Assembly (NCBI GenBank): GCA_038087875.1
Contig: CM075995.1
Coordinates: 8,930,001 to 8,994,000, forward strand
Length of the DNA: 64,000 nucleotides
Direction of reading: 5' to 3'
DNA from: Malacoraja senta
Taxonomy: Eukaryota
Below are positions 1-64,000 of the stretch, piece after piece. The notes under the pieces are model-generated. The model did no database searches and was not told where the DNA came from. It worked only from the letters and a program-made list of their open reading frames with translations. The position numbers and the translations under genes were made by a program. Each line of letters starts with the position of its first letter. Within the stretch, counting starts at the first letter, position 1.

Positions 1-949
1 AGCCAGTCTTCAATTATTGCATCAGTTGTGTAGTGCAGGCAAGATGCACATTAAAAAAAAAAAAAAAAATCTCAATATAAAGTTTTCTCCACTGTCAGAA
101 ATTTCCCAACATGGGTCAGAGGGTGGTGAATATGTGGAATTCATTGCCACAGACAGTTGCGGAAGTCACGTCAGCAGATATATTTGTACGGCAGAGATAG
201 ATAGATCCTTGATTAGTACGGGTGTCAGAGGTTATGGGGAGAAGGCAGGAGAATGTGGTTAGGAGGGAGATAGATCAGCCGTGAATGAATGACAGATTAG
301 ACTCAATGGGCCGATTGGCCTCATTCTTTTCCTATCCCTTATGACCTTATGTACCCAGTATTGGTGGGAAGACACTTCCTTTATGATCTTATGACATGAA
401 AAGTTAACAAATGTATTTTAAAGGTGGTTATTGTACTTGCTCTGGCAGTTTTGTTTTCCATATACCAAACACCCTCTGAAGAAACACAGGCTTGTAGGTT
501 AATTGGCTTCTGTAAATTGTCCCTAGTGTGTGTAGGATAGTGCTAGTGTACGGGGTGATCGCTGGTCAGCGTGGACTCGGTGGGCCGAAGGGCCTGTTTC
601 CACACTGTATCCCTGAAGTCTAAAGATACTAAACCTTCACTGCAAATCCAAACCGAGCACAATACCCCAAATGTGGCCTCAATGTCTTGTACAGATACTT
701 GAAGCAATAAGTCAAATGGTGCAGATAACTAGAGATACACAGCACAGAAACAGGCCCTTCAGCCCAACTTGCCCACTGGCCAACATGCCCCATCTACACT
801 AGTCCCACCTGCCTGCATTTGGCCCATATTCCTCTATATCCATGATATCCAAACATCACCCATTTTTTATCTCCAGAGATGCTGCCTGTCCCACTCCAGC
901 AATCTGTGTCTATCAATGATAGGATACACATCTTCCTTAGGGCTTACTA

Positions 950-1662
950 CAGGTTGGATGAGTGGGCAGATGCCGTTTAATGTGGATCAATGCGAGGTTA
1001 CTGAAAGTAAGCATGGAGGTACAGCAGGTAGTGATGAAAGTGAATGGCATGTTGGCCTTCATAACACGAGGAGTTGAGTATAGGAGCAAAGAGGTCCTTC
1101 CGCAGTTGTATTGGGTCGTAGTGAGACCACACCTGGAGTATTGTGTGCAGTTTTGGTCTCCAAATTCTTGCTATCAGGGAGTGCAGCGTAGGTTCACAAG
1201 GTTAATTCCCGGGATGGCAGGACTGTCATATGCTGAGCGAATGGAGCAACTGGGTTTGTATACTCCGGAATTTAGAAGGATGAGAGGATATCTTATTGAA
1301 ACATACAAGATTATTAAGGGTTTGGACACACTAGAGGCAGGAAACATGTTCCCGATGTTGGGGGAGTCCAGAACCAGGGGCCACAGTTTCAGAATAAGGG
1401 GCAAGCCAGTTAGAACGGAGATGAGGAAACACTTTTTCACACAGAGTGGTGAGTGTGGAATTCTCTGCCTCAGAGGGCGGCGGAGGCCGGTTCTCTGGAT
1501 ACTTTCAAGAGAGAGCAAGATAGGGCTCTTAAAGATAGCGGAGTCAGGGGATATGGGGAGAAGGCAGGAACGGGGTACCGATTGGGGATGATCAGCCATG
1601 ATCACATTGAATGGCAGTGCTGGCTCGAAGGGCCGAATGGCCTACTCCTGCACCTATTGTCT
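950..1662 (+). mobile_element. CR1 LINE 3' fragment
   Basis: ORF 962..1591 ([13 protein letters not shown]...) and the common 3' UTR. Confidence 0.9.
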
Positions 1663-1794
1663 AAATCTAATTTCGCAGCGATAAATGAAAACAATTTTCT
1701 CAATATTTTTAGCTTTTCCAAGTCACCACAAACACAACAAATATCACAAGGACAGGCTGCGTAATGAAGAAATCAATGCTGAATATAGGCTCAC

Positions 1795-1840
1795 CTTCTA
1801 CACACTCCTCTTCAGTTTCCTCAGTCAGTGCGGGGTTTTG
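1795..1840 (-). CDS. TRNAU1AP: TRNAU1AP-like exon 8 ([15 protein letters not shown])
   Basis: 46 nt, tttcag acceptor, gtgagc donor, phase 0 to 1; short acidic exon in the expected position before the C-terminal domain. Confidence 0.8.
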
Positions 1841-4800
1841 CTGAAACTGAATAAGTTTAGAGTTTAATTTATTATTGTCACACGAGGTCCAGTGAAAAGA
1901 TTTATGTTGCGTGCCATCCAGTCAGTGGAAAAACTAGATACAGATACAGGATAAAGGGAATAACGTTTAGTGCAAGGTAAAGCCAGTAAAGATAGTCCAA
2001 GGATCGCCAATGAGGTAGATTGGAGGTCAGGACCGCTCTCTAGTTGGTGATAAGATGGTTCAGTTGCCTGATAACAGTCAGGAAGAAACTGTCCCTGAAT
2101 CTGGAGGTGTGTGTTTTCACACTTCTGTACCTCTTTCCCGATGGGAGAGGGGGGAGAAGAGGGAGTGGCCAGGATGAGCCTCGATTATGCTGCTGGCCTT
2201 GCCGAGGCAGCGTGAGGTATAGATGGAGTCAATGGAAGGGAGGTTGGTTTGTGAGATCGAAGGTAGACACATAAAGCTGGGACCGGGCAGCTTCTCTGGA
2301 GAGAAGGAATGGGCGACGTTTCAAGTCGAGACCCTTGGTCCGTGTGATGGTACGGGCTACGTCCACAACACTCCGCAATGTCTTGTGCTTTCACGGTAGA
2401 GTTGCTGCCTCTCAGCACCAGAGACCCGGGTTCCATCCTGACTACGGGTGCTGTCTGTACGGAGCTTGCACGTTCTACACGCGACCTGCGCGCGTCCCCC
2501 CCCCCCCCCCCCGGGTGCTCCGGTTTCCCACCACACTCCAAAGGCGCACAGCTTTGTAGCCCCTAGTGGGTGAGATAGTCGTGTTAGTGTACGGGGATCA
2601 CTGGTCAACATGGACTCAGCAGGACGAAGGGCCCGTTTCCACGCTGTATCATTACAGTCCAAGGACACTAAACCTTTACTACACCTGCGAGACCAAAACC
2701 AAACCGAAAACTACAAATGTGGCCTCGTTGGTCAGCGCGGACTCAGTGGGCCGAAGGGCCTGTTTCCACGCTGCATCTATAATGTCCGAAGTAAAGTCGA
2801 AAGCGAACGTTTCCTATTAAAATGAGCGCAAACAATCTTCTAAGCATGAGATTACTAGAGTGTTATAGAGAAAGAATAAAAGTGCAGGAGTAGGCCATTC
2901 AGCCCTTCGAGCCAGCACCACCATTCAACATGATCATGGCTGATCATCCAAAATCAGTACCCCGTTCCTGATTTCTCCCCATATCCCCCGATTCCGTTAG
3001 CTCGAAGAGCTAAACCCAACTCTCTCTTGAAAACATCCAGTGAATCGGCCTCCACTGCCTTCTGTGGCAGAGAATTCCACAGATTCACAACTCTCTGGGT
3101 TAAAAAGTCTTTTCTCATCTCAGTCCTAAATGGCCGACCCCTTATTCTTGAACTGTGAAGCCCCTGGTTCCGGACCCTATAATAAAAAAGTGACCCTTGG
3201 TTCTGGACCTGGTCCCTACAATAGAAACTGGCGGTGGCTTTACCTCAGATAGTTGTGACATGCCGGTGGTCATCAGAGAGGAGGTTGCTGCCGAGGTCTC
3301 GGTGGTACCATACTGTGGGTATCCATACCCATAGGTTGCATACGGATCGTAGCCCCACTGGGAGTAATACTGCTGGTACTGCTGGTAGTACTGTGTGTAG
3401 TTGTAGCTGGCAGTCGGCTGGTACTCTGACTTTGTTTTTGCACTGAAAGCAGAAAGAGCATTCAATAGACAATAGGTGCAGGAGTAGTCCATTCGGCCCT
3501 TCCAGCCAGCACCGCCATTCAATGTGATCATGGCTGATCATCCCCAATCAGTACCCCGTTCCTGCCTTCTCCCCATATCCCCTGACTCCGCTATCTTTAA
3601 GAGCCCTATCTAGCTCTCTCTTGAAAGCATCCAGAGAACCTGCCTCCACTGCCCTCGAGGCAGAGAATTCCACAGACTCACAACTCTCTGTGAGAAAAAG
3701 TGTTTCCTCATCTCCGTTCTAAATGGCTTACTCCTTATTCTTAAACTGTGTGTGGCCCCTGGTTCTGGACTCCCCCAACATCGGGAACACGTTTCCTGCC
3801 TCTAGTGTGTCCAAGCCCATAACAATCTTATATGTTTCAATGATATTCCCTCTCATCCTTCTAAACTCCAGAGTATACAAGACCAGCTGCTCCATTCTCT
3901 CAGCATATTACAGTCCTGCCATTCCGGGAATTAACTTTGTAAACCTACGCTGCACTCACTCAACAGCAAGAATGTCCTTCCTCAAATTAGGGGACCAAAA
4001 CTGCACACAATACTCCAGGTGTGGTCTCACTAGGGCTCTGTACAACTGCAGAAGGACCTCCTTGCTCCTATATTCGATTCCTCTTGTTATAAAGGCCAAC
4101 ATGCCATTCGCTTTCTTCATTGCCTGCCAATTCAAATTAAACATTCACACTTGGGGGCGGTCAGGGTGGCGCAGCGGTAGAGTTGCTGCCTCACCCACCG
4201 CGCCACAGACCCGGGATCAACCCCCCCACCACGGATGCTCGACCCGTACGGAGTTCGCACGCTCTCCCCGTGACCGGCGTGGGGTTTTCTCCGAGTTCTC
4301 CGGTTTACTCCCACACTCGAAAGGTGTACAGGTTGAAAAGTTAATCAGCAGTTTCTCGTTAAGGAAGAGTGTTTAGCCTAGGAAACCTGGAGCAATTGCT
4401 TCCGAATGAAACAGCCGGCGACAACGTTTTCAAACGCGACTTGGGTCTCAAACACGCTTTTTCAGGAGTAGTTCATGAGTTGAAGGAGCAGAATTAGACC
4501 ATTCGGCCCATCAAGTCTACTCCTCCATTCAATCATGGCTGGTCTATCTCTCCCACCTAACCCCATTCTACTGCCTTCTCCCCATAAACCACAACACCCG
4601 CACTAATCAAGAATCTTTCTATCTCCGCCTTAAAATTATCCACTGACTTGGCCTCCACAGCCTTCCGCGGCAAAGAATTCCACAGATTCACCACCCTCTG
4701 ACTAAAGAAGTTCCTCGAATGAATGACTGAATAAGTTTATTGGCCAAGTATTCACATACAAGGAATTTGTCGGTGCTCCACCCGCAAGTGACAACATGAC

Positions 4801-7800
4801 ATAGTGACAGTTAGGAATGACACATAAAACATTAATAATAAAACATTATTGATTAAACATATGAATTAAATAAAATACCAGAGCAAAAGGAGGCTACAGA
4901 TTTTTGGTTATTGAGTAGAGCTACTACTCGTGGAAAAAAGCTGTTTTTATGTCTGGCTGTGGCAGCTTTGACCGTCCGGAGTCGCCTTCCAGAGGGAAGT
5001 GATTCAAAGAGTTTGTGGCCAGGGTGAGAGGGGTCAGAGATGATCTTGCCCGCTCGCTTCCTGGCCCTTGCAGTGTACAGTTCGTCAATGGAGGGAAGGT
5101 TGCAGCCAACAACATTCTCAGCTGATCGGACGATTCGCTGCAGCCTCCGGGTGTCGTGCTTGGTGGCTGAGCCAAACCACACCATGATGGAGAAGGTGAG
5201 GACAGACTCTACGATGGCCGTGTAGAATTGGACCATCATTGCCTGTGGCAGATTGTGCTTCCTCAGCTGCCGTAGGAAGTACATCCTCTGTTGTGCCATT
5301 TTGACTGTGGAGTCGATGGTAGCCCCCCACTTAAGGTCCTTGGAGATGATGGTTCCCAGGAACTTAAAAGACTCCAAAGATGTGACTGTGGTGTTGTTGA
5401 TGGTGAGTGGGGTGAGGGGAGGGGGAGCTCTCCTAAAGTCTACAATCAATTCCACTGTCTTAAGAGCATTGAGCTCTAGGTTGTTGCGATGGCACCAGGA
5501 CTCCAGCTGTGACACTTCCTGTCTGTAGGCAGATCCCTCCCCATCCTGGATCAGTCCAATCAGGGTTGTGTCGTCCGCAAACTTGACAAATAAATGCTAA
5601 CATTGAGTTTGCTTTCTTTACTATCGATTCGACTTGCAGATTAACTGTTTGGGAATCCTGCACCAGCTCCTAAATCCCTTTGCACCTCCGATTTCTGGAT
5701 TCTCTCCCCATTTAGAAAATAGTCTACACCTTTATTCCTACTACCAAAATACATGACTCTGCACTTTGCTACACTATATTCCATCTGCCACCTCTCTGCC
5801 CACTCTCCCAACCTGTCCAAGTCCTTCTGCAGAGTCCCTGCTTTCTCTACACTACCTGCCCCTCCACCTATTTTCTTATCATCCGCAAACTTGGCCACAA
5901 AGCCTTCAATCCCCTCGTCCAAATCAGTAATTCTACTCCGCCATTCAATCATGGCTGATCTATCTTTCCCGCTCAACCCCGTTCTCCTGCCTTCTCCCCA
6001 TAATCTCCGACACCCGTACTAATCAAGAACCTGTCAATCTCCGCCGTGACAATATCCACCGACTTGGTCCCAACTCCACAGCCGTCTGTGGCAATGAATT
6101 CCACAGATTCACCACCCTCCGACTAAAGAAATTCCCCCTCATCTCCTGTCTAAAGGTACGTCCTTTTATTCAGAGGCTGTGCCCTCTGGTCCTGGACTCT
6201 CCCACTGGACAATAACACTGACCATCAGATGCGTAGGAAAGAACTGCAGATGCTGCTTTAAATCGAAAGGTAGACACAAAATGCTGGAGTAATTCAGCAG
6301 GACAGGCAGCGCCTCTAGAGAGAATGAAATGGCGACATTTCGGGTGGAGACCCTGCTTCAGTCTGACCATCAGATACCAGACACAACTGTATCACTGAAC
6401 ATAGAACTGTACAGCACAGGAACAGGCCCTTCGGCCCACAATGTCTGTGAGAATGGAGCAGCTGGGCTTGTACACTCTGGAGTTTAGAAGGACGAGAGGG
6501 GATCTCATTAAAACACATAAGATTCTTAAGGGTTTGGACACGCTAGAAGCAGGAAACATGTTCCCGATGTTGGGGGAGTCCAGAACCAGGGGCCACAGTT
6601 TCAGAATAAGGGGTAAGCCATTTAGAACAGAGACAAGGAAACTTCTTCACACAGAGAGTGGTGAGTCTGTGGAATTCTCTGCCTCAGAGGGCGGTGGAGG
6701 CAGGTTCTCTGGATGCTTTCAAGAGAGAGCTAGATAGGGCTCTTAAAGATAGCGGAGTCAGGGGATATGGGGAGAAGGCAGGAACGGGGTACTGATTGGG
6801 GATGATCAGCCATGATCACATTGAATGGTGATGCTGGCTTGAAGGGCCGAATGGCCTACTCCTGCACCTATTGTCTTTTCAACAGGATGCCTAGACCAAC
6901 CCTTATGTGCCTGCATATGATCCACATCCCTCCATTTCCTCAATCCTGTGCTTGCTGAAGAGCCTCTTAGACGCCACTAATTGTTCCCGCCACCACCGTC
7001 ACTCCTGGCAGCGCGTTCCAGGCACCCGCCAACCCCTAAAAACAGTCCCGCTCATCCCAAAGCCATGTCTCAAGACTTAAACAACAGGGCCCCAAATCGT
7101 AACCACCACCCGTCCGTTCCCTCCACAGATGCTGCCCGACCAGCTGTGATATTCCACCATTTTAACTTTTTTTCTTTACTCAAGTTTGGTTTAAGTTTAT
7201 TTCCGTCTCACACACACACGAAGGGGCAGTGAAAAGCCTTGTTTTGCATGTCATCCAATCAGTTCAATCGTAAATGCAATCGTCAAACTCTAGAATAGGC
7301 AGAGCAAAGGGGAAGATGCAGAGTGCAGCATATAGTTCTCAGCATTAGAAACATAGAAAACAGGTGCAGGAGGCCATTCGGCCCCTCGAGCCACCACCGC
7401 CATTCATTGTGATCATGGCTGGTCGTCCCCAATCAATAACCCGTGCCTGCCTTCTCCCCATATCCCTTGACTCCACTAGCTCCTAGAGCTCTATCTAACT
7501 CTCTTAAATCCATCCAGTGATTTGGCCTCCACTGCCCTCTGTGGCAGGGAATTCCACAAATTCACAACTCTCTGGGTGAAAACGTTTTCTCCTCAGTCTT
7601 AAATGGCTTCCCCTTTATTCTAAGACAGTGGCCCCTGGTTCTGGACTCGCCCCACATTGGGAACATTTATCCTGCATCTAGCCTGTCCAATCCTTTTATA
7701 ATTTTATATGTTTCTATAAGATCCCCCCTCATCCTTCTAAACTCCAGCGAATACAAGCCTAGTCTTTTCAATCTTTCCTCATATGACAGTCCCACCATCC

Positions 7801-10800
7801 CAGGGATCAATCTCGTGAACCTACGCTGCACTGCCTCAATCACAAGGATGTCCTTCCTCAAATTAGGAGACTTCTGCTTCTGTCGTGTGTCTTTTAGACC
7901 TGCAGCTCTGTTGAGGCGAGCCAGGCCAACGTGTCATCGTCCAGGTCAATCAGACCTCGTTCACCATTCAGTGGCCGGTGTTTGGGGACTCTGGTGACTA
8001 TGTGTGGGCTCCACTGTCTGTGTTGGGTCCCCACACTCGCAGGAGGCACTCGCTGTCCACGAGGCCCCACCTCTTCATCGCTACTCCATAGCGTCCGATG
8101 CCTGTCCTCAAGCGGTTGAGGGTTGTCCACTGCTTTCGGGGCAGGTCCTGGCCAGGGACGTCCATGGGGGTCATCGATGTAATGGTGTAGCCTAGATGGT
8201 TCCGCCGACTTCCACTGGTCTCTCCATCTCGTCTTGACCCAGGCGGCCTTAGAAGCGTCAGCCGGTGTTGTGCAGAGCAGCTCTTGGGCTTGCGTGGCAA
8301 AGGGGTGCCGTGACTTGAGGCGCACTCGTCGTGGTGTCTCTGTGACGATCTGATGGAGGAGGTGGGATTCACTGGTCTGTGCCTTTCGAGAGAGGGCCAG
8401 CGTGGCTGCTTCTCGTCTGATGTTGGCTGGGGCGATGCCAGCAAGGACGGGCAGTTGGTTTACTGGGGTGGCTCGTAGGCATCCGGAGACAGTCCGCAGG
8501 GCGCTGTTGAGGGCAGCATCCAGCTTCTTGGCGTGAGGGCTATGGCACCAGACCGGGGCGCAGTACTCGGCGGCTGAGAAGACCAGGGCCACTGTGGACA
8601 TGCGCAGTGTCTTCGTCATGGCTCCCCTTGTGGTGCCGGCGAATCAGCAAATTAGGAGACCAATACTGGACACAATACTCCAGATGTGGTCTCACCAGAG
8701 CCCTATACAACTATAACAGCATTGTAGCACATCAGTTCCAGAGACAAAGTCCACAATGGTGTAGAGGTGAATCGGGCAGTATCATAGTTTCTTCGCAGCT
8801 GTTGTCAGGCAACCAAACCACCACATCACCAACCAGAGAGCTGTCACCTACCATTTACCTCAGATTATAAGGGCATAAAGAATAATAGAATTAGGCCATT
8901 CGGCCCCAATCATGGCTGACCTATCTCTCCCTCATAACCCCCATTCTCCCTATGACCTCTGATACCCAAACTAATCAAGAATCCATCTATCTCCGCCAAA
9001 AATATTCACCGATTTGGCCTCCACAAACTTCTGCGGCACATGGGCAAAGAGCCGGAGTAACTCATGTCAGGACCCAAAACATCACCCATCTCTTTTCTCC
9101 AGAGACGCTGCCTGACCCGCCAAGTTACTTTGTGCCTTCCTTTGGTACAAGCCAACATCTGCAGTTCTTTGTGTAGGAAAGAACCGCAGATGCTGGTTTA
9201 AATCAAAGGTAGACACAAAATGCTGGAGTAACTCAGCGGTGGTACAGGCAGCATCTCTGGAGAAAAGGAATTGCAGAGATGCTGCCTCACCCGCTGAGTT
9301 ACTCCAGTATTTTGTCCATCTGCAGTTCTTTGCTCGACCATCTACCTCGTTGGAGATAGCTCAGGCTATCTTTAATTGGACTTTATCTTGCACTAAATGT
9401 CATACGAGGAAAGATTGAAAAGACTAGGCTTGTATTCACTGGAGTTTAGAAGGATGAGGGGGAGTCCTATAGAAACAGATAAAATTATAAAAGGACTGGA
9501 CAAGCTAGATGCAGGAAAAATGTTCCCAATGTTGGGCGAGTCCAGAACCAGGGGCCACAGTCTTAGAATAAAGGGGAGGCCATTTAAGACTGAGGTGAGA
9601 AAAAAACCTTTTCACCCAGAGAGTTGTGAATTTGTGGAATTCCCTGCCACAGAGGGCAGTGGAGGCCAAATCACTGGATGGATTTAAGAGAGAGTTAGAT
9701 AGAGCTCTAGGGGCTAGTGGAATCAAGGGATATGGGGAGAAGGCAGGCACGGGTTATTGATTTGAGACGATCAGCCATGATCACATTGAATGGCGGTGCT
9801 GGCTCGAAGGGCCGAATGGCCTCCACTGCCCTCTGTAACATCTTGTAACAAGATGAACCACTTATAACAAGAGGAATCGAATATAGGAGCAAAGAGGTCC
9901 TTCTCCAGTTGTACAGAACCCTAGTGAGACCACACCTGGAGTATTGTGTGCAGTTTTGGTCCCCTAATTTGAGGAAGGACATTCTTGCTATTAAGGGAGT
10001 GCAGCGTAGGTTTACCAGGTTAATTCCCGGGATCGCGGGACTGTCAATGCTGAGAGAATGGAGCAGCTGGGCTTGTACACTCTGGAGTTTAGAAGGATGA
10101 GAGGGGATCTCATTGAAACATATAAGATTGTTAAGGGTTTGGACACGCTAGAGGCAGGAAACATGTTCCCAATGTTGGGGGAGTCCAGAACCAGGGACCA
10201 CAGATTAAGAATAAGGAGTAAGCCATTTAGAACAGAGATGAAGAAACTTTTTCCTCACAGAGAGTGGTGAGTCTGTGGAATTCTCTGCCTCAGAGGGCGG
10301 TGGAGGCAGGTTCTCTGGATGCTTTCAAGAGAGAGCTAGATAGGGCTCTTAAAAATAGCAGAGTCAGGGGATATGGGGAGAAGGCAGGAACAGGGTACTG
10401 ATTGTGGATGATCAGCCATGATCACATTGAATGGCGGTGCTGGCTCGAAGGGCCGAATGGCCTACTCCTGCACCTATTGTCTAAAGGATGGTGGGTGTAT
10501 GAAACAAACTGCTGGAGGAGGTAGTTGAGGCTGTGACTGTCACAACTTTTAGAAACAGTTAAGACAGGTACATGGATAGGACAGGTTTGGAGGGATGTGG
10601 GCCAAACACCCTAGGCAGGTGGAACTAGTGTAGTTTAGAGATACAGCACAGAAACAGGCCCTTCAGCCCACACCAACCAACAATCCCCACACATTAACAC
10701 TACCCTACACATACACACTAGAGACAATTTACACATACAAGCCAATTAACCTACATACCCACACATCTTTGGAGTGTGGGAGGAAACCTGAAGACCTCAG

Positions 10801-13800
10801 AGAAAACCCACGCAGGTCACGGGGAGAACGTACAAACTCCGTACAGACAGCACCCGTAGTCGGGATTGAACCTGGGTCTCTGGCGCTGTGAGGCAGCAAC
10901 TCTACCACATACATGGGACATGCTGGCCGGTGAGGGTTAGTTGGGCCAAAAAGGGCCTGTTTCCACTCAGTCTGTACCCTTCATAACTTACCTTGGCCAC
11001 TGCCACCACATGATTCCAGAACTATCTTCACCCTCGGCCTGACTATCACTCACAAACTCCATCCTCACTGCTGCGTCTGGGTGACACTAGGCTGAGGAAT
11101 CTCCTTAAGTGGCTGGAAAGCAGACCAGCTGTAAACCCTTTTGCAATGAATGTCGAACACTTAATTAACGATGAACAGCTGCAGCTGTGAATTACTTGAG
11201 AGGCAGAAGATTAATCTAAATTGGAGGGGAGGGGGGAGGTGAAAAATGTTAGGAACCTGTTAAAATCACCGACCATGGTCAGAATCTCACACTGAAAATT
11301 AGTCAGTGGAGATTTTTTTAAAATTTAATTTAATTTTTTTTAAATAAATGATATCAGTCACAGTTCCTGATGGCACTGCACTTAAAATATTAACTGTCTG
11401 TTTTACACCACAGATGCTGCCTGATTTGCTGAGTTTCACCTACACCTCTTCACTTTAATACCCTTTGAGCAAAATACTTTGCCCCTCTGGCTCCTATTAA
11501 ATCTTTCCCCACCTCCCCTCAGTTAGATAGGGCTCTTAAAGATAGCGGAGTTATGGGATATGGGGAGAAGGCAGGAACGGGGTAATGAGTGTGGATGATC
11601 AGCCATGATCGCATTGAATGGCGGCGTTGGCTTGAAGGGCCGAATGGCCTACTGTCTAATACGGTGATAATAGACAATAGGTGCAGGAGTAGGCCATTCG
11701 GCCCTTCAAGCCAACGCCGCCATTCAATGCGATCATGGCTGATCATCCACAATCATTACCCCGTTCCTGCCTTCTCCCCATATCCCCATAACTCCGCTAT
11801 CTTTAAGAGCCCTATCTAGCTCTCCCTTGAAAACATCCAGAGAACCTGCCTCCACCGCCCTCTGAGGCAGAGAATTCCACAGACTCACCACTCTCTGTGA
11901 GAAAAAGTGTTTCCTCGTCTCCGTTCTAAATGGCTTACTCCTTATTCTTAAACTGTGGCCCCTGGTTCTGGACTCCCCCAACATCGGGAACATGTTTATT
12001 GTATGTGTATGAGACAAATAAAGTTGACTTGACGTAAACCTATGTCCTCTGTTTCTTAATTTCCCCTACTCGGGGTAAAAAAAAATCTCTGGACATTTAC
12101 CCAATCTATTTTTTCCTCATCATCTTATACACCTCTATAAGATCAGCCCTCATCCTCCTGCGCTCTGAAATCCAGGCCTGCTCAAACTCTCTCTCTATAG
12201 CTCAGGCCCTTGAGTACTGGCAACATCCACGTAAATCCTCCTTGGACTCTTTCAAGCTGAACATTTTTCCTATAACGTACGGGCTGCTCAAATTTGAACA
12301 CAACACTCACAATTACAGGGATGTAATGCCGAGCTTTATACTGCACTGGTCCGACCGCATTTGGTGTATTGTGAGCAGTTCCAACATCATGAGAGGAATA
12401 GATCGGGTAGACAATAGGCAATAGGTGCAGGAGTAGGCCATTCGGTCCTTCGAGTCAGCACCGCCATTCAATGTGATCATGGCTGATCATTCCCAATCAG
12501 TACACCGTTCCTGCCTTCTCCCCATATCCCCTGACTCCACTATTTTTAAGAGCCCCATCTAGCTCTCTCTTGAAAGCATCCAGAGAACCTGCCTCCACCG
12601 CCCTCTGAGGCAGAGAATTCCACAGACTCACCACTCTCTGTGTGAAAAAGTGTTTCCTCGTCTCCGTTCCAAATGGCTTACCCCTTATTCTTAAACTGTG
12701 TGTGGCCCCTGGTTCTGGACTCCCCCAACATCGGGAACATGTTTCCTGCCTCTAGTGTGTCCAAGCCCTTATCAATCTTATATGTTTCAATTGTATGGCT
12801 TGTATGGTGTGTGTGTAAAATTGTCCCGAGTGCATGCGGGCGGGGGGGGGGGGGTAGTGTTAATGTGTGCGGGTGATCGCTGGTCGGCGCCGACCCGGCT
12901 GGCCTGCTTCCGCGCAGTATCTGTGAACCCAACTGAACGGACGAACTGACCTTTTGGGCACGGCTATGCTGATTCGGATGGGTTTCCCTCCCAGCCCTTT
13001 GCTGTTCTGGCATTCCTCCAACGCCTTCTTCTGCTCGGCTTCATCGGAAAACCGGACGAATCCAAAGCCTCTGACAAAATAAAACCAAACAAGAGCAGCA
13101 TTTACACGGAGCCTCTCCGCGGCGGCTGAACAGGCTTGAATCAACTGCTTAAAATAGTTTGAACCACGTAGTATTAGAGTTATTACTTTACATCTGAGGT
13201 ACCATCAGTCCAAGTAATGGGTGTCCTTGTTAATCCTATCTGAGACAGAAAGAATGTTCTTATTCCAAGTGTAGTATGATTTTTCAAATAGCCACTGTGG
13301 TTTATAAGGGCTGTTTCATAGAAAATTATAAGACGGTCATTTAGTAATCATCGTTTAATATCGGTTTTCGCAGTCCTTATCACAGAGATACATAATTTTC
13401 ACTACTACTACTAATACTACTAATAATAATAATAGTAATAATAAACAGCGCTGTCTCTCTGGGTAGAAGTGTACACGAGCTCGTAGACGGCAATGTCATC
13501 TGGCGGATACACTACCTTGAGTTCCCGGACGTGTCTGTCACTACTTTCCCACCTCTACACGACGGATATTTTTTCACAAAGTAGTCGTACAGATGGAAGT
13601 CATCGACTTCTGAGGAGAGGTCGCCCACAAATATGGAGTATTCTTGGCTGTTGGGACAAAAGCGCACGGCAGTAAACCGGCTGTTGAAACCGCGGGCTGC
13701 AGAAATCCCGACTAAACTCTGTGCTCTAACATCAGTTTTAGTTTATCGTCACAAAGGCTTTCATTGGGATTATCAAAATAGTGGCGCAGCGGGTAGAGCT

Positions 13801-16800
13801 GCTGCCTCACAGCGCCAGAGACCCTGGTTCGATCCTGACCACGGGCGCTTGTCTGTAAGGAGTTTGTACGTACTCCCCCCGTGACCTGCTCGGGTTTTCT
13901 CCGGGTGCTCCGGTTTCCTCCCACACTCCAAAGATGTGCAGGTTTTAGGCTGTTTGACAATAGACAATAGTCAATGGACAATAGGTGCAGGAGTAGGCCA
14001 TTCGGCCCTTCGAGCCAGCACCGCCATTCAATGTGATCATGGCAGATCATCCCCAATCAGTACCCCCGTTCCTGCCTTCTCCCCATATCCCCTGACTCCG
14101 CTATTTTTAAGAGCCCTATCTAGCTCTCTCTTGAAAGCATCCAGAGAACCTGCCTCCACCGCCCTCTGAGGCAGAGAATTCCACAGACTCACCACTCTCT
14201 GTGTGAAAAAGTGTTTCCTCGTCTCCGTTCTAAATGGCTTACTCCTAATCCTTAAACTGTGGCCCCTGGTTCTGGATTCCCCCAACATCGGGAACATGTT
14301 TCCTGCCTCTAGCGTGTCCAAGCCCTTAACAATCTTATATGTTTCAATGAGATCTCCTCTCATCCTTCTGAACTCGAGTGTACAAGCCCAGCTGCTCCAT
14401 TCTCTCAGCGTATGACAGTCCCGCCATCCCGGGAATTAACCTTGTAAACCTACGCTGCACTCCCTCAATATTTGGCTTGGTAAAATTGTAACTTGTCCCT
14501 AGTGTGTGTCGGATAGTGTTAGTGTGCGGGGATCGCTGGTCGGCGCGGACTCTGTGGGCCGAAGGGCCTGTTTCCGCGCTGTATCTCTAAACTTAACTAA
14601 AATCAGGATTATCAAAATAGGGCGGCACAGTGTGGCGCAGCGGGTAAAGCTGCTAAACAAAGAGGATAGCACGCAAAGCAAAGCTTTTCCACTGTACCTC
14701 ATTACATGTGACAATAGTAAACCTAAACCTCACAAACTGAAATCAATCCAATTAATCGTTCACTATGTTTCTAATGATAAACCAAATGATGCCGTTACTA
14801 TCTAGATCTAATTTATAATACTCGTACTTTAGTTTAGTTTAGAGATACAACGTGGAAACAGGCCCTTCGGCCCACCGACTCCGTACCAACCAGCGATCCT
14901 CGCACATCAACACTACCCTGCACACACTAGGGGCAATTTACACTAATACCAAGCCAATTAACCTACAAACTTGTACGTCTTTGCAGTGCGGGAGGAAACC
15001 GAAGACCTCGGAGAAAACCCACGCGGGTCGCGGGGAGAACGTGCAAACTCCGTACAGACAGCACTCGTAGGCGGGATCGAACCCGGATCTTTGGCCTTGC
15101 GAGCGGTGTGAGGCAGCAACTCCACCGCTGCGCCACCGTGCCGCCTGTATGACGCCATCTTCTTTGAAGATGTTGTGAACGGCCATTTTGTTTGGTGCAC
15201 TCTGCAGGAAAGAGACAGGAAACTTGCTTGGAAATTCTGAGAATAAAGCTGAGTATAGAAATCGGGAGGTCATGATGAAGTTGTATAAGGACATTGGTGA
15301 GGCCACATTCAGAGTCCTGTGTTCAGATCTAGGCACCGTGTTATTGGTAAGATGTTGTTGTGGCGACTCTTGCCTACTGCATCAGTCTTAATCTACCTTT
15401 CTTACACCCTTGTACTTAAGTATTATTGTGCTTATGGATAAAGATTTCACTGGACTCTTTGCAAATAGACAATAGGTGCAGGAGTAGGCCATTTGGCCCT
15501 TCGAGCCAGCACCGCCATTCAATGTGATCATGGCTGATCATCCACAATCAGTACCCCGTTCCTGCCTTCTCCCCATATCCCCCTGACTCCGCTATCTTTA
15601 AGAGCTCTATCTAGCTCTCTCTTGAAAGTATCCAGAGAACCGGCCTCCACCGCCCTCTGAGGCAGAGAATTCCACAGACTCACATATGTACTTGGATACA
15701 TGTGACAATGTACCTGGATACAAAGTGCCGTCGATCTATTCTTACACCCAATGAAATTTCAGGAACTGAATATAATCATAACATCATAAGCGATAGGAGT
15801 ACAATTAGGCCACTCGGCCCATCAAGTGTAATCCGCCATTAAGTCTGCTCCGCACATCAATCGTGTACAGTCTTTCCGCTAACTGGATAGCCCGCTATAA
15901 AAACTTTTCACTGTTCCTCGGTACACATGACAATAAATTAAACCAAACTAAACCATACCAAACTAAATTAAACTAAACTAGGAACAAAAATCTGAAGGAA
16001 TGAGGAAATGTTGACAGACTCACCCTGCATCTGTTTTTTTGCCGTAGGTTGCATAGTTTAACTTGAATTTCTTGGGCTGTAAAATAAAATATATATATAA
16101 GTAGTTATATAGATACGGTCTTAATAGGTTCTAGGAGCAGAATTAGGCCATTTGGCCCGTCAAGTCTACTCCGCCATTCAATCATGGCTGGCCTATCTCT
16201 CCCCTCCTAACCCCATTCTCCTGCCTTCTCCCCATAACCCCCGTACTAATCAAGAATCTGTCTATCTCCAGTTTAAAAATACTCATTGACTTGGCCTCCA
16301 CAGCCGTCTTTGGCAATTAATTCCACAGATTCACCACCTTCTGACCGAAGAAATTCCTCCTCGTCTCCATTCTAAAGGAACGTCCTTTAATTCTGAGGCT
16401 GTGACCTCTGGTCCTAAACTCTCCCACTAGTGGAAACATCCTCTCCACATCCACTCTGTCCAGGCCTTTCACTATTCAGTACGTTTCTATGAAACCCCCC
16501 CCTCATCCTTCTTAACTCCAGCGAGTTATTTTAGGAAAACCAAACGGTGAACGTGGGTGAATGTGTATTGATGAGGTTTACCGGATTGGAGCCAGGCAGG
16601 GACTTTCCGTTCAGTTTGTGTAGACAGCGATCAGCGCTGGTTTGGTCAGCTAATTCCACGAAGCAATAGCCCGCTAACGTCCTGAAACAACACGAGAGGT
16701 TTGGTTACGTTTCATACTTTAATACGAAGGCACCAATGTAAAGCTACCCAATATTAAAATAGAAACATAGAAGATATGTGCAGGAGTAGGCCATTCGGCC

Positions 16801-19800
16801 CTTCAAGGCAGCACCGCCATTCAATATGATCATGGCTGATCATCCACAATCAGTACCCCGTTCCTGCTTTTTCCCCATAATCCCTTGATTCCGTTAGCCC
16901 TAAGAGCTAAATCTAACTCTCTCCTGAAAACATCCAGTGAATTAGCCCCCCACTGCCTTCTGCCCGCTATTTTTAAGAGCCCTATCCAGCTCTCTCTTGA
17001 AAGTATCCAGAGAACCGGCCTCCACCACCCTCTGTGGCAGAGAATTCCACAGATTCACAACTCTCTGGGTGAAAAAATGGTTCCTCATCCCAGTCCTAAA
17101 TGGCCTACCCCTTATTCTTAAACTGTGACCCCTGGTTCTGGACTCCCCCCAACATCGGGAACATTTTTCCTGCATCTAGCCTGTCCAATCCTTTAAGAAT
17201 TTTATATGTTTCTATAAGATTCCCTCTCATCCTTCTAAACTCCAGTTAATACAAGCCCAGTCGACCCATTAAATAAAATACAGATGCTGCTTGCAGCAGA
17301 AGCTCCAGTTGTTGACTCCATTTACACCTCACGCTGCCTCGGCAAGGCCAGCAGCATGAGGTGTAGACAAAACTGTTGGAGAAACTCAGTGGGTGAGGCA
17401 GCATCTATGGAGCGAAGGAATAGGTGACGTTTCGGGTCGAGACCCTTCTTCAATGATGTGGGGTGGGGGGGGGCGGGAAGAAGAAAGGAAGAGGCAGAGA
17501 CAGTGGGCTGTGGGAGAGCTGGGAAGGGGAGGGGAAGGAGGGAGAAAGCAGGGACTACCTGAAATTGGAGAAGTCAATGTTCATACCGCTGGGGTGTAAA
17601 CTACCCAAGCGAAATATGAGGTGCTGCTCGTCCCAATTCTCCCCTGTGGGAAGGAACGAATTGACCAGCGAGTTACGGAGGGAGCGGTCTCTGCGGAAAG
17701 CCGAAAGGGGAGGAGATGGGAAGATGTGGCCAGTGGTGGGATCCTGTTGGAGGTGGCGAAAATGTCGGAGGATTATCTGTGTATTGGTGAGACCAAGTGC
17801 AGGCTTGGCGATCGCTTCCCCCACAGTTTGCATTAACCAACCTGATCTCCCGGTGGCTCAGCACTTCAACTCCCCCTCCCTTTCTGTCCTGGGCCTCTTC
17901 CATGGCCAGAGTGAGTCCCACCGTAAATTGGAGGAGCAGCACCTCATATTTCGCTTGGGCAGTTACACCCCAGCGGTATGAACATTGACTTTTCCAATTT
18001 CAGGTAGTCCCTGCTTTCTCCCTCCTTCCCCTCCCCTTCCCAGCTCTCCCACAGCCCTATCTCCGCTTCTTCCTTTCTTCTTCCTGCCCCCCCCCCCACC
18101 CCCACATCAGTTTGAAGAAGGGTCTCGAACCGAAACGCCACCTAATCCTTCGCTCCACAGATGCTGCCTCACCCGCTGAGTTTCTCCAGCATTTTTGTCT
18201 ACCTTAGATTTTTCCAGCATCTGCAGTTCTTTCTTAAACTATTATTCCTATCATGTATCTGTACACTGTAAATGGCTCGATTATAATCACGTCTGGTCTT
18301 TCTGCTGACTGGATGGCACACAACAAAAGAGCACCTCGGTACACGTGACAATAAACTAAACTAAACTGAACACCTCGACTGCACGGCTGGCTCGCCCGCC
18401 ATAGAACCGAGAACCTGCCCAGTCGTCCGCGGCTCGTCTTCTGTTCGACCCCGAAGACCGGGAGGGAAGGTGGAGGGAGTCCTCAACGGACGATGGACAA
18501 CGGGCCGATTTCAAGATGGCGTCAGGAGAGGGCAGAGGAGAGGGTCGGTGTTGCCATGACAACCGGCCTTTGCGGCAAAGATAAGCCTGCACTCTTACAC
18601 TCCGTCTATTATCACACAACCATTGTTACGCTTTTGTACTTATCTATGATTGTGCTTATCTATAGTATGATTTTACCAGATTGTTTGCAAAACAAAGAAC
18701 ATCGCTGCACCTAGGTAGACACAAAATGCTGGAGTAACTCAGCAGGACAGGCAGCACCTCTGGAGAGAAGGAATGGGTGACGTTTCCAGTCGAGACCCTT
18801 CTTCAGACGAGACCCTTTTTCTGAAGAACAAGGGTCTCGACCCGAAATGTCACCCATTCCTTCTCCCAAGAGATGCTGCCTGACCCGCTGAGTTACTCCA
18901 GTGTCTATCTTCGGTTTAAACCAGCATCTGCAGTTCCTTCATACACTGTACCTCGGTACATAGGTACGTGTGACAATAAAGTATCATCACGATGCTGAAG
19001 TCTTTCTGAGAGTTCAAACTACAATGCAATATTTTCTGCCTGTTGCCTGTCCATTTGACAGATTACTTTGCAACTACTTGTGGTTTTGTAAGGCACATTC
19101 AGGGCCTTGGCCTTGCAGTCCATGAAGACCTCCCTGTTCCGCAGAGCTTCACGAGGACAAACTATCAGAGGTTCGTGTCCCAGGAGCCGAATTCGGTCAT
19201 TCGGCCCATCAAGTCTACTCCGCCATTCAATCATGGCTGATCTACCTCTCCCTCTCAACCCCATTCTCCTGCCTTCTCCCCATAACCCCTGACACCCGTT
19301 CTAATCAAGAACCAGCCATTCTCCAGCTTAAATATATCCACTGACTTGGCCTCCACGGCCTGCTGTGGCCATGAATTCCACAGATTCACCACCCTCTGAC
19401 AAAAGAAATTCCTCCTCATCTCCTCCCTAAAGGAACGTCCTTTTATTCTGAGGCTGTGCCCTCTGGTCTTAGACTCTCACACTAGTGGAAACATCCTCCC
19501 CACATCCACTCTATCCAGGCCTTTCACTACCCGGTAAGTTTCAAAGAGATCCCCCCCTCATCCTTCTAATAGTCCGTGGGCCAGAGAGGCCTACCGTGCA
19601 CCCCCCACCTATGGTCCTACTTCTTGGGCGCCATTTTGTTCATTGGTATCTTTTCCGACAGAAGAAATACCAATGAACAAAATGACACCCAAGTAGGATC
19701 GTAGGTGGGGTGCACAGTAGGCCCCTCTGGTCCACGGACTATAAACTCCAGCGAGTACAGGCCCAGTGCCGTCAAACGCCTTTTCTCTGGAAAATTTAAT

Positions 19801-22800
19801 TTTATAACCTTTTCTTACCCGGTCATTCGATTGCTTATGATTTTCACGTTTACTGTTGGCTCACCCATGGCAGAGAACGCTTGTTTAATAAAAGATTCAT
19901 CCATGTACTGTTCCAGCTGGGGAAAAAAAGGAATAATAACAGATTTATTTTCCAACATTTTCCAACAAGTTCGTGCCAACAACGTTTTGAAGTAATATTT
20001 CAGAAGAACGTTCTAATGATGGACCAAATGTGTCTTTAATGTGAGGGGCAAGACTTAAAGGGGCAGCACGGTGGTGGAGCTGCTGTCTCATTGCCGCACT
20101 GGTGAGTAAGGCAAGGCAGCGCCTTTACCACCTCAGGCAGCTGAGGAAATTCAGTCTCTCTGAGGATCCTTCAGTGCTTCTACTCTGGAGCTGTAGAAAG
20201 CTTCTTGTCTGGTAACATCTCGATCTGGTTTGGGAACAGCTCTGCCCAGGACAGGAAGGCTCTGCAGAGAGTAGTGCGTTCGGCCGAACGCACTATGGGA
20301 ACTACACTCGCCCCCCTGCAGGACCTATACACCAGGAGGTACAGATCCAGAGCCAGCAACATTATGGGGGACCCCTACCACCCCAGCAACGGACTGTTCC
20401 AGCTGCTACGGTCAGGCAAACGCCTCCGCTGTCACGCTGTGAAAACAGAGAGGATGAGACGGAGTTCTTCCCACAGGCCGTCAGGATTGTAAACTCTGAT
20501 CTCACCAGGGACTCATTTACTGTTGTGTTGTGTCTTTTTTTCTAAAATGTAAATACTGGTTCTGTTCTATTCTGTTCTGTTGTTTTTGCACAATCCACAG
20601 GCGTTGCCACTTTCATTTCACTGCACATCTTGTATGTGTATGTGTGACAAATAAACTTGACTTGACTTGTCAGAGACCAGGGTTCGATCCTGACTATGGT
20701 TGCTGCCTGCGCATGGAATTTGCACATTCTCCCCGTGACCTGCGTGGGTTTCCTCCAGGAGCTCCTGCGTTCGACTCGAGAGATACAGCGCAGAAACAGG
20801 CCCCTTCGGCCCACCGGGTCCGCGCCGACCAGCGATCACCCCGTACACTAGCGCTATCATTCCCCACTAGGGGGCAATTTACAATCTTACTCAAACCTGC
20901 AAGCCTGTACGTCGTTGGGTGTGGGAGGAAACCGGAGCACCCGGAGAAAACCCACGCAGGTCACGGGGAGAACGTACAACCTCCGTACAGACAGCACCCG
21001 TAGTCGGGATCGAACCCGGGTCTCAGGCGCTGTGAGGCAGCAACTCTACCGCTGCGCCACCCTGAATCCACATTGCAAAGAATTACATGTTTGCAGGCTA
21101 ATTGGCCCTCTGTAAATTGCCCCTGGTGTGTAGGGAGTGGATGAGAAAGTGGGATAACATAGAACTATTGTGAACGGGTGGGCGATCTTTTGTGTAGACT
21201 CGGTGGGCCGAAGGGCCTGTTTCCATGCTGTAACATTTAATGAATCAATCTATCAATGTGAGGGTTAAGGTGTGATTACACTTTTAAATAAAAGAGATAT
21301 GCAAACAAGTTTGCTTATAGATTATTACAAAGAGCAAGGGCGTCACGGTGGCGCAGCGGTAGAGTTGCCGCCTAACGGCGCCAGAGACCTGGGTTCATTC
21401 CTGACTGTACGGAGTTTGTACGTTCTCCCTGTGACCTGCGTGGGTTTTCTCCGGGTGCTCCGGTTTCCTCCTACACTCCCAAAACGTGCAGGTTTGTAGG
21501 TTAGACACAAAGTGCCCAAGTAACTCAGCGGGTTGGGCAGCACCTCTGGAGACAAGGAATAGGTGACGTTTCGGGTCGAGACCCTTCTTCAGACTGAGCA
21601 CGGGTTCATCAATGTGGGGCGAGTCCAGAACCATGGGCCACACAGTCTTAGAATAAAGGGGAGGCCATTTAAGACTGAGGTGAGAAAAAACTTTTTCACC
21701 CAGAGAGTTGTGAATTTATGGAATTCCCTGCCACAGAGGGCAGTGGGGGCCAAATCACTGGATGGATTTAAGAGAGTTAGATAGAGCTCTAGGGGCTGGT
21801 GGAGTCAAGGAATATGGGAAGAAGGCAGGCACGGGTTATTGATAGGGGACGATCAGCCATGATCACAATGAATGGCGGTGCTGGCTCGAAGGGCCGAATG
21901 GCCTCCTCCTGCACCTATTTTCTATGTTTCACCATCGAATTTCAGGCTGGTGGTCTGGCCCCTCATTTAATCCTGACAAAATTCCCACCCCGCTCCAGCA
22001 GATGTGTTGCCGTAGCCGGCTTCCGAGGCCGACTTTGCGGGCCGGTATCTGGGCTCCTCGGCGGAACATTCCGGTTCCGTTGGACTCCTCTCGGAGGCCG
22101 TGACCTCTGTTGCTGTGGCAACGCAGTTAATATGGCAAGAATATCATTGTTCTGTTTCGGCACATACAGTGCCCTCCATGTTTGGGACAAAGACCCATCA
22201 TTTATTTATTTGCCTCTGTAACCAACAATTTGAGATTTGTAATAGAATAACATCACATGTGGTTAAAGTGCACATTGTCAGATTTTATTAAAGGCCATTT
22301 TTATACATTTTGGTTTCACCATGTAGAAATTACAGCTGTGGTTATACATAGTCCCCCCCATTTCAGGGCACCATAATGTTTGGGACACATGGCTTCACAG
22401 GTGTTTGTAATTGTTCAGGTGTGTTTAATTGCCTCCTTAATGCAGGTATATGAGAGCTCTCAGCACCTAGTCTTTCCTCCAGTCTTTCCATTACCTTTGG
22501 AAACTTTTATTGCTGTTTATCAACATGAGGACCAAAGTTGTGCCAATGAAAGTCAAAGAAGCCATTTATGAGACTAAGAAACAAGAATAAAACTGTTGGA
22601 GACATCAGCCAAACCTTAGGCTTATCAAAATCAACTGTTTGGAACATCATTAAGAAGAAAGAGACCACTGGTGAGCTTACTAATCGCAAAGGGACTGGCA
22701 GGCCAAGGAAGACCTCCACAGCTGATGACAGAAGAATTCTCTCTATAATAAAGAAAAATCCCCAAACACCTGTCCGACAGATCAGAAACACTCTTCAGGA

Positions 22801-25800
22801 GTCAGGTGTGGATTTGTCAATGACCACTGTCCGCAGAAAACTTCATGAACAGAAATACATAGGCGACACTGCAAGATGCAAACCACTGGTTAGCTGCAAA
22901 AATAGGATGGCCAGGTTACAGTTTGCCAAGAAGTAGTTAAAAGAGCAACCACAGTTCTGGAAAAAGATCTTGTGGACAGATGTGACGAAGATTAACTTGT
23001 ATCAGAGTGATGGCAAGAGCAAAGTATGGAGGAGAGAAGGAACTGCCCAAGATCCAAAGCATACCACCTCATCTGTGAAACACAGTTGTGGGGGTGTTAT
23101 GGCCTGGGCATGTATGGCTGCTGAAGGTACTGGCTCACTTATCGTCATTGATGATACAACTGCTGATGGTAGTAGTATAATGAATTCTGAAGTGTATAGA
23201 CACATCCTATCTGCTCAAGTTCAAACAAATGCCTCAAAACTCATTGGCCGGCGGTTCATTCTACAGCAAGACAATGATCCCAAACATACTGCTAAAGCAA
23301 CAAAGGAGTTTTTCAAAGCTAAAAAATTGTAATTTCTTGAATGGCCAAGTCAATCACCCGATCTGAACCCAATTGAGCATGCTGTTTATATGCTGAAGAG
23401 AAAACTGAAGGGGACTAGCCCCCAAAACAAGCATATGCTAAAGATGGCTGCAATACAGGCCTGGCAGAGCATCACCAGAGAAGACACCCAGCAACTGGTG
23501 ATGTCCATGAATCGCAGACTTCAAGCAGTCATTGCATGCAAAGGATATGCAACAAAATACTAAACATGACTACTTTCATTTACATGACATTGCTGTGTCC
23601 CAGACATTATGGTGCCCTGAAATGGGGGGACCATGTATAAACACTGCTGTAATTTCTACATGGTGAAACCAAAATGTATAAAAATGGCCTTTATTAAAAT
23701 CTGACAATGTGCACTTTAACCACATGTGATTTTTTTTTTCCTATTACAAATCTCAAATTGTGGAGTACAGAGGCAAATAAATAAATGATGGGTCCTTTAA
23801 AAGTCAACGCACACTTAACGAGGGCAGCTGAAAGCAGTTAGCACCCTAATGACTGATCCTAGTGTGTGCAGGCACTAACTGAGTGGCTGTGTGGAGGGCA
23901 AGTGCAAGGGCTTTGGTGAAGAGGGTCATGGCAAGACAAGGTATGGGCTGTATTTTTCTTTTGTACATTGTAGAGTGTGGAAACAGACCCACTTGCCCAC
24001 ACTGACCAACATGTCCCGTCTAGGGTCCTTTGAAGACAGAAACAGGTAAATTTATTATGGGGAACAAGGAAATGGCAGACGAGTTGAACGGGTACACAAA
24101 AATGCTGGAGAAACTCAGCGGGTGCAGCAGCATCTATGGAGCGAAGGAAATAGGTAACGTTTTCCTTGAAGTAAACATTGAACGGGTACTTTGGTTCTGT
24201 CTTCACTAAGGAGGACACAAACAATCTCCCAGATGTACTAGTGGACAGATGATCTGGGGTGATGGAGGAACTGAAAGAAATCCACATTTGGCAGGAAATG
24301 GTGTTGGATAGACTAATGGGACTGAAGGCTGATAAATCCCCAGGGCCTGATGGTCTGCATCCCAGGGTACTCAAGGAGGTGGCTCTAGAAATTGTGAATG
24401 CATTGGTGATCATTTTCCAATGTTCTTTAGATTCTGGATCAGTTCCTGTGGATTGGAGGGTAGCTAATGTTATCCCACTTTTTAAGAAAGGCGGGAGAGA
24501 GAAAACAGGGAATTATAGACCAGTTAGCCTGACATCGGTGGTGGGGAAGATGCTGGAGTCAATTATCAAAGATGAAATAGCGGCACATTTGGATAACAGG
24601 ATCAGTCTAAGTCAGCATGGATTTACGAAGGGGAAATCATGTTTGACAAATCTTCTGGAATTTTTTGAGGATGTAACAAGTAAAATGGACAAGGGAGAGC
24701 CAGTGGATGTAGTGTACCTGGACTTTCAGAAAGCATTTGATAAGGTCCCACACAGGAGATTAGTGGGCAAAATTAGGGCACATGGTTTTTGGGGGTAGAG
24801 TGCTGACAGGGATAGAAAATTGGTTGGCAGACAGGAAACAAAGATTAACGGGTCCCTTTCAGAATGGCAGGCAGTGAATAATGGGATACCGCAAGGCTTG
24901 GTGCTGGGGCCACAGCTATTTACAATATATATCAGTGATTTAGATGAAGGGATTAAACGTAACATTAGCAAATTTGTAGATGACACAAAGCTGGGTGGCA
25001 GTGTGATCTGTGAGGAGGATGCTATGAGAATGCGGGTGACTTGGACAGGTTGGGGGAGTGGGCAGATGCATGGCAGATGAAGTTTAATGCGGATAAATGT
25101 GAGGTTATCTAAATTTGGTAGCAAAAACAGGAAGGCAGATTATTATCTGAATGGTGTCAAGTTGGGAAAAGGGGAAGTATAACAGGATCTGGGGGTCTTT
25201 GTTCATCAGTCAATGAAAGTAAGCATGCAGGTACAGCAGGCAGTGAAGAAAGCGAATGGCATGTTGGCCTTCATAAAGAGAGGAATTGAGTACAGGAGCA
25301 AAGAGATCCTTCTGCAGTTGTACAGGGCCCTAGTGAAACCACACCTGGAGTATTGTGTGCAGTATTGGTCCCTTAATTTGAGGAAGGACATTCTTGCTAT
25401 TGAGGGAGTGCAGCGTAGGTTTACAAGGTTAATTCCCGGGATGGCGGGACTGTCATATGATGAAAGAATGGAGCGACCGGGCTATTATTCATTGGATTTA
25501 GAAGGATGAGAGGGAATCTTATTGAAACATAGAAAATTATAAAGGGATTGGACAGGCTAGAGGCAGGAAACATATTCCTGACGTTGGGGGAGTCCAGAAC
25601 CAGGGGTCACAATTTAAGAATAAGGGGTAAGCTATTTAGAACTGAGATGAGGAAAAACCTTTTCACACAGAGGGTAGTGAATCTGTGCCTCAGAATGCAG
25701 TGGAGGCCGATTCACTGGATGCATTCAAAAGAGAGTTAGATAGAGTTCTAAGGGCTAACGGAATCCAGGGATATGTGGAGAAGGCAGGAACGGGGTACTG

Positions 25801-28800
25801 ATTGGGGATGATCAGCCATGTTCACATTGAATGGCGATGCTGGCCTGAAAGGCCGAATGGCCTACTCCTGCACTCCTGTATCGATGTAAACTAGTCCCAC
25901 CTGCCTGTGTTTGGCCCATATCCCTCTAATTCTCTGTTGAATATCTGCCACAGAAGGCAGTGGAGGCCAATTCACTGGATGTTTTCAAGAGTTAGATTTA
26001 GCTCTTAGGGCTCAGGAAATCAGGGGATATGGGAGAAAAAGCCAGAATGGGGTAATCATTTTGGATGATCAGCCATGATTATATTGAATGGCTTGAAGGG
26101 CCGATTGGCCTACTCCTTTACCTATTTTCTATGTTTCTTTGTTAAACCTGTCCAAATGTATAGATTCATAGTCTTCGAGTTTATAACCATATAACAATTA
26201 CAGCACGGAATTACAGGCCATCTCGGCCGTTCTAGTCCGTGCTGAACACTTACTCTCACCTAGTCCCATCTACCTGCACTCAGACCATATCCCTCCATTC
26301 CTTTCCCGTCCATATACCTATCCAATTTATTTTTAAATGATAAAATCGAACCTGCCTCCACCACTTCCACTGGAAGCTCATTCCACACAGCTACCACTCT
26401 CTGAGTAAAGAAGTTCACCCTCATGTTACCGCTAAACTTTTGTCCCTTAATTCTCAAATCATGTCCTCTTGTTTGAATCTTCCCTACTCTCAATGGAAAA
26501 AGCTTATCCACGTTAAACTCTGTCTATCCCTCTCATAATTTTAAAGACCTCTATCAAGTCCCCCCTTAACCTTCTGCACTCCAAAGATTATTTAGTTTAT
26601 TGTCATGTGTACCGAGGTACAGTGAAAAGCTTTTGCCGTGTGCTATCCAGTCAGTGGAAAGACAATACATGATTACAATTGAGCCATTTACAGTGAGTAG
26701 ACAAAAAATGCTGGAGAAACTCGGCGGGTGAGGCAGTATCTGTGGAGAAAAGGAGTAGGTGGTCTCGACATCAGTCTGAAGAAGGGTCTTGATCTGAAAC
26801 GTCACCTACTCCTTTTCTCCACCGATGCTGCCTCACCCGCCGAGTTCCTCCAGCATTTTTTTTGTCTACTTTCGATTTTTCCAGCATCTGCAGTTCCTTC
26901 TTAAACATTTACAGTGAGCTGTCGTGCACCGTGGGAATAGGCCCAACTTGCCCGCACTGACCAACCTGTCCCATCTAGACTAGTCCTACTTGCCAGCGTT
27001 TATTGTCACCTGTACCGAGGTACCGTGAAAAGCTTTTGTTGTGTTCCCTTGTCAAAAATAAATTGCTAAGCTTCAAGAATAGTCAACTCAAGTCAAGTTT
27101 ATTTGTCACACACACATGCAAGATGTGCAGTGAAATGAAAGTGGCACTGACTGCGGATTGTGCAAAAACTACAGAACAGAACCAGTATTTACATTTTAGA
27201 AAAATAAAAAGACACAACACAACAGTAAATGAGTCCCTTGGTGAGATAAGAGTTTACAGCCCTGATGGCCTGTGGGAAGAAACTCCGTCTCATCCTCTCT
27301 GTTTTCACAGCGTGACAGTGGAGGCGTTTGACTGACCGTGGCAGCTGGAACAGTCCGTTGCTAGGCTGGTAGGGGTCCCCCATAATGTTGCTGGGCTCTG
27401 GATCTGCACCCCCTGGTGTATAGGCCCCGCAAGGGGGCGAGTGTAGTTCCCGTGGTGCATTCGGCCGAACGCACTACTCTCTGCAGAGCCTTCCTGTCCT
27501 GGGCAGAGCTGTTCCCAAACCAGATTGTGATGTTGCCGGACAAGATGCTTTCTACAGCCCCAGAGTAGAAGCACTGAAGGATCCTCAGAGAGACGCTGAA
27601 TTTCCTCAGCTGCCTGTATTTAAAAATGTTGAAAGTCCTCTTCATGTGTTATAATAATTCTGTGCTTCAATGAAGGGTTGAAACTGAGCGTGTGTAGCTG
27701 ACTGCAGTCTAATTTCGTCTGATTCTGTTGTCAAATGACAAATGGCAATCGTAAAACAATAGAATAAGGTCGAAAGGGTAGCAGGACATTTGCTTATCTG
27801 TTGTGGGGGTGGAATTTACTCCGTTGTGTCTTTCAGGGGGTGGGGAGTGGGGCGGGCGTACATGATGTACAATTGTTATAAGACCATTTGGAAGAAGGAA
27901 AAGCGCTAAAGTGCCTGCTACAGTAAACAGCGCATCCGTGGGATCTGGGGGGCCCTTGTTCATCAGTCAATGAAAGTAAGCATGCAGGTACAGCAGGCAG
28001 TGAAGAAAGCGAATGGCATGTTGGCCTTCATAACAAGAGGAGTTGAGCAAAGAGGTCCTTCTGCAGTTGTACAGGCCCCTAGTGAGACCACACCTGGAGT
28101 GTTGTGTGCAGTTTTGGTCCCCTAATTTGAGGAAGGACATTCTTGCTATTGAGGGAGTTCAGCGTAGGTTTACAAGGTTAATTCCCGGGATGGTGGGACT
28201 GTCATATGCTGAGAGAATGGGAGCGGCTGGGCTTATATACTCTGGAGTTTAGAAGGATGAGAGGGGATCTTATCGAAACATATAGGATTATTAAGGGTTT
28301 GGACACGCTAGAGGCAGGAAACATGTTCCCGATGTTGGCGGAGTCCAGAACCAGGGACCACAGTTTAAGAATAAGGAATAAGCCATTTGGAATGGAGACG
28401 AGGAATTCTCTGCCTCAGAGGGCGGTGGAGGCAGGTTCTCTGGATGCTTTCAAGAGAGAGCTAGATAGGGCTCTTAAAAATAGCGGAGTCATGGGATATG
28501 GTAGAAGGCAGGAACGGAGTACTGATTGGGGATGATCAGCCATGATCACATTGGATGGCGGTGCTGGCTCGAAGGGCCGAATGGCCTACTCCTGCACCTA
28601 TTGTCTATTGTTTATTGAGAGGATGAGACGGAGTTTCTTCCCATAGGCCGTCAGGACTGTAAACTCTGATCACACCAGGGACTCATTTACTGTTGTGTTG
28701 TGTCTTTTTATTTTTCTAAAATGTTAATACTGGTTCTGTTCTGTTCTGTAGTTTTTGCACAATCCGCAGGCATTGGCACATTCATTTCACTGCACATCTT

Positions 28801-31032
28801 GTATGTGTATGTGACAAATAAAGTTGACTTGACTTCTGAGGAAGTCCCCATCCCTCCAAATCCCCTACCCTAGTGATCCGAAGGGTCCCCTCCATGGGAC
28901 CTGCAAGGGGGTCACCCCCTCTCATCTCTTCTCTCGCCCTTTCTCTGGATCTTTGGGAGTCACCCACCCCCGCCTCTCCTCTGAGGGGCTCACCACCCTC
29001 TCTCTCCCCTCAACCTCCACCACCTCCAGTTTAAATTGCACTTGGAATATTTTGGATGACCAAGGAACCAAGTCTGGAGTCCCTGTCTCAGCAATCCCCC
29101 CCCCTTCTCTCCCTCCCCTCCCTCTCATCCACACTCCCTTGTCACCCCCTTCACTCTCCCCCCCTCCATCTAACTCCCCTCCCTCTCTCACCCCCCCCTC
29201 TCTCCCACTCCCTTCTCTCTCTTCCCCCCTCTTCTCTCACCCTCCCCTCCTTCTCGTCTCTCCTCCCAGCCCAGGATCTGAGGGGTTACCCATTTTCCCA
29301 CACCCTACCCCTTTATAACCCCCCCTCCACCTCAGCCCCAGCCCACTGTCCCTCCCCCCCCCCACCACCACATAAGTGGTGTCACCAACCCCCACCCTCA
29401 CCTCACACTCTCCCCCTGACCCCTCCCCCCCCTCATCACCACAGCATCTCAGGGATCATTAACCTCAGGATCTCCCCTCCTCCCCCCAGGGGTGTCACCA
29501 CCCCCACTGCCTTCTCCCCATGAGAGGGGGGGTCACCATCACCATCCCCCCATGAGAGGGGGGGGTCACCACCCCTCTCTCCCTCCCTCCCCCCCTCTGT
29601 CCCCTTGAGGGGTTACCCCTTCTCCCACACTCTACCCCTCCACTTCAGCCCACTCTCCCTCCCCCCCCACCCCCCCCACCACCACATAAGTGATGTCACC
29701 ACCACCACCCCCCTCCCCTCACCTCACATTTCCCCCCCATATCACCGCAGCATCTCAGGGATCATTAACCTCAAACTCTCCCCTCCTCCCCTCAGGGGGG
29801 AGTCACCACCCCCACTCCCTCCCTCCCCCACTCCCTCCCCTTGAGAGGGGGTCATCACCTCCCCCATGGGGGGGGTCACCATCCCTCTCTCCCTCCCTCC
29901 CCCCTCCCTATGTCCCCTGAGGGGTGACCCCTTCTCCCACACTCTCTCCCCTCCCCCCCTCACACCGCAGCATCTCAGGGATCATTAACCTCAAACTCTT
30001 CCCTCCACCTCTCAGGGGGGAGTCACCACCCCCACTCCCACTCCCCCCCCCCCCCATGAGAGGGGTCATCACCTCCCTCATGGGGGGGGGGGGTTCACCA
30101 TCCCTCTCTCCCTCCCTCCCCCTCTATGTCCCCCTGAGGGGTGACCCCTTCTCCCACACTCTGCCCCTCCACCTCAGCCCACTCTCCCTCCCCCCCCACC
30201 CCCCCCACCACATAAGTGGTGTCACCACCCCCACACTCTCCCCCCCCCTCACACTCTCTCCCCCCCCCCCACCCATCACCAAAGCATCTCAGGGATCATT
30301 AACCTCAGGATCTCCCCTCCTCCCCTCAGGGGGGAGTCACCACCCCCACTGCCTCCTCCCCATGAGGGGGGGGGGTCACCATCACCATCATCATCACCCC
30401 ATGAGGGGGGGGGTCACCATCATCATCACCCCATGAGGGGGGGGTCACCATCACCCCATGAGGGGGGGGGGTCACCATCACCATCATCATCCCCCCATGA
30501 GGGGGGGGGGGTCACCATCACCATCCCCCCATGAGGGGGGGGGTCACCATCACTATCCCCCCATGAGGGGGTCACCATCACCATCACCATCACCCCATGA
30601 GGGGGGGGTCACCATCACCATCATCATCACCCCATGAGGGGGGGGGTCACCATCACCATCATCATCACCCCATGAGGGGGGGGGTCACCATCACCATCAT
30701 CATCACCCCATGAGGGGGGGGTCACCATCACCATCACCCCATGAGGGGGGGGGTCACCATCACCATCCTCCCATGAGGGGGGGGGGGGTCACCATCACCA
30801 TCACCCCATGAGGGGGGGGGGTCACCATCACTATCCCCCCATGAGGGGGTCACCATCACCATCATCATCACCCCATGAGGGGGGGGGGTCACCATCACCA
30901 TCACCCCATGAGGGGGGGGGTCACCATCACCATCACCCCATGAGGGGGTCTCTCTCTCCCCCCCACCCCCACCCCCACCCCCACCCCTCCCCTCTGTCCC
31001 CCACTCACGTCTCCCATCCACAGGGTGGCCAT
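1795..31032 (-). CDS. TRNAU1AP: tRNA selenocysteine 1-associated protein 1-like (SECp43 family; probable trnau1apb/C6orf52-locus paralog), 8 coding exons, 3'-partial
   Basis: Exons 31032-31009, 19916-19819, 16681-16582, 16076-16024, 13647-13516, 13070-12951, 3442-3244 and 1840-1795 join in frame (772 nt) with GT-AG introns. The product has two RRMs, a Tyr/Gln-rich region and an acidic segment. The terminal exon was not found in the window. Confidence 0.93.
3244..3442 (-). CDS. TRNAU1AP: TRNAU1AP-like exon 7, Tyr/Gln-rich ([34 protein letters not shown]...SQLSE)
   Basis: 199 nt, ctttcag acceptor, gtaaag donor; YYQQYQxYYxQWGYD is characteristic of SECp43. Confidence 0.93.
3463..4128 (-). mobile_element. 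CR1 LINE 3' fragment abutting the exon 7 acceptor
   Basis: ORF 3956..4144 minus; tail CTATTGTCTATTG ends at 3463. Confidence 0.9.
4717..5590 (-). mobile_element. Rex/Babar-type LINE 3' fragment
   Basis: ORF 4853..5515 ([11 protein letters not shown]...[13 protein letters not shown]...LPSGRR) preceded by KFADDT; (CATT)n tail. Confidence 0.85.
7872..8647 (-). mobile_element. 5'-truncated Vingi/Ingi-like LINE inserted in a CR1 copy
   Basis: ORF 7894..8619 ([14 protein letters not shown]...LPVLAGIAP), frameshifted C-terminal CCHC, short GAAG-type tail, 13-bp TSD CAAATTAGGAGAC (7859-7871 and 8648-8660). Confidence 0.8.
9395..10482 (+). mobile_element. Two tandem CR1 3' fragments
   Basis: ORFs 9397..9687, 9909..10100 and 10058..10270. 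Confidence 0.85.
10992..11062 (-). CDS. Putative alternative first coding exon of the TRNAU1AP-like gene ([23 protein letters not shown]), giving a C6orf52-like short isoform
   Basis: Strong Kozak (gtgaggATGG), in-frame TAG upstream, 71 nt to a consensus donor AG|GTAAGT in phase 2, which is compatible with exon 7; sits in non-repetitive sequence. Confidence 0.65.
12951..13070 (-). CDS. TRNAU1AP: TRNAU1AP-like exon 6 ([39 protein letters not shown])
   Basis: 120 nt, ttttgtcag acceptor, gtcagt donor; RRM2 RNP1 RGFGFV; contained in ORF 12860..13144. Confidence 0.95.
13516..13647 (-). CDS. TRNAU1AP: TRNAU1AP-like exon 5 ([44 protein letters not shown])
   Basis: 132 nt, AG/GT boundaries, phase 2 to 2; RRM2 RNP2 IFVGDL. 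Confidence 0.95.
16024..16076 (-). CDS. TRNAU1AP: TRNAU1AP-like exon 4 ([18 protein letters not shown])
   Basis: 53 nt, acag acceptor, gtgagt donor; conserved [10 protein letters not shown]. Confidence 0.95.
16582..16681 (-). CDS. TRNAU1AP: TRNAU1AP-like exon 3 ([33 protein letters not shown])
   Basis: 100 nt, tttcag acceptor, gtaaac donor; RNP1 motif GYCFVE. Confidence 0.95.
17360..18240. mobile_element. Penelope-like element remnant (GIY-YIG C-terminus) in inverted arrangement
   Basis: Fragments [19 protein letters not shown] and [14 protein letters not shown]...GMNIDFSNF occur on both strands (about 17365-17630 minus, 17780-18240 plus), each followed by a hammerhead-like motif. Confidence 0.8.
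19570..19741. mobile_element. 172-bp fold-back MITE (TAG...CTA termini, TAA TSD; Academ-like ends)
   Basis: Nearly fully palindromic; interrupts the CR1 sequence atccttctaa|actccagc with duplication of TAA. Confidence 0.85.
19819..19916 (-). CDS. TRNAU1AP: TRNAU1AP-like exon 2 ([33 protein letters not shown])
   Basis: 98 nt, ccag acceptor, gtaag donor, phase 0 to 2; RRM1 sequence. Confidence 0.95.
20098..20668 (+). mobile_element. Second Rex/Babar-type LINE family, 3' fragment (related copy at about 27085-27615 minus)
   Basis: LRQLRKF...[23 protein letters not shown]...LLRSGKRLR; (CTTGA)n tail. Confidence 0.8.
21563..21598 (-). ncRNA. Minimal hammerhead ribozyme motif
   Basis: Reverse strand reads CTCAGT-CTGAAGA-A-GGGTCTCGACCC-GAAA-CG-TC-AC. 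Confidence 0.6.
22167..23794 (+). mobile_element. Tc1-family (DD34E) DNA transposon, decayed, IR/DR-type long TIRs
   Basis: TA then CAGTG left end; about 220-bp left TIR mirrored at about 23594-23794; the extreme right terminus is missing; internal transposase remnant. Confidence 0.93.
22525..23563 (+). pseudogene. Tc1 transposase pseudogene
   Basis: HTH region with [17 protein letters not shown] and SPDLNPIE (34 residues between D and E); frameshift near 22567, stops at 22934 and 23330. Confidence 0.93.
24040..25875 (+). mobile_element. CR1 (HER1-type) LINE, about 1.8-kb 3' portion of ORF2, decayed
   Basis: [52 protein letters not shown] and RPHLEYC-type motifs with frameshifts. Confidence 0.92.
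27940..28612 (+). mobile_element. CR1 LINE 3' fragment
   Basis: ORFs 28043..28252 and 28206..28535. Confidence 0.88.
29050..30360. repeat. C-rich low-complexity region with several imperfect long tandem repeats
   Basis: GCATCTCAGGGATCATTAACCTCA recurs four times (about 29443, 29749, 29969, 30283); strong C skew on the plus strand. Confidence 0.8.
30355..30950. repeat. Minisatellite, about 25-40 bp unit CCCCATGAG(G)nTCACCATCA(CCATCA)n
   Basis: More than 15 variable units directly visible, ending about 60 nt from the exon 1 donor. Confidence 0.92.
31009..31032 (-). CDS. TRNAU1AP: TRNAU1AP-like exon 1 (MATLWMGD)
   Basis: ATG GCC ACC CTG TGG ATG GGA GAC followed by gtgagt; matches the SECp43 N-terminus (SLWMGD, RNP2); lies in a CpG-rich region. 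Confidence 0.92.
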
Positions 31033-31039
31033 TTCCCGT

Positions 31040-31410
31040 CGACAGCGCCGCCGCAGCCTCGCAGGCCCCCCCGAGGAGAGACGCCCGCAGCCCGCCTGAG
31101 CCCATCCTCCCTCCCTCCCTCACCACCCCGCCCCCGGGCACCGCCGCGCAACCACCACCCCCCTCAACACACAACACACAACACACAACACACTCTCCCA
31201 GCAGCCACAACTGCCCGAGGAGCGGTCCAAATCAAGCAGCGGGCGCCGCAGGCAGCCGGCCAGGCGGTCGCTTGACGTGCGTGAGATGCGCCGGCCTGGA
31301 TTTGTAGTTCGGCCGATGGGTCCTTCCCGTGCACTGACGCGTGCGATGACGCCGCCGGTGGTCGCCGACGTCACTTTAACGCGCCGTGGTGTGGTTGTAG
31401 TTCCAGGCAG
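31040..31410. promoter_or_regulatory. CpG-island promoter/5'UTR of the TRNAU1AP-like gene
   Basis: CpG-rich unique sequence directly upstream of the ATG; two minus-strand GAACTACAA motifs (about 31302-31310 and 31395-31403) and several TGACG CRE half-sites. Confidence 0.65.
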
Positions 31411-33159
31411 GCCAAGAGTTCTGTCAAATGTCCCAGATACAACAATGACATTCTTTTTTTTTTTTAAACATTTTATTTATTAGAAGTACGTTACATTACA
31501 ACCGATTACATTAGTACTCATCACGTATATCTTATTACAATTAATGTACTCCGTCGTTTTTTACACTGATAAAAAGGAAAAGTTGAGATTAAGAAAAAAG
31601 AGAGAGTGAAGGAAAATAGTGAAGGTGTAAAAACGTGACAACAGGAAAGAACAGAGACCCTGTAGAAAAGAAATTAAAAAGAAAGGATTAAGAGATAGAT
31701 CCTAAAGAAGAAAAAAAAGAGAAAGAGGAAAAAAGAGAAAAACAAATACTTTATTATAAGCATCACGCAAATGGGATATACCAACTCTCCAGCTTTCATC
31801 CCCCTTTACCTCAACAATGACATTCTTACTTGCAGCAGCGCAACACAATATATAAACAATATAATAAACGGGAGAAAAATAATCAGTGTGCATATGATCT
31901 TGTGATCTTTAGTCCATTAGCGCTGGTCTCCAGCAGCCCCTTAATATATATTCTGTGTATAAATGAATGAATACATTTATTTATTATTATACCTTTAATA
32001 ATCCTTTGCAGGAAATTATAATGCCACGACAGCTTCAAGACAGACATAACACCACAAATAGCTTCCATACTTAACAAGTTAAAATACAAGTTAAAATACA
32101 AGTTCAAATACAATTAATTTAAAAAAAAGTGCAGTTATTTATGCGCATTATATAACCTTATCGCAGCTGGTAAACAGGACTTCCTATGTCTCTCCGTTTT
32201 GCACATTGGTGCAATCAGTCTCTGACTGAAGCTGCTGCTCTTGATCACCTTCAGGGCATGGAGTGGGTGAGTGGGGGTTGGTCATTATAGAACCCAGTTT
32301 ATTGGCCAAATATTCACATACAAGGAATTTGCCTTGGTGCTCCGCCCGCAAGTGACAACATGACATACAGTGACAGTTAGGAATGACACATTAATAAAAA
32401 TGTGCACATTATTGTCACATTAATTTAAAAAAACATTATTGATTAAACAATAGAGAATAGGCAACAGACAATAGGTGCAGGAGTAGGCCTTTCGAGCCAG
32501 CACCGCCATTCAATGTGATCATGGCTGATCATCCCCAATCAGTACCCCGTTCCTGCCTTCTCCCCATATCCCCTGACTCCGCTATTTTTAAGAGCCCAAT
32601 CTAGCTCTCTCTTGAAAGCATCCAGAGATCCTGCCTCCACCGCACTCTGAGGCATGGAATTCCACAGACTCACAACTCTCTGTGAGAAAAAGTGTTTCCT
32701 CGTCTCCGTTCTAAATGGCTTACTCCTTATTCTTAAACTGTGGCCCCTGATTCTGGACTCCCCCAACATCAGTAACATGTTTCCTGCCTCTAGCGTGTCC
32801 AAGCCCTTAACAATCTTATATGTTTCAATGAGATCCCTTCTCATCCTTCTAAACTCCAGAGTGTACAAGCCCAGCCGCTCCATTCTCTCAGCATATGACA
32901 GTCCCGCCATTCCCAACAAGTGAATTAAATAAAATACCAGTGCAAAAGGATGGTACAGATTTTTGGTTATTGAGTAGAGCTACTACTCGTGGGGAAAAAA
33001 GCTGTTTTTATTTCTGGCTGTGGCATCTTTGACAGTATGGTGTGGAACACGATATTAAATATAATGCTGGTAAGTGTGCTGTTATGATCTGTAGAACCAA
33101 AGAGGATAAATGTCTTAAATTTCCTGATTTTAAATTGTCTGATAATAATCTTAGTGTCT

Positions 33160-34399
33160 GTAATAGAATTTTTCGAGGATGTAACTAGTAGCGTGGATAG
33201 GGGAGAACCAGTGGATGTGGTGTATCTGGACTTCCAGAAGGCTTTCGACAAGGTCCCACATAAGAGATTAGTATACAAACTTAAAGCACATGGCATTGGG
33301 GGTTCAGTATTGATGTGGATAGAGAACTGGCTGGCAAACAGGAAGCAAAGAGTAGGAGTAAACGGGTCCTTTTCGCAATGGCAGGCAGTGACTAGTGGGG
33401 TACCGCACGGCTTAGTGCTGGGAACCCAGCTATTTACAATATATATTAATGATCTGGATGAGGGAATTGAAGGCAATATCTCCAAGTTTGCGGATGACAC
33501 TAAGCTAGGTGGCAGTGTTAGCTGTGAGGAGGATGCTAGGGAGACTGCAAGGTGACTTGGATAGGCTGGGTGAGTGGGCAAATGTTTGGCAGATGCAGTA
33601 TAATGTGGATAAATGTGAGGTTATCCATTTTGGTGGCAAAAACAGGAAAGCAGACTATTATCTAAATGGTGGCCGACTAGGAAAAGGGGAGATGCAGCGA
33701 GACCTGGGTGTCATGGTACACCAGTCATTGAAAGTAGGCATGCAGGTGCAGCAGGCAGTGAAGAAAGCGAATGGTATGTTAGCTTTCATAGCAAAAGGAT
33801 TTGAGTATAGGAGCAGGGAGGTTCTACTGCAGTTGTACAGGGTCTTGGTGAGACCACACCTGGAGTATTGCGTACAGTTTTGGTCTCCAAATCTGAGGAA
33901 GGACATTATTGCCATAGAGGGAGTGCAGAGAAGGTTCACCAGACTGATTCCTGGGATGTCAGGACTGTCTTATGAAGAAAGACTGGATAGACTTGGTTTA
34001 TACTCTCTAGAATTTAGGAGATTGAGAGGGGATCTTATAGAAACTTACAAAATTCTTAAGGGGTTGGACAGGCTAGATGCAGGAAGATTGCTCCCGATGT
34101 TGGGGAAGTCCAGGACAAGGGGTCACAGCTTAAGGATAAGGGGGAAATCCTTTAAAACCGAGATGAGAAGAACTTTTTTCACACAGAGAGTAGTGAATCT
34201 CTGGAACTCTCTGCCAAAGAGGGTAGTCGAGGCCAGTTCATTGGCTATATTTAAGAGGGAGTTAGATGTGGCCCTTGTGGCTAAAGGGGTCAGAGGGTAT
34301 GGAGAGAAGGCAGGTACGGGATACTGAGTTGGATGATCAGCCATGATCATATTGAATGGCGGTGCAGGCTCAAAGGGCCGAATGGCCTACTGCTGCACC
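33160..34399 (+). mobile_element. CR1 LINE 3' fragment, runs into the gap
   Basis: ORFs 33154..33555 and 33509..34327, RT domain with FADDTKL. Confidence 0.92.
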
Positions 34400-34599
34400 N
34401 NNNNNNNNNNNNNNNNNNNNNNNNNNNNNNNNNNNNNNNNNNNNNNNNNNNNNNNNNNNNNNNNNNNNNNNNNNNNNNNNNNNNNNNNNNNNNNNNNNNN
34501 NNNNNNNNNNNNNNNNNNNNNNNNNNNNNNNNNNNNNNNNNNNNNNNNNNNNNNNNNNNNNNNNNNNNNNNNNNNNNNNNNNNNNNNNNNNNNNNNNNN
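34400..34599. other. Assembly gap (200 N)
   Basis: Run of N bases. Confidence 1.
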
Positions 34600-34699
34600 T
34601 TTGCTGCGTGCTACAGAGCTGCCAAATAGTACGGATTTTCCGTATTTTGTACGGAAATGCGATAAGAATACGGATGTACGATTTTGCTTAGTTTGCTTA

Positions 34700-35438
34700 G
34701 TTAGGGAGCTCCCCCTCCCCTCACCCCACTCACCATCAACAACACCACAGTCACATCTGTGGAGTCTTTTAAGTTCCTGGGAACCATCATCTCCAAGGAC
34801 CTTAAGTGGGGGGCTACCATCGACTCCACAGACAAAAGGCACAACAGAGGATGTACTTCCTGCGGCAGCTGAGGAAGCACAATCTACCACAGGCAATGAT
34901 GGTCCAATTCTACACGGCCATCGTAGAGTCTGTTCTCACCTTCTCCATCATGGTCTGGTTTGGCTCAGCCACCAAGCACGACACCCGGAGGCTGCAACGA
35001 ATCGTCCGATCAGTAGAGAATGTTATTGGCTGCAACCTTCCCTCCATTGATGAACTGTACACTGCAAGGGCCAGGAAGCGAGCGGGCAAGATCATCTCTG
35101 ACCCCTCTCACCCTGGCCACAAACTCTTTGAATCACTTCCCTCTGGAAGGCGACTCCGGACTGTCAAAGCTGCCACAGCCAGACATAAAAACAGTTTTTA
35201 TCCACGAGCAGTTGCTCTACTCAACAGCCAAAAATCTGTAGCCTCCCTTTGATCTGGTATTTTGTTGGTTCACATGCTTGATCAATGGTGTTTTATCATT
35301 AATGTTTTATTATTATTAATGTTTAGTGTTTTCTGAGTCATTTGTAACTGTCACTGTGTGTCATGTTGTTACTTGTGGGCGGAGCACCAAGGCAAATTCC
35401 TTGTATGTGAATACTTGGCCAATAAACTAACTTACTTA
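34700..35438 (+). mobile_element. Rex/Babar-type LINE 3' fragment
   Basis: ORF 34806..35252 nearly identical to 4853..5515; AATAAA followed by a (CTTA)n tail. Confidence 0.85.
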
Positions 35439-36169
35439 AATACCGATTTTTTTTTAAAATCGGCCCGACTTCCTGTTTCATCTTGCTGCTTGAAAAATGC
35501 AAGGACATAAAAAGTCATACTGTACCTCTAAAAATTATAGCAGATTAAATCTATTAGTATTTTAAATTTCAAGATCTGGATGATTAATTTTGTAAGCTTT
35601 GATCTGCCTGTCCCGCTCCAGGTTTAAACAGAGCTGTCGGTTTAGCGCGTGGGGATTTAAACTAAGAGCGGTCGGCTACAGCTCTATGGGTTCTAAATAT
35701 AGTGCTACCGGCTGGAGCGCTATCACCCAGTCAGCGGAAAGACTACATGATTACAGTCCAGCCGTCCACAGTGTACAGATACAGGGTAAACGGAATAATA
35801 TTTAGTGCAAGATAAAGGCAGATTAACCTGTTCTGTCAAATTTTTTTTCCCCACTATTGGCCATGACTCGAGTATACTCTGGCTATGACAGTCTCGCCAT
35901 CCCGGGAATTAACTTTGTAAACCTACATTGCACTCCCTCAATAGTAAGAATGTCCTTCCTCAAATTAGGAGACCAAAATGCACACAATACTCCAGGTGTG
36001 GTCTCACTAGGGCTCTGTACAACTGCAGAAGGACCTCTTTGCTCCTATACTCAACTGCTCTTGTTATAAAGGCCAACATGCCATTCACTTTATTCACTGC
36101 CTGCTGTACCTGCATTCTTACTTTCATTGACTGATGAACAAGGACCCCCCCAGATCCCGTTGTACTACA

Positions 36170-37305
36170 CAAGAGATTAGTGGGCCAAATTAGGGCACAT
36201 GGTATTGGGGGTAGAGTGCTGACATGGATAGAAAATTGGTTGGCAGACAGGGAACAAAGAGTGGGGATTAACGGGTCCCTTTCAGAAAGGCAGGCAGTGA
36301 CTAGTGGGGTACCACAAGGCTCAGTGGTGGGACCGCAGCTATTTACAATATATATGAATGATTTAGATGAAGGGATTCAAAGTAACATTAGCAAATTTGC
36401 AGATGACACAAAGCTGCGTGGCAGTGTGAACTGTGAGGAGGACGCTATGAGATGCAGGGTGACTTGGACAGGTTGGGTGAGTGGGCAGATGCATGGCAGA
36501 TGCAGTTTAATGTGGATAAATGTGAGGTTATCCACTTTGGTAGCAAAAACAGGAAGGCAGATTACTACCTAGATGGCGTCAAGTTGGGAAAAGGGGAAGT
36601 ACAACGGTATCTGGGGATCCTTGTTCATCAGTCTATGAAAGTAAGCATGCAGGTACAGCAGGCAGTGAAGAAAGCGAATGGCATGTTGGCCTTTATAACA
36701 AGAGAAATCGAATATACGAGCAAAGAGGTCCTTCTGCAGTTGTACAGAGCCCTAGTGAGACCACACCTGGAGTATTGTGTGCAGTTTTGGTCCCCTAATT
36801 TGAGGAAGGACATTCTTGCTATTGAGGGAGTGCAGCGTAGGTTAATTCCCGGGATGGCGGGACTGTCATATGCTGAGAGAATGGAGCAGCTTGGCTTGTA
36901 CACTCTGGAGTTTAGAAGGATGAGAGGAGATCTCATTGAAACATATAAGATTGTTAAGGGCTTGGACACGCTAGAGGCAGGAAACATGTTCCCGATGTTG
37001 GGGGAGTCCAGAACCAGGGGCCACAGTTTAAGAATAAGAAGTAAGCCATTTAGAACGGAGACGAGGAAACACTTGTTCTCACAGAGAGTGGTGAGTCTGT
37101 GGAATTCCCTACCTCAGAGGGCAGGTTCTCTGGATGCTTTCAAGAGAGAGCTAGATAGGGCTCTTAAAGATAGCGGAGTCAGGGGATATGGGGAGAAGGC
37201 AGGAACGGGGTACTGATTGGGGATGATCAGCCATGATCACATTGAATGGCGGTGCTGGCTCGAAGGGCCCAATGGCCTACTCCTGCACCTATTGTCTATT
37301 GTCTG
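36170..37305 (+). mobile_element. CR1 LINE 3' fragment
   Basis: ORFs 36180..36572 and 36452..37216; (CTATTGT)n tail. Confidence 0.92.
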
Positions 37306-37382
37306 ACACACGAGCGAACGAACCATGCGTACAATTGTATTGACTTTGTAATTAAAATCAAGTCTGTTTATTTGGTGCACAG

Positions 37383-37480
37383 GAGACCATCATTGCCATT
37401 GCTGGAGATGAAGAGAACGTCAGTCTCTATGACGCTGACTCACAGAAATGTCTCTGTGAATTTAAGGCTCACGAGACCAG
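37383..37480 (+). CDS. PAK1IP1: PAK1IP1 exon (ETIIAIAGDEENVSLYDADSQKCLCEFKAHETR)
   Basis: 98 nt, cacag acceptor, gtacag donor; resembles the recalled human segment AVAGDEE...CLCEFKAHENR. Confidence 0.93.
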
Positions 37481-40400
37481 GTACAGTGAAAGTCTTTGTC
37501 GTCCAATAAAGGGTCCCTCATAAGTTCATAAGTGATAGGAGCAGATTTAGGATATTCGGCCCCATCAAGTCTACGCCATTCAATCGTGGCTGATCTATAT
37601 TTCACTCTCAACCCCATTCTCCTGCCTTCTCCTCATAACCCCTGAAACCCGTACCAATCTAGACCCGAAACGTCACCTTTTCTCCAGAGATGCTGCCTGG
37701 CCCACTGAGTTACTCCAGCTTTTTGTGTCTATCATCGGTTTAAACCAGCATCTGCAGTTCCTTCCTACACGTTTTTGTTGGGCTGCAGGTTCATTTGTAT
37801 TTATGGATAGAAGTGTGGATAGAAAGCTGGGTGGCAGAAGGCAAAGTGGCAATAAAGGGGGCATTTTCTGGTTGGCTGCCAGTGACTAGCGGAGTTCCAC
37901 AGGGCTCAGTGCTGGGGCCGCTACTCTTCACGTTGTATGTCAATGATTTGGACGAGGGGATTGAAGGCTTTGTGGCCAAGTTTGCGGATGATACCAAGAT
38001 AGGTCGAGGGGCAGGTAGTGTAGAGAAAGCAGGGACTCTGCAGAAGGACTTGGACAGGTTGGGAGAGTGGGCAGAGAGGTGGAAGATGGAATGTAGTGTA
38101 GCAAAGTGTGGAGTCATGCATTGTGGTAGTAGGAATAAAGGCGTAGACTATTTTCTAAATGGGGATATATCCAGAAATCGGAGGTGCAAAGGGACTTGGG
38201 AGTGCTAGTGCAGGATTCCCAAAATAGCTCATTCACAAGTCGAATCGGTAGTAAGGAAGGCAAACGCAATGCTGGCATTATTTATTTATTTAGAGAGGAC
38301 TAAAGTATAAAAACTGGGATGTAATGTTCCAATAGGCGCTGGTCAGGCCGCTTTTGGAATATTGTGAGCAGTTTTGGGCCCCATATCTGAGGAAGGATGT
38401 GCTGGCTCTGGAGAGGGTCCAGAGGAGATTTACGAGAATGATCCCAGGAATAAGTGGGTTAACATATGATGAGCATTTGACGGCACTGGGCCTGTACTCG
38501 CTGGAGTTTAGATGGATGAGGGGAAACAATACTCCAAATTTTATCCACGATCAAAGAAAAAAAGTGAGATAGACAGACACAAAAAGCTGGAGTACTCAGT
38601 GGGACAGGCAGCATCACTGGAGAGAAGGAAAGGGTGACGTTTCGGGGGGAGACCCTTCTTCAGACTGACCCCGAAACATCACCCATTCCTTCTCTCCAGA
38701 GATGCTGCCTGTCTCACTGAGTTACTCCAGCTTTTTGTGTCTATCTTCGGTTTAAACCAGCATCTGGAGTTCCTTCTTACACAAAAGAAAAGAGATAATA
38801 GTTCAAGTTAATTCTTCAACTTTAGTTGTGTTTGTTGAGGGTTAAACGTTATCCAGAACACCAGGGCAACTCCCTGCATTACTTTGAATCGAGACAACTC
38901 CTCACTCCTGGAATAATACTGAGGAACTTTTATCTTTCTGTAAACAGACAGGCCCTCCAGTTAATCAATGGGAATTTGACCACTCCTTTGTGCAACGAAA
39001 CATTCAGTTCAGTTTAGTTTATTGTCACGTGTTATCGAGGTACAGTGAAACACTTGTCGCGTGCTAACCAGTCAGCGGAAAGATAATACACGATTACAAT
39101 CGATCTATTTACAGTGTACAGGTACAGGATAAGGGAATAACGTTTAGTGCAAGGTAAAGTCCGGTCAAGGATAGTCCGAGGGACATCAAAGAGTAAGAAT
39201 AAGGAGTAAGCCATTTAGAACGGAGACGAGGAAACACTTTTTCTCACAGAGAGTTAGAGATACAGCATGGAAACAGGTTCTCCGGCCCAGCGAGTCCACG
39301 CCGACCAAAGATCACACCTTACACTCGCACTATCTTACACACTGGGGACAATTTACAATTTGTACCAAAGCCAATTAACCTACAAACCTGCACGTCTTTG
39401 GGATGTGCGAAGAAACCGGAGCACCCGGAGAAAACCCCCCACGTTGTCTCAGGGAGAACGTACAAACTCCACAGAGACAGCACCCTTGGTCAGGATCGAA
39501 CCCGTGTCTCTGGCGCTGTGAGGCAGCAACTCTGCCACTGCCTCAAAAAGGCAGGCAGCATCATCAGAGTAACCCACGCCACCCTGGCCACGCTCTCATT
39601 TCACCCCCGCCATCGGGAAGAATGTACAGGAGCCTGAAAACTGTAACGTCCAGGTTCAGGAACAGCTCCTTCCCTACAGCCATCAGGCTATTAAACACTA
39701 CAACCTCCAAATAAGTTCTGAACTACATAGACTTGGGAATGTAGGAAGGAACTGCAGATGCTGGTTTAAACCGCAGATAGACACAAAAATCTGGAATAAC
39801 TCAGCGGGACAGGCAGCATCTCTGGAGAGAAGGAATGGGTGACGTTTCAGGTGCAGATCCTTCTTCAGACTAGAGGGGGTATTATTTTTGTCTATTCTCT
39901 ATTATTATTTGTTCTTTTTTTATAAATTGTGCTGCTGTCTGGAATTGCCTCAGTGGGCGGTGGAGGCAGGTTCTCTGGATGCTTTCAAGAGAGAGCTAGA
40001 TAGGGCTCTTAAAAATAGCAGAGTCAGGGGATATGGGGAGAAGGCAGGAACGGGGTACTGATTGTGCATGTTCAGCCATGATCACATTGAATGGCGGTGC
40101 TGGCTCGAAGGACCGAATGGCCTACTCCTGCACCTATTGTCTATTGACTATTGCTTGCAAGTCAGAATTCAATCGTTTTGTTTCGGGACATGACAATAAA
40201 ACACTCTTGACTCTTGCTACCGAAGATATGCAGTCAGTTCTGGAGCGTGATCAGTCTGTGTTGAGGGAAGGTGCTGCCCTTTGGGTGTGTGATGAGTTTG
40301 ATAACATTGGTGGATGGGGGAGGTATAACCTTTGCGCCAAAGAACATTGCAAAGGACGTCTTATCACATCTGCGCAGTGGAATGTGCATCTCTTCAATCC

Positions 40401-43400
40401 AATGCATTTTCCACTTTGTTACTTTCATAGAGCGTGGCAACAAGCCCTTTGGCCCAACTGGCCCATACCGACCAACATGTGCCATGGACACCAGCCCCAC
40501 CTGCCCGCATTTGGACCATATACCTCTCAACCTGATTCTTGCTATTGAGGGAGTGCAGCGTAGGTTTACAGGCTAATTCCCGGGATGGCGGGACTGTCAT
40601 ATGCTGAGAGAATGGAGCAGCTGGGCTTGTACACTCTGAGGTTTAGAAGGATGAGAGGGAATCTCATTGAAACATATAAGATTGCTAAGGGTTTGGACAC
40701 GCTAGAGGCAGGAAACATGTTCCCGATGTTGGAGGAGTCCAGAACCAGGGGCCACAGTTTAAGAATAATGAGTAAGCCATTTAGAAAGGAGACGGGGAAA
40801 CACTTTTTCTCACAGTGAGTGGTGAGTCTGTGGAATTCTCTGCCTCAGAGGGCGGTGGAGGCAAGTTCTCTGGATGCTTTCAAGAGAGAGCTAGATAGGG
40901 CTCTTAAAAATAGCGGAGTCGGGGGATATGGGGAGAAGGCAGGAACGGGGTACTGATTGGGGATGATCAGCCATGATCACATTGAATGGCTCGAAGGGCC
41001 GAAGGGTCAAATGGAATGGCCTACTCCTGCACCTATTGTCTATTGTCTATAAAAGTGTATAAGATCATGGGATAAATAGATCGGGAAATAGACAGACTCT
41101 TTTACCCAGAACAGGGGAATCAAGAGCCAGAGGACATATGTTTATGGTGGGTGGGAAAGATTTAATATAAACCTGAGGGGCAACTTTTTCATACAAAGGG
41201 TGGGGGGTGAATGGAACGAGCAGCCGGAGGAGGTAGTTGGGGCAGGGGACTATGGCAACGTTGAAGAAACATTTAGACAGGTGCATGGATAGGACAGGTT
41301 TAGAGGGATATGGGCCAAACGCAGGCAGGTGGGACTAATGTCGATGGGGCATGTTGGTTGGCGTGGCGAGATGGGCCGAAGGGCCTGTTTCCGCGCTGTA
41401 TGTCGCTATGACTTTATAATCATCTAACTTCAACTTTTACATTTTCTTCAGAGTGAAAGCCTTGCACTTCTTCCGAGTGGGAGAGAATAATGTTCTGGCC
41501 ACGGCTTCCAGCGATGGCTACATTAAACTGTGGAAGCTGAACGTCGAGGAGGTAGGCATGCATTTCTTTTCATGAATGATGTAATGCTGCCCCGTCAGAG
41601 TTTTCTGTATCGGTGTCTCGCTTCAAGGCAGAGTAATGACGAAGCACATGGTTATTTTTTGTGTCTGTCCGGCTGGATCGGAACATAAAGATCACTAACA
41701 CTATTGCTATTGAGGGAGTGCAGCGTAGGTTTACAAGGTTAATTCCCGGGATGGCGGGACTGTCATATGCTGAGAGAATGGAGCGGCTGGGATTGTACAC
41801 TCTGGAGTTTAGAAGGATGAGAGGGATTCTCTTATTGAAACATATAAGATTGTTAAGGGCTTGGACACGCTAGAGGCAGGAAACATGTTCCCGATGTTGG
41901 GGGAGTCCAGAACCAGGGGCCACAGTTTAAGAATAAGGGGTAAGCCATTTAGAACGGAGATGAGGAAACACTTTTTCTCACAGAGAGTGGTGAGTCTGTG
42001 GAATTCTCTGCCTCAGAGGGCGGTGGAGGCCGGTTCTCTGGATGCTTTCAAGAGAGAGCTAGATAGGGCTCTTAAAAATAGTGGAGTCAGGGGATATGGG
42101 GGAGAAGGCAGGAACGGGGTACTGATTGGGGATGATCAGCCATGATCACATTGAAAGGGTGCTGGCTCGAAGGGCCGAATGGCCTACTCCTGCACCTATT
42201 GTCTATTGTAAAGATCACTAATGCACACAGCTGGAGCACAATGGAAACATCTCTACAAGCGGTACAGTGGCGCAGTGGTAGAGTTGCTGCCTTGCAGCGC
42301 TAGAAAGCCATGTTCGCTCCTAGCTACGGGCGTTGGCTGTATGGAATTTGTACATTCTCCCTGTGACCGCGTGGGTTTTCTCCAGTTTCCTCCCACACTC
42401 CAAACTAGTAGTCCAGGTTTGGAGTTTAATTAGCCTCTGTAAATTTTAAATATTCCCTGGTGTGCAGGATAGTGCTAGTATACGGGGAGATGGCTAGTCG
42501 GTGCAGATGCGGTGGGCAGAAGGGCCTTTTTCCATGCTGTATCTCTAAACTCTACAGTCAAGACCAAAAACCAGATTATAAACCGGAATCTGCAGCTCCT
42601 TGTATCTGAAATGGAAATGGATAAGACCATAGGAGTAGAATCAGGCCATTTGGTCCATCGAGTCTTGTCCGTCATTCAATCGTGGCTGATGTATCTCTCC
42701 CTCTCAACCCCATTCTCCTGCCTTCTCCCCACACCCCTGACACATTTACCAATCAAGAACTTGTCAATCTCCACTTTAAAAATACCCAATGATGGCCTCC
42801 ACAGCTGTCTGTGGCAATGAATTCACCACTCTCTGGGTAAATAGATTCCTCCTCGTCTTCATTCTAAAGGTACGGCCCTTTATTCTGAAACTAAATGATT
42901 GGAATTATGTTCTGATCTGAAACATCATCTGTCCGTTCCCTCCTCAGATACTGCCCGACCCTCTGTTCACCTCCAGTATTTTAGTATGTTGTTCCAAAGA
43001 GACTTGTGAATGGAAACAAAATTGTGAAACGTGTTTAAGCCCAAAAGTGAACTCTTGCAAATAAATGATATTTGGAAAGAAAAAGCTCAGAAAATTCATC
43101 AGTTGAGCAGTTAGTGTTTTGGGTGTAAAGTTAATCTTTTTTCTCTCAAGTCTAGGGGCTAATGGAATCAAGGGATAATGGGGTGAAGGCATGCACGGGT
43201 TATTGATTGGGGATGATCAGCCATGATCGCATTGAATGGCGGTGCTGGCTCGGCGGGCCGAATGGCCTCCTCCTGCACCTATTGTCTATGTTTCTATGTC
43301 TGAGGAAATAAAATGGCATCAGGGGAGTTATTTTTAATTAGAGGACAGAAGACATAAACGGAAGGGCACAGAGTGCTGGAGTAACTCAGCGGGTCAGGCA

Positions 43401-46400
43401 GCATCTGTGGAGAACATGGATAGGTGACGTTTCACAGAGTGCTGGAGTAACTCAGCGGGTCAGGCAGCATCTGTGGAGAACATGGATAGGTGACGTTTCA
43501 CAGAGTGCTGGAGTAACTCAGCGGGTCAGGCAGCATCTGTGGAGAACATGGATAGGTGACGTTTCACAGAGTGCTGGAGTAACTCAGCGGGTCAGGCAGC
43601 ATCTGTGGAGAACATGGATAGGTGACGTTTCACAGAGTGCTGGAGTAACCCAGCGGGTCAGGCAGCATCTGTGGAGAACATGGATAGGTGACGTTTCACA
43701 GAGTGCTGGAGTAACTCAGCGGGTCAGGCAGCATCTGTGGAGAACATGGATAGGTGACGTTTCTGGTTGGGACCCTACTGCAGACCAAAGAAGGGTCTCG
43801 ACCAGAATAATCACCTATCCATGTTCTCCAGAGATGCTGCCTGACCCACTGAGTTACTCCAGCACTCTGTGAAACGTCACCTATCCATGTTCTCCACAGA
43901 TGCTGCCTGACCCGCTGAGTTACTCCAGCACTCTGTGAAACGTCACCTATCCATGTTCTCCACAGATGCTGCCTGACCCGCTGAGTTACTACAGCACTCT
44001 TTGTTTTGTTTGTTTAAACATTAACGTAATTATTGGCTTAAAGGTCTCTGGTGCACGTCTGTGGATGATGTCTACGATTTATATCTATTTTTGTTTTAGA
44101 TTCAGAAATGTCCAGAACTGCTCAGTGAAGTCAACACCAAAGCTCGGCTCACCTGTCTAGCCGTGTGGCTGTCAAATGTCACACAAGGAGTGGCAGATAA
44201 AGGCGCACACGGACAAGGTATAGAGACACATTTCCACTCTCCAAGTATCTTCCTAATTTGAGGAAGGACATTCTTGCTATTGAGGGAGTGCAGCGTAGGT
44301 TTACAAGGTTGATTCCTGGGATGGCGGGACTGTCATATGCTGAGAGAATGGAGCAGCTGGGCTTGTACACTCTGGAGTTTAGAAGGATGAGAGGATATCT
44401 CATTGAAACATATAAGATTGTTAAGGGCTTGGACACGCTAGAGGCAGGAAACATGTTCCCGATGTTGGGGGAGTCCAGAACCAGGGGCCCAGTTTAAGAA
44501 TAAGGAGTAAGCCATTTAGAACGGAGACGAGGAAACACTTTTTCACACAGAGAGTGGTGAGTCTGTGGAATTCCCTGCCTCAGAGGGCGGTGGAGGCAGG
44601 TTCTCTGGATGCTTTCAAGAGAGAGCTAGATAGGGCTCTTAAAAATAGCAGTATGGGGATATGGGGAGAAGGCAGGAACGGGGTACTGATTGGGGATGAT
44701 CAGCCATGATCACATTGAGTGGCGGTGCTGGCTCGAAGGGCGGAATGGCCTACTCCTGCACCTATTGTCTATTGTCTATCCCTGCTCCTGCAATTCTCCC
44801 TATCCAGCATTCACTGTTTTAATTGCTCGTATGTTGGGCAGTGTTCTCGCCCTGAACCATCGAGTTATCTCGGTTCCTCCCGTTAACTTGGTCCTTGCAA
44901 GCTACACTTTTGACCAAAACGTTCGGCCGGCTGCTCGTCCGAGAGTGGGCGGTGTTGTAAACTGCGAAGATAGTTCAACAAGATCTTGATCAAGCTGGAA
45001 AGGGTACAGAGAGGATTTACAAGAATGTTGCCAGGGCAAGAGGGATCTGAGCTGTAGGGAGAGGTTGAGCAGGCTGGGACTCTATTGATCTTATTGAGGT
45101 GTACAAAATCATGAAGGGGAATAGTTCGGGTCGACACACAGTCCCTCTTGCCCAGAGTAGGTGAATCGAGGACCAGAGGACATAGGTTGAAGGTGAAGGG
45201 GAAAAGATTTAATAGGAGTCTGAGGGGAAACTTTTTCACACAAAGGGCGGAGGGTGTATGGAACAAGCTGCCAGAAGAGGTAGTTGAGGCTGGGACTATC
45301 TCAATATTTAATAAACAGCTACACAAGTACATGGATAGGACAGGTTTGAGGGTTATGGACCAAACGCAGGCAGGTGGGACTAGTGCAGCTGGGGCATGTT
45401 GGCCGGTGTGGGCAAGTGGGGCCAAAGGGCCTGTTTCCACACTGTATCACTCTTACTCTATGACTCTAAGCGGGCTGAGGAATGGCTAATGGAGTTTAAT
45501 GTCGATAGGTATGAGGCGTTGAGGTGAAGTCAAACCAGGGCAGGATTTTCACTGAGGCAAGGGCACATTGGCAGGGCTCTGGGGAGTGTTGTAGAGCAGA
45601 GGGATCTAGGAGTGCAGGTACATGGTTCCTTGAACTATGGTGCACAGCCATCAGGCTATTAAACACAACATCAAATAAGCTCTGAACAATAACAGTCTAT
45701 TATTATTTTTGCACTATATCTGTTTATTTATTGTGTATATATGGTCTATGGACACACCAAACTTTTATCTTCCGTTTTGTACTATATTTACAATATTCTG
45801 TTGTGCTGCAGCAAGTAAGAATTTCATTGTCCTATCTGGGACACATGACAATAAAACACTCTTGACTCTTGAAAGTGGCGTCACAGGTAGATAGGTGTGG
45901 TCAAGAAGTCTTTGATACATTGACCTTCATCAGTCAGTATATTGAGAAGAGAAGTTGGTACGTTATGTTAAAGTTGTATTATACATCAGCTCTGGGGAGT
46001 GTTGTAGATCCAAGGGATCTAGGTATATAATTGCCAGCAAGAGACATCAATAGACAATAGACAATAGGTGCAGGAGAAGGCCATTTGGCCCTTCGAGCCA
46101 GCACCGCCATTCAATGTGATCATGGCTGATCATCCTCAATCAGTACCCCGTTCCTGCTTTCTCCCCATATCCCCTGACTCTGCTATTTTTAAGAGCCCTA
46201 TCTAGCTCTCTCTTGAAAGTATCCAGAGAACCGGCCTCCACCGCCCTCTGAGGTAGAGAATTCCACACTCACCACTATCTGTGAGAAAAAGTGTTTCCTC
46301 GTCTCCGTTCTAAATGGCTTACTCCTTATTCTTAAACTGTGGCCCCTGGTTCTGGACTCCCCCAACATCGGGAACATGTGTCCTGCCTCTAGTGTGTCCA

Positions 46401-47662
46401 AGCCCTTAACAATCACAGGTAGATATGGTGGTGAAGAAGGCTTTTGGCATGTTGACCTTCACCAGTCACAGCGGTGCTGGCTCGAAGGTCCGAAAGGCCG
46501 ACTCCTGCACCTATTGTCTATTGTACAGAAGTTGGAATGCTATGTCACTTCATTATTTTCCAGACATGTTTATTAATCATCAATACTGGCACATTTGTAG
46601 TTACAAAAAACATATTAAATATTTGGAACAGAATGTTGAAGTCCACTTTTCCCAAGTTTATTGCGACATACCACAATAAAATAAATGAAGATTGGATATT
46701 CAAATGATTTTAGAAGTTGGTGAACTGCTTTAAATGTGAATGTAGTATTTAAATGTCATTTAGTTTAGAGGTACAGTTATAATTATGCAGAGATATTGCT
46801 ACAAGAATGATGTTGTCAAGTTGGAAAGGGTGCAGAGATTTACAAGGATATTGCCGGAACCCGAGGGCCTGAGCTATAAGGAGAGGTTGGGCATGCTAGG
46901 TCCTTATTCCTTGGAATGCAGGAGGATGAGGGGGTGATCTTATAGAGGTGTATAAGATCATGCGGGGGATAGGTTGAATGCACAGAATCCTTTACCCAGA
47001 GTAAGTGGATCAAGAACCAGAGGACATAGGTTTAAGGTGAAGGGGGAAAGATTTGATAGGAATCTAATAATAATAATAATAATAAATTTTATTTATGGGC
47101 GCCTTTCAAAAGTCTCAAGGACACCTTACAAAGTTTAACATGTAAGCGGAAATAAATAAATATTAAAGACATCACGAGTACACAAATTAAAGCCAGTATT
47201 TAATCCAAAAACAAAAATCAAAAACACACTATGGAAGATATCTGAGGGGCAACTGTTTCACACAAGGTGGTGGGTGTATAGAACAAGCTGCAGGGACTAT
47301 CACAACATTTGAAATACAGTTAGGCAGGTACTTGGATAGGATAGGGTTGGAGGGATATGGGCCAAACGCAGGCAGGTGGGACTAGTATAGATGGGGCATC
47401 TTAATCGGCATGGGCATGTTGGGCCGAAGGGCCTGTATCCGTGCCGTACGACTAATTGTTCTCTTGAGTTTTTAAACTATTTTCCCGCGTTTGTTCTTTT
47501 GCAGAAGATGCAGCTACGAATAAATGTTTTAAAGAAAATAAAAATAAAATGGAGGCAACTCTCTCGGTCGGAGCCACACCTCCAGAGACAAAGCGGCAAA
47601 TTTTACACAAGAGAAAAACAATTGTTAAGACAAAGGCGAAAACAAAGAAAATTAAGCAATAA
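37383..47662 (+). CDS. PAK1IP1: p21-activated kinase-interacting protein 1 (WD40, Mak11 homolog), last four exons, 5'-partial
   Basis: Exons 37383-37480, 41452-41551, 44100-44217 and 47505-47662 join in frame; WD40 motifs CEFKAHETRVK, TASSDGYIKLW and NTKARLTCLAVW, plus a Lys-rich tail. Confidence 0.93.
37795..38525 (+). mobile_element. CR1 LINE fragment, divergent subfamily (related piece at about 5590-5925 minus)
   Basis: SGVPQGSVLGPLLF...[12 protein letters not shown]. Confidence 0.85.
41452..41551 (+). CDS. PAK1IP1: PAK1IP1 exon (VKALHFFRVGENNVLATASSDGYIKLWKLNVEE)
   Basis: 100 nt, ttttcttcag acceptor, gtaggc donor; WD40 repeat end. Confidence 0.94.
43367..44000. repeat. 66-bp tandem array (6 units) plus about 3 inverted units, Penelope-derived
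   Basis: Units at 43367, 43433, 43499, 43565, 43631 and 43697; inverted copies about 43811-44000. Confidence 0.92.
44100..44217 (+). CDS. PAK1IP1: PAK1IP1 exon (IQKCPELLSEVNTKARLTCLAVWLSNVTQGVADKGAHGQ)
   Basis: 118 nt, ttgttttag acceptor, gtatag donor; conserved ARLTCLxVW. Confidence 0.93.
47505..47662 (+). CDS. PAK1IP1: PAK1IP1 terminal coding exon, Lys-rich tail (...KRKTIVKTKAKTKKIKQ*)
   Basis: ttgttcttttgcag acceptor, phase-compatible, TAA at 47660-47662, followed by an AT-rich UTR. Confidence 0.85.
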
Positions 47663-47813
47663 ATGAACTTGAAATGAACTCTTTCCTTTAGGGTGAAGAA
47701 AATATGCAGCCATGGCATTTTTTACGGTTTATGTATTTGTAAAAAAAAATGTGTAGAAGATATTGGCATTCTCCAGACAGACTGCTTTCTTACAGTTAAT
47801 CTTGATACCACAA

Positions 47814-47819
47814 AATAAA
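47814..47819 (+). terminator. Candidate polyadenylation signal of PAK1IP1
   Basis: AATAAA about 150 nt after the stop codon. Confidence 0.55.
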
Positions 47820-49475
47820 AATATGTTTAATTACTAGATTATTATTAATTTGGGAATTTGAAGTCCAGTTACCAGATTAGAACCTGCTTTTAGCGGTGAG
47901 CTTTGGAGTCACACTGCATGGAAGAGGATCCTTTGGCCCGATTTGACCATGCAGACCAAGATAGCCCATCCAAGGTCGTACCTGTCCGATTGTCTTTTAA
48001 ATGCTGTCACACTACCTGTCCTGCTGAAGTTACTCCAGCATTTTGTGTGTGTTATCTTCGACGTGAATCAGCATCTGCGTTCTTCCTACACATACTACCT
48101 TAGTGATTAGTTTATTGTCACCTGTACCGAGGTACAGTGAAAAGCTTTTGTCGCGTGCTAACCAGTCAGTGGAAAGACTAGGCTGAAGAAGAAGGGTCTC
48201 TACCCAAAACGTCACCCATTCCTTCTCTCCAAAGATGCTGCCTGTCCCGCTGAGTTACTCCAGCTTTCTGTGTCTATCTTCGAAAGACTGTACATGATTA
48301 CAATCGAGCCATTGTCTGGAATTCTCTGCCTCAGAGGGCAGTGGAGGCCGGTTCTCTGGATACTTTCAAGAGAGAGTTAGATAGGGCTCTTAAAGAGGGC
48401 GGAGTCAGGGGATATGGGGAGAAGGCAGGAACAGGGTACTGATTGGAGTTGATCAGCCATGATCACATTGAATGGCGGTGCTGGCTCGAAGGGCCGAATG
48501 GCCTACTGCACCTATTGTCTATTGTCTATTTACAGTGTACGGATAAAGGGAATATCGTGAATAGCATTCAGTGCAAGATAAAGCCAGTAAAGTCGGATCA
48601 AAGATAGTCCGAGGGTCTCCCATGAGTTAGATAGTAGTTCAGGACTGCTCTCTAGTTGTTGGTGGGATGGTTCAGTTGCCTGATAACAGCATGGAACTAC
48701 TCTAACTACTTCCTCTCGCAGCTCATTCCATGTCCCCGTCACCCACCGTGAAAATGTTTCCGATCAGGTTCCTATTAAATCTTCTTTCTTTCATTGATTC
48801 TCCAACCCTGGTTAAAGACGTTCATAGTGCGTTCACTCTGAGCATTGTCCATGCTCGGTGTTAGAATAATGAATGCACCCTTTCCATTCACCCTTCCCCT
48901 TCCATTATGGTTGCTAACCATTTTAGAAACATTGAAAATAGGTGCAGGAGTAGGCCATTCGGCCCTTCAAGCCAGCACCGCCATTTAATATGATCATGGC
49001 TGGTTATCCAAAATGATCATGGCTGATCATCCAAAATCAGTACCCCATTCCTGCGTTCTCCCCATATCCCTTGATTCCATTAACCCTAAGAGCTAAATCT
49101 AACTCCCTCTTGAAAACATCCAGTGAATTGGCCTCCATTGCCTTCTGTGGCAGAGAATTCCACAGATTCACCCTTACTCTTAAACTGTGACCCTGGTTCT
49201 GGACTCCCCCAACATCGGGAACATTTTCCTGCATCTAGCCTATCCAATCCCATGAATTTTATGTTTCTATAAGATCCACTCACATCCTTCTAAATTCCAG
49301 TGACTATAAGCCCAGTCAATCCATTCTTTCATATTTAATTCCTAATTCCCCGGCAAACGGCTAACAATGGCCTGTTTTCCTGATCATCATTACTTTTTTG
49401 CATTTCTTTTATTCGTTTGTTCTATGTCTCTCTACATCATTGTCTATATCTCTCATTTCCCTTTCCCCTGACTCT

Positions 49476-49510
49476 CAGTCTGAAGAAGGGTCTCGACCCG
49501 AAACGTCACC
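49476..49510 (+). ncRNA. Minimal type I hammerhead ribozyme motif in a Penelope-derived repeat
   Basis: CTGAAGA-A-GGGTC(TC)GACCC-GAAA-CG-TC: catalytic core boxes, stem II and a minimal palindromic stem III. Confidence 0.65.
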
Positions 49511-50029
49511 CATTCCTTCTCTCCAGAGATGCTGCCTGTCCCGCTGAGTTACTCCAGCACTTTGCATCTATCTTTAGTTTAAACCAGCATCTGCAGTTCC
49601 TTCCTACACATAGTATCTGAACACAGCCTCAGAATTAAAGGATCTTTTAGGAAGGAGAGGAGGGGAAATTTATTTAGTCAGAGGGTGGTGAATCTGTGGA
49701 TTTTCTTTGTTAATCCTTTGTAGAGGCTTTTTTTAAGGACAGATAGATTCTTGATTGGTACGGGTGTTAGAGGTTATGGGGAGAAGGCAGGAGAATGGGG
49801 TTAGGTGGGAGAGATAGATCAGCCATGATTGAATCTTCTCTCCAGAGATGCTGCCTGTCCCGCTGAGTTACTCCAGCATTTTGTGTCTACCGGCGGAGTA
49901 GACCGAATGGCCCATTAATTCTACTCCTGTCACTTGTGACTTTTCGAAACGTCACCTGTGCATGTTCTCCAGAGATGCTGAGTTACTCCAGCACTTTTTC
50001 TTTTGTAAACAGGCACCTGCACTTCCCCC

Positions 50030-50337
50030 TCCCGCCGAGCATGCGCAGTGACCTCCCCATGACATTGACGGCGAAGGTGGCGCGGCGCGGTGGTGCGCAT
50101 GCCCAGTGCAGTCCCGCCGGGCCCGGTGATGCGCACGCCCAGTGCAGTCCCGCCCGGGCCCGGGGATGCGCATGCCCAGGTCCGTCCCGCCGGGCCCGGT
50201 GATGCGCATGCCCAGTGCAGTCCCGCCCGGGCCCGGGGATGCGCATGCCCAGTGCAGTCCCGCCCGGGCCCGGTGGTGCGCATGCCCAGTGCAGTCCCGC
50301 CCGGTGAGGGGACGACGGACGACGGACGACGGACAAC
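50030..50337 (+). promoter_or_regulatory. TMEM14C CpG promoter with six 36-37 bp tandem units, each with an NRF1-like site and a GC box
   Basis: Units start at 50094, 50130, 50167, 50203, 50240 and 50277, consensus TGCGCATGCCCAGTGCAGTCCCGCCCGGGCCCGGTGA. Confidence 0.75.
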
Positions 50338-50419
50338 ATGGCGGCAGCGACGGACTGGCCCGGCTTCGGATACGCGGCGCTGGTGGCGGCCGGCGGGCTG
50401 CTCGGATACGTCAAAGCGG
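50338..50419 (+). CDS. TMEM14C: TMEM14C coding exon 1 ([27 protein letters not shown])
   Basis: aacATGG Kozak, 82 nt, gtgaga donor. Confidence 0.93.
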
Positions 50420-53400
50420 GTGAGAGCTCCGGGGGCCGATGTGTCTATGTATCTAGAGCCGGCGACGAGGGGGCGCCTCTGGCACTTGTATTGCAAAGTG
50501 AGGGAGCGCCCCCCACTCTCTCCCAGTGTATGAGGGAGCGCACCCATCACCCAGAGAGTGAGTGAGGGAGCGCACCTCTTCTGGGCGAGTGAGGCAGTGT
50601 CTCTGTCACTCTATGAGGGAGTGAAGGAGGGCCTCCATCCCCCAGAGAGAGAGAGAGTGAGGGGAAACTGAGGGAGCGCCCCTTTTCCCAGGGTGAGTGT
50701 GAGGGAGTCTCTCTCGAGCCTAGATATCGTGAGGGATCTATCTCCCTTCTGCCCTCGATAGCTTGATGGAGCTCCTCTCCCTCTCCCCCTCCACCCCTAC
50801 TGAGGGAGCTCACCTCTTCCCCCCCCCCCCCACGGGTGCCTGAGTGCGTTCTCTCCCCAGGGGAGAGTGGACGCTGGCGCGAATTGGTCACCGCTGCTCT
50901 CTCCTCAAACTTGTGTTTCTTATTTTCTTTTGGTGCTTTTGAAATTGAATTCTGTCCTTGATTTGTGTACTGTGGTGTTTTTTTATTTAATTTATTCCGA
51001 TTATGTGTTTTTTTGTTTTGTTGTGATTCTATGCATTGTAAGGTGTCCTTGGGTTTTAGAAAGGCGCCAGTAAATAAAATGATTATTATTATTATTATTA
51101 TTACCTCACAAGTTATAGGCGTAGAGTTTGGCCATTCGGCCCATCGAGTCTACTCCGCCATGACTAATCTCTGCCTCCTAATCCCATTCTCCTGCCTTCT
51201 CCCCATAACCTCTGACACCCGTACTAATCAAGAATCTCTCTGCCTTAAAAATATCCACTGACATGGCCTCCACAGCCGTCCGTTGCAATGAGTTCCACAG
51301 ATTAACTACCCTCTGACTAAAGAAGTTCCTGCTCGCCTCCTTTCTAAAAGAGCGCCCATTAATTCTGAGACTGTGACCCTCTGGTCCTAGACTCTCCCAC
51401 CAGTGGAAACATCCTCTCCACATCCACTCTATGTATGCTTTTCATTATTCTGCAAATTTCAAAGAGATTCCCCCATCAACCTAAATTCCAGCAAGTCGAG
51501 GCCCAGTGCTGTCAAACGCTCCTCATATGCTAACCCACTCATTCCTGGAATCATTCTAGTAAATCTCCTCTGGACCCTCTCGGTATTGGGGGAAGGGTGT
51601 TGACGTGGATAGAAAATTGGTTATCCACTTTGGTGGCAAAAACAAGGGGGCAGATTATTATCTCATTGGGGTTAGGTAAGGTAAGGGGGAGGTACAGCGA
51701 GACCTGGGTGTCCTTGTACACCGGTCACTGAAAGTTGACGTACAGGTACAGCAGGCAGTGAAGAAAGCTAATGGAATGTTGGCCTTCATAACAAGAGGAT
51801 TTCAGTATAGGAGTAGAGAGGTTCTTCTGCAGTTGTATAGGGCTCTGGTAAGACCACATCTGGAGTATTGTGTACAGTTTTGATCTCCAAATTTGAGGAA
51901 GGACATCCTTGTGATAGGCAGTGCAGCGTAGGTTCACGAGATTGATCCCTGGGATGGCGGGACTGTCATATGAGGAAAGATTGAAAAGACTAGGCTTGTA
52001 TTCACTGGAGTTTAGAAGGATGAGGGGGGATCTTATAGAAACATATAAAATTATAAAAGGACTGGACAAGCTAGATGCAGGAAAAATGTTCCCAATGTTG
52101 GTCGAGTCCAGAACCAGGGGCCACAGTCTTAGAATAAAGGGGAGGCCATTTAAGACTGAGGTGAGAAAAAACTTTTTCACCCAGAGAGTTGTGAATTTGT
52201 GGAATTCCCTGCCACAGAGGGCAGTGGAGGCCAAGTCACTGGATGGATTTAAGAGAGAGTTAGATAGAGCTCTAGGGGCTAGTGGAATCAAGGGATATGG
52301 GGAGAAGGCAGGCACGGGTTATTGATAGGGGACGATCAGCCATGATCTCAATGAATGGCGGTGCTGGCTCGAAGGGCCGAATGGCCTCCTCCTGCACCTA
52401 TTTTCAATGTTTAAGAAAGAACTGCAGATGCTGGAAAATCGAAGGTAGACAAAAATGCTGGAGAAACTCAGCGGGTGAGGCAGCATCTATGGAGCGAAGG
52501 AATAGGTGACGTTTCGGGTCGAGACCCGAAACGTCACCTATTCCTTCGCTCCATAGATGCTGCCCCACCCGCTGAGTTTCTCCAGCATTTGTGTCTACCT
52601 TAAACCAAAGGAATAGTTAGATCTCAAGTATGGTGTTGAGCAGCCAGGTTGTTGTCTCTGACTGGATAGCCCTCAGCGAACAATGAGCCATTCTACGTTT
52701 CCTTGAGCATCATCTGCTTTGATCTGTCCTTTTCACACCTTACCCGTCCATATCTATAGTCTCCCTCTCCCCTGACTCTTCGGCCGATGAAGGGTCTCGA
52801 CCTGAAACGTTACCTATTTCCTTTGCTCCATAGATGCTGCCTCACCTGCTCGGTTTCTCCAGCATTTTTGTCTGCTGTTCCTTTCTACACATCCCCTCTC
52901 CATCCTGCCTCTGTCCGATTATAGAGGAACATGTCAGTTTCTTCATGCGCACTTTACAGTAACAAAAAATTTGGGAGAAGTTTCTCAAAGTATCATTTTT
53001 CATTTCTGATTTTATATTGTGCATTACCCTTATTGGCATTGTAGTATTCAAATCAATTATTAGCTTCCGTGTTTAGTTTATTGTCACGTGTACAAGTGAA
53101 AAGCTTTTGTGTTACGTGCTATCTAGTCAGTGAAAAGGCCGTACATGATGACTATCAAGCTGTGTACATTTGAACTCTCAGTCTGAAGAAGGTTCTCGAC
53201 CCGAAACGTCACTGATTCCCTTTCTCCAGAGATGCTGCGTGACCCGCTGAGTCCAGAACCAGGGGCCACAGTTTAAGAATAAGGAGTAAGCCATTTAGAA
53301 CGGAGACGAGGAAACACTTTTTCTCACAGAGTGGTGAGTCTGTGGAATTCTCTGCCTCAGAGGGCGGTGGAGGGAGGTTCTCTGGATGCTTTCAAGAGAG

Positions 53401-56400
53401 AGCTAGATAGGGCTCTTGAAAGTAGTGGAGTCAGGGGTTATGGGGAGAAGGCAGGAACGGGGTACTGATTGGGGATGATCAGCCATGATCACATTGAATG
53501 GCGGTGCTGGCACGAAGGGCCAAATGGCCTACTCCTGCACCTATTGTCTATTGAGTTGCTCCAGCATTTTGTGTCTAGTCACAGTGTACATACACAGGAT
53601 AAAGGATTTAATATTGAGTAGAGACAGCACCCGTAGTCAGGATTGGACCTGGGTCTCTGGTGCTGTAAGGCAGCCTTGGTTTCTATTGATGACAAACCTA
53701 ATGCTGACAGGGGTACGAGGATTGTCACCTCTTCAACTTGTTAATGTCCACGTATATTTAGCAGCGTGCTTCATCGCCACCCATTTGCAGTTGTGTGACA
53801 ACAATGAGTTAAATGAAAGAACTTGAAGTAATCATGAAACAAATCAGACCAGTTTTTAAGCATGCCAATATAGGTTCATGAGTGGTGTTGCATTTCATCA
53901 GTATCTGTACACTGAAGATTGACACAAAAAGCTGGAGTAACTCAGCGGGACAGGCAGCATCTCCGGAGAGAAGGAATGGGTGACAACAGACAATGGGTAC
54001 AGGAGTAGGCCATACGGCCCCTCGAGCCAGCACCGCCATTCAATGCGATCATGGCTGATCATCCACAATCAGTACCCCGTTCCTGCCTTCTCCCCATATC
54101 CCCTGACTCCACTATCTTTACGAGCTCTCTCTCTTGAAAGTATCCAGAGAACCGGCCTCCACTGCCCTCTGAGGTAGAGAATTCCACAGACTCACAACTC
54201 TCTGTGCGAAAAAGTTTTTTGGGTCGGAGAAACCTCGTTTTGGGTGGGGACCCTTGTTCAGCACACTGTGGATGGCTTGATTGTAATCATGTATAATTTT
54301 TTAGCTGACTGGATAGCACTCAACAAAAAAGCTTTTCACTGTACCTCGGTGCACGTGACAATTCTAACCTAAACTCTGAACACAGTGGCGCAGCGGTAGA
54401 GTTGCTGCCTCACAGCGCCAGAGACCTCAGGTGCTGACTGTACAGAGTTTGTATGTTCTTCCTGTGACCCATGTAGGTTTTTTTCTCCAGGTGCTCCGGT
54501 TTCCTCCCACATTCCAAACATGTGCAGGTTCTTGGGTTAATCAGCCCCCTGTAAATTTCCCCTTAGTGTGGCAGGGAATGGGATGGGATGTGGAATAACA
54601 TGGAACTAGTGTGAATGGATGGGCTGAAGAGCCTGTTTTTTATGCTGAATAGTTTAGTGTGGAAACAGGCTCCTCGGTTCACTGAGCCCGCACCGGCTAG
54701 CGATCACCCGTACACTAGTTCTAGCCTACGCACTGGGGACAATTTACGGGCAACATTGACATGTGCTCGATAGTGAAGTGTTGAAGATTTGGAGTATCGT
54801 GTTCAGGTTTGGTCTGCCTGCTATGAGAAGAATGTTGTCAAGCTGGAAAGGATGCAGAGAAGATGTTGCCAGGACTCGAGGGCCTGAGCGACAGGGAGAG
54901 GTTGAGCAGGCTAGGACTCTATTACTTGGAGCGCAGGAGGATGAGGGGTGTATAAGATCATGAGGGGAATAGATAGGGTGAATGTACAGTCCTTTACCCA
55001 AAGTAAGATCATGTGATAGGATTGGGCCATTCGCCCAATCAAGTCCACTCCGCCATTCAATCTTGGCTGATTTTTTCCCCCCTCTCAACCCCATTCTCCT
55101 GCCTTCACCCCATAACCTCTGACACCCGGGTGGCATGGTGGCGCAGCGGTAGAGTGGCTGTCTTACAGCGCTTTCAGCGCCAGAGACCCAGGTTCAATCC
55201 CGACTACGGGCGCTGTCTGTACGGAGTTTTTACGTTCTCCCCGTGACCGCCTGGGTTTTCTCCGGGATCTTCGGTTTCCTCCCACACTCCAAAGACGTAC
55301 AGGTTTGTAGGTTAAATAGCTTGGTATAAATGTAAAAATTGTCCCTAGTGTGTGTAGGGAAGTGTTAATGTGCGGGGATCGCTGACCGGTGCGGACTCAG
55401 TGGGCCGAAGGGCCTGTTTCCGCGCTGTATCTCTAAACTAAACTCAACCTTGCCTTAAATATATCCATTGACTTTGCCTCCACAGCCTTCTGTGGCAATT
55501 TCACAGATTCATCACCCGTGAGATTATAAGGGTGGTAAGAACACCCTTGAGAATTGAGAACCAGAGGTCTTAGATGTAAGGTTGGAGAGGAAAGATTTAA
55601 TACTACGATTTAAAGCTAAGGAGAATCTTTTTCACTCAGAGAGTGGTAGGTGTCTGGAACGAGCTGCATAGGAAGTAGTTGAGGCAGGTATGATAACCGC
55701 ATTAGTTGGACAGGTATATGGATAGGGCAGGTTTTGAGGGATATGGGGCAAAGGTTGGCAGGTGGGACCTGGCGTAGATTGGGCAACTTGGTCAAAAATG
55801 CCCAAATTGGGCTGAAGGGCCTGTTTCCACGCTGTATGACCATGATCTCTGAACGGTTGGTGCCCACGTCAACCTTGCCACTACAGTAGCACAAACATGT
55901 GATCAGCAGGCGGCACGGTGGCAAAAATCCATGTTCGATCCTGACCACGGGTGCTGTCTGTACGGAGTTTGCATGTTCTCCCCGTGATCTGCGTGGGTTT
56001 TCTCCGGCTGCTCTGGTTTCCTCCCACACACCAAAGACATACGGGTTTATAAGTTAATTGGCTTTGGTAAAGTTGTAGACAATAGACAATAGGTGCAGGA
56101 GTAGGCCATTTGGCCCTTCGAGCCAGCACCGCCATTCAATGTGATCATGGCTGATCATCCACAATCAGTACCCTGTTCCTGCCCTCTCCCCATATACCCT
56201 GACTCCGCTATTTTTAAGAGCCCTATCTAGCTCTCTCTTGAAAGCATCCAGAGAACCTGCCTCCACCGCCCTCTGAGGCAGAGAATTCCACAGACTCACA
56301 ACTCTCTGTGTGAAAAAGTGTTTCCTCATCTCTGTTCGAAATGGCTTACCACTTATTCTTAAACTGTGACCCCTGGTTCTTGTCTCCCCCAACATCGGGA

Positions 56401-59400
56401 ACATGTTTTCTGCCTCTAGTGTGTCCAAACCCGTAACAATCTTATATGTTTCAATAAGATCCCCTCTCATCTTTCTAAACTTCAGAGTGTACAAGCCCAG
56501 CTGCTCCATTCTCTCAGCATATGACAGTCCCGCCATCCCGGGAATTAACCTTGTAAACCTACGCTGCACTCCCTCAATAGCAAGAATGTAAATTGTCCCT
56601 AGTGTGTCGGATGGTGCTAGTATATGGGGTGATCGCTGATCGGCACAGACTCGGCGGATGGGCCTGCAGGGCTAGGGCCTGTTTCCACGCTGTATCTCTA
56701 ACCTAAATATAAACTACATTGATTGGAAATTAAACTGTAACGTCCAGGTTCAGGAACAGCTACTTCCCCACAGCCATCAGGCTATTAAACACAACAAATA
56801 AGCTCTGAACTGCAAAATACTATATTATTAGTTGTTATTTACACTATATTTGTTATTTATTGAACTTTTTCTTTTTTTCCTCTTCCCCCGTAATATACAA
56901 TGTTTACATATTCACATATTCTGTTGTGCTGCAGCAAGTAAGAATTTCATTGTCCCGTCCGGGACATATGGCAATAAAACACTCTTGACTCTTGAAATAA
57001 ATTGAGAAAATGCTGGTCACTGTCGACAGCTCAGAAATGACAAAAGGACTGTGACCTTAAACATTAACTCTGTTTCCCTTGCCACAGATGTTGTGATTGG
57101 CAGAGTGTTGTCGACCTTTGGGTGTGTTTGCCTAATGATCAGTAACAAGTTGCAAAACTCTGATAAGGTGTCTGCAGCGTAGAAATAAGGAACTGCCAAT
57201 GCAGTCTGAAGAAGGGTCCCAACCCAAAATGGTATCTATCCAAGTTCTCCAGAGATGCTGCCTGACCCGCTGAGTTACTCCAGCACTCTGTGAAACGTCA
57301 CCGATCCATGTTCTCAAGAAATGCTGCCTGACCCGCTGAGTTACTCCAGCACTCTGTGAAACATCACCGATCCATGTTCTCCAGAAATGCTGCCTGACCC
57401 GCTGAGTTACTCCAGCACTCTGTGAAACGTCACCGACCCATGCTCTCCACAGATGCTGCCTGACCCGCTGAGTTACTCCAGCACTCTGTGAAACGTCACC
57501 GACCCATGTTCTCCACAGATGCTGCCTGACCCGCTGAGTTACTCCAGCACTCTATGAAACGTCACCTATCCATGTTCTCCACAGATGCTACCTGACCTGC
57601 TGAGTTACTCCAGCACTCTGTGAAACGTCACCGACCCATGCTCTCCACAGATGCTGCCTGACCCGCTGAGTTTCTCCAGCATTTTTGTCCACATAATGAT
57701 TCAATTATACTTTGTGACGGTACTATATAGTCAAATGTACCTTGTTACAGTCAAATTCTTTTTGCATACCAAGTATACGGAAGAGTTGCCACAAAAATGA
57801 CTCTTTACGTAATGTGGGTCCCCTCTTTGTCTGTCCCAAAACTCCCCGCCGGTTCTCTCTTTGTTCTCGGTCAGTTCCTCCTTGTTCCTCAGATGGACCA
57901 AGGGGTACAGTCAAATATTTAGTTTTTGCATTCAATCCGGTAAAATCATATTGCAGACTTCACCCAGGCAGCTTACAAAGATCCGCCACATTTGAATGAA
58001 TGAATGAATGAATGAATAAGTTTATTGGCCAAGTATTCACATACAAGGAATTTGCCTTGGTGCTCCGCCCACAAGTAACAGCATGACAGACAGTGACAGT
58101 TAGGAATGACACATAAAACATTAAACATTAATAATAAAACATTGTTGATTAAACGTGTGAATGAAATAAAATACCAGAGCAAAAGGAGGCTACAGATTTT
58201 TGGCTGTTGAGTAGAGCAACTACTCGTGGAAAAAAAGCTGTTTTTATCTCTGGCTGTGGCAGCTTTGGCAAGCCTCCAGGTGTCGTGCTTGGTGGCTGAG
58301 CCAAACCAGACCATGATGGAGAAGGTGAGAACAGACTCTATGATGGCCGTGTAGAATTGGACCATCATTGCCTGTGGCAGATTGTGCTTCCTCAGCTGCC
58401 GCAGGAAGTACATCCTCTGTTGTGCCTTTCTGGTGCGGACTAAGTTGCAAATGGTTAATTGAACGGTGCTATCTCGTCACAGCGGCGAACCAGGTCTGCG
58501 TTTGCTCGACGCCCCCCTCACTTCAATCTCAATGCCCCCCCGAGTTCAATCCTCACCATTGTATAAGACCATGCAGCAGCGGCGTCTCATTACTGGCTCG
58601 TGATTACCGCTTTGCTTGTTTTACTCCAGGTAGCGTGCCTTCGCTCGCGGCCGGCCTGTTGTTTGGGACTGCGGCAGGAATCGGTGCCTATCAGATCACC
58701 CAGAACCCCAAAAACGTCTGGCTGTCACTGGGTGAGTATCCTGGCTTCATTTACAGTCACAGTGTGTCTCACAGCGTGGAAACACGCCCTTCAACCCAAC
58801 CTGCCCTATCTGTCCTATCTACACTTGTCACACCTGCCTGCGTTTGGTCCATATCCCTCCAAACCTGTCCTATCCATGTCCCTGTCCAAATGTTTCTTAA
58901 ACATTGTGATAATCCCAGCCTCAACTACCTCCTTCCATACACCCACCACCTTTGTGTGGAAAAACTTACCCCTCAGATTCCTATTAAATCTTTCCCTCCT
59001 CCCCTTCGATCTATGTCCTCTGATTCTTGATTCACGTATTCTAGGCAAGAGACTGTATTTGCCCGATATATTCCCCTTATGATTTTATACACCTCTATAA
59101 GATGAAAGAATTTCTTTGAAAGGTTGCCAAACATATTAATTCCCCTTTCCATTCCCACACTGACCTTTCTGTCCTGGGCCTCCTCCATTGTCCTTGGTCA
59201 TCTAGCTGGCCCTGACTTGTTCTGGCCTCTCCCCACCTCCAGTTCCCTCCCCTTTACTTTCAGACTGAAGAAGGGTCCCGACCCGAAATGTTACAAAAGA
59301 CTCCCGAATTAATGGGAAGGAAAGTTCGAGAAGGGATATGAGAGTAAGGTCAGGGCCAATCGTGACGGTGTGAGAGGGGAGGTGAATACCGAGGTCAAAG

Positions 59401-61683
59401 TGATCATGTGACCATTCAATGTGATCATGGCTGGTCATCCCCAATCAGTACCCCGTTCCTGCCTTCTCCCCATATCCCCTGACTCCGCTGTCTTTAAGAG
59501 CCCTATCCAGCTCTCTCTTGAAAGCATCCAGAGAACCTGCCTCCACCGCCCTCTGAGGCAGAGAATTCCACACTCACCACTCGCTGTGAGAAAAAGTGTT
59601 TCCTCGTCTCCGTTCTAAATGGCTTACTCCTTATTCGTAAACTGTGGCCCCTGGTTCTGGACTCCCCCAACATCGGGAACATGTGTCCTGCCTCTAGCGT
59701 GTCCAAACCCTTAACAATCTTATATGTCTCAATGAGATTCCCTCTCATCCTTCTACACTCCAGAGTGTACAAGCCCAGCTGCTCCATTCTCTCAGCATAT
59801 GACAGTCCCGCCATCCCGGGAATTAACCTTGTAAACCTACGCTGCACTCCCTCAATAGCAAGAATGTCCTTCCTCAAATTAGGGGACCAAAACTGCACAC
59901 AATACTTCAGGTGTGGTCTCACTAGGGCTCTGTATAACTGCAGAAGGACCTCTTTGCTCCTATGGAGCGGCTGGGCATGTATACTCTGGAGTTTAGAAGG
60001 ATGAGAGGGGATCTTATTGAAACATATAAGATTATTAAGGGTTTGGACACACTAGAGGCAGGAAACATGTTTGCGATGTTGGGGGAGTCCAGAACCAGGG
60101 GCCACAGTTTAAGAATAAGGGGTAAGCCATTTAGAACGGAGACGCGGGAACAACTTTTTCACCCAGAGAGTGGTGAGTCTGTGGAATTCTCGTCCTCAGA
60201 GGCCGGTTCTCTGGATGCTTTAAAGAGAGAGCTAGATAGGGCTCTTAAAAATAGCGGAGTCAGGGGATATGGGAAGAAGGCAGGAACGGGGTACTGATTG
60301 GGGATGATCAGCCATGATCACCTTGAATGGCGGTGCTGGCTCGAAGGCCGAATGGCCTACTCCTGCACCTATTGTCTATTGTCTATTGAGTTACTCCAGC
60401 ACTGTGAAACGTCAACTATCCATGTTCTCCAGAGATGCTGCCTGACCCGCTGAGTTACTCCAGCACTCTGTGTCTATTATTGGAGGTATTTGAATGTTGG
60501 GCGTGCTTTTTCCTTTGTGGTGTTCCTAGGGACAGTTACCTTCATAGTAAACAACGGCAATGAACAACAAATGTTAAATGTACACTTCCTTTTTATTGTG
60601 CCATTCTCTCTGCAGTTAGATATGTGAACAGTTCCTCTTAAAGCAGTGATGTCAACCAAGGCCATGACCCTCAGAGACCTTTATATTGGAACATAGAGCA
60701 ATACAGCAATAAACTAAAATCCACACAGACAACTCATAGGAACAGTAAATTTATATAAAGATGGATGGCGTAGCGGTAGAGTTGCTGCCACACAGTGCCG
60801 GAGACCTGGCTTGCATCCAGACTTTGGCTGCTGTCTGTACGGAGTTTGTACGTTCTCTCCATGACAGTGTGGGCTTTCTCCGGGTTCCGCCCACACTCCA
60901 AAGGCGTACGGGTTTGTACGCACGCATACCCGCACGCACACACACACACACACAACCACCCCCAACAAGAGTAATGGAATGGGGCTCCGGTGAGTTGAAA
61001 GGAAGCTATTCTTCACTTGTCTGCATTTAAAACATGTAAAGCTATAAATATCTGCCTGCATTCATTCTCCTGACCTTGGTGTGTGCTGTAGTCAGCCTTT
61101 GATCAGTAAAGGCCTGACAAGGTAAAGTATATCTTGCTCTACTTCAAGGGCAGCACGGTGGCGCAGCAGGTAGAGTTGCTGCCTCACAGCGTCGGAGACC
61201 CGGGTTCGATTCCGACCACGGATGCTGTCTGTACGGAGTTTGTACCTTCTCCCCGTGACCTGCGTGGGTTTTCTCCGGGTGCTCTGGTTTCCTCCCACAC
61301 TCCAAAGACGTGCAGGTTTGTAGATTAATTGACTTCGGTAAAGAATTACAATTTGTCCCTAGTGTGTGTAGGATAGTGCTAGTGTACGGGGTGATCGCTG
61401 GTCGGCGCGGACTCGGGCCCATGCACCTGTTTCCACGTTGCACCTCTGAACTAAATTATACTTGGTCTGATGAAGTGATATTTGGTCAGTTTAGAACACC
61501 GGTTATATTCTATGGACCTGTGGCATGAATGGGAAACCCTGGAGAAGTTTGGCAAATATCCGCTTGGCTGATCTGTGTGGCTTGTTATTTTCCAGTGGTT
61601 TCAGGAACGCTGACTGGAATAATGGGAATGCGGTTCTACAATTCGAGGAAGTTCATGCCAGCTGGTTTAGTCGCAGGATTAAG
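50338..61683 (+). CDS. TMEM14C: Transmembrane protein 14C (mitochondrial), first three coding exons, 3'-partial
   Basis: Exons 50338-50419, 58630-58731 and 61596-61683 join in frame: [20 protein letters not shown] / [12 protein letters not shown]...NPKNVW / [18 protein letters not shown]. Position next to PAK1IP1 fits known synteny. The last exon was not found in the window. Confidence 0.94.
51590..52405 (+). mobile_element. CR1 LINE 3' fragment
   Basis: ORF 51921..52325 ([10 protein letters not shown]...RTRGH...LWNSLP). Confidence 0.9.
53178..53205 (+). ncRNA. Minimal hammerhead ribozyme motif with perfect 5-bp stem I
   Basis: TCAGT-CTGAAGA-A-GGTTCTCGACCC-GAAA-CG-TC-ACTGA; the motif runs from 53178 to about 53215; one mismatch in stem II. 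Confidence 0.6.
57226..57685 (+). repeat. 66-bp tandem array (about 7 units), same family as 43367-44000
   Basis: GAAAC(G/A)TCACC recurs at 57292, 57358, 57424, 57490, 57556 and 57622. Confidence 0.92.
57993..58433 (-). mobile_element. Rex/Babar-type LINE 3' fragment with internal deletion
   Basis: ORF 57973..58413 ([14 protein letters not shown]...); (CATT)n tail. Confidence 0.8.
58630..58731 (+). CDS. TMEM14C: TMEM14C coding exon 2 ([34 protein letters not shown])
   Basis: 102 nt, ttactccag acceptor, gtgagt donor. Confidence 0.95.
59413..60388. mobile_element. Two CR1 3' fragments joined head-to-head (59413-59961 minus, 59962-60388 plus)
   Basis: ORFs 59503..59922 minus and 59962..60297 plus. 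Further CR1 3' ends lie at about 6448-6875, 12411-12790, 13966-14470, 32466-32912, 40535-41050, 41704-42208, 44250-44778, 46049-46413 and 56077-56588. Confidence 0.88.
61148..61455 (+). mobile_element. tRNA-derived V-SINE (HE1-like), representative full-length copy
   Basis: A box TGGCGCAGCAGG, B box GGTTCGATTCC, V-core GGAGTTTGTACCTTCTCCCCGTGACCTGCGTGGGTTT and a CR1-like tail. Other copies at about 55130-55445 (+), 14826-15145 (-), 10635-10907 (-), 20770-21062 (-), 39255-39540 (-) and 54383-54650 (+). Confidence 0.85.
61596..61683 (+). CDS. TMEM14C: TMEM14C coding exon 3 ([29 protein letters not shown])
   Basis: 88 nt, ttttccag acceptor, gtaaat donor. Confidence 0.95.
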
Positions 61684-62473
61684 GTAAATGTGGACCACTG
61701 TGTGTGTCCAACTGATTGTCTTGCTGAGGTGTGGAATAAGAATCAGAATCGCTGTGGCCGCTACATGTTAAATATGGGATGAAAACACTTCTGTAATCTT
61801 CTGCCCCAGCCCAGCAAGTCCACTCCGCCATTCAATCATGGCTGATCTATCTTTCCCTCTCAATCCCATTCTCCCGCCATCTCCCCATAACCCCTGACGC
61901 CCGCACTAATCGAGAGGTCACTCCCTCTTCTCCACTCTCCCATTGGGCCAGAGGTGCAGAAGGTGAAAACGCACACTTCCAGATTCAGAGGCAGTTGTTA
62001 TCAGGCAACTGAAACGTCCTCTCACCAACTAGAGAGCGGTCCTGACCTCTCATCCCTCCAATCCCTGCATGTCCATGTACCCGTTTAAAAGCATCTTAAA
62101 CCCCACTATCGTATCTGCCTCCACCACCACCACCACCCCTGGCAGCGCGTTCCAGGTACCCACCACCCTTTAGTCATAGGGTAGTTAATCTGTGGAATTC
62201 ATTGCCACAGAGGGCTGTGGAGGCCAAGTCAGTGGATATTTTTAAGGCAGAGATAGACAAATTCTTGATTAGAACGGGCGTCAAGGGTTATGGGGAGAAG
62301 GCAGGACAACAAGGCAGAGATCAGCCATGATTGAATGGCGGAGTAGACTCGATGGGCCGAATGGCCTACTTCTACTCCTATAACTTGTGAACTTGCGAAC
62401 CACCCTCTGAGTTAAAAAGCAACTTGAACCGCACATCTCCTGTAAACTGTATTCTGCACTCTCTTTGCTCTAC

Positions 62474-63598
62474 CTATAAGCGAGTTCGGTATTCCGAAAA
62501 AACGCATGGAATCGTGGGATTTGTCAAAGGTTGTAAGCTATAAGGGTAAATAGATCTCAGCAGGGGGGGGAGACTGGGCGGAGGGGAGACCCGCATGCGC
62601 TGCTGAACTGTCCCCGGTCCCCCCCGCCACTCGAGACGTCTGGACCGACGGGACTCCGGCCCCCAGGCCCAGCGCGGAGAAGCGCCAACCCCAACACCAG
62701 CGGCCCCAGCCCCACAGAACCCACAGCCAGCACCAACTCCAGCCCAATCCCGCTCCAACTCCAGAGGAACCCGCTCCCCGCTGGGCCACTAGGGCGACAA
62801 GTGTCAGTTCGCCCACGGCCTCAGCCACCACCCCAATTACAAGCCGTACCTTGCACACCACCGGCTTCTGCCCCTACAGTACCCGCTGCCACTTCATCCA
62901 CAACCCCGATGAGGAGCGATTGCCCCGGCCTCGTCTGTGCCAGAGCGCCAGCCTGGGCTCAACCTCCTCCGGCCCGGCGCTAGACTGGGCCGCACTGCGG
63001 GCGGCTTTCAGCCCCGACCTGGAGTTGGAGCTGGCCCGGACTCTGGGTTTGGGGCTGTGCAAGGGAGGGGGAGGACGTTGCTGCTGCAGCCAGCACCACC
63101 ATCACCAACAGTACCCGCAGCTCCAGCTGGCGCCCGTCCTGCCCATGGCCGGCAGGAGCCCGCCCGCAGACTCTCCGACCAGGACGACTCCAGCAGCAGC
63201 GGCTCCGAGTCGCCCGTCTTCGAGCAGGGCTGGCGGCTGCCCATCTTCAGCAGGGTCTCGGTGTCAGACTGAGGGGAGGGGGGTGGAGGTGGAGGGCTGC
63301 CGGGACCAACCCGGCGGGACAGGCAGAGCCGAGCTGGAGCCAGCGGCTGCAGGTCCGGGGCCGCACCGCCAGCCCAGGGCCATCCTGTACACCTCCGGAC
63401 AGGGACGGGACACCGGGGAGCGGACGGGGACGTCCCAACAGCAACTCAACAGCACCCGCAGCGACGGAGAGCCAACCCCAACCCGACTACGGACGAAACA
63501 CAAGCCTGCAGCAATGCAGCACCACCGTTGCCAAGTGTTTTATAGCTAGTGACCTATGACCTGGCCATGCGCAGTCGGAATACCGAACTCGCTTATTG
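62474..63598. mobile_element. Non-autonomous TIR DNA transposon carrying a captured ZFP36-like gene fragment
   Basis: Perfect 22-bp inverted repeats at 62476-62497 (ATAAGCGAGTTCGGTATTCCGA) and 63575-63596; degenerate subterminal symmetry (CGCATGG...AGCTATAA); TAC on both flanks (62471-62473, 63599-63601); no transposase. Confidence 0.85.
62750..63272 (+). pseudogene. ZFP36: ZFP36/tristetraprolin-family tandem CCCH zinc-finger pseudogene
   Basis: *GDKCQFAHG (TAG at 62790), HPNYK, frameshift near 62844, RTLHTTGFCPYSTRCHFIHNPDEER, frameshift near 63172, then SDQDDSSSSGSESPVFEQGWRLPIFSRVSVSD* (CNOT1-binding C-terminal motif). The family call is firm; the paralog assignment is less certain. Confidence 0.85.
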
Positions 63599-64000
63599 TA
63601 CTAGTATTTGATCTAATTGTATTAATGTACACACAATCTGCATTTAGCATTGACTAAACTTCCCAAAGTGCTTTATGGAAACTCTCACGGACATGCAAGG
63701 CAAAATAAATGTAAGTCTTTTTTGCGTTCTAAACTCCATTTTATTGGCAGGTGCAGCATAGAAACTAAGGCAGGCATATCTAATACGTGTACACGCTCCC
63801 ATGGTTAATAACTGGTGCACACGGATCCATTTTGGTCAAAGTCCTGAAAAATATTAGTTGCCTCCTTTCCAGTTAAACTGTCCCTGTTCTCAGACCTCTA
63901 CTCCAGCAGTATACAGCGGGAATGGTTTGTTTGAATGCTTGCACATGGTACAGAGCTAAAATACCAGGAAATAAGCAGAAATAAAAATGAATCACATCCA

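Follow-up and report, generated by a model that had tools for sequence, protein, structure and literature searches.

TRNAU1AP (SECp43) is described as the orthologue of Nam8 (PMC7169965). In the human protein, residues 248-287 were required for co-purification of PRPF39, in an experiment that was done once, and helix 1 was required for the enrichment of U1, U4 and U5 (PMC13408128). When the protein was tethered, most of its exon-inclusion activity was found in the C-terminal part (PMC11389820), and in mouse the deletion of exons 7-8 caused embryonic lethality while exons 3-4 were dispensable (PMC4456167). The human gene is reported to regulate itself through a poison exon in intron 3 (PMC13408128), and canonical TRNAU1AP is not known to make an RRM-less isoform from a start exon of its own.

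Much less has been written about C6orf52. It was termed 'completely uncharacterized' in 2022 (PMC9263446), has been proposed as an eQTL driver in rat (PMC5087832) and shows raised levels in human oocytes (PMC10775140). Databases (Pfam) already assign PF17654, the family that forms the C-terminal part of TRNAU1AP, to homologues of C6orf52. Our literature search returned no paper that joins C6orf52 and TRNAU1AP; subscription papers and supplements could hold such a link, as could work on the rat gene RGD1562963.

The TRNAU1AP-like gene and its neighbours

We analysed a window of 64 kb from the skate Malacoraja senta (G000:C19:8930001-8994000), a cartilaginous-fish locus. Its minus strand carries a TRNAU1AP-like gene with nine coding exons of 24, 98, 100, 53, 132, 120, 199, 52 and 137 nt (Table 1). 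Together they encode a long form of 304 aa, identical at 302 of 304 positions to the skate protein P0017 (XP_032870771.1), the closest cartilaginous-fish protein among those listed. P0017 contains two RRM_1 stretches and PF17654 (Pfam), and the exons in the window match both families; the long form thus shows, in an intact frame, the order of two RRMs followed by PF17654 that defines the TRNAU1AP/SECp43 family. P0017 is not labelled as an isoform, a hint that only one form is annotated.

Some exon boundaries differ from those proposed earlier. Coding exons of 71, 199 and 46 nt had been put forward for a short form of the gene; the first two lengths stand, whereas orthologous proteins require 52 nt for exon 8, where a second AG 6 nt further in would leave 46 nt. 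The end of exon 6 is corrected to 12951. When the skate's own genome was searched for PF17654, only this locus matched, and a separate short gene copy was set aside on this ground; a canonical TRNAU1AP was not found in the assembly. Elsewhere in the gene, two islands outside the exons, larger than the repeat-poor one in intron 6 (Table 1), resemble transposon frames.

On the divergent side of the gene, exon fragments of a WD40 gene are followed by a TMEM14-family gene. The 5′ exons of the WD40 gene were not located in the window, and PDB searches name this neighbour only as WD40. The order in rat is Tmem14c, Pak1ip1, RGD1562963 (C6orf52), Gcnt2 (PMC4003853, Table 3). The WD40-TMEM14 order on the divergent side matches that of rat, and the window is therefore probably the C6orf52 locus, with the name PAK1IP1 given to the neighbour from this order. 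The earlier note's view of the gene as a TRNAU1AP paralogue is supported, as is a gene order resembling that around mammalian C6orf52.

Table 1. Features of the TRNAU1AP-like gene, its candidate exons and its neighbours (positions are those of the 64-kb window unless a contig is given)
Feature	Position	Strand	Remarks
Exon 1, coding part, 24 nt	31009..31032	-	Within CpG island 31001-31500, o/e 0.99
Exon 2, 98 nt	19819..19916	-	RRM1
Exon 3, 100 nt	16582..16681	-	RRM1
Exon 4, 53 nt	16024..16076	-
Exon 5, 132 nt	13516..13647	-	RRM2
Cassette in intron 5, 49 nt	13187..13235	-	Introduces a stop into the long frame; one reading agrees with the annotated stingray isoform P0002 at 16 of 17 residues
Exon 6, 120 nt	12951..13070	-	RRM2; phase 2 at end
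Repeat-poor island, 546 bp	10975..11520		Contains the candidate exon together with sequence upstream of it
Putative proximal promoter	11126..11187		Three CAGCTG E-boxes (11187, 11181, 11131) around a TTAATTAA element (11167); motif picked after inspection
Possible weak acceptor	11112..11126	-	Exon would begin at 11112; 2.3 bits, 25th among the 735 AGs of the intron
In-frame TAG	11087..11089	-	Nine codons upstream of the ATG
Candidate first coding exon, 71 nt	10992..11062	-	ATG + 23 codons + 2 nt; phase 2
Donor of candidate exon	10986..10994	-	Perfect consensus AAG|GTAAGT; highest-scoring among the 557 GTs of intron 6
Exon 7, 199 nt	3244..3442	-	Tyr/Gln-rich start of PF17654; common to the long and the predicted short form
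Exon 8, 52 nt	1795..1846	-	Upstream acceptor at 1846 required by orthologous proteins
Exon 9, 137 nt including stop	G000:C19:8929056-8928920		Just beyond the window
WD40 gene, exon fragments	37356..47659	+	Divergent orientation; WD40 matches below Pfam cut-offs; named PAK1IP1 from gene order
TMEM14-family gene	50338..61684	+	PF03647 on three exons, two above cut-off

A candidate first coding exon in intron 6

The earlier note had drawn attention to a possible start exon in intron 6. The features it named are present as claimed: an ATG (11062-11060) that has G at both -3 and +4, an open stretch of 23 codons, a donor after 10992 and a phase-2 junction that joins exon 7 (3442-3244) in frame, as well as a stop codon in frame upstream of the ATG (TAG, 11089-11087). 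Joining this exon to exons 7-9 gives a predicted product of 152 aa without RRMs. The unspliced frame of 24 residues matched no Pfam family. The exon also lies in unique sequence, as had been stated: it sits in the 546-bp repeat-poor island of an intron of which repeats cover 81%, and a search of the skate's own genome finds the DNA of this island at full length once. The one sequencing run listed for 10985-11340 showed, over 10960-13800, a flat depth of 24-28 across the unique exon and intron parts and yielded unspliced contigs, and it therefore behaves as genomic DNA and may be the source of the window itself; it contained no variant in the candidate exon.

The candidate donor scores 8.78 bits, compared with 4.92 for the runner-up in intron 6 and 1.2-6.3 bits for the eight donors of the gene's known exons, all of which lie below it (scores from a matrix built from textbook frequencies, with cut-offs set after the site had been seen). 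Intron 6 contains 199 ATG-to-GT candidates in phase 2, and this is the only one with a donor of at least 5 bits (1 of 199). Across 928 kb (every large stretch analysed, scanned on both strands, with the candidate included), an ATG, 23 open codons and a GT occur at 371 sites, nine of which have Trp22 and two a donor of at least 5 bits; the candidate alone has both. It is also the only site in the 928 kb under looser terms (21-25 codons, Trp within the last four, donor of at least 5 bits). Roughly, the chance of the length and donor together is about 0.01 per intron and that of the combination with Trp22 a few in 10,000, both figures being based on post hoc cut-offs. As a feature of the sequence, the candidate exon is real and unusual.

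We compared its peptide with those of RRM-less relatives, which came up when exon 7 and short relatives served as queries, in the coelacanth (P0041, 153 aa) and in the caecilians Rhinatrema (P0109, P0169, P0171) and Geotrypetes (P0170, P0172). The caecilian short proteins carry the database name 'C6orf52 homolog'. In all six leader-bearing proteins, from three genera, exactly 23 residues ending in Trp22-Gln23 precede the residue aligned with the exon 6/7 junction. Caecilian isoforms differ from exactly residue 24 onward (Arg or Ser), which therefore places a phase-2 boundary there; for the coelacanth, we infer the leader boundary from the alignment. The coelacanth and caecilian leaders, with 8 of 23 residues identical and a score reached in 0 of 5000 shuffles, are on this evidence homologous to each other.

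In the skate frame, length and phase agree with those of these leaders and Trp22 is present, and its Trp20 is also found in the coelacanth. Its last six residues score 9.7 against them, a value reached by 2 of 2855 background candidates, neither of which has a donor of at least 5 bits. Over the whole 23-mer, ungapped BLOSUM62 sums against the three leaders were -5, -9 and 0, with 3, 2 and 3 of 23 residues identical, and the similarity of the whole leader was not significant (shuffle p ∼0.09, ungapped and gapped). Skate residues 2-17 are unlike the three leaders, and Gly9-Phe10 and Gln23, common to the coelacanth and both caecilians, are absent (Ala-Glu and Pro in the skate); the Pro23 codon, CCA, is one base away from a Gln codon. 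A WQ register shifted by two residues was rejected, as it needed gaps and did no better than chance. Homology of the leader thus depends on its position, length, phase and Trp-rich end rather than on the sequence as a whole; the skate feature is probably homologous to the leader exon of C6orf52.

No mammalian C6orf52 was among the matches of the homologue or representative searches, and in a metagenome scan with exon 7 none of 598 pattern matches was confirmed. The Atlas returned a PF17654 cluster of 148 aa with 122 members (score 0.91), possibly the query's own cluster, and no usable match for the coelacanth leader; its models had a pTM of 0.16-0.17. No solved structure resembled the short form (best E 0.095).

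How the exon might be used

The reading we favour, and to which we give an even chance, is that the 71-nt frame is an ancient alternative first coding exon with its own promoter, spliced to exons 7-9 and giving an RRM-less protein of 152 aa, likely the counterpart of C6orf52. Transcription would start at a promoter inside the gene, possibly one active in oocytes, and run through the exon at 11062-10992 into exons 7-9, from which the predicted RRM-less protein would be made; transcription, the internal promoter, its oocyte bias and the homology of the leader are what we infer here. The E-boxes, two of which form one tandem, lie 69-125 nt upstream of the ATG and are the sole three-box cluster among 107 CAGCTG sites in 294 kb, a count made post hoc. 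In mouse, CAGCTG and TAATTG/A are oocyte promoter elements (PMC3718783), and the raised oocyte level of human C6orf52 points the same way (PMC10775140). Against a promoter, the region upstream of the candidate contains neither a CpG island (o/e 0.24) nor a TATA(A/T)A box, and at 11276 there is an ATG that has a good context but is out of frame.

The same short protein could also arise from an internal exon, if a transcript from the shared promoter in the CpG island, beginning with exon 1 or with a non-coding first exon, skipped the RRM exons, entered at the AG before 11112 and were translated from 11062. This acceptor is the top AG within 300 nt of the donor, and its modest score is comparable to those of the acceptors in use in the gene (-1.3 to 8.1 bits), but it ranks just 25 of 735 in the intron. 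Skipping of RRMs is annotated in the relatives P0001, P0006 and P0008. Exon 1 joined to 11112 would read 23 codons to a stop 2 nt before the ATG, which makes re-initiation possible, yet translation would drop with such an upstream frame. The repeat-poor island, moreover, continues for ∼400 nt upstream of the acceptor, longer than one would require, and the E-box cluster lies within it. We think this route rather improbable. Counting both the own promoter and the upstream splice, we consider it fairly likely that a short isoform exists.

Another use of the same acceptor had been raised by the earlier note, which saw in it a 121-nt cassette that shifts the frame of the long form. The AG is present and, if it were used after exon 6, a stop would fall within the cassette; the proposed role as a poison exon is weakened by another candidate in intron 5. 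Taken as the only function, inclusion between exons 6 and 7 would lead to a stop, decay and an autoregulatory loop, and the ATG with its 23 codons would be incidental. Self-regulation of human TRNAU1AP through a poison exon speaks for such a loop (PMC13408128), as does the up-regulation in mouse of an mRNA without exons 7-8 (PMC4456167). The human exon, however, sits in intron 3 and the candidate in intron 6, and homology between the two was set aside because of this difference; in intron 3 of the skate gene (505 nt), none of the internal donors scores above 1.6 bits. The gene already has another cassette that adds a stop, the 49-nt one in intron 5 with its stingray match, which is likely a poison exon. 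A regulated cassette does not need a perfect donor, and the match in 23-codon length and Trp22 would be left unexplained. We consider a purely poisonous role highly improbable.

Finally, the exon may not be used, the long form being the only product and the ATG-donor pair either a coincidence in a stretch poor in repeats or a silent remnant of the ancestral exon. The weak similarity of the peptide to real leaders, far below that between coelacanth and caecilian, is in keeping with this, and so is the absence of the leader from all 39 cartilaginous-fish proteins listed for this gene, among them 15 of the 27 members of the largest cluster. Chance would also supply ∼2.7 donors of at least 5 bits per 9.5 kb, and 0.08 of at least 8 bits. 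Against it stands the joint geometry, which does not recur in the 928 kb even when the terms are loosened, and an unused exon would be unlikely to retain its ATG, frame, length and perfect donor in an intron so rich in repeats. Non-use is unlikely in our view, though it carries real weight.

Two proposed forms of one locus and their known counterparts

To place the gene among its relatives, we built a tree from 24 C-terminal parts taken from 172 proteins, with one or a few per lineage and most of the near-identical bird partials left out; it was midpoint-rooted only and had no row for mammalian C6orf52. Five canonical TRNAU1AP rows and the hagfish separated from the other 18 rows at 97/95. The TRNAU1AP-like/C6orf52 side was poorly resolved, with 8 of 21 inner branches open and long branches, and because of this the orthology of the bird, lungfish and short forms rests on the 97/95 branch and on database names. 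On this side, the sharks, rays and chimaera have full-length or RRM-bearing proteins, the sturgeon and birds retain RRM2 and the lungfish retains RRM1; the entries of coelacanth, caecilian and bichir are without RRM.

The homology of the coelacanth and caecilian leaders, taken together with the RRMs of lungfish and birds, makes it likely that the lobe-finned ancestor had the leader exon as well as RRM exons. This argument from protein sequences assumes one locus and complete annotations and is independent of the skate. Loss of the RRMs would then have been repeated and not specific to mammals. The skate would extend the two-part ancestor to all jawed vertebrates and offer a possible position for the leader, between exons 6 and 7: the locus of the jawed-vertebrate ancestor would have encoded both forms, and lineages would later have lost the RRM exons independently. 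The proposal that one ancestral locus made both forms is accordingly retained as the simplest reading of the protein set, whereas its corollary, that mammals kept only the short one, singles out mammals wrongly, as the coelacanth, caecilian and bichir entries are RRM-less as well.

What such a short protein might do can be judged from the parts it keeps. The last 46 residues of the skate protein are identical to those of three short forms at 33, 29 and 25 of 46 positions. The predicted short protein would retain the Tyr-rich helix and the terminal helix, by which human TRNAU1AP interacts with snRNPs and the PRPF39 dimer, and without an RRM it could not be aimed at RNA. It would thus rival the full-length protein in binding PRPF39 and dampen TRNAU1AP-dependent exon inclusion. 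Retention of the helices for PRPF39 and snRNPs, together with loss of the RRMs, points to a likely decoy; if the isoform exists, we regard a PRPF39-titrating role as about evenly balanced, the alternative being an RNA-independent adaptor recruited by other proteins. The decoy idea predicts, independently of the skate, that C6orf52 binds PRPF39 and opposes TRNAU1AP. If the skate exon is used, it would explain the origin of the odd C6orf52 leader, and C6orf52 would be a gene born by retaining one isoform of a two-isoform ancestor. Taken to its full extent, the scenario would be that for ∼450 million years the jawed-vertebrate paralogue has been both a two-RRM regulator and, from an oocyte promoter, an RRM-less PRPF39 decoy, that the skate holds both, and that human C6orf52 is the surviving decoy, which tunes TRNAU1AP-PRPF39 splicing control, and so RNase P/MRP, in oocytes. 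We offer this as a speculative proposal, doubtful in its entirety.

Compared with known systems, the skate long form resembles canonical TRNAU1AP/SECp43 in its two RRMs and PF17654 and in its terminal 46 residues, of which 31-32 of 46 are identical, and autoregulation by a poison exon is likely common in kind to both genes; unlike canonical TRNAU1AP, the skate gene falls on the other side of the 97/95 branch. The predicted short form shares with the C6orf52 homologues of coelacanth (XP_064410435.1), Rhinatrema (XP_029446503.1) and Geotrypetes (XP_033790104.1) the presence of PF17654 only, and it resembles them in its 23-residue leader, Trp22, phase-2 junction and length (152 aa predicted, compared with 153 and 159 aa). 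The locus, too, is probably like that of C6orf52 as given in papers on rat and human, with a WD40 gene, putatively PAK1IP1, and TMEM14 on the divergent side. In contrast to these homologues, the candidate skate leader lies within intron 6 of a gene that is intact and has two RRMs.

Truncated dominant-negative isoforms and microProteins that arise from internal promoters form a known class. The predicted skate form would follow the same logic, in that an internal start drops the nucleic-acid-binding domain and leaves the interaction part in place. It would depart from this class in its later history, as in several lineages the short form would have ended up as the entire gene.

RRM loss in the TRNAU1AP-like/C6orf52 group

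Members of the TRNAU1AP-like/C6orf52 group have lost their RRMs by differing routes (database proteins P0001, P0052, P0147, P0069 and P0067). The N-terminal start of an electric-ray entry resembles exon 2 joined to exon 7, that of the bichir entries falls inside exon 7, a lungfish protein is without RRM2, and bird proteins are without RRM1 and carry a new basic N-terminus. This pattern suggests that the C-terminal helices have a role that does not depend on the RRMs.

Canonical TRNAU1AP and the divergent neighbours

Whole-genome searches of the skate assembly with PF17654 and a canonical-type protein gave matches at the paralogue locus only and no canonical TRNAU1AP. Nor was the canonical gene found around TAF12 and an RCC1-family gene (C23:2800001-3000000 and C23:1290001-1460000, contig C23, with five 200-N gaps), which we took to be its expected neighbours from human gene order. 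The paralogue may be the sole full-length copy in the skate, or the canonical gene may be missing from the assembly. Separately, three sets of RCC1-repeat matches with equal scores lie at ∼180 kb spacing on another contig (G000:C1:254723246-255096063), so that either the region was recently triplicated in tandem or the assembly contains duplicated sequence.

On the divergent side, the stretch from the CpG island to 37356 (window 31500-37300, +) yielded no 5′ exons for the WD40 neighbour; these may lie inside the N gap in this region or be absent from the assembly. The zinc-finger frame, which we take to be ZFP36-like, may be either a second exon or a copy that carries a frameshift.

Features of the locus and its surroundings (window coordinates)
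Feature	Position	Strand	Context
Exon 8 acceptor pair	1846, 1840	-	6 nt apart, both in-frame
314-bp inverted repeat	11521-11821		dispersed element, 88% identity
49-nt cassette	13235-13187	-	intron 5; weak donor
Two consecutive transposase frames	22550-23332	+	intron 1; single stop between
N gap	34400-34599		upstream of WD40 fragments
GC-rich open frame, one CCCH zinc finger above Pfam cut-off	62554-63549	+	directly after TMEM14

Introns and splice sites of the paralogue

The inverted repeat adjoins the upstream edge of the repeat-poor island, and the intron-1 transposase frames are presumably Tc1/mariner-like. At exon 8, orthologous proteins use the upstream acceptor, which has the lower score. 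Inclusion of the intron-5 cassette puts a stop into the long frame, and in another reading 16 of 17 residues equal those of a stingray isoform (P0002, XP_059801597.1). The cassette is likely a conserved autoregulatory poison exon. The poison exon of human TRNAU1AP lies in a different intron, intron 3 (PMC13408128).

Follow-up and report, generated by a model that had tools for sequence, protein, structure and literature searches.

A fragment of ZFP36 exon 2 amplified within a non-autonomous ISL2EU-type transposon family of skates

In the skate Malacoraja senta, the last intron of a gene that we take to be TMEM14C, recognised from its protein sequence, holds a dead copy of a DNA transposon that carries a piece of the host gene ZFP36 (tristetraprolin, TTP) between its terminal inverted repeats (TIRs). 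This copy lies in the window, the 64,000-nt stretch of DNA analysed here (positions 8930001-8994000 of contig C19 in the 1.94-Gb assembly), and belongs to an unusually large Pack-TIR family built on a coding exon, in a superfamily for which the literature searched holds no earlier report of gene capture; function of the cargo is not evidenced.

The history that we consider highly probable is as follows. An ISL2EU-type cut-and-paste transposon, with a THAP-HTH-DDE transposase, a YqaJ gene and an A|AT|T target, would have been active in a skate ancestor and would have spawned non-autonomous forms whose arms are GC-rich. During repair of one such form, DNA synthesis would have changed template, at a GCCG microhomology, to exon 2 of the ZFP36/TTP gene of the host, and would have followed it from mid-finger 1 through roughly 190 nt of 3'UTR before going back to the transposon. 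The resulting chimera, keeping both ends, would have been moved in trans, passing from a long form to a shorter one, then to a subfamily with an 11-bp deletion and finally to one with an additional 18-bp deletion, about 300 copies in total. The cargo would be a passenger, and the window copy one insertion among the many. The template switch, the order of the subfamilies and the mobilisation in trans by the transposase are what we infer from the comparisons presented below.

The element, its insertion site and its target

The preliminary description of this DNA, made from the letters of the window, had reported perfect 22-bp inverted repeats, weaker inverted similarity roughly 60 bp inward, and neither a transposase nor a poly(A) tract in between. 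All of these features were found again: the 22-nt repeat is perfect (62476-62497 and 63575-63596), gapped similarity reaches about 65 nt, and the internal DNA, with a GC content of 0.66, contains no transposase and no A run longer than 6. The placement in a TMEM14C intron was also borne out. The two coding exons of the window (Table 1) and a last exon outside it (L080:5693) splice into a single open frame, so that the element sits in the last intron. In the preceding intron, at 59412-60330, two LINE 3' ends face each other as a long inverted pair, with arms of 197 and 132 nt that match at 91-94%.

Table 1. Features of the element and of the surrounding gene (positions of the window)
Feature	Positions	Strand	Remark
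Coding exon preceding the penultimate one, presumed TMEM14C	58630-58731	+	
Penultimate coding exon, presumed TMEM14C	61596-61683	+	
Left target-site duplication (TSD), AT	62476-62477	+	Flank at -1 is T here, A in 62/76 family members
Left TIR, 20 bp, starts AAGCGAG	62478-62497	+	
Left subterminal region and GC-rich arm	62498-62784	+	Common to cargo-free siblings
Captured ZFP36 exon-2 fragment	62785-63294	+	Parent counterpart L103:4959-5551, 79% identity with gaps
Zinc finger 1, second half (GDKCQFAHGLSH)	62793-62828	+	
Zinc finger 2 without first Cys, in a different frame (TLHTTGFCPYSTRCHFIHNPD)	62848-62910	+	
ZFP36 C-terminus with RLPIF motif and native stop	63171-63272	+	
Right arm and subterminal region	63295-63574	+	
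Right TIR, 20 bp	63575-63594	-	
Right TSD, AT	63595-63596	+	

The target of the family is A|AT|T and its TSD is AT. Across 44 paired elements, a duplication is seen only in the AT or the TA register (35/44 each), and in a set of 76 paired elements AT stands at both ends of 64, with A at -1 in 62 and T at +1 in 57. Paralogous empty sites decide between the two registers. The flanks of each element were joined and aligned to other copies of the repeats that had served as insertion targets, which yielded spanning matches for 13 of the 76 elements, six of them clear, six with ambiguous alignments and one a self match. The six clear sites (L033, L046, L057, L060, L078 and L087) fit the left flank, AT and the right flank with zero length change; since they fit neither ATAT nor the lack of any dinucleotide, a TA duplication and an absent TSD are both rejected. 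With the terminal AT assigned to the TSD, the TIR proper is 20 bp rather than 22, and the ends of the element are AAGCGAG…CTCGCTT, which corrects the termini given in the preliminary description. Its TAC duplication is likewise withdrawn, because the 3-bp register is duplicated in one of 76 elements, the window copy itself, against a chance expectation of about 1.2.

The cargo, its parent gene and the spread of the family

The parent of the cargo is a third ZFP36-type gene, on contig C3041 (locus L103), with a TATA box, a short exon 1, an intron and exon 2. By its best matches, which come from skates, rays and sharks and are ZFP36-like proteins of the ZFP36/TTP type, it is a two-exon ZFP36/TTP orthologue, located on a separate contig from the window. 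Two 1-bp indels in its C runs, which compensate each other, are seen in the assembly and are probably assembly errors, because both the orthologues and the cargo copies are in frame. ZFP36L2 and ZFP36L1 (L081 and L082) were discarded as parents, as they match only over the fingers and the tail, at about 80% over the fingers. In exon 2 of the parent, as in the skate, sawfish and manta orthologues, the finger-2 lead-in reads KYKTEPC and not KYKTELC.

The consensus of the cargo agrees with this skate orthologue at 545 of 557 sites (12 differ). Its start falls at L103:4959 in 51 of 69 distinct copies and its end at 5551 in 48 of 69, while a long form (L086, L098, L100, L114, L119 and the copies on contig C13) extends to L103:5630 in the 3'UTR before the transposon arm resumes, and holds about 80 nt missing from the present-day parent. 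At the 5' junction, a cargo-free sibling reads ATGG-GCCG-GGGAC, the parent TTCT-GCCG-CTACGG and the cargo copies ATGG-GCCG-CTACGG. The cargo goes back to a single capture, at a 4-nt (GCCG) microhomology, in which exon-2 sequence was acquired from the middle of finger 1 up to a point in the 3'UTR.

Hence the element carries a fragment of ZFP36, not the gene that the preliminary description had seen as captured: exon 1, the N-terminal region, the RYKTEL lead-in of finger 1 and the first two Cys of that finger are all missing. As the capture break removed the lead-in and both Cys, the element at no time possessed the whole tandem zinc finger. The two CCCH fingers claimed for the window copy are each broken, the first by the start of the cargo within it and the second by an 11-bp deletion that took its first Cys, and the Pfam matches, which lie in different frames, cover just profile positions 18-26 and 9-27 of 27. 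Of 375 candidates, 150 were scored, and among these ZFP36L1, ZFP36L2 and the parent alone matched the finger-1 query in its first residues. The coding remnant ending in RLPIFSRVSVSD was found as described, with its stop at 63272; its RLPIF motif is presumably the CNOT1-binding one.

Lying within one exon, the cargo fits a DNA and an RNA template alike. A truncated retrocopy of ZFP36 mRNA, or RNA-templated repair, could have placed the fragment in a pre-existing non-autonomous element, with the same later history. The wholly exonic cargo and a genome rich in LINE reverse transcriptases speak for such an origin, and 5' truncation is typical of retrocopies. However, the cargo has neither a poly(A) tract nor a TSD of its own, the signs of a retrocopy named in the preliminary description, and the 5' junction shows microhomology. 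Furthermore, the point at which the long form departs from the parent, L103:5630, is still within the 3'UTR, the parent has no A tract from there up to the contig end, and no poly(A) precedes the return to the transposon arm at the long-form 3' junction. We regard an RNA origin as unlikely, and favour the template switch into the gene itself.

The suspicion that the element belongs to a multicopy family was correct: the 22-mer TIR has 616 exact matches in the genome, and its reversed control 0. A 23-nt cargo motif, at up to 2 mismatches, occurs at 275 places (control 0), one of them the parent and some of them tandem or haplotig duplicates. Given that 15 of the 16 cargo elements picked by their TIRs hold this motif, the count suggests about 300 cargo copies genome-wide. 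Those 16, two of which are one duplicated insertion, come from 40 TIR-picked elements, the other 24 being cargo-free, and the arms are common to both kinds. Cargo-bearing elements have differing flanks on many contigs, and the element has transposed after the capture, into distinct insertion sites. Other TIR pairs, the parent and an autonomous partner had been proposed for search in the preliminary description; cargo-free siblings, the parent and autonomous relatives were all recovered.

The copies form a star-like tree, with a median non-CpG divergence from the consensus of 4.5% (3.9% for the window copy). Of 69 copies, 31 have a gap at the site of the 11-bp frameshift; the 15 with a gap at that of the 18-bp deletion all belong to these 31. 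Both counts are inflated by the choice of 30 loci for their likeness to the window copy. Since frameshifted subfamilies have amplified, frameshifted forms kept transposing.

Contigs of all four related organisms compared hold many cargo-bearing pieces. The window insertion appears to be common to three of the four: in each of these, a contig extends from inside the right TIR, at 63571, to the unique flank and shows 11-13 differences over 430 nt, one of the three having 94 further letters unaligned, and the fourth organism is uninformative. No joint skipping the element, as an orthologous empty TMEM14C site would give, was seen among 15 of 1121 joints in these organisms. At two sites (the Ala in GLAEL and the lack of a Gly-Ser insert before CCC) the cargo is like the Rhinoraja orthologue and unlike the Malacoraja senta or Leucoraja parent, hinting that the capture may be older than the split of those skate lineages; the Ser in DDSS points the opposite way.

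Several members of the family have unusual structures. (i) The cargo-free members L047, L052 and L074 are near-complete palindromes of 750-810 bp. (ii) On contig C13 (40000-200700; L107-L109 and L208-L212), a long-form cargo copy with an insertion recurs in a segmental array of 15-35 kb at 95-97% identity; an rDNA nature of these tandem copies was rejected, with no Rfam match within 50 kb. (iii) L058 and L059 (C1, 79.17 and 80.23 Mb) are one insertion present twice with identical flanks, 1 Mb from each other and in opposite orientation, either an inverted duplication or an assembly duplicate. (iv) In three related organisms and not the fourth, the summed contig depth over window positions 62676-62927 (the arm end and part of the zinc fingers) is 10-100x that of the rest of the cargo, which is possibly a satellite derived from the element.

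Transposase partners and superfamily

Decayed autonomous relatives share the ends of the family. A YqaJ search of the genome gave 32 matches among 38 candidates, and one of these elements, L174, has a YqaJ match (PF09588, with one in-frame stop) between family TIRs 4,695 bp apart, together with a THAP frame on the opposite strand; its DDE core is lost. Its left end is 91% identical to 62476-62531 and its right end 78% identical to 63488-63596. A rearranged copy with the same ends, L165, has a 527-aa frame in which THAP (PF05485), HTH_Tnp_4 (PF13613) and DDE_Tnp_4 (PF13359) all score over the cut-off. In addition, 24 further transposase loci were examined, 15 with a family-type TIR within the stretch covered and six with a TIR pair, and transposase sequence lies inside the same TIRs in L184/L185, L189, L190, L191 and L198. 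The neighbourhoods of unpaired TIRs, also searched for an autonomous partner, gave LINE insertions only.

Based on its target and on these partners, we assign the element to the non-autonomous ISL2EU-type (PHIS) DNA transposons, where the preliminary description, right about a non-autonomous TIR element that had captured ZFP36 sequence and amplified, had left the superfamily unassigned. We write ISL2EU-type rather than ISL2EU because the TIR starts with AA and the transposase was assigned by its domains. The motif AAGCGAG is absent from three supplements of PMC4482050. Membership of another superfamily, be it one with a 3-bp TSD, a TA-duplicating Tc1/mariner or the TSD-less Spy, would draw on the TA register, which does as well as AT on flanks alone, and on termini that are not GG, but it is contradicted by the paralogous empty sites, by the single 3-bp duplication and by same-end partners with THAP-HTH-DDE_Tnp_4 and YqaJ genes; we deem it extremely improbable. 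Kolobok (TTAA target, RR termini, as given in the text of PMC9587614 consulted) was rejected for a target that does not fit.

Two further families were rejected as mobilisers, as neither matches the TIR of the element. The first is a high-copy DDE_Tnp_4 (Harbinger-like) family of 478 aa (L162-L164 and many more), with many open frames of 440-480 aa, suggesting recent activity. The second, L158 and L159 (C341 and C61), is ISL2EU-like, with YqaJ+PHD and HTH+DDE_Tnp_4 frames; in L159 the YqaJ frame lies between the arms of an 18-nt inverted repeat whose outer ends carry AT.

Among the 120 matches listed, the best non-skate relatives of the ISL2EU-type transposase are unnamed marine-invertebrate proteins at no more than 54% identity, which would be compatible with a horizontal entry of the transposon.

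The frame of L165 (L165:3151-4734; C4, about 41.095 Mb) runs for 1,584 nt without stop or frameshift inside a dead, rearranged element, whereas its paralogues accumulate 4.4 frameshifts per kb (about 7 expected over its length) and 0.006 stops per codon (about 3 expected). Full-length counterparts with 97% identity exist in Leucoraja erinacea (LOC129704819) and Amblyraja radiata (LOC116983422), and RefSeq gives four or more isoforms for each. On the other hand, measured from the paralogue consensus its pN/pS is 0.72, where the paralogues have 0.87, a difference that falls short of showing selection. L165 is thus a candidate domesticated ISL2EU transposase, at roughly even odds, and an intact frame in three skate lineages makes the candidate testable. 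In Rhinoraja longicauda, a 'SETDB1-like' protein (P0232) starts with about 270 aa of transposase (THAP region) joined to SETDB1-like sequence, either a real fusion or an annotation error.

Decay of the cargo and comparison with known systems

The window copy is a dead pseudogene fragment. The ATG in the frame of the cargo with which the left arm ends in 46 of 56 copies is CTG here, and the cargo has gained a premature stop and deletions of 18, 11 and 4 bp. Family-wide, the stretch from the junction to the native stop is open in 10 of 56 copies, and the ZFP36 frame is kept throughout only in L121 (1/56). Raw pN/pS of the cargo is 0.62-0.65, which could be mistaken for selection; the mutation spectrum of the arms gives a neutral expectation of 0.77, so that most of the deficit is mutation bias, and the remainder goes with protein-based picking of copies. 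Once corrected for mutation, omega is 0.92 (0.83-1.03) in 35 DNA-picked copies, 0.84 (0.71-1.0) in eight TIR-picked copies and 0.86 (0.75-0.98) in 34 protein-picked copies, a set biased by the picking method; the bootstrap behind these intervals ignores the shared ancestry of the copies. The cargo decays about neutrally.

A cargo functional now or formerly, either as a decoy protein stabilising AU-rich mRNAs or through regulation of ZFP36 by the copies as RNA, is very unlikely in our opinion. The predicted decoy would be a protein of roughly 175 aa opened by the arm ATG, in which finger 1 is broken while finger 2 is whole and the RLPIF motif present. It is favoured by the many copies with an in-frame junction ATG, by omega point estimates of 0.84-0.92 and by the RefSeq annotation of a Leucoraja erinacea copy, from junction ATG to right arm, as a 'ZFP36-like' protein (XP_055493223.1; P0297). 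However, omega is indistinguishable from 1 in the DNA-picked copies, the 82% retention of the ATG matches general decay, frameshifted subfamilies were amplified, most TIR-picked elements (24/40) multiplied without cargo, and no promoter was identified. In addition, XP_055493223.1 quits the ZFP36 frame after finger 2 and enters the transposon arm, and at least this one of the 'ZFP36-like' models annotated in skates is spurious and accounted for by the family. A decoy role of the founder, conceived by analogy with non-binding TTP mutants (PMC3297641, in the part consulted), has no positive support. We likewise give a slim chance to the fuller proposal that the founder was a transposon-borne tristetraprolin decoy (ATG, one intact finger and a deadenylase-recruiting tail) damping AU-rich mRNA decay or ZFP36, that L121-like copies are still expressed and selected, and that the mobilising transposase survives as a domesticated skate gene. 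The statement of the preliminary description that a host mRNA-decay regulator had been mobilised went too far, given an RNA-binding module cut at capture and copies that decay about neutrally; we retain the reading of the cargo as a passenger.

Plants commonly show mass transposition of captured genes, whereas in animals the process has been reported as rare and low-copy. Plant Pack-MULE and Pack-CACTA are non-autonomous elements that amplify GC-rich gene fragments, and so is the skate family, which differs in its superfamily, its fixed 2-bp TSD, its single dominant gene cargo and its vertebrate host.

Pack-MULE are cited as well in the survey of Tan et al. 2021 (PMC8277862), which, in the text consulted, reports 370 young Pack-TIRs from 100 animal genomes, mostly hAT and TcMariner, of which four are multicopy; its main text nowhere contains the words shark, skate, ISL2EU or Harbinger. 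Like the animal Pack-TIRs treated there, including Pack-hAT-N8_XT and Drosophila Ssk-FB4, the skate family has a captured host segment between TIRs, a distant identifiable parent, breakpoint microhomology, a GC-rich cargo and repeated transposition. In contrast to them, its cargo, a fragment of a protein-coding exon, is present in about 275 copies, and the family is older and common to several skate species. Its copy number is about a hundredfold above those of the multicopy cases, of which the illustrated one has three copies, in a survey that was deliberately conservative and covered young cases only. Unlike Ssk-FB4, the skate cargo gives no sign of a selected protein.

With the ISL2EU group of PHIS, as far as the consulted portions of Han et al. 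2015 (PMC4482050) and Han et al. 2014 (PMC4122938) describe it, the skate element shares the AT TSD in A|AT|T (PMC4482050, including Table S2) and short TIRs, and its mobiliser shares a THAP+HTH+DDE_Tnp_4 transposase of about 530 aa, a second, YqaJ-type gene and invertebrate relatives. It departs from the group in a TIR starting with AA in place of the usual GG, a start that is a tendency and not a criterion (PMC4482050). The literature searched, these portions included, contains no report of gene capture by ISL2EU, and, with PMC9587614, PMC10045372 and PMC4122938 also covered in part, no description of the skate ZFP36-carrying family, which Repbase or Dfam may list as an unnamed repeat.

The findings presented here document, for a vertebrate and for ISL2EU, a gene capture whose product transposed to hundreds of copies. 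The parent, the junction, the cargo-free siblings, the mobiliser and the nested subfamilies are all identified in this case, and its insertions provide presence/absence markers for skate phylogeny. According to the part of PMC9179366 consulted, ISL2EU occurs in teleosts and is absent from elephant shark, gar and coelacanth; against that distribution skates are a new host group, and the range of ISL2EU is extended to cartilaginous fish.
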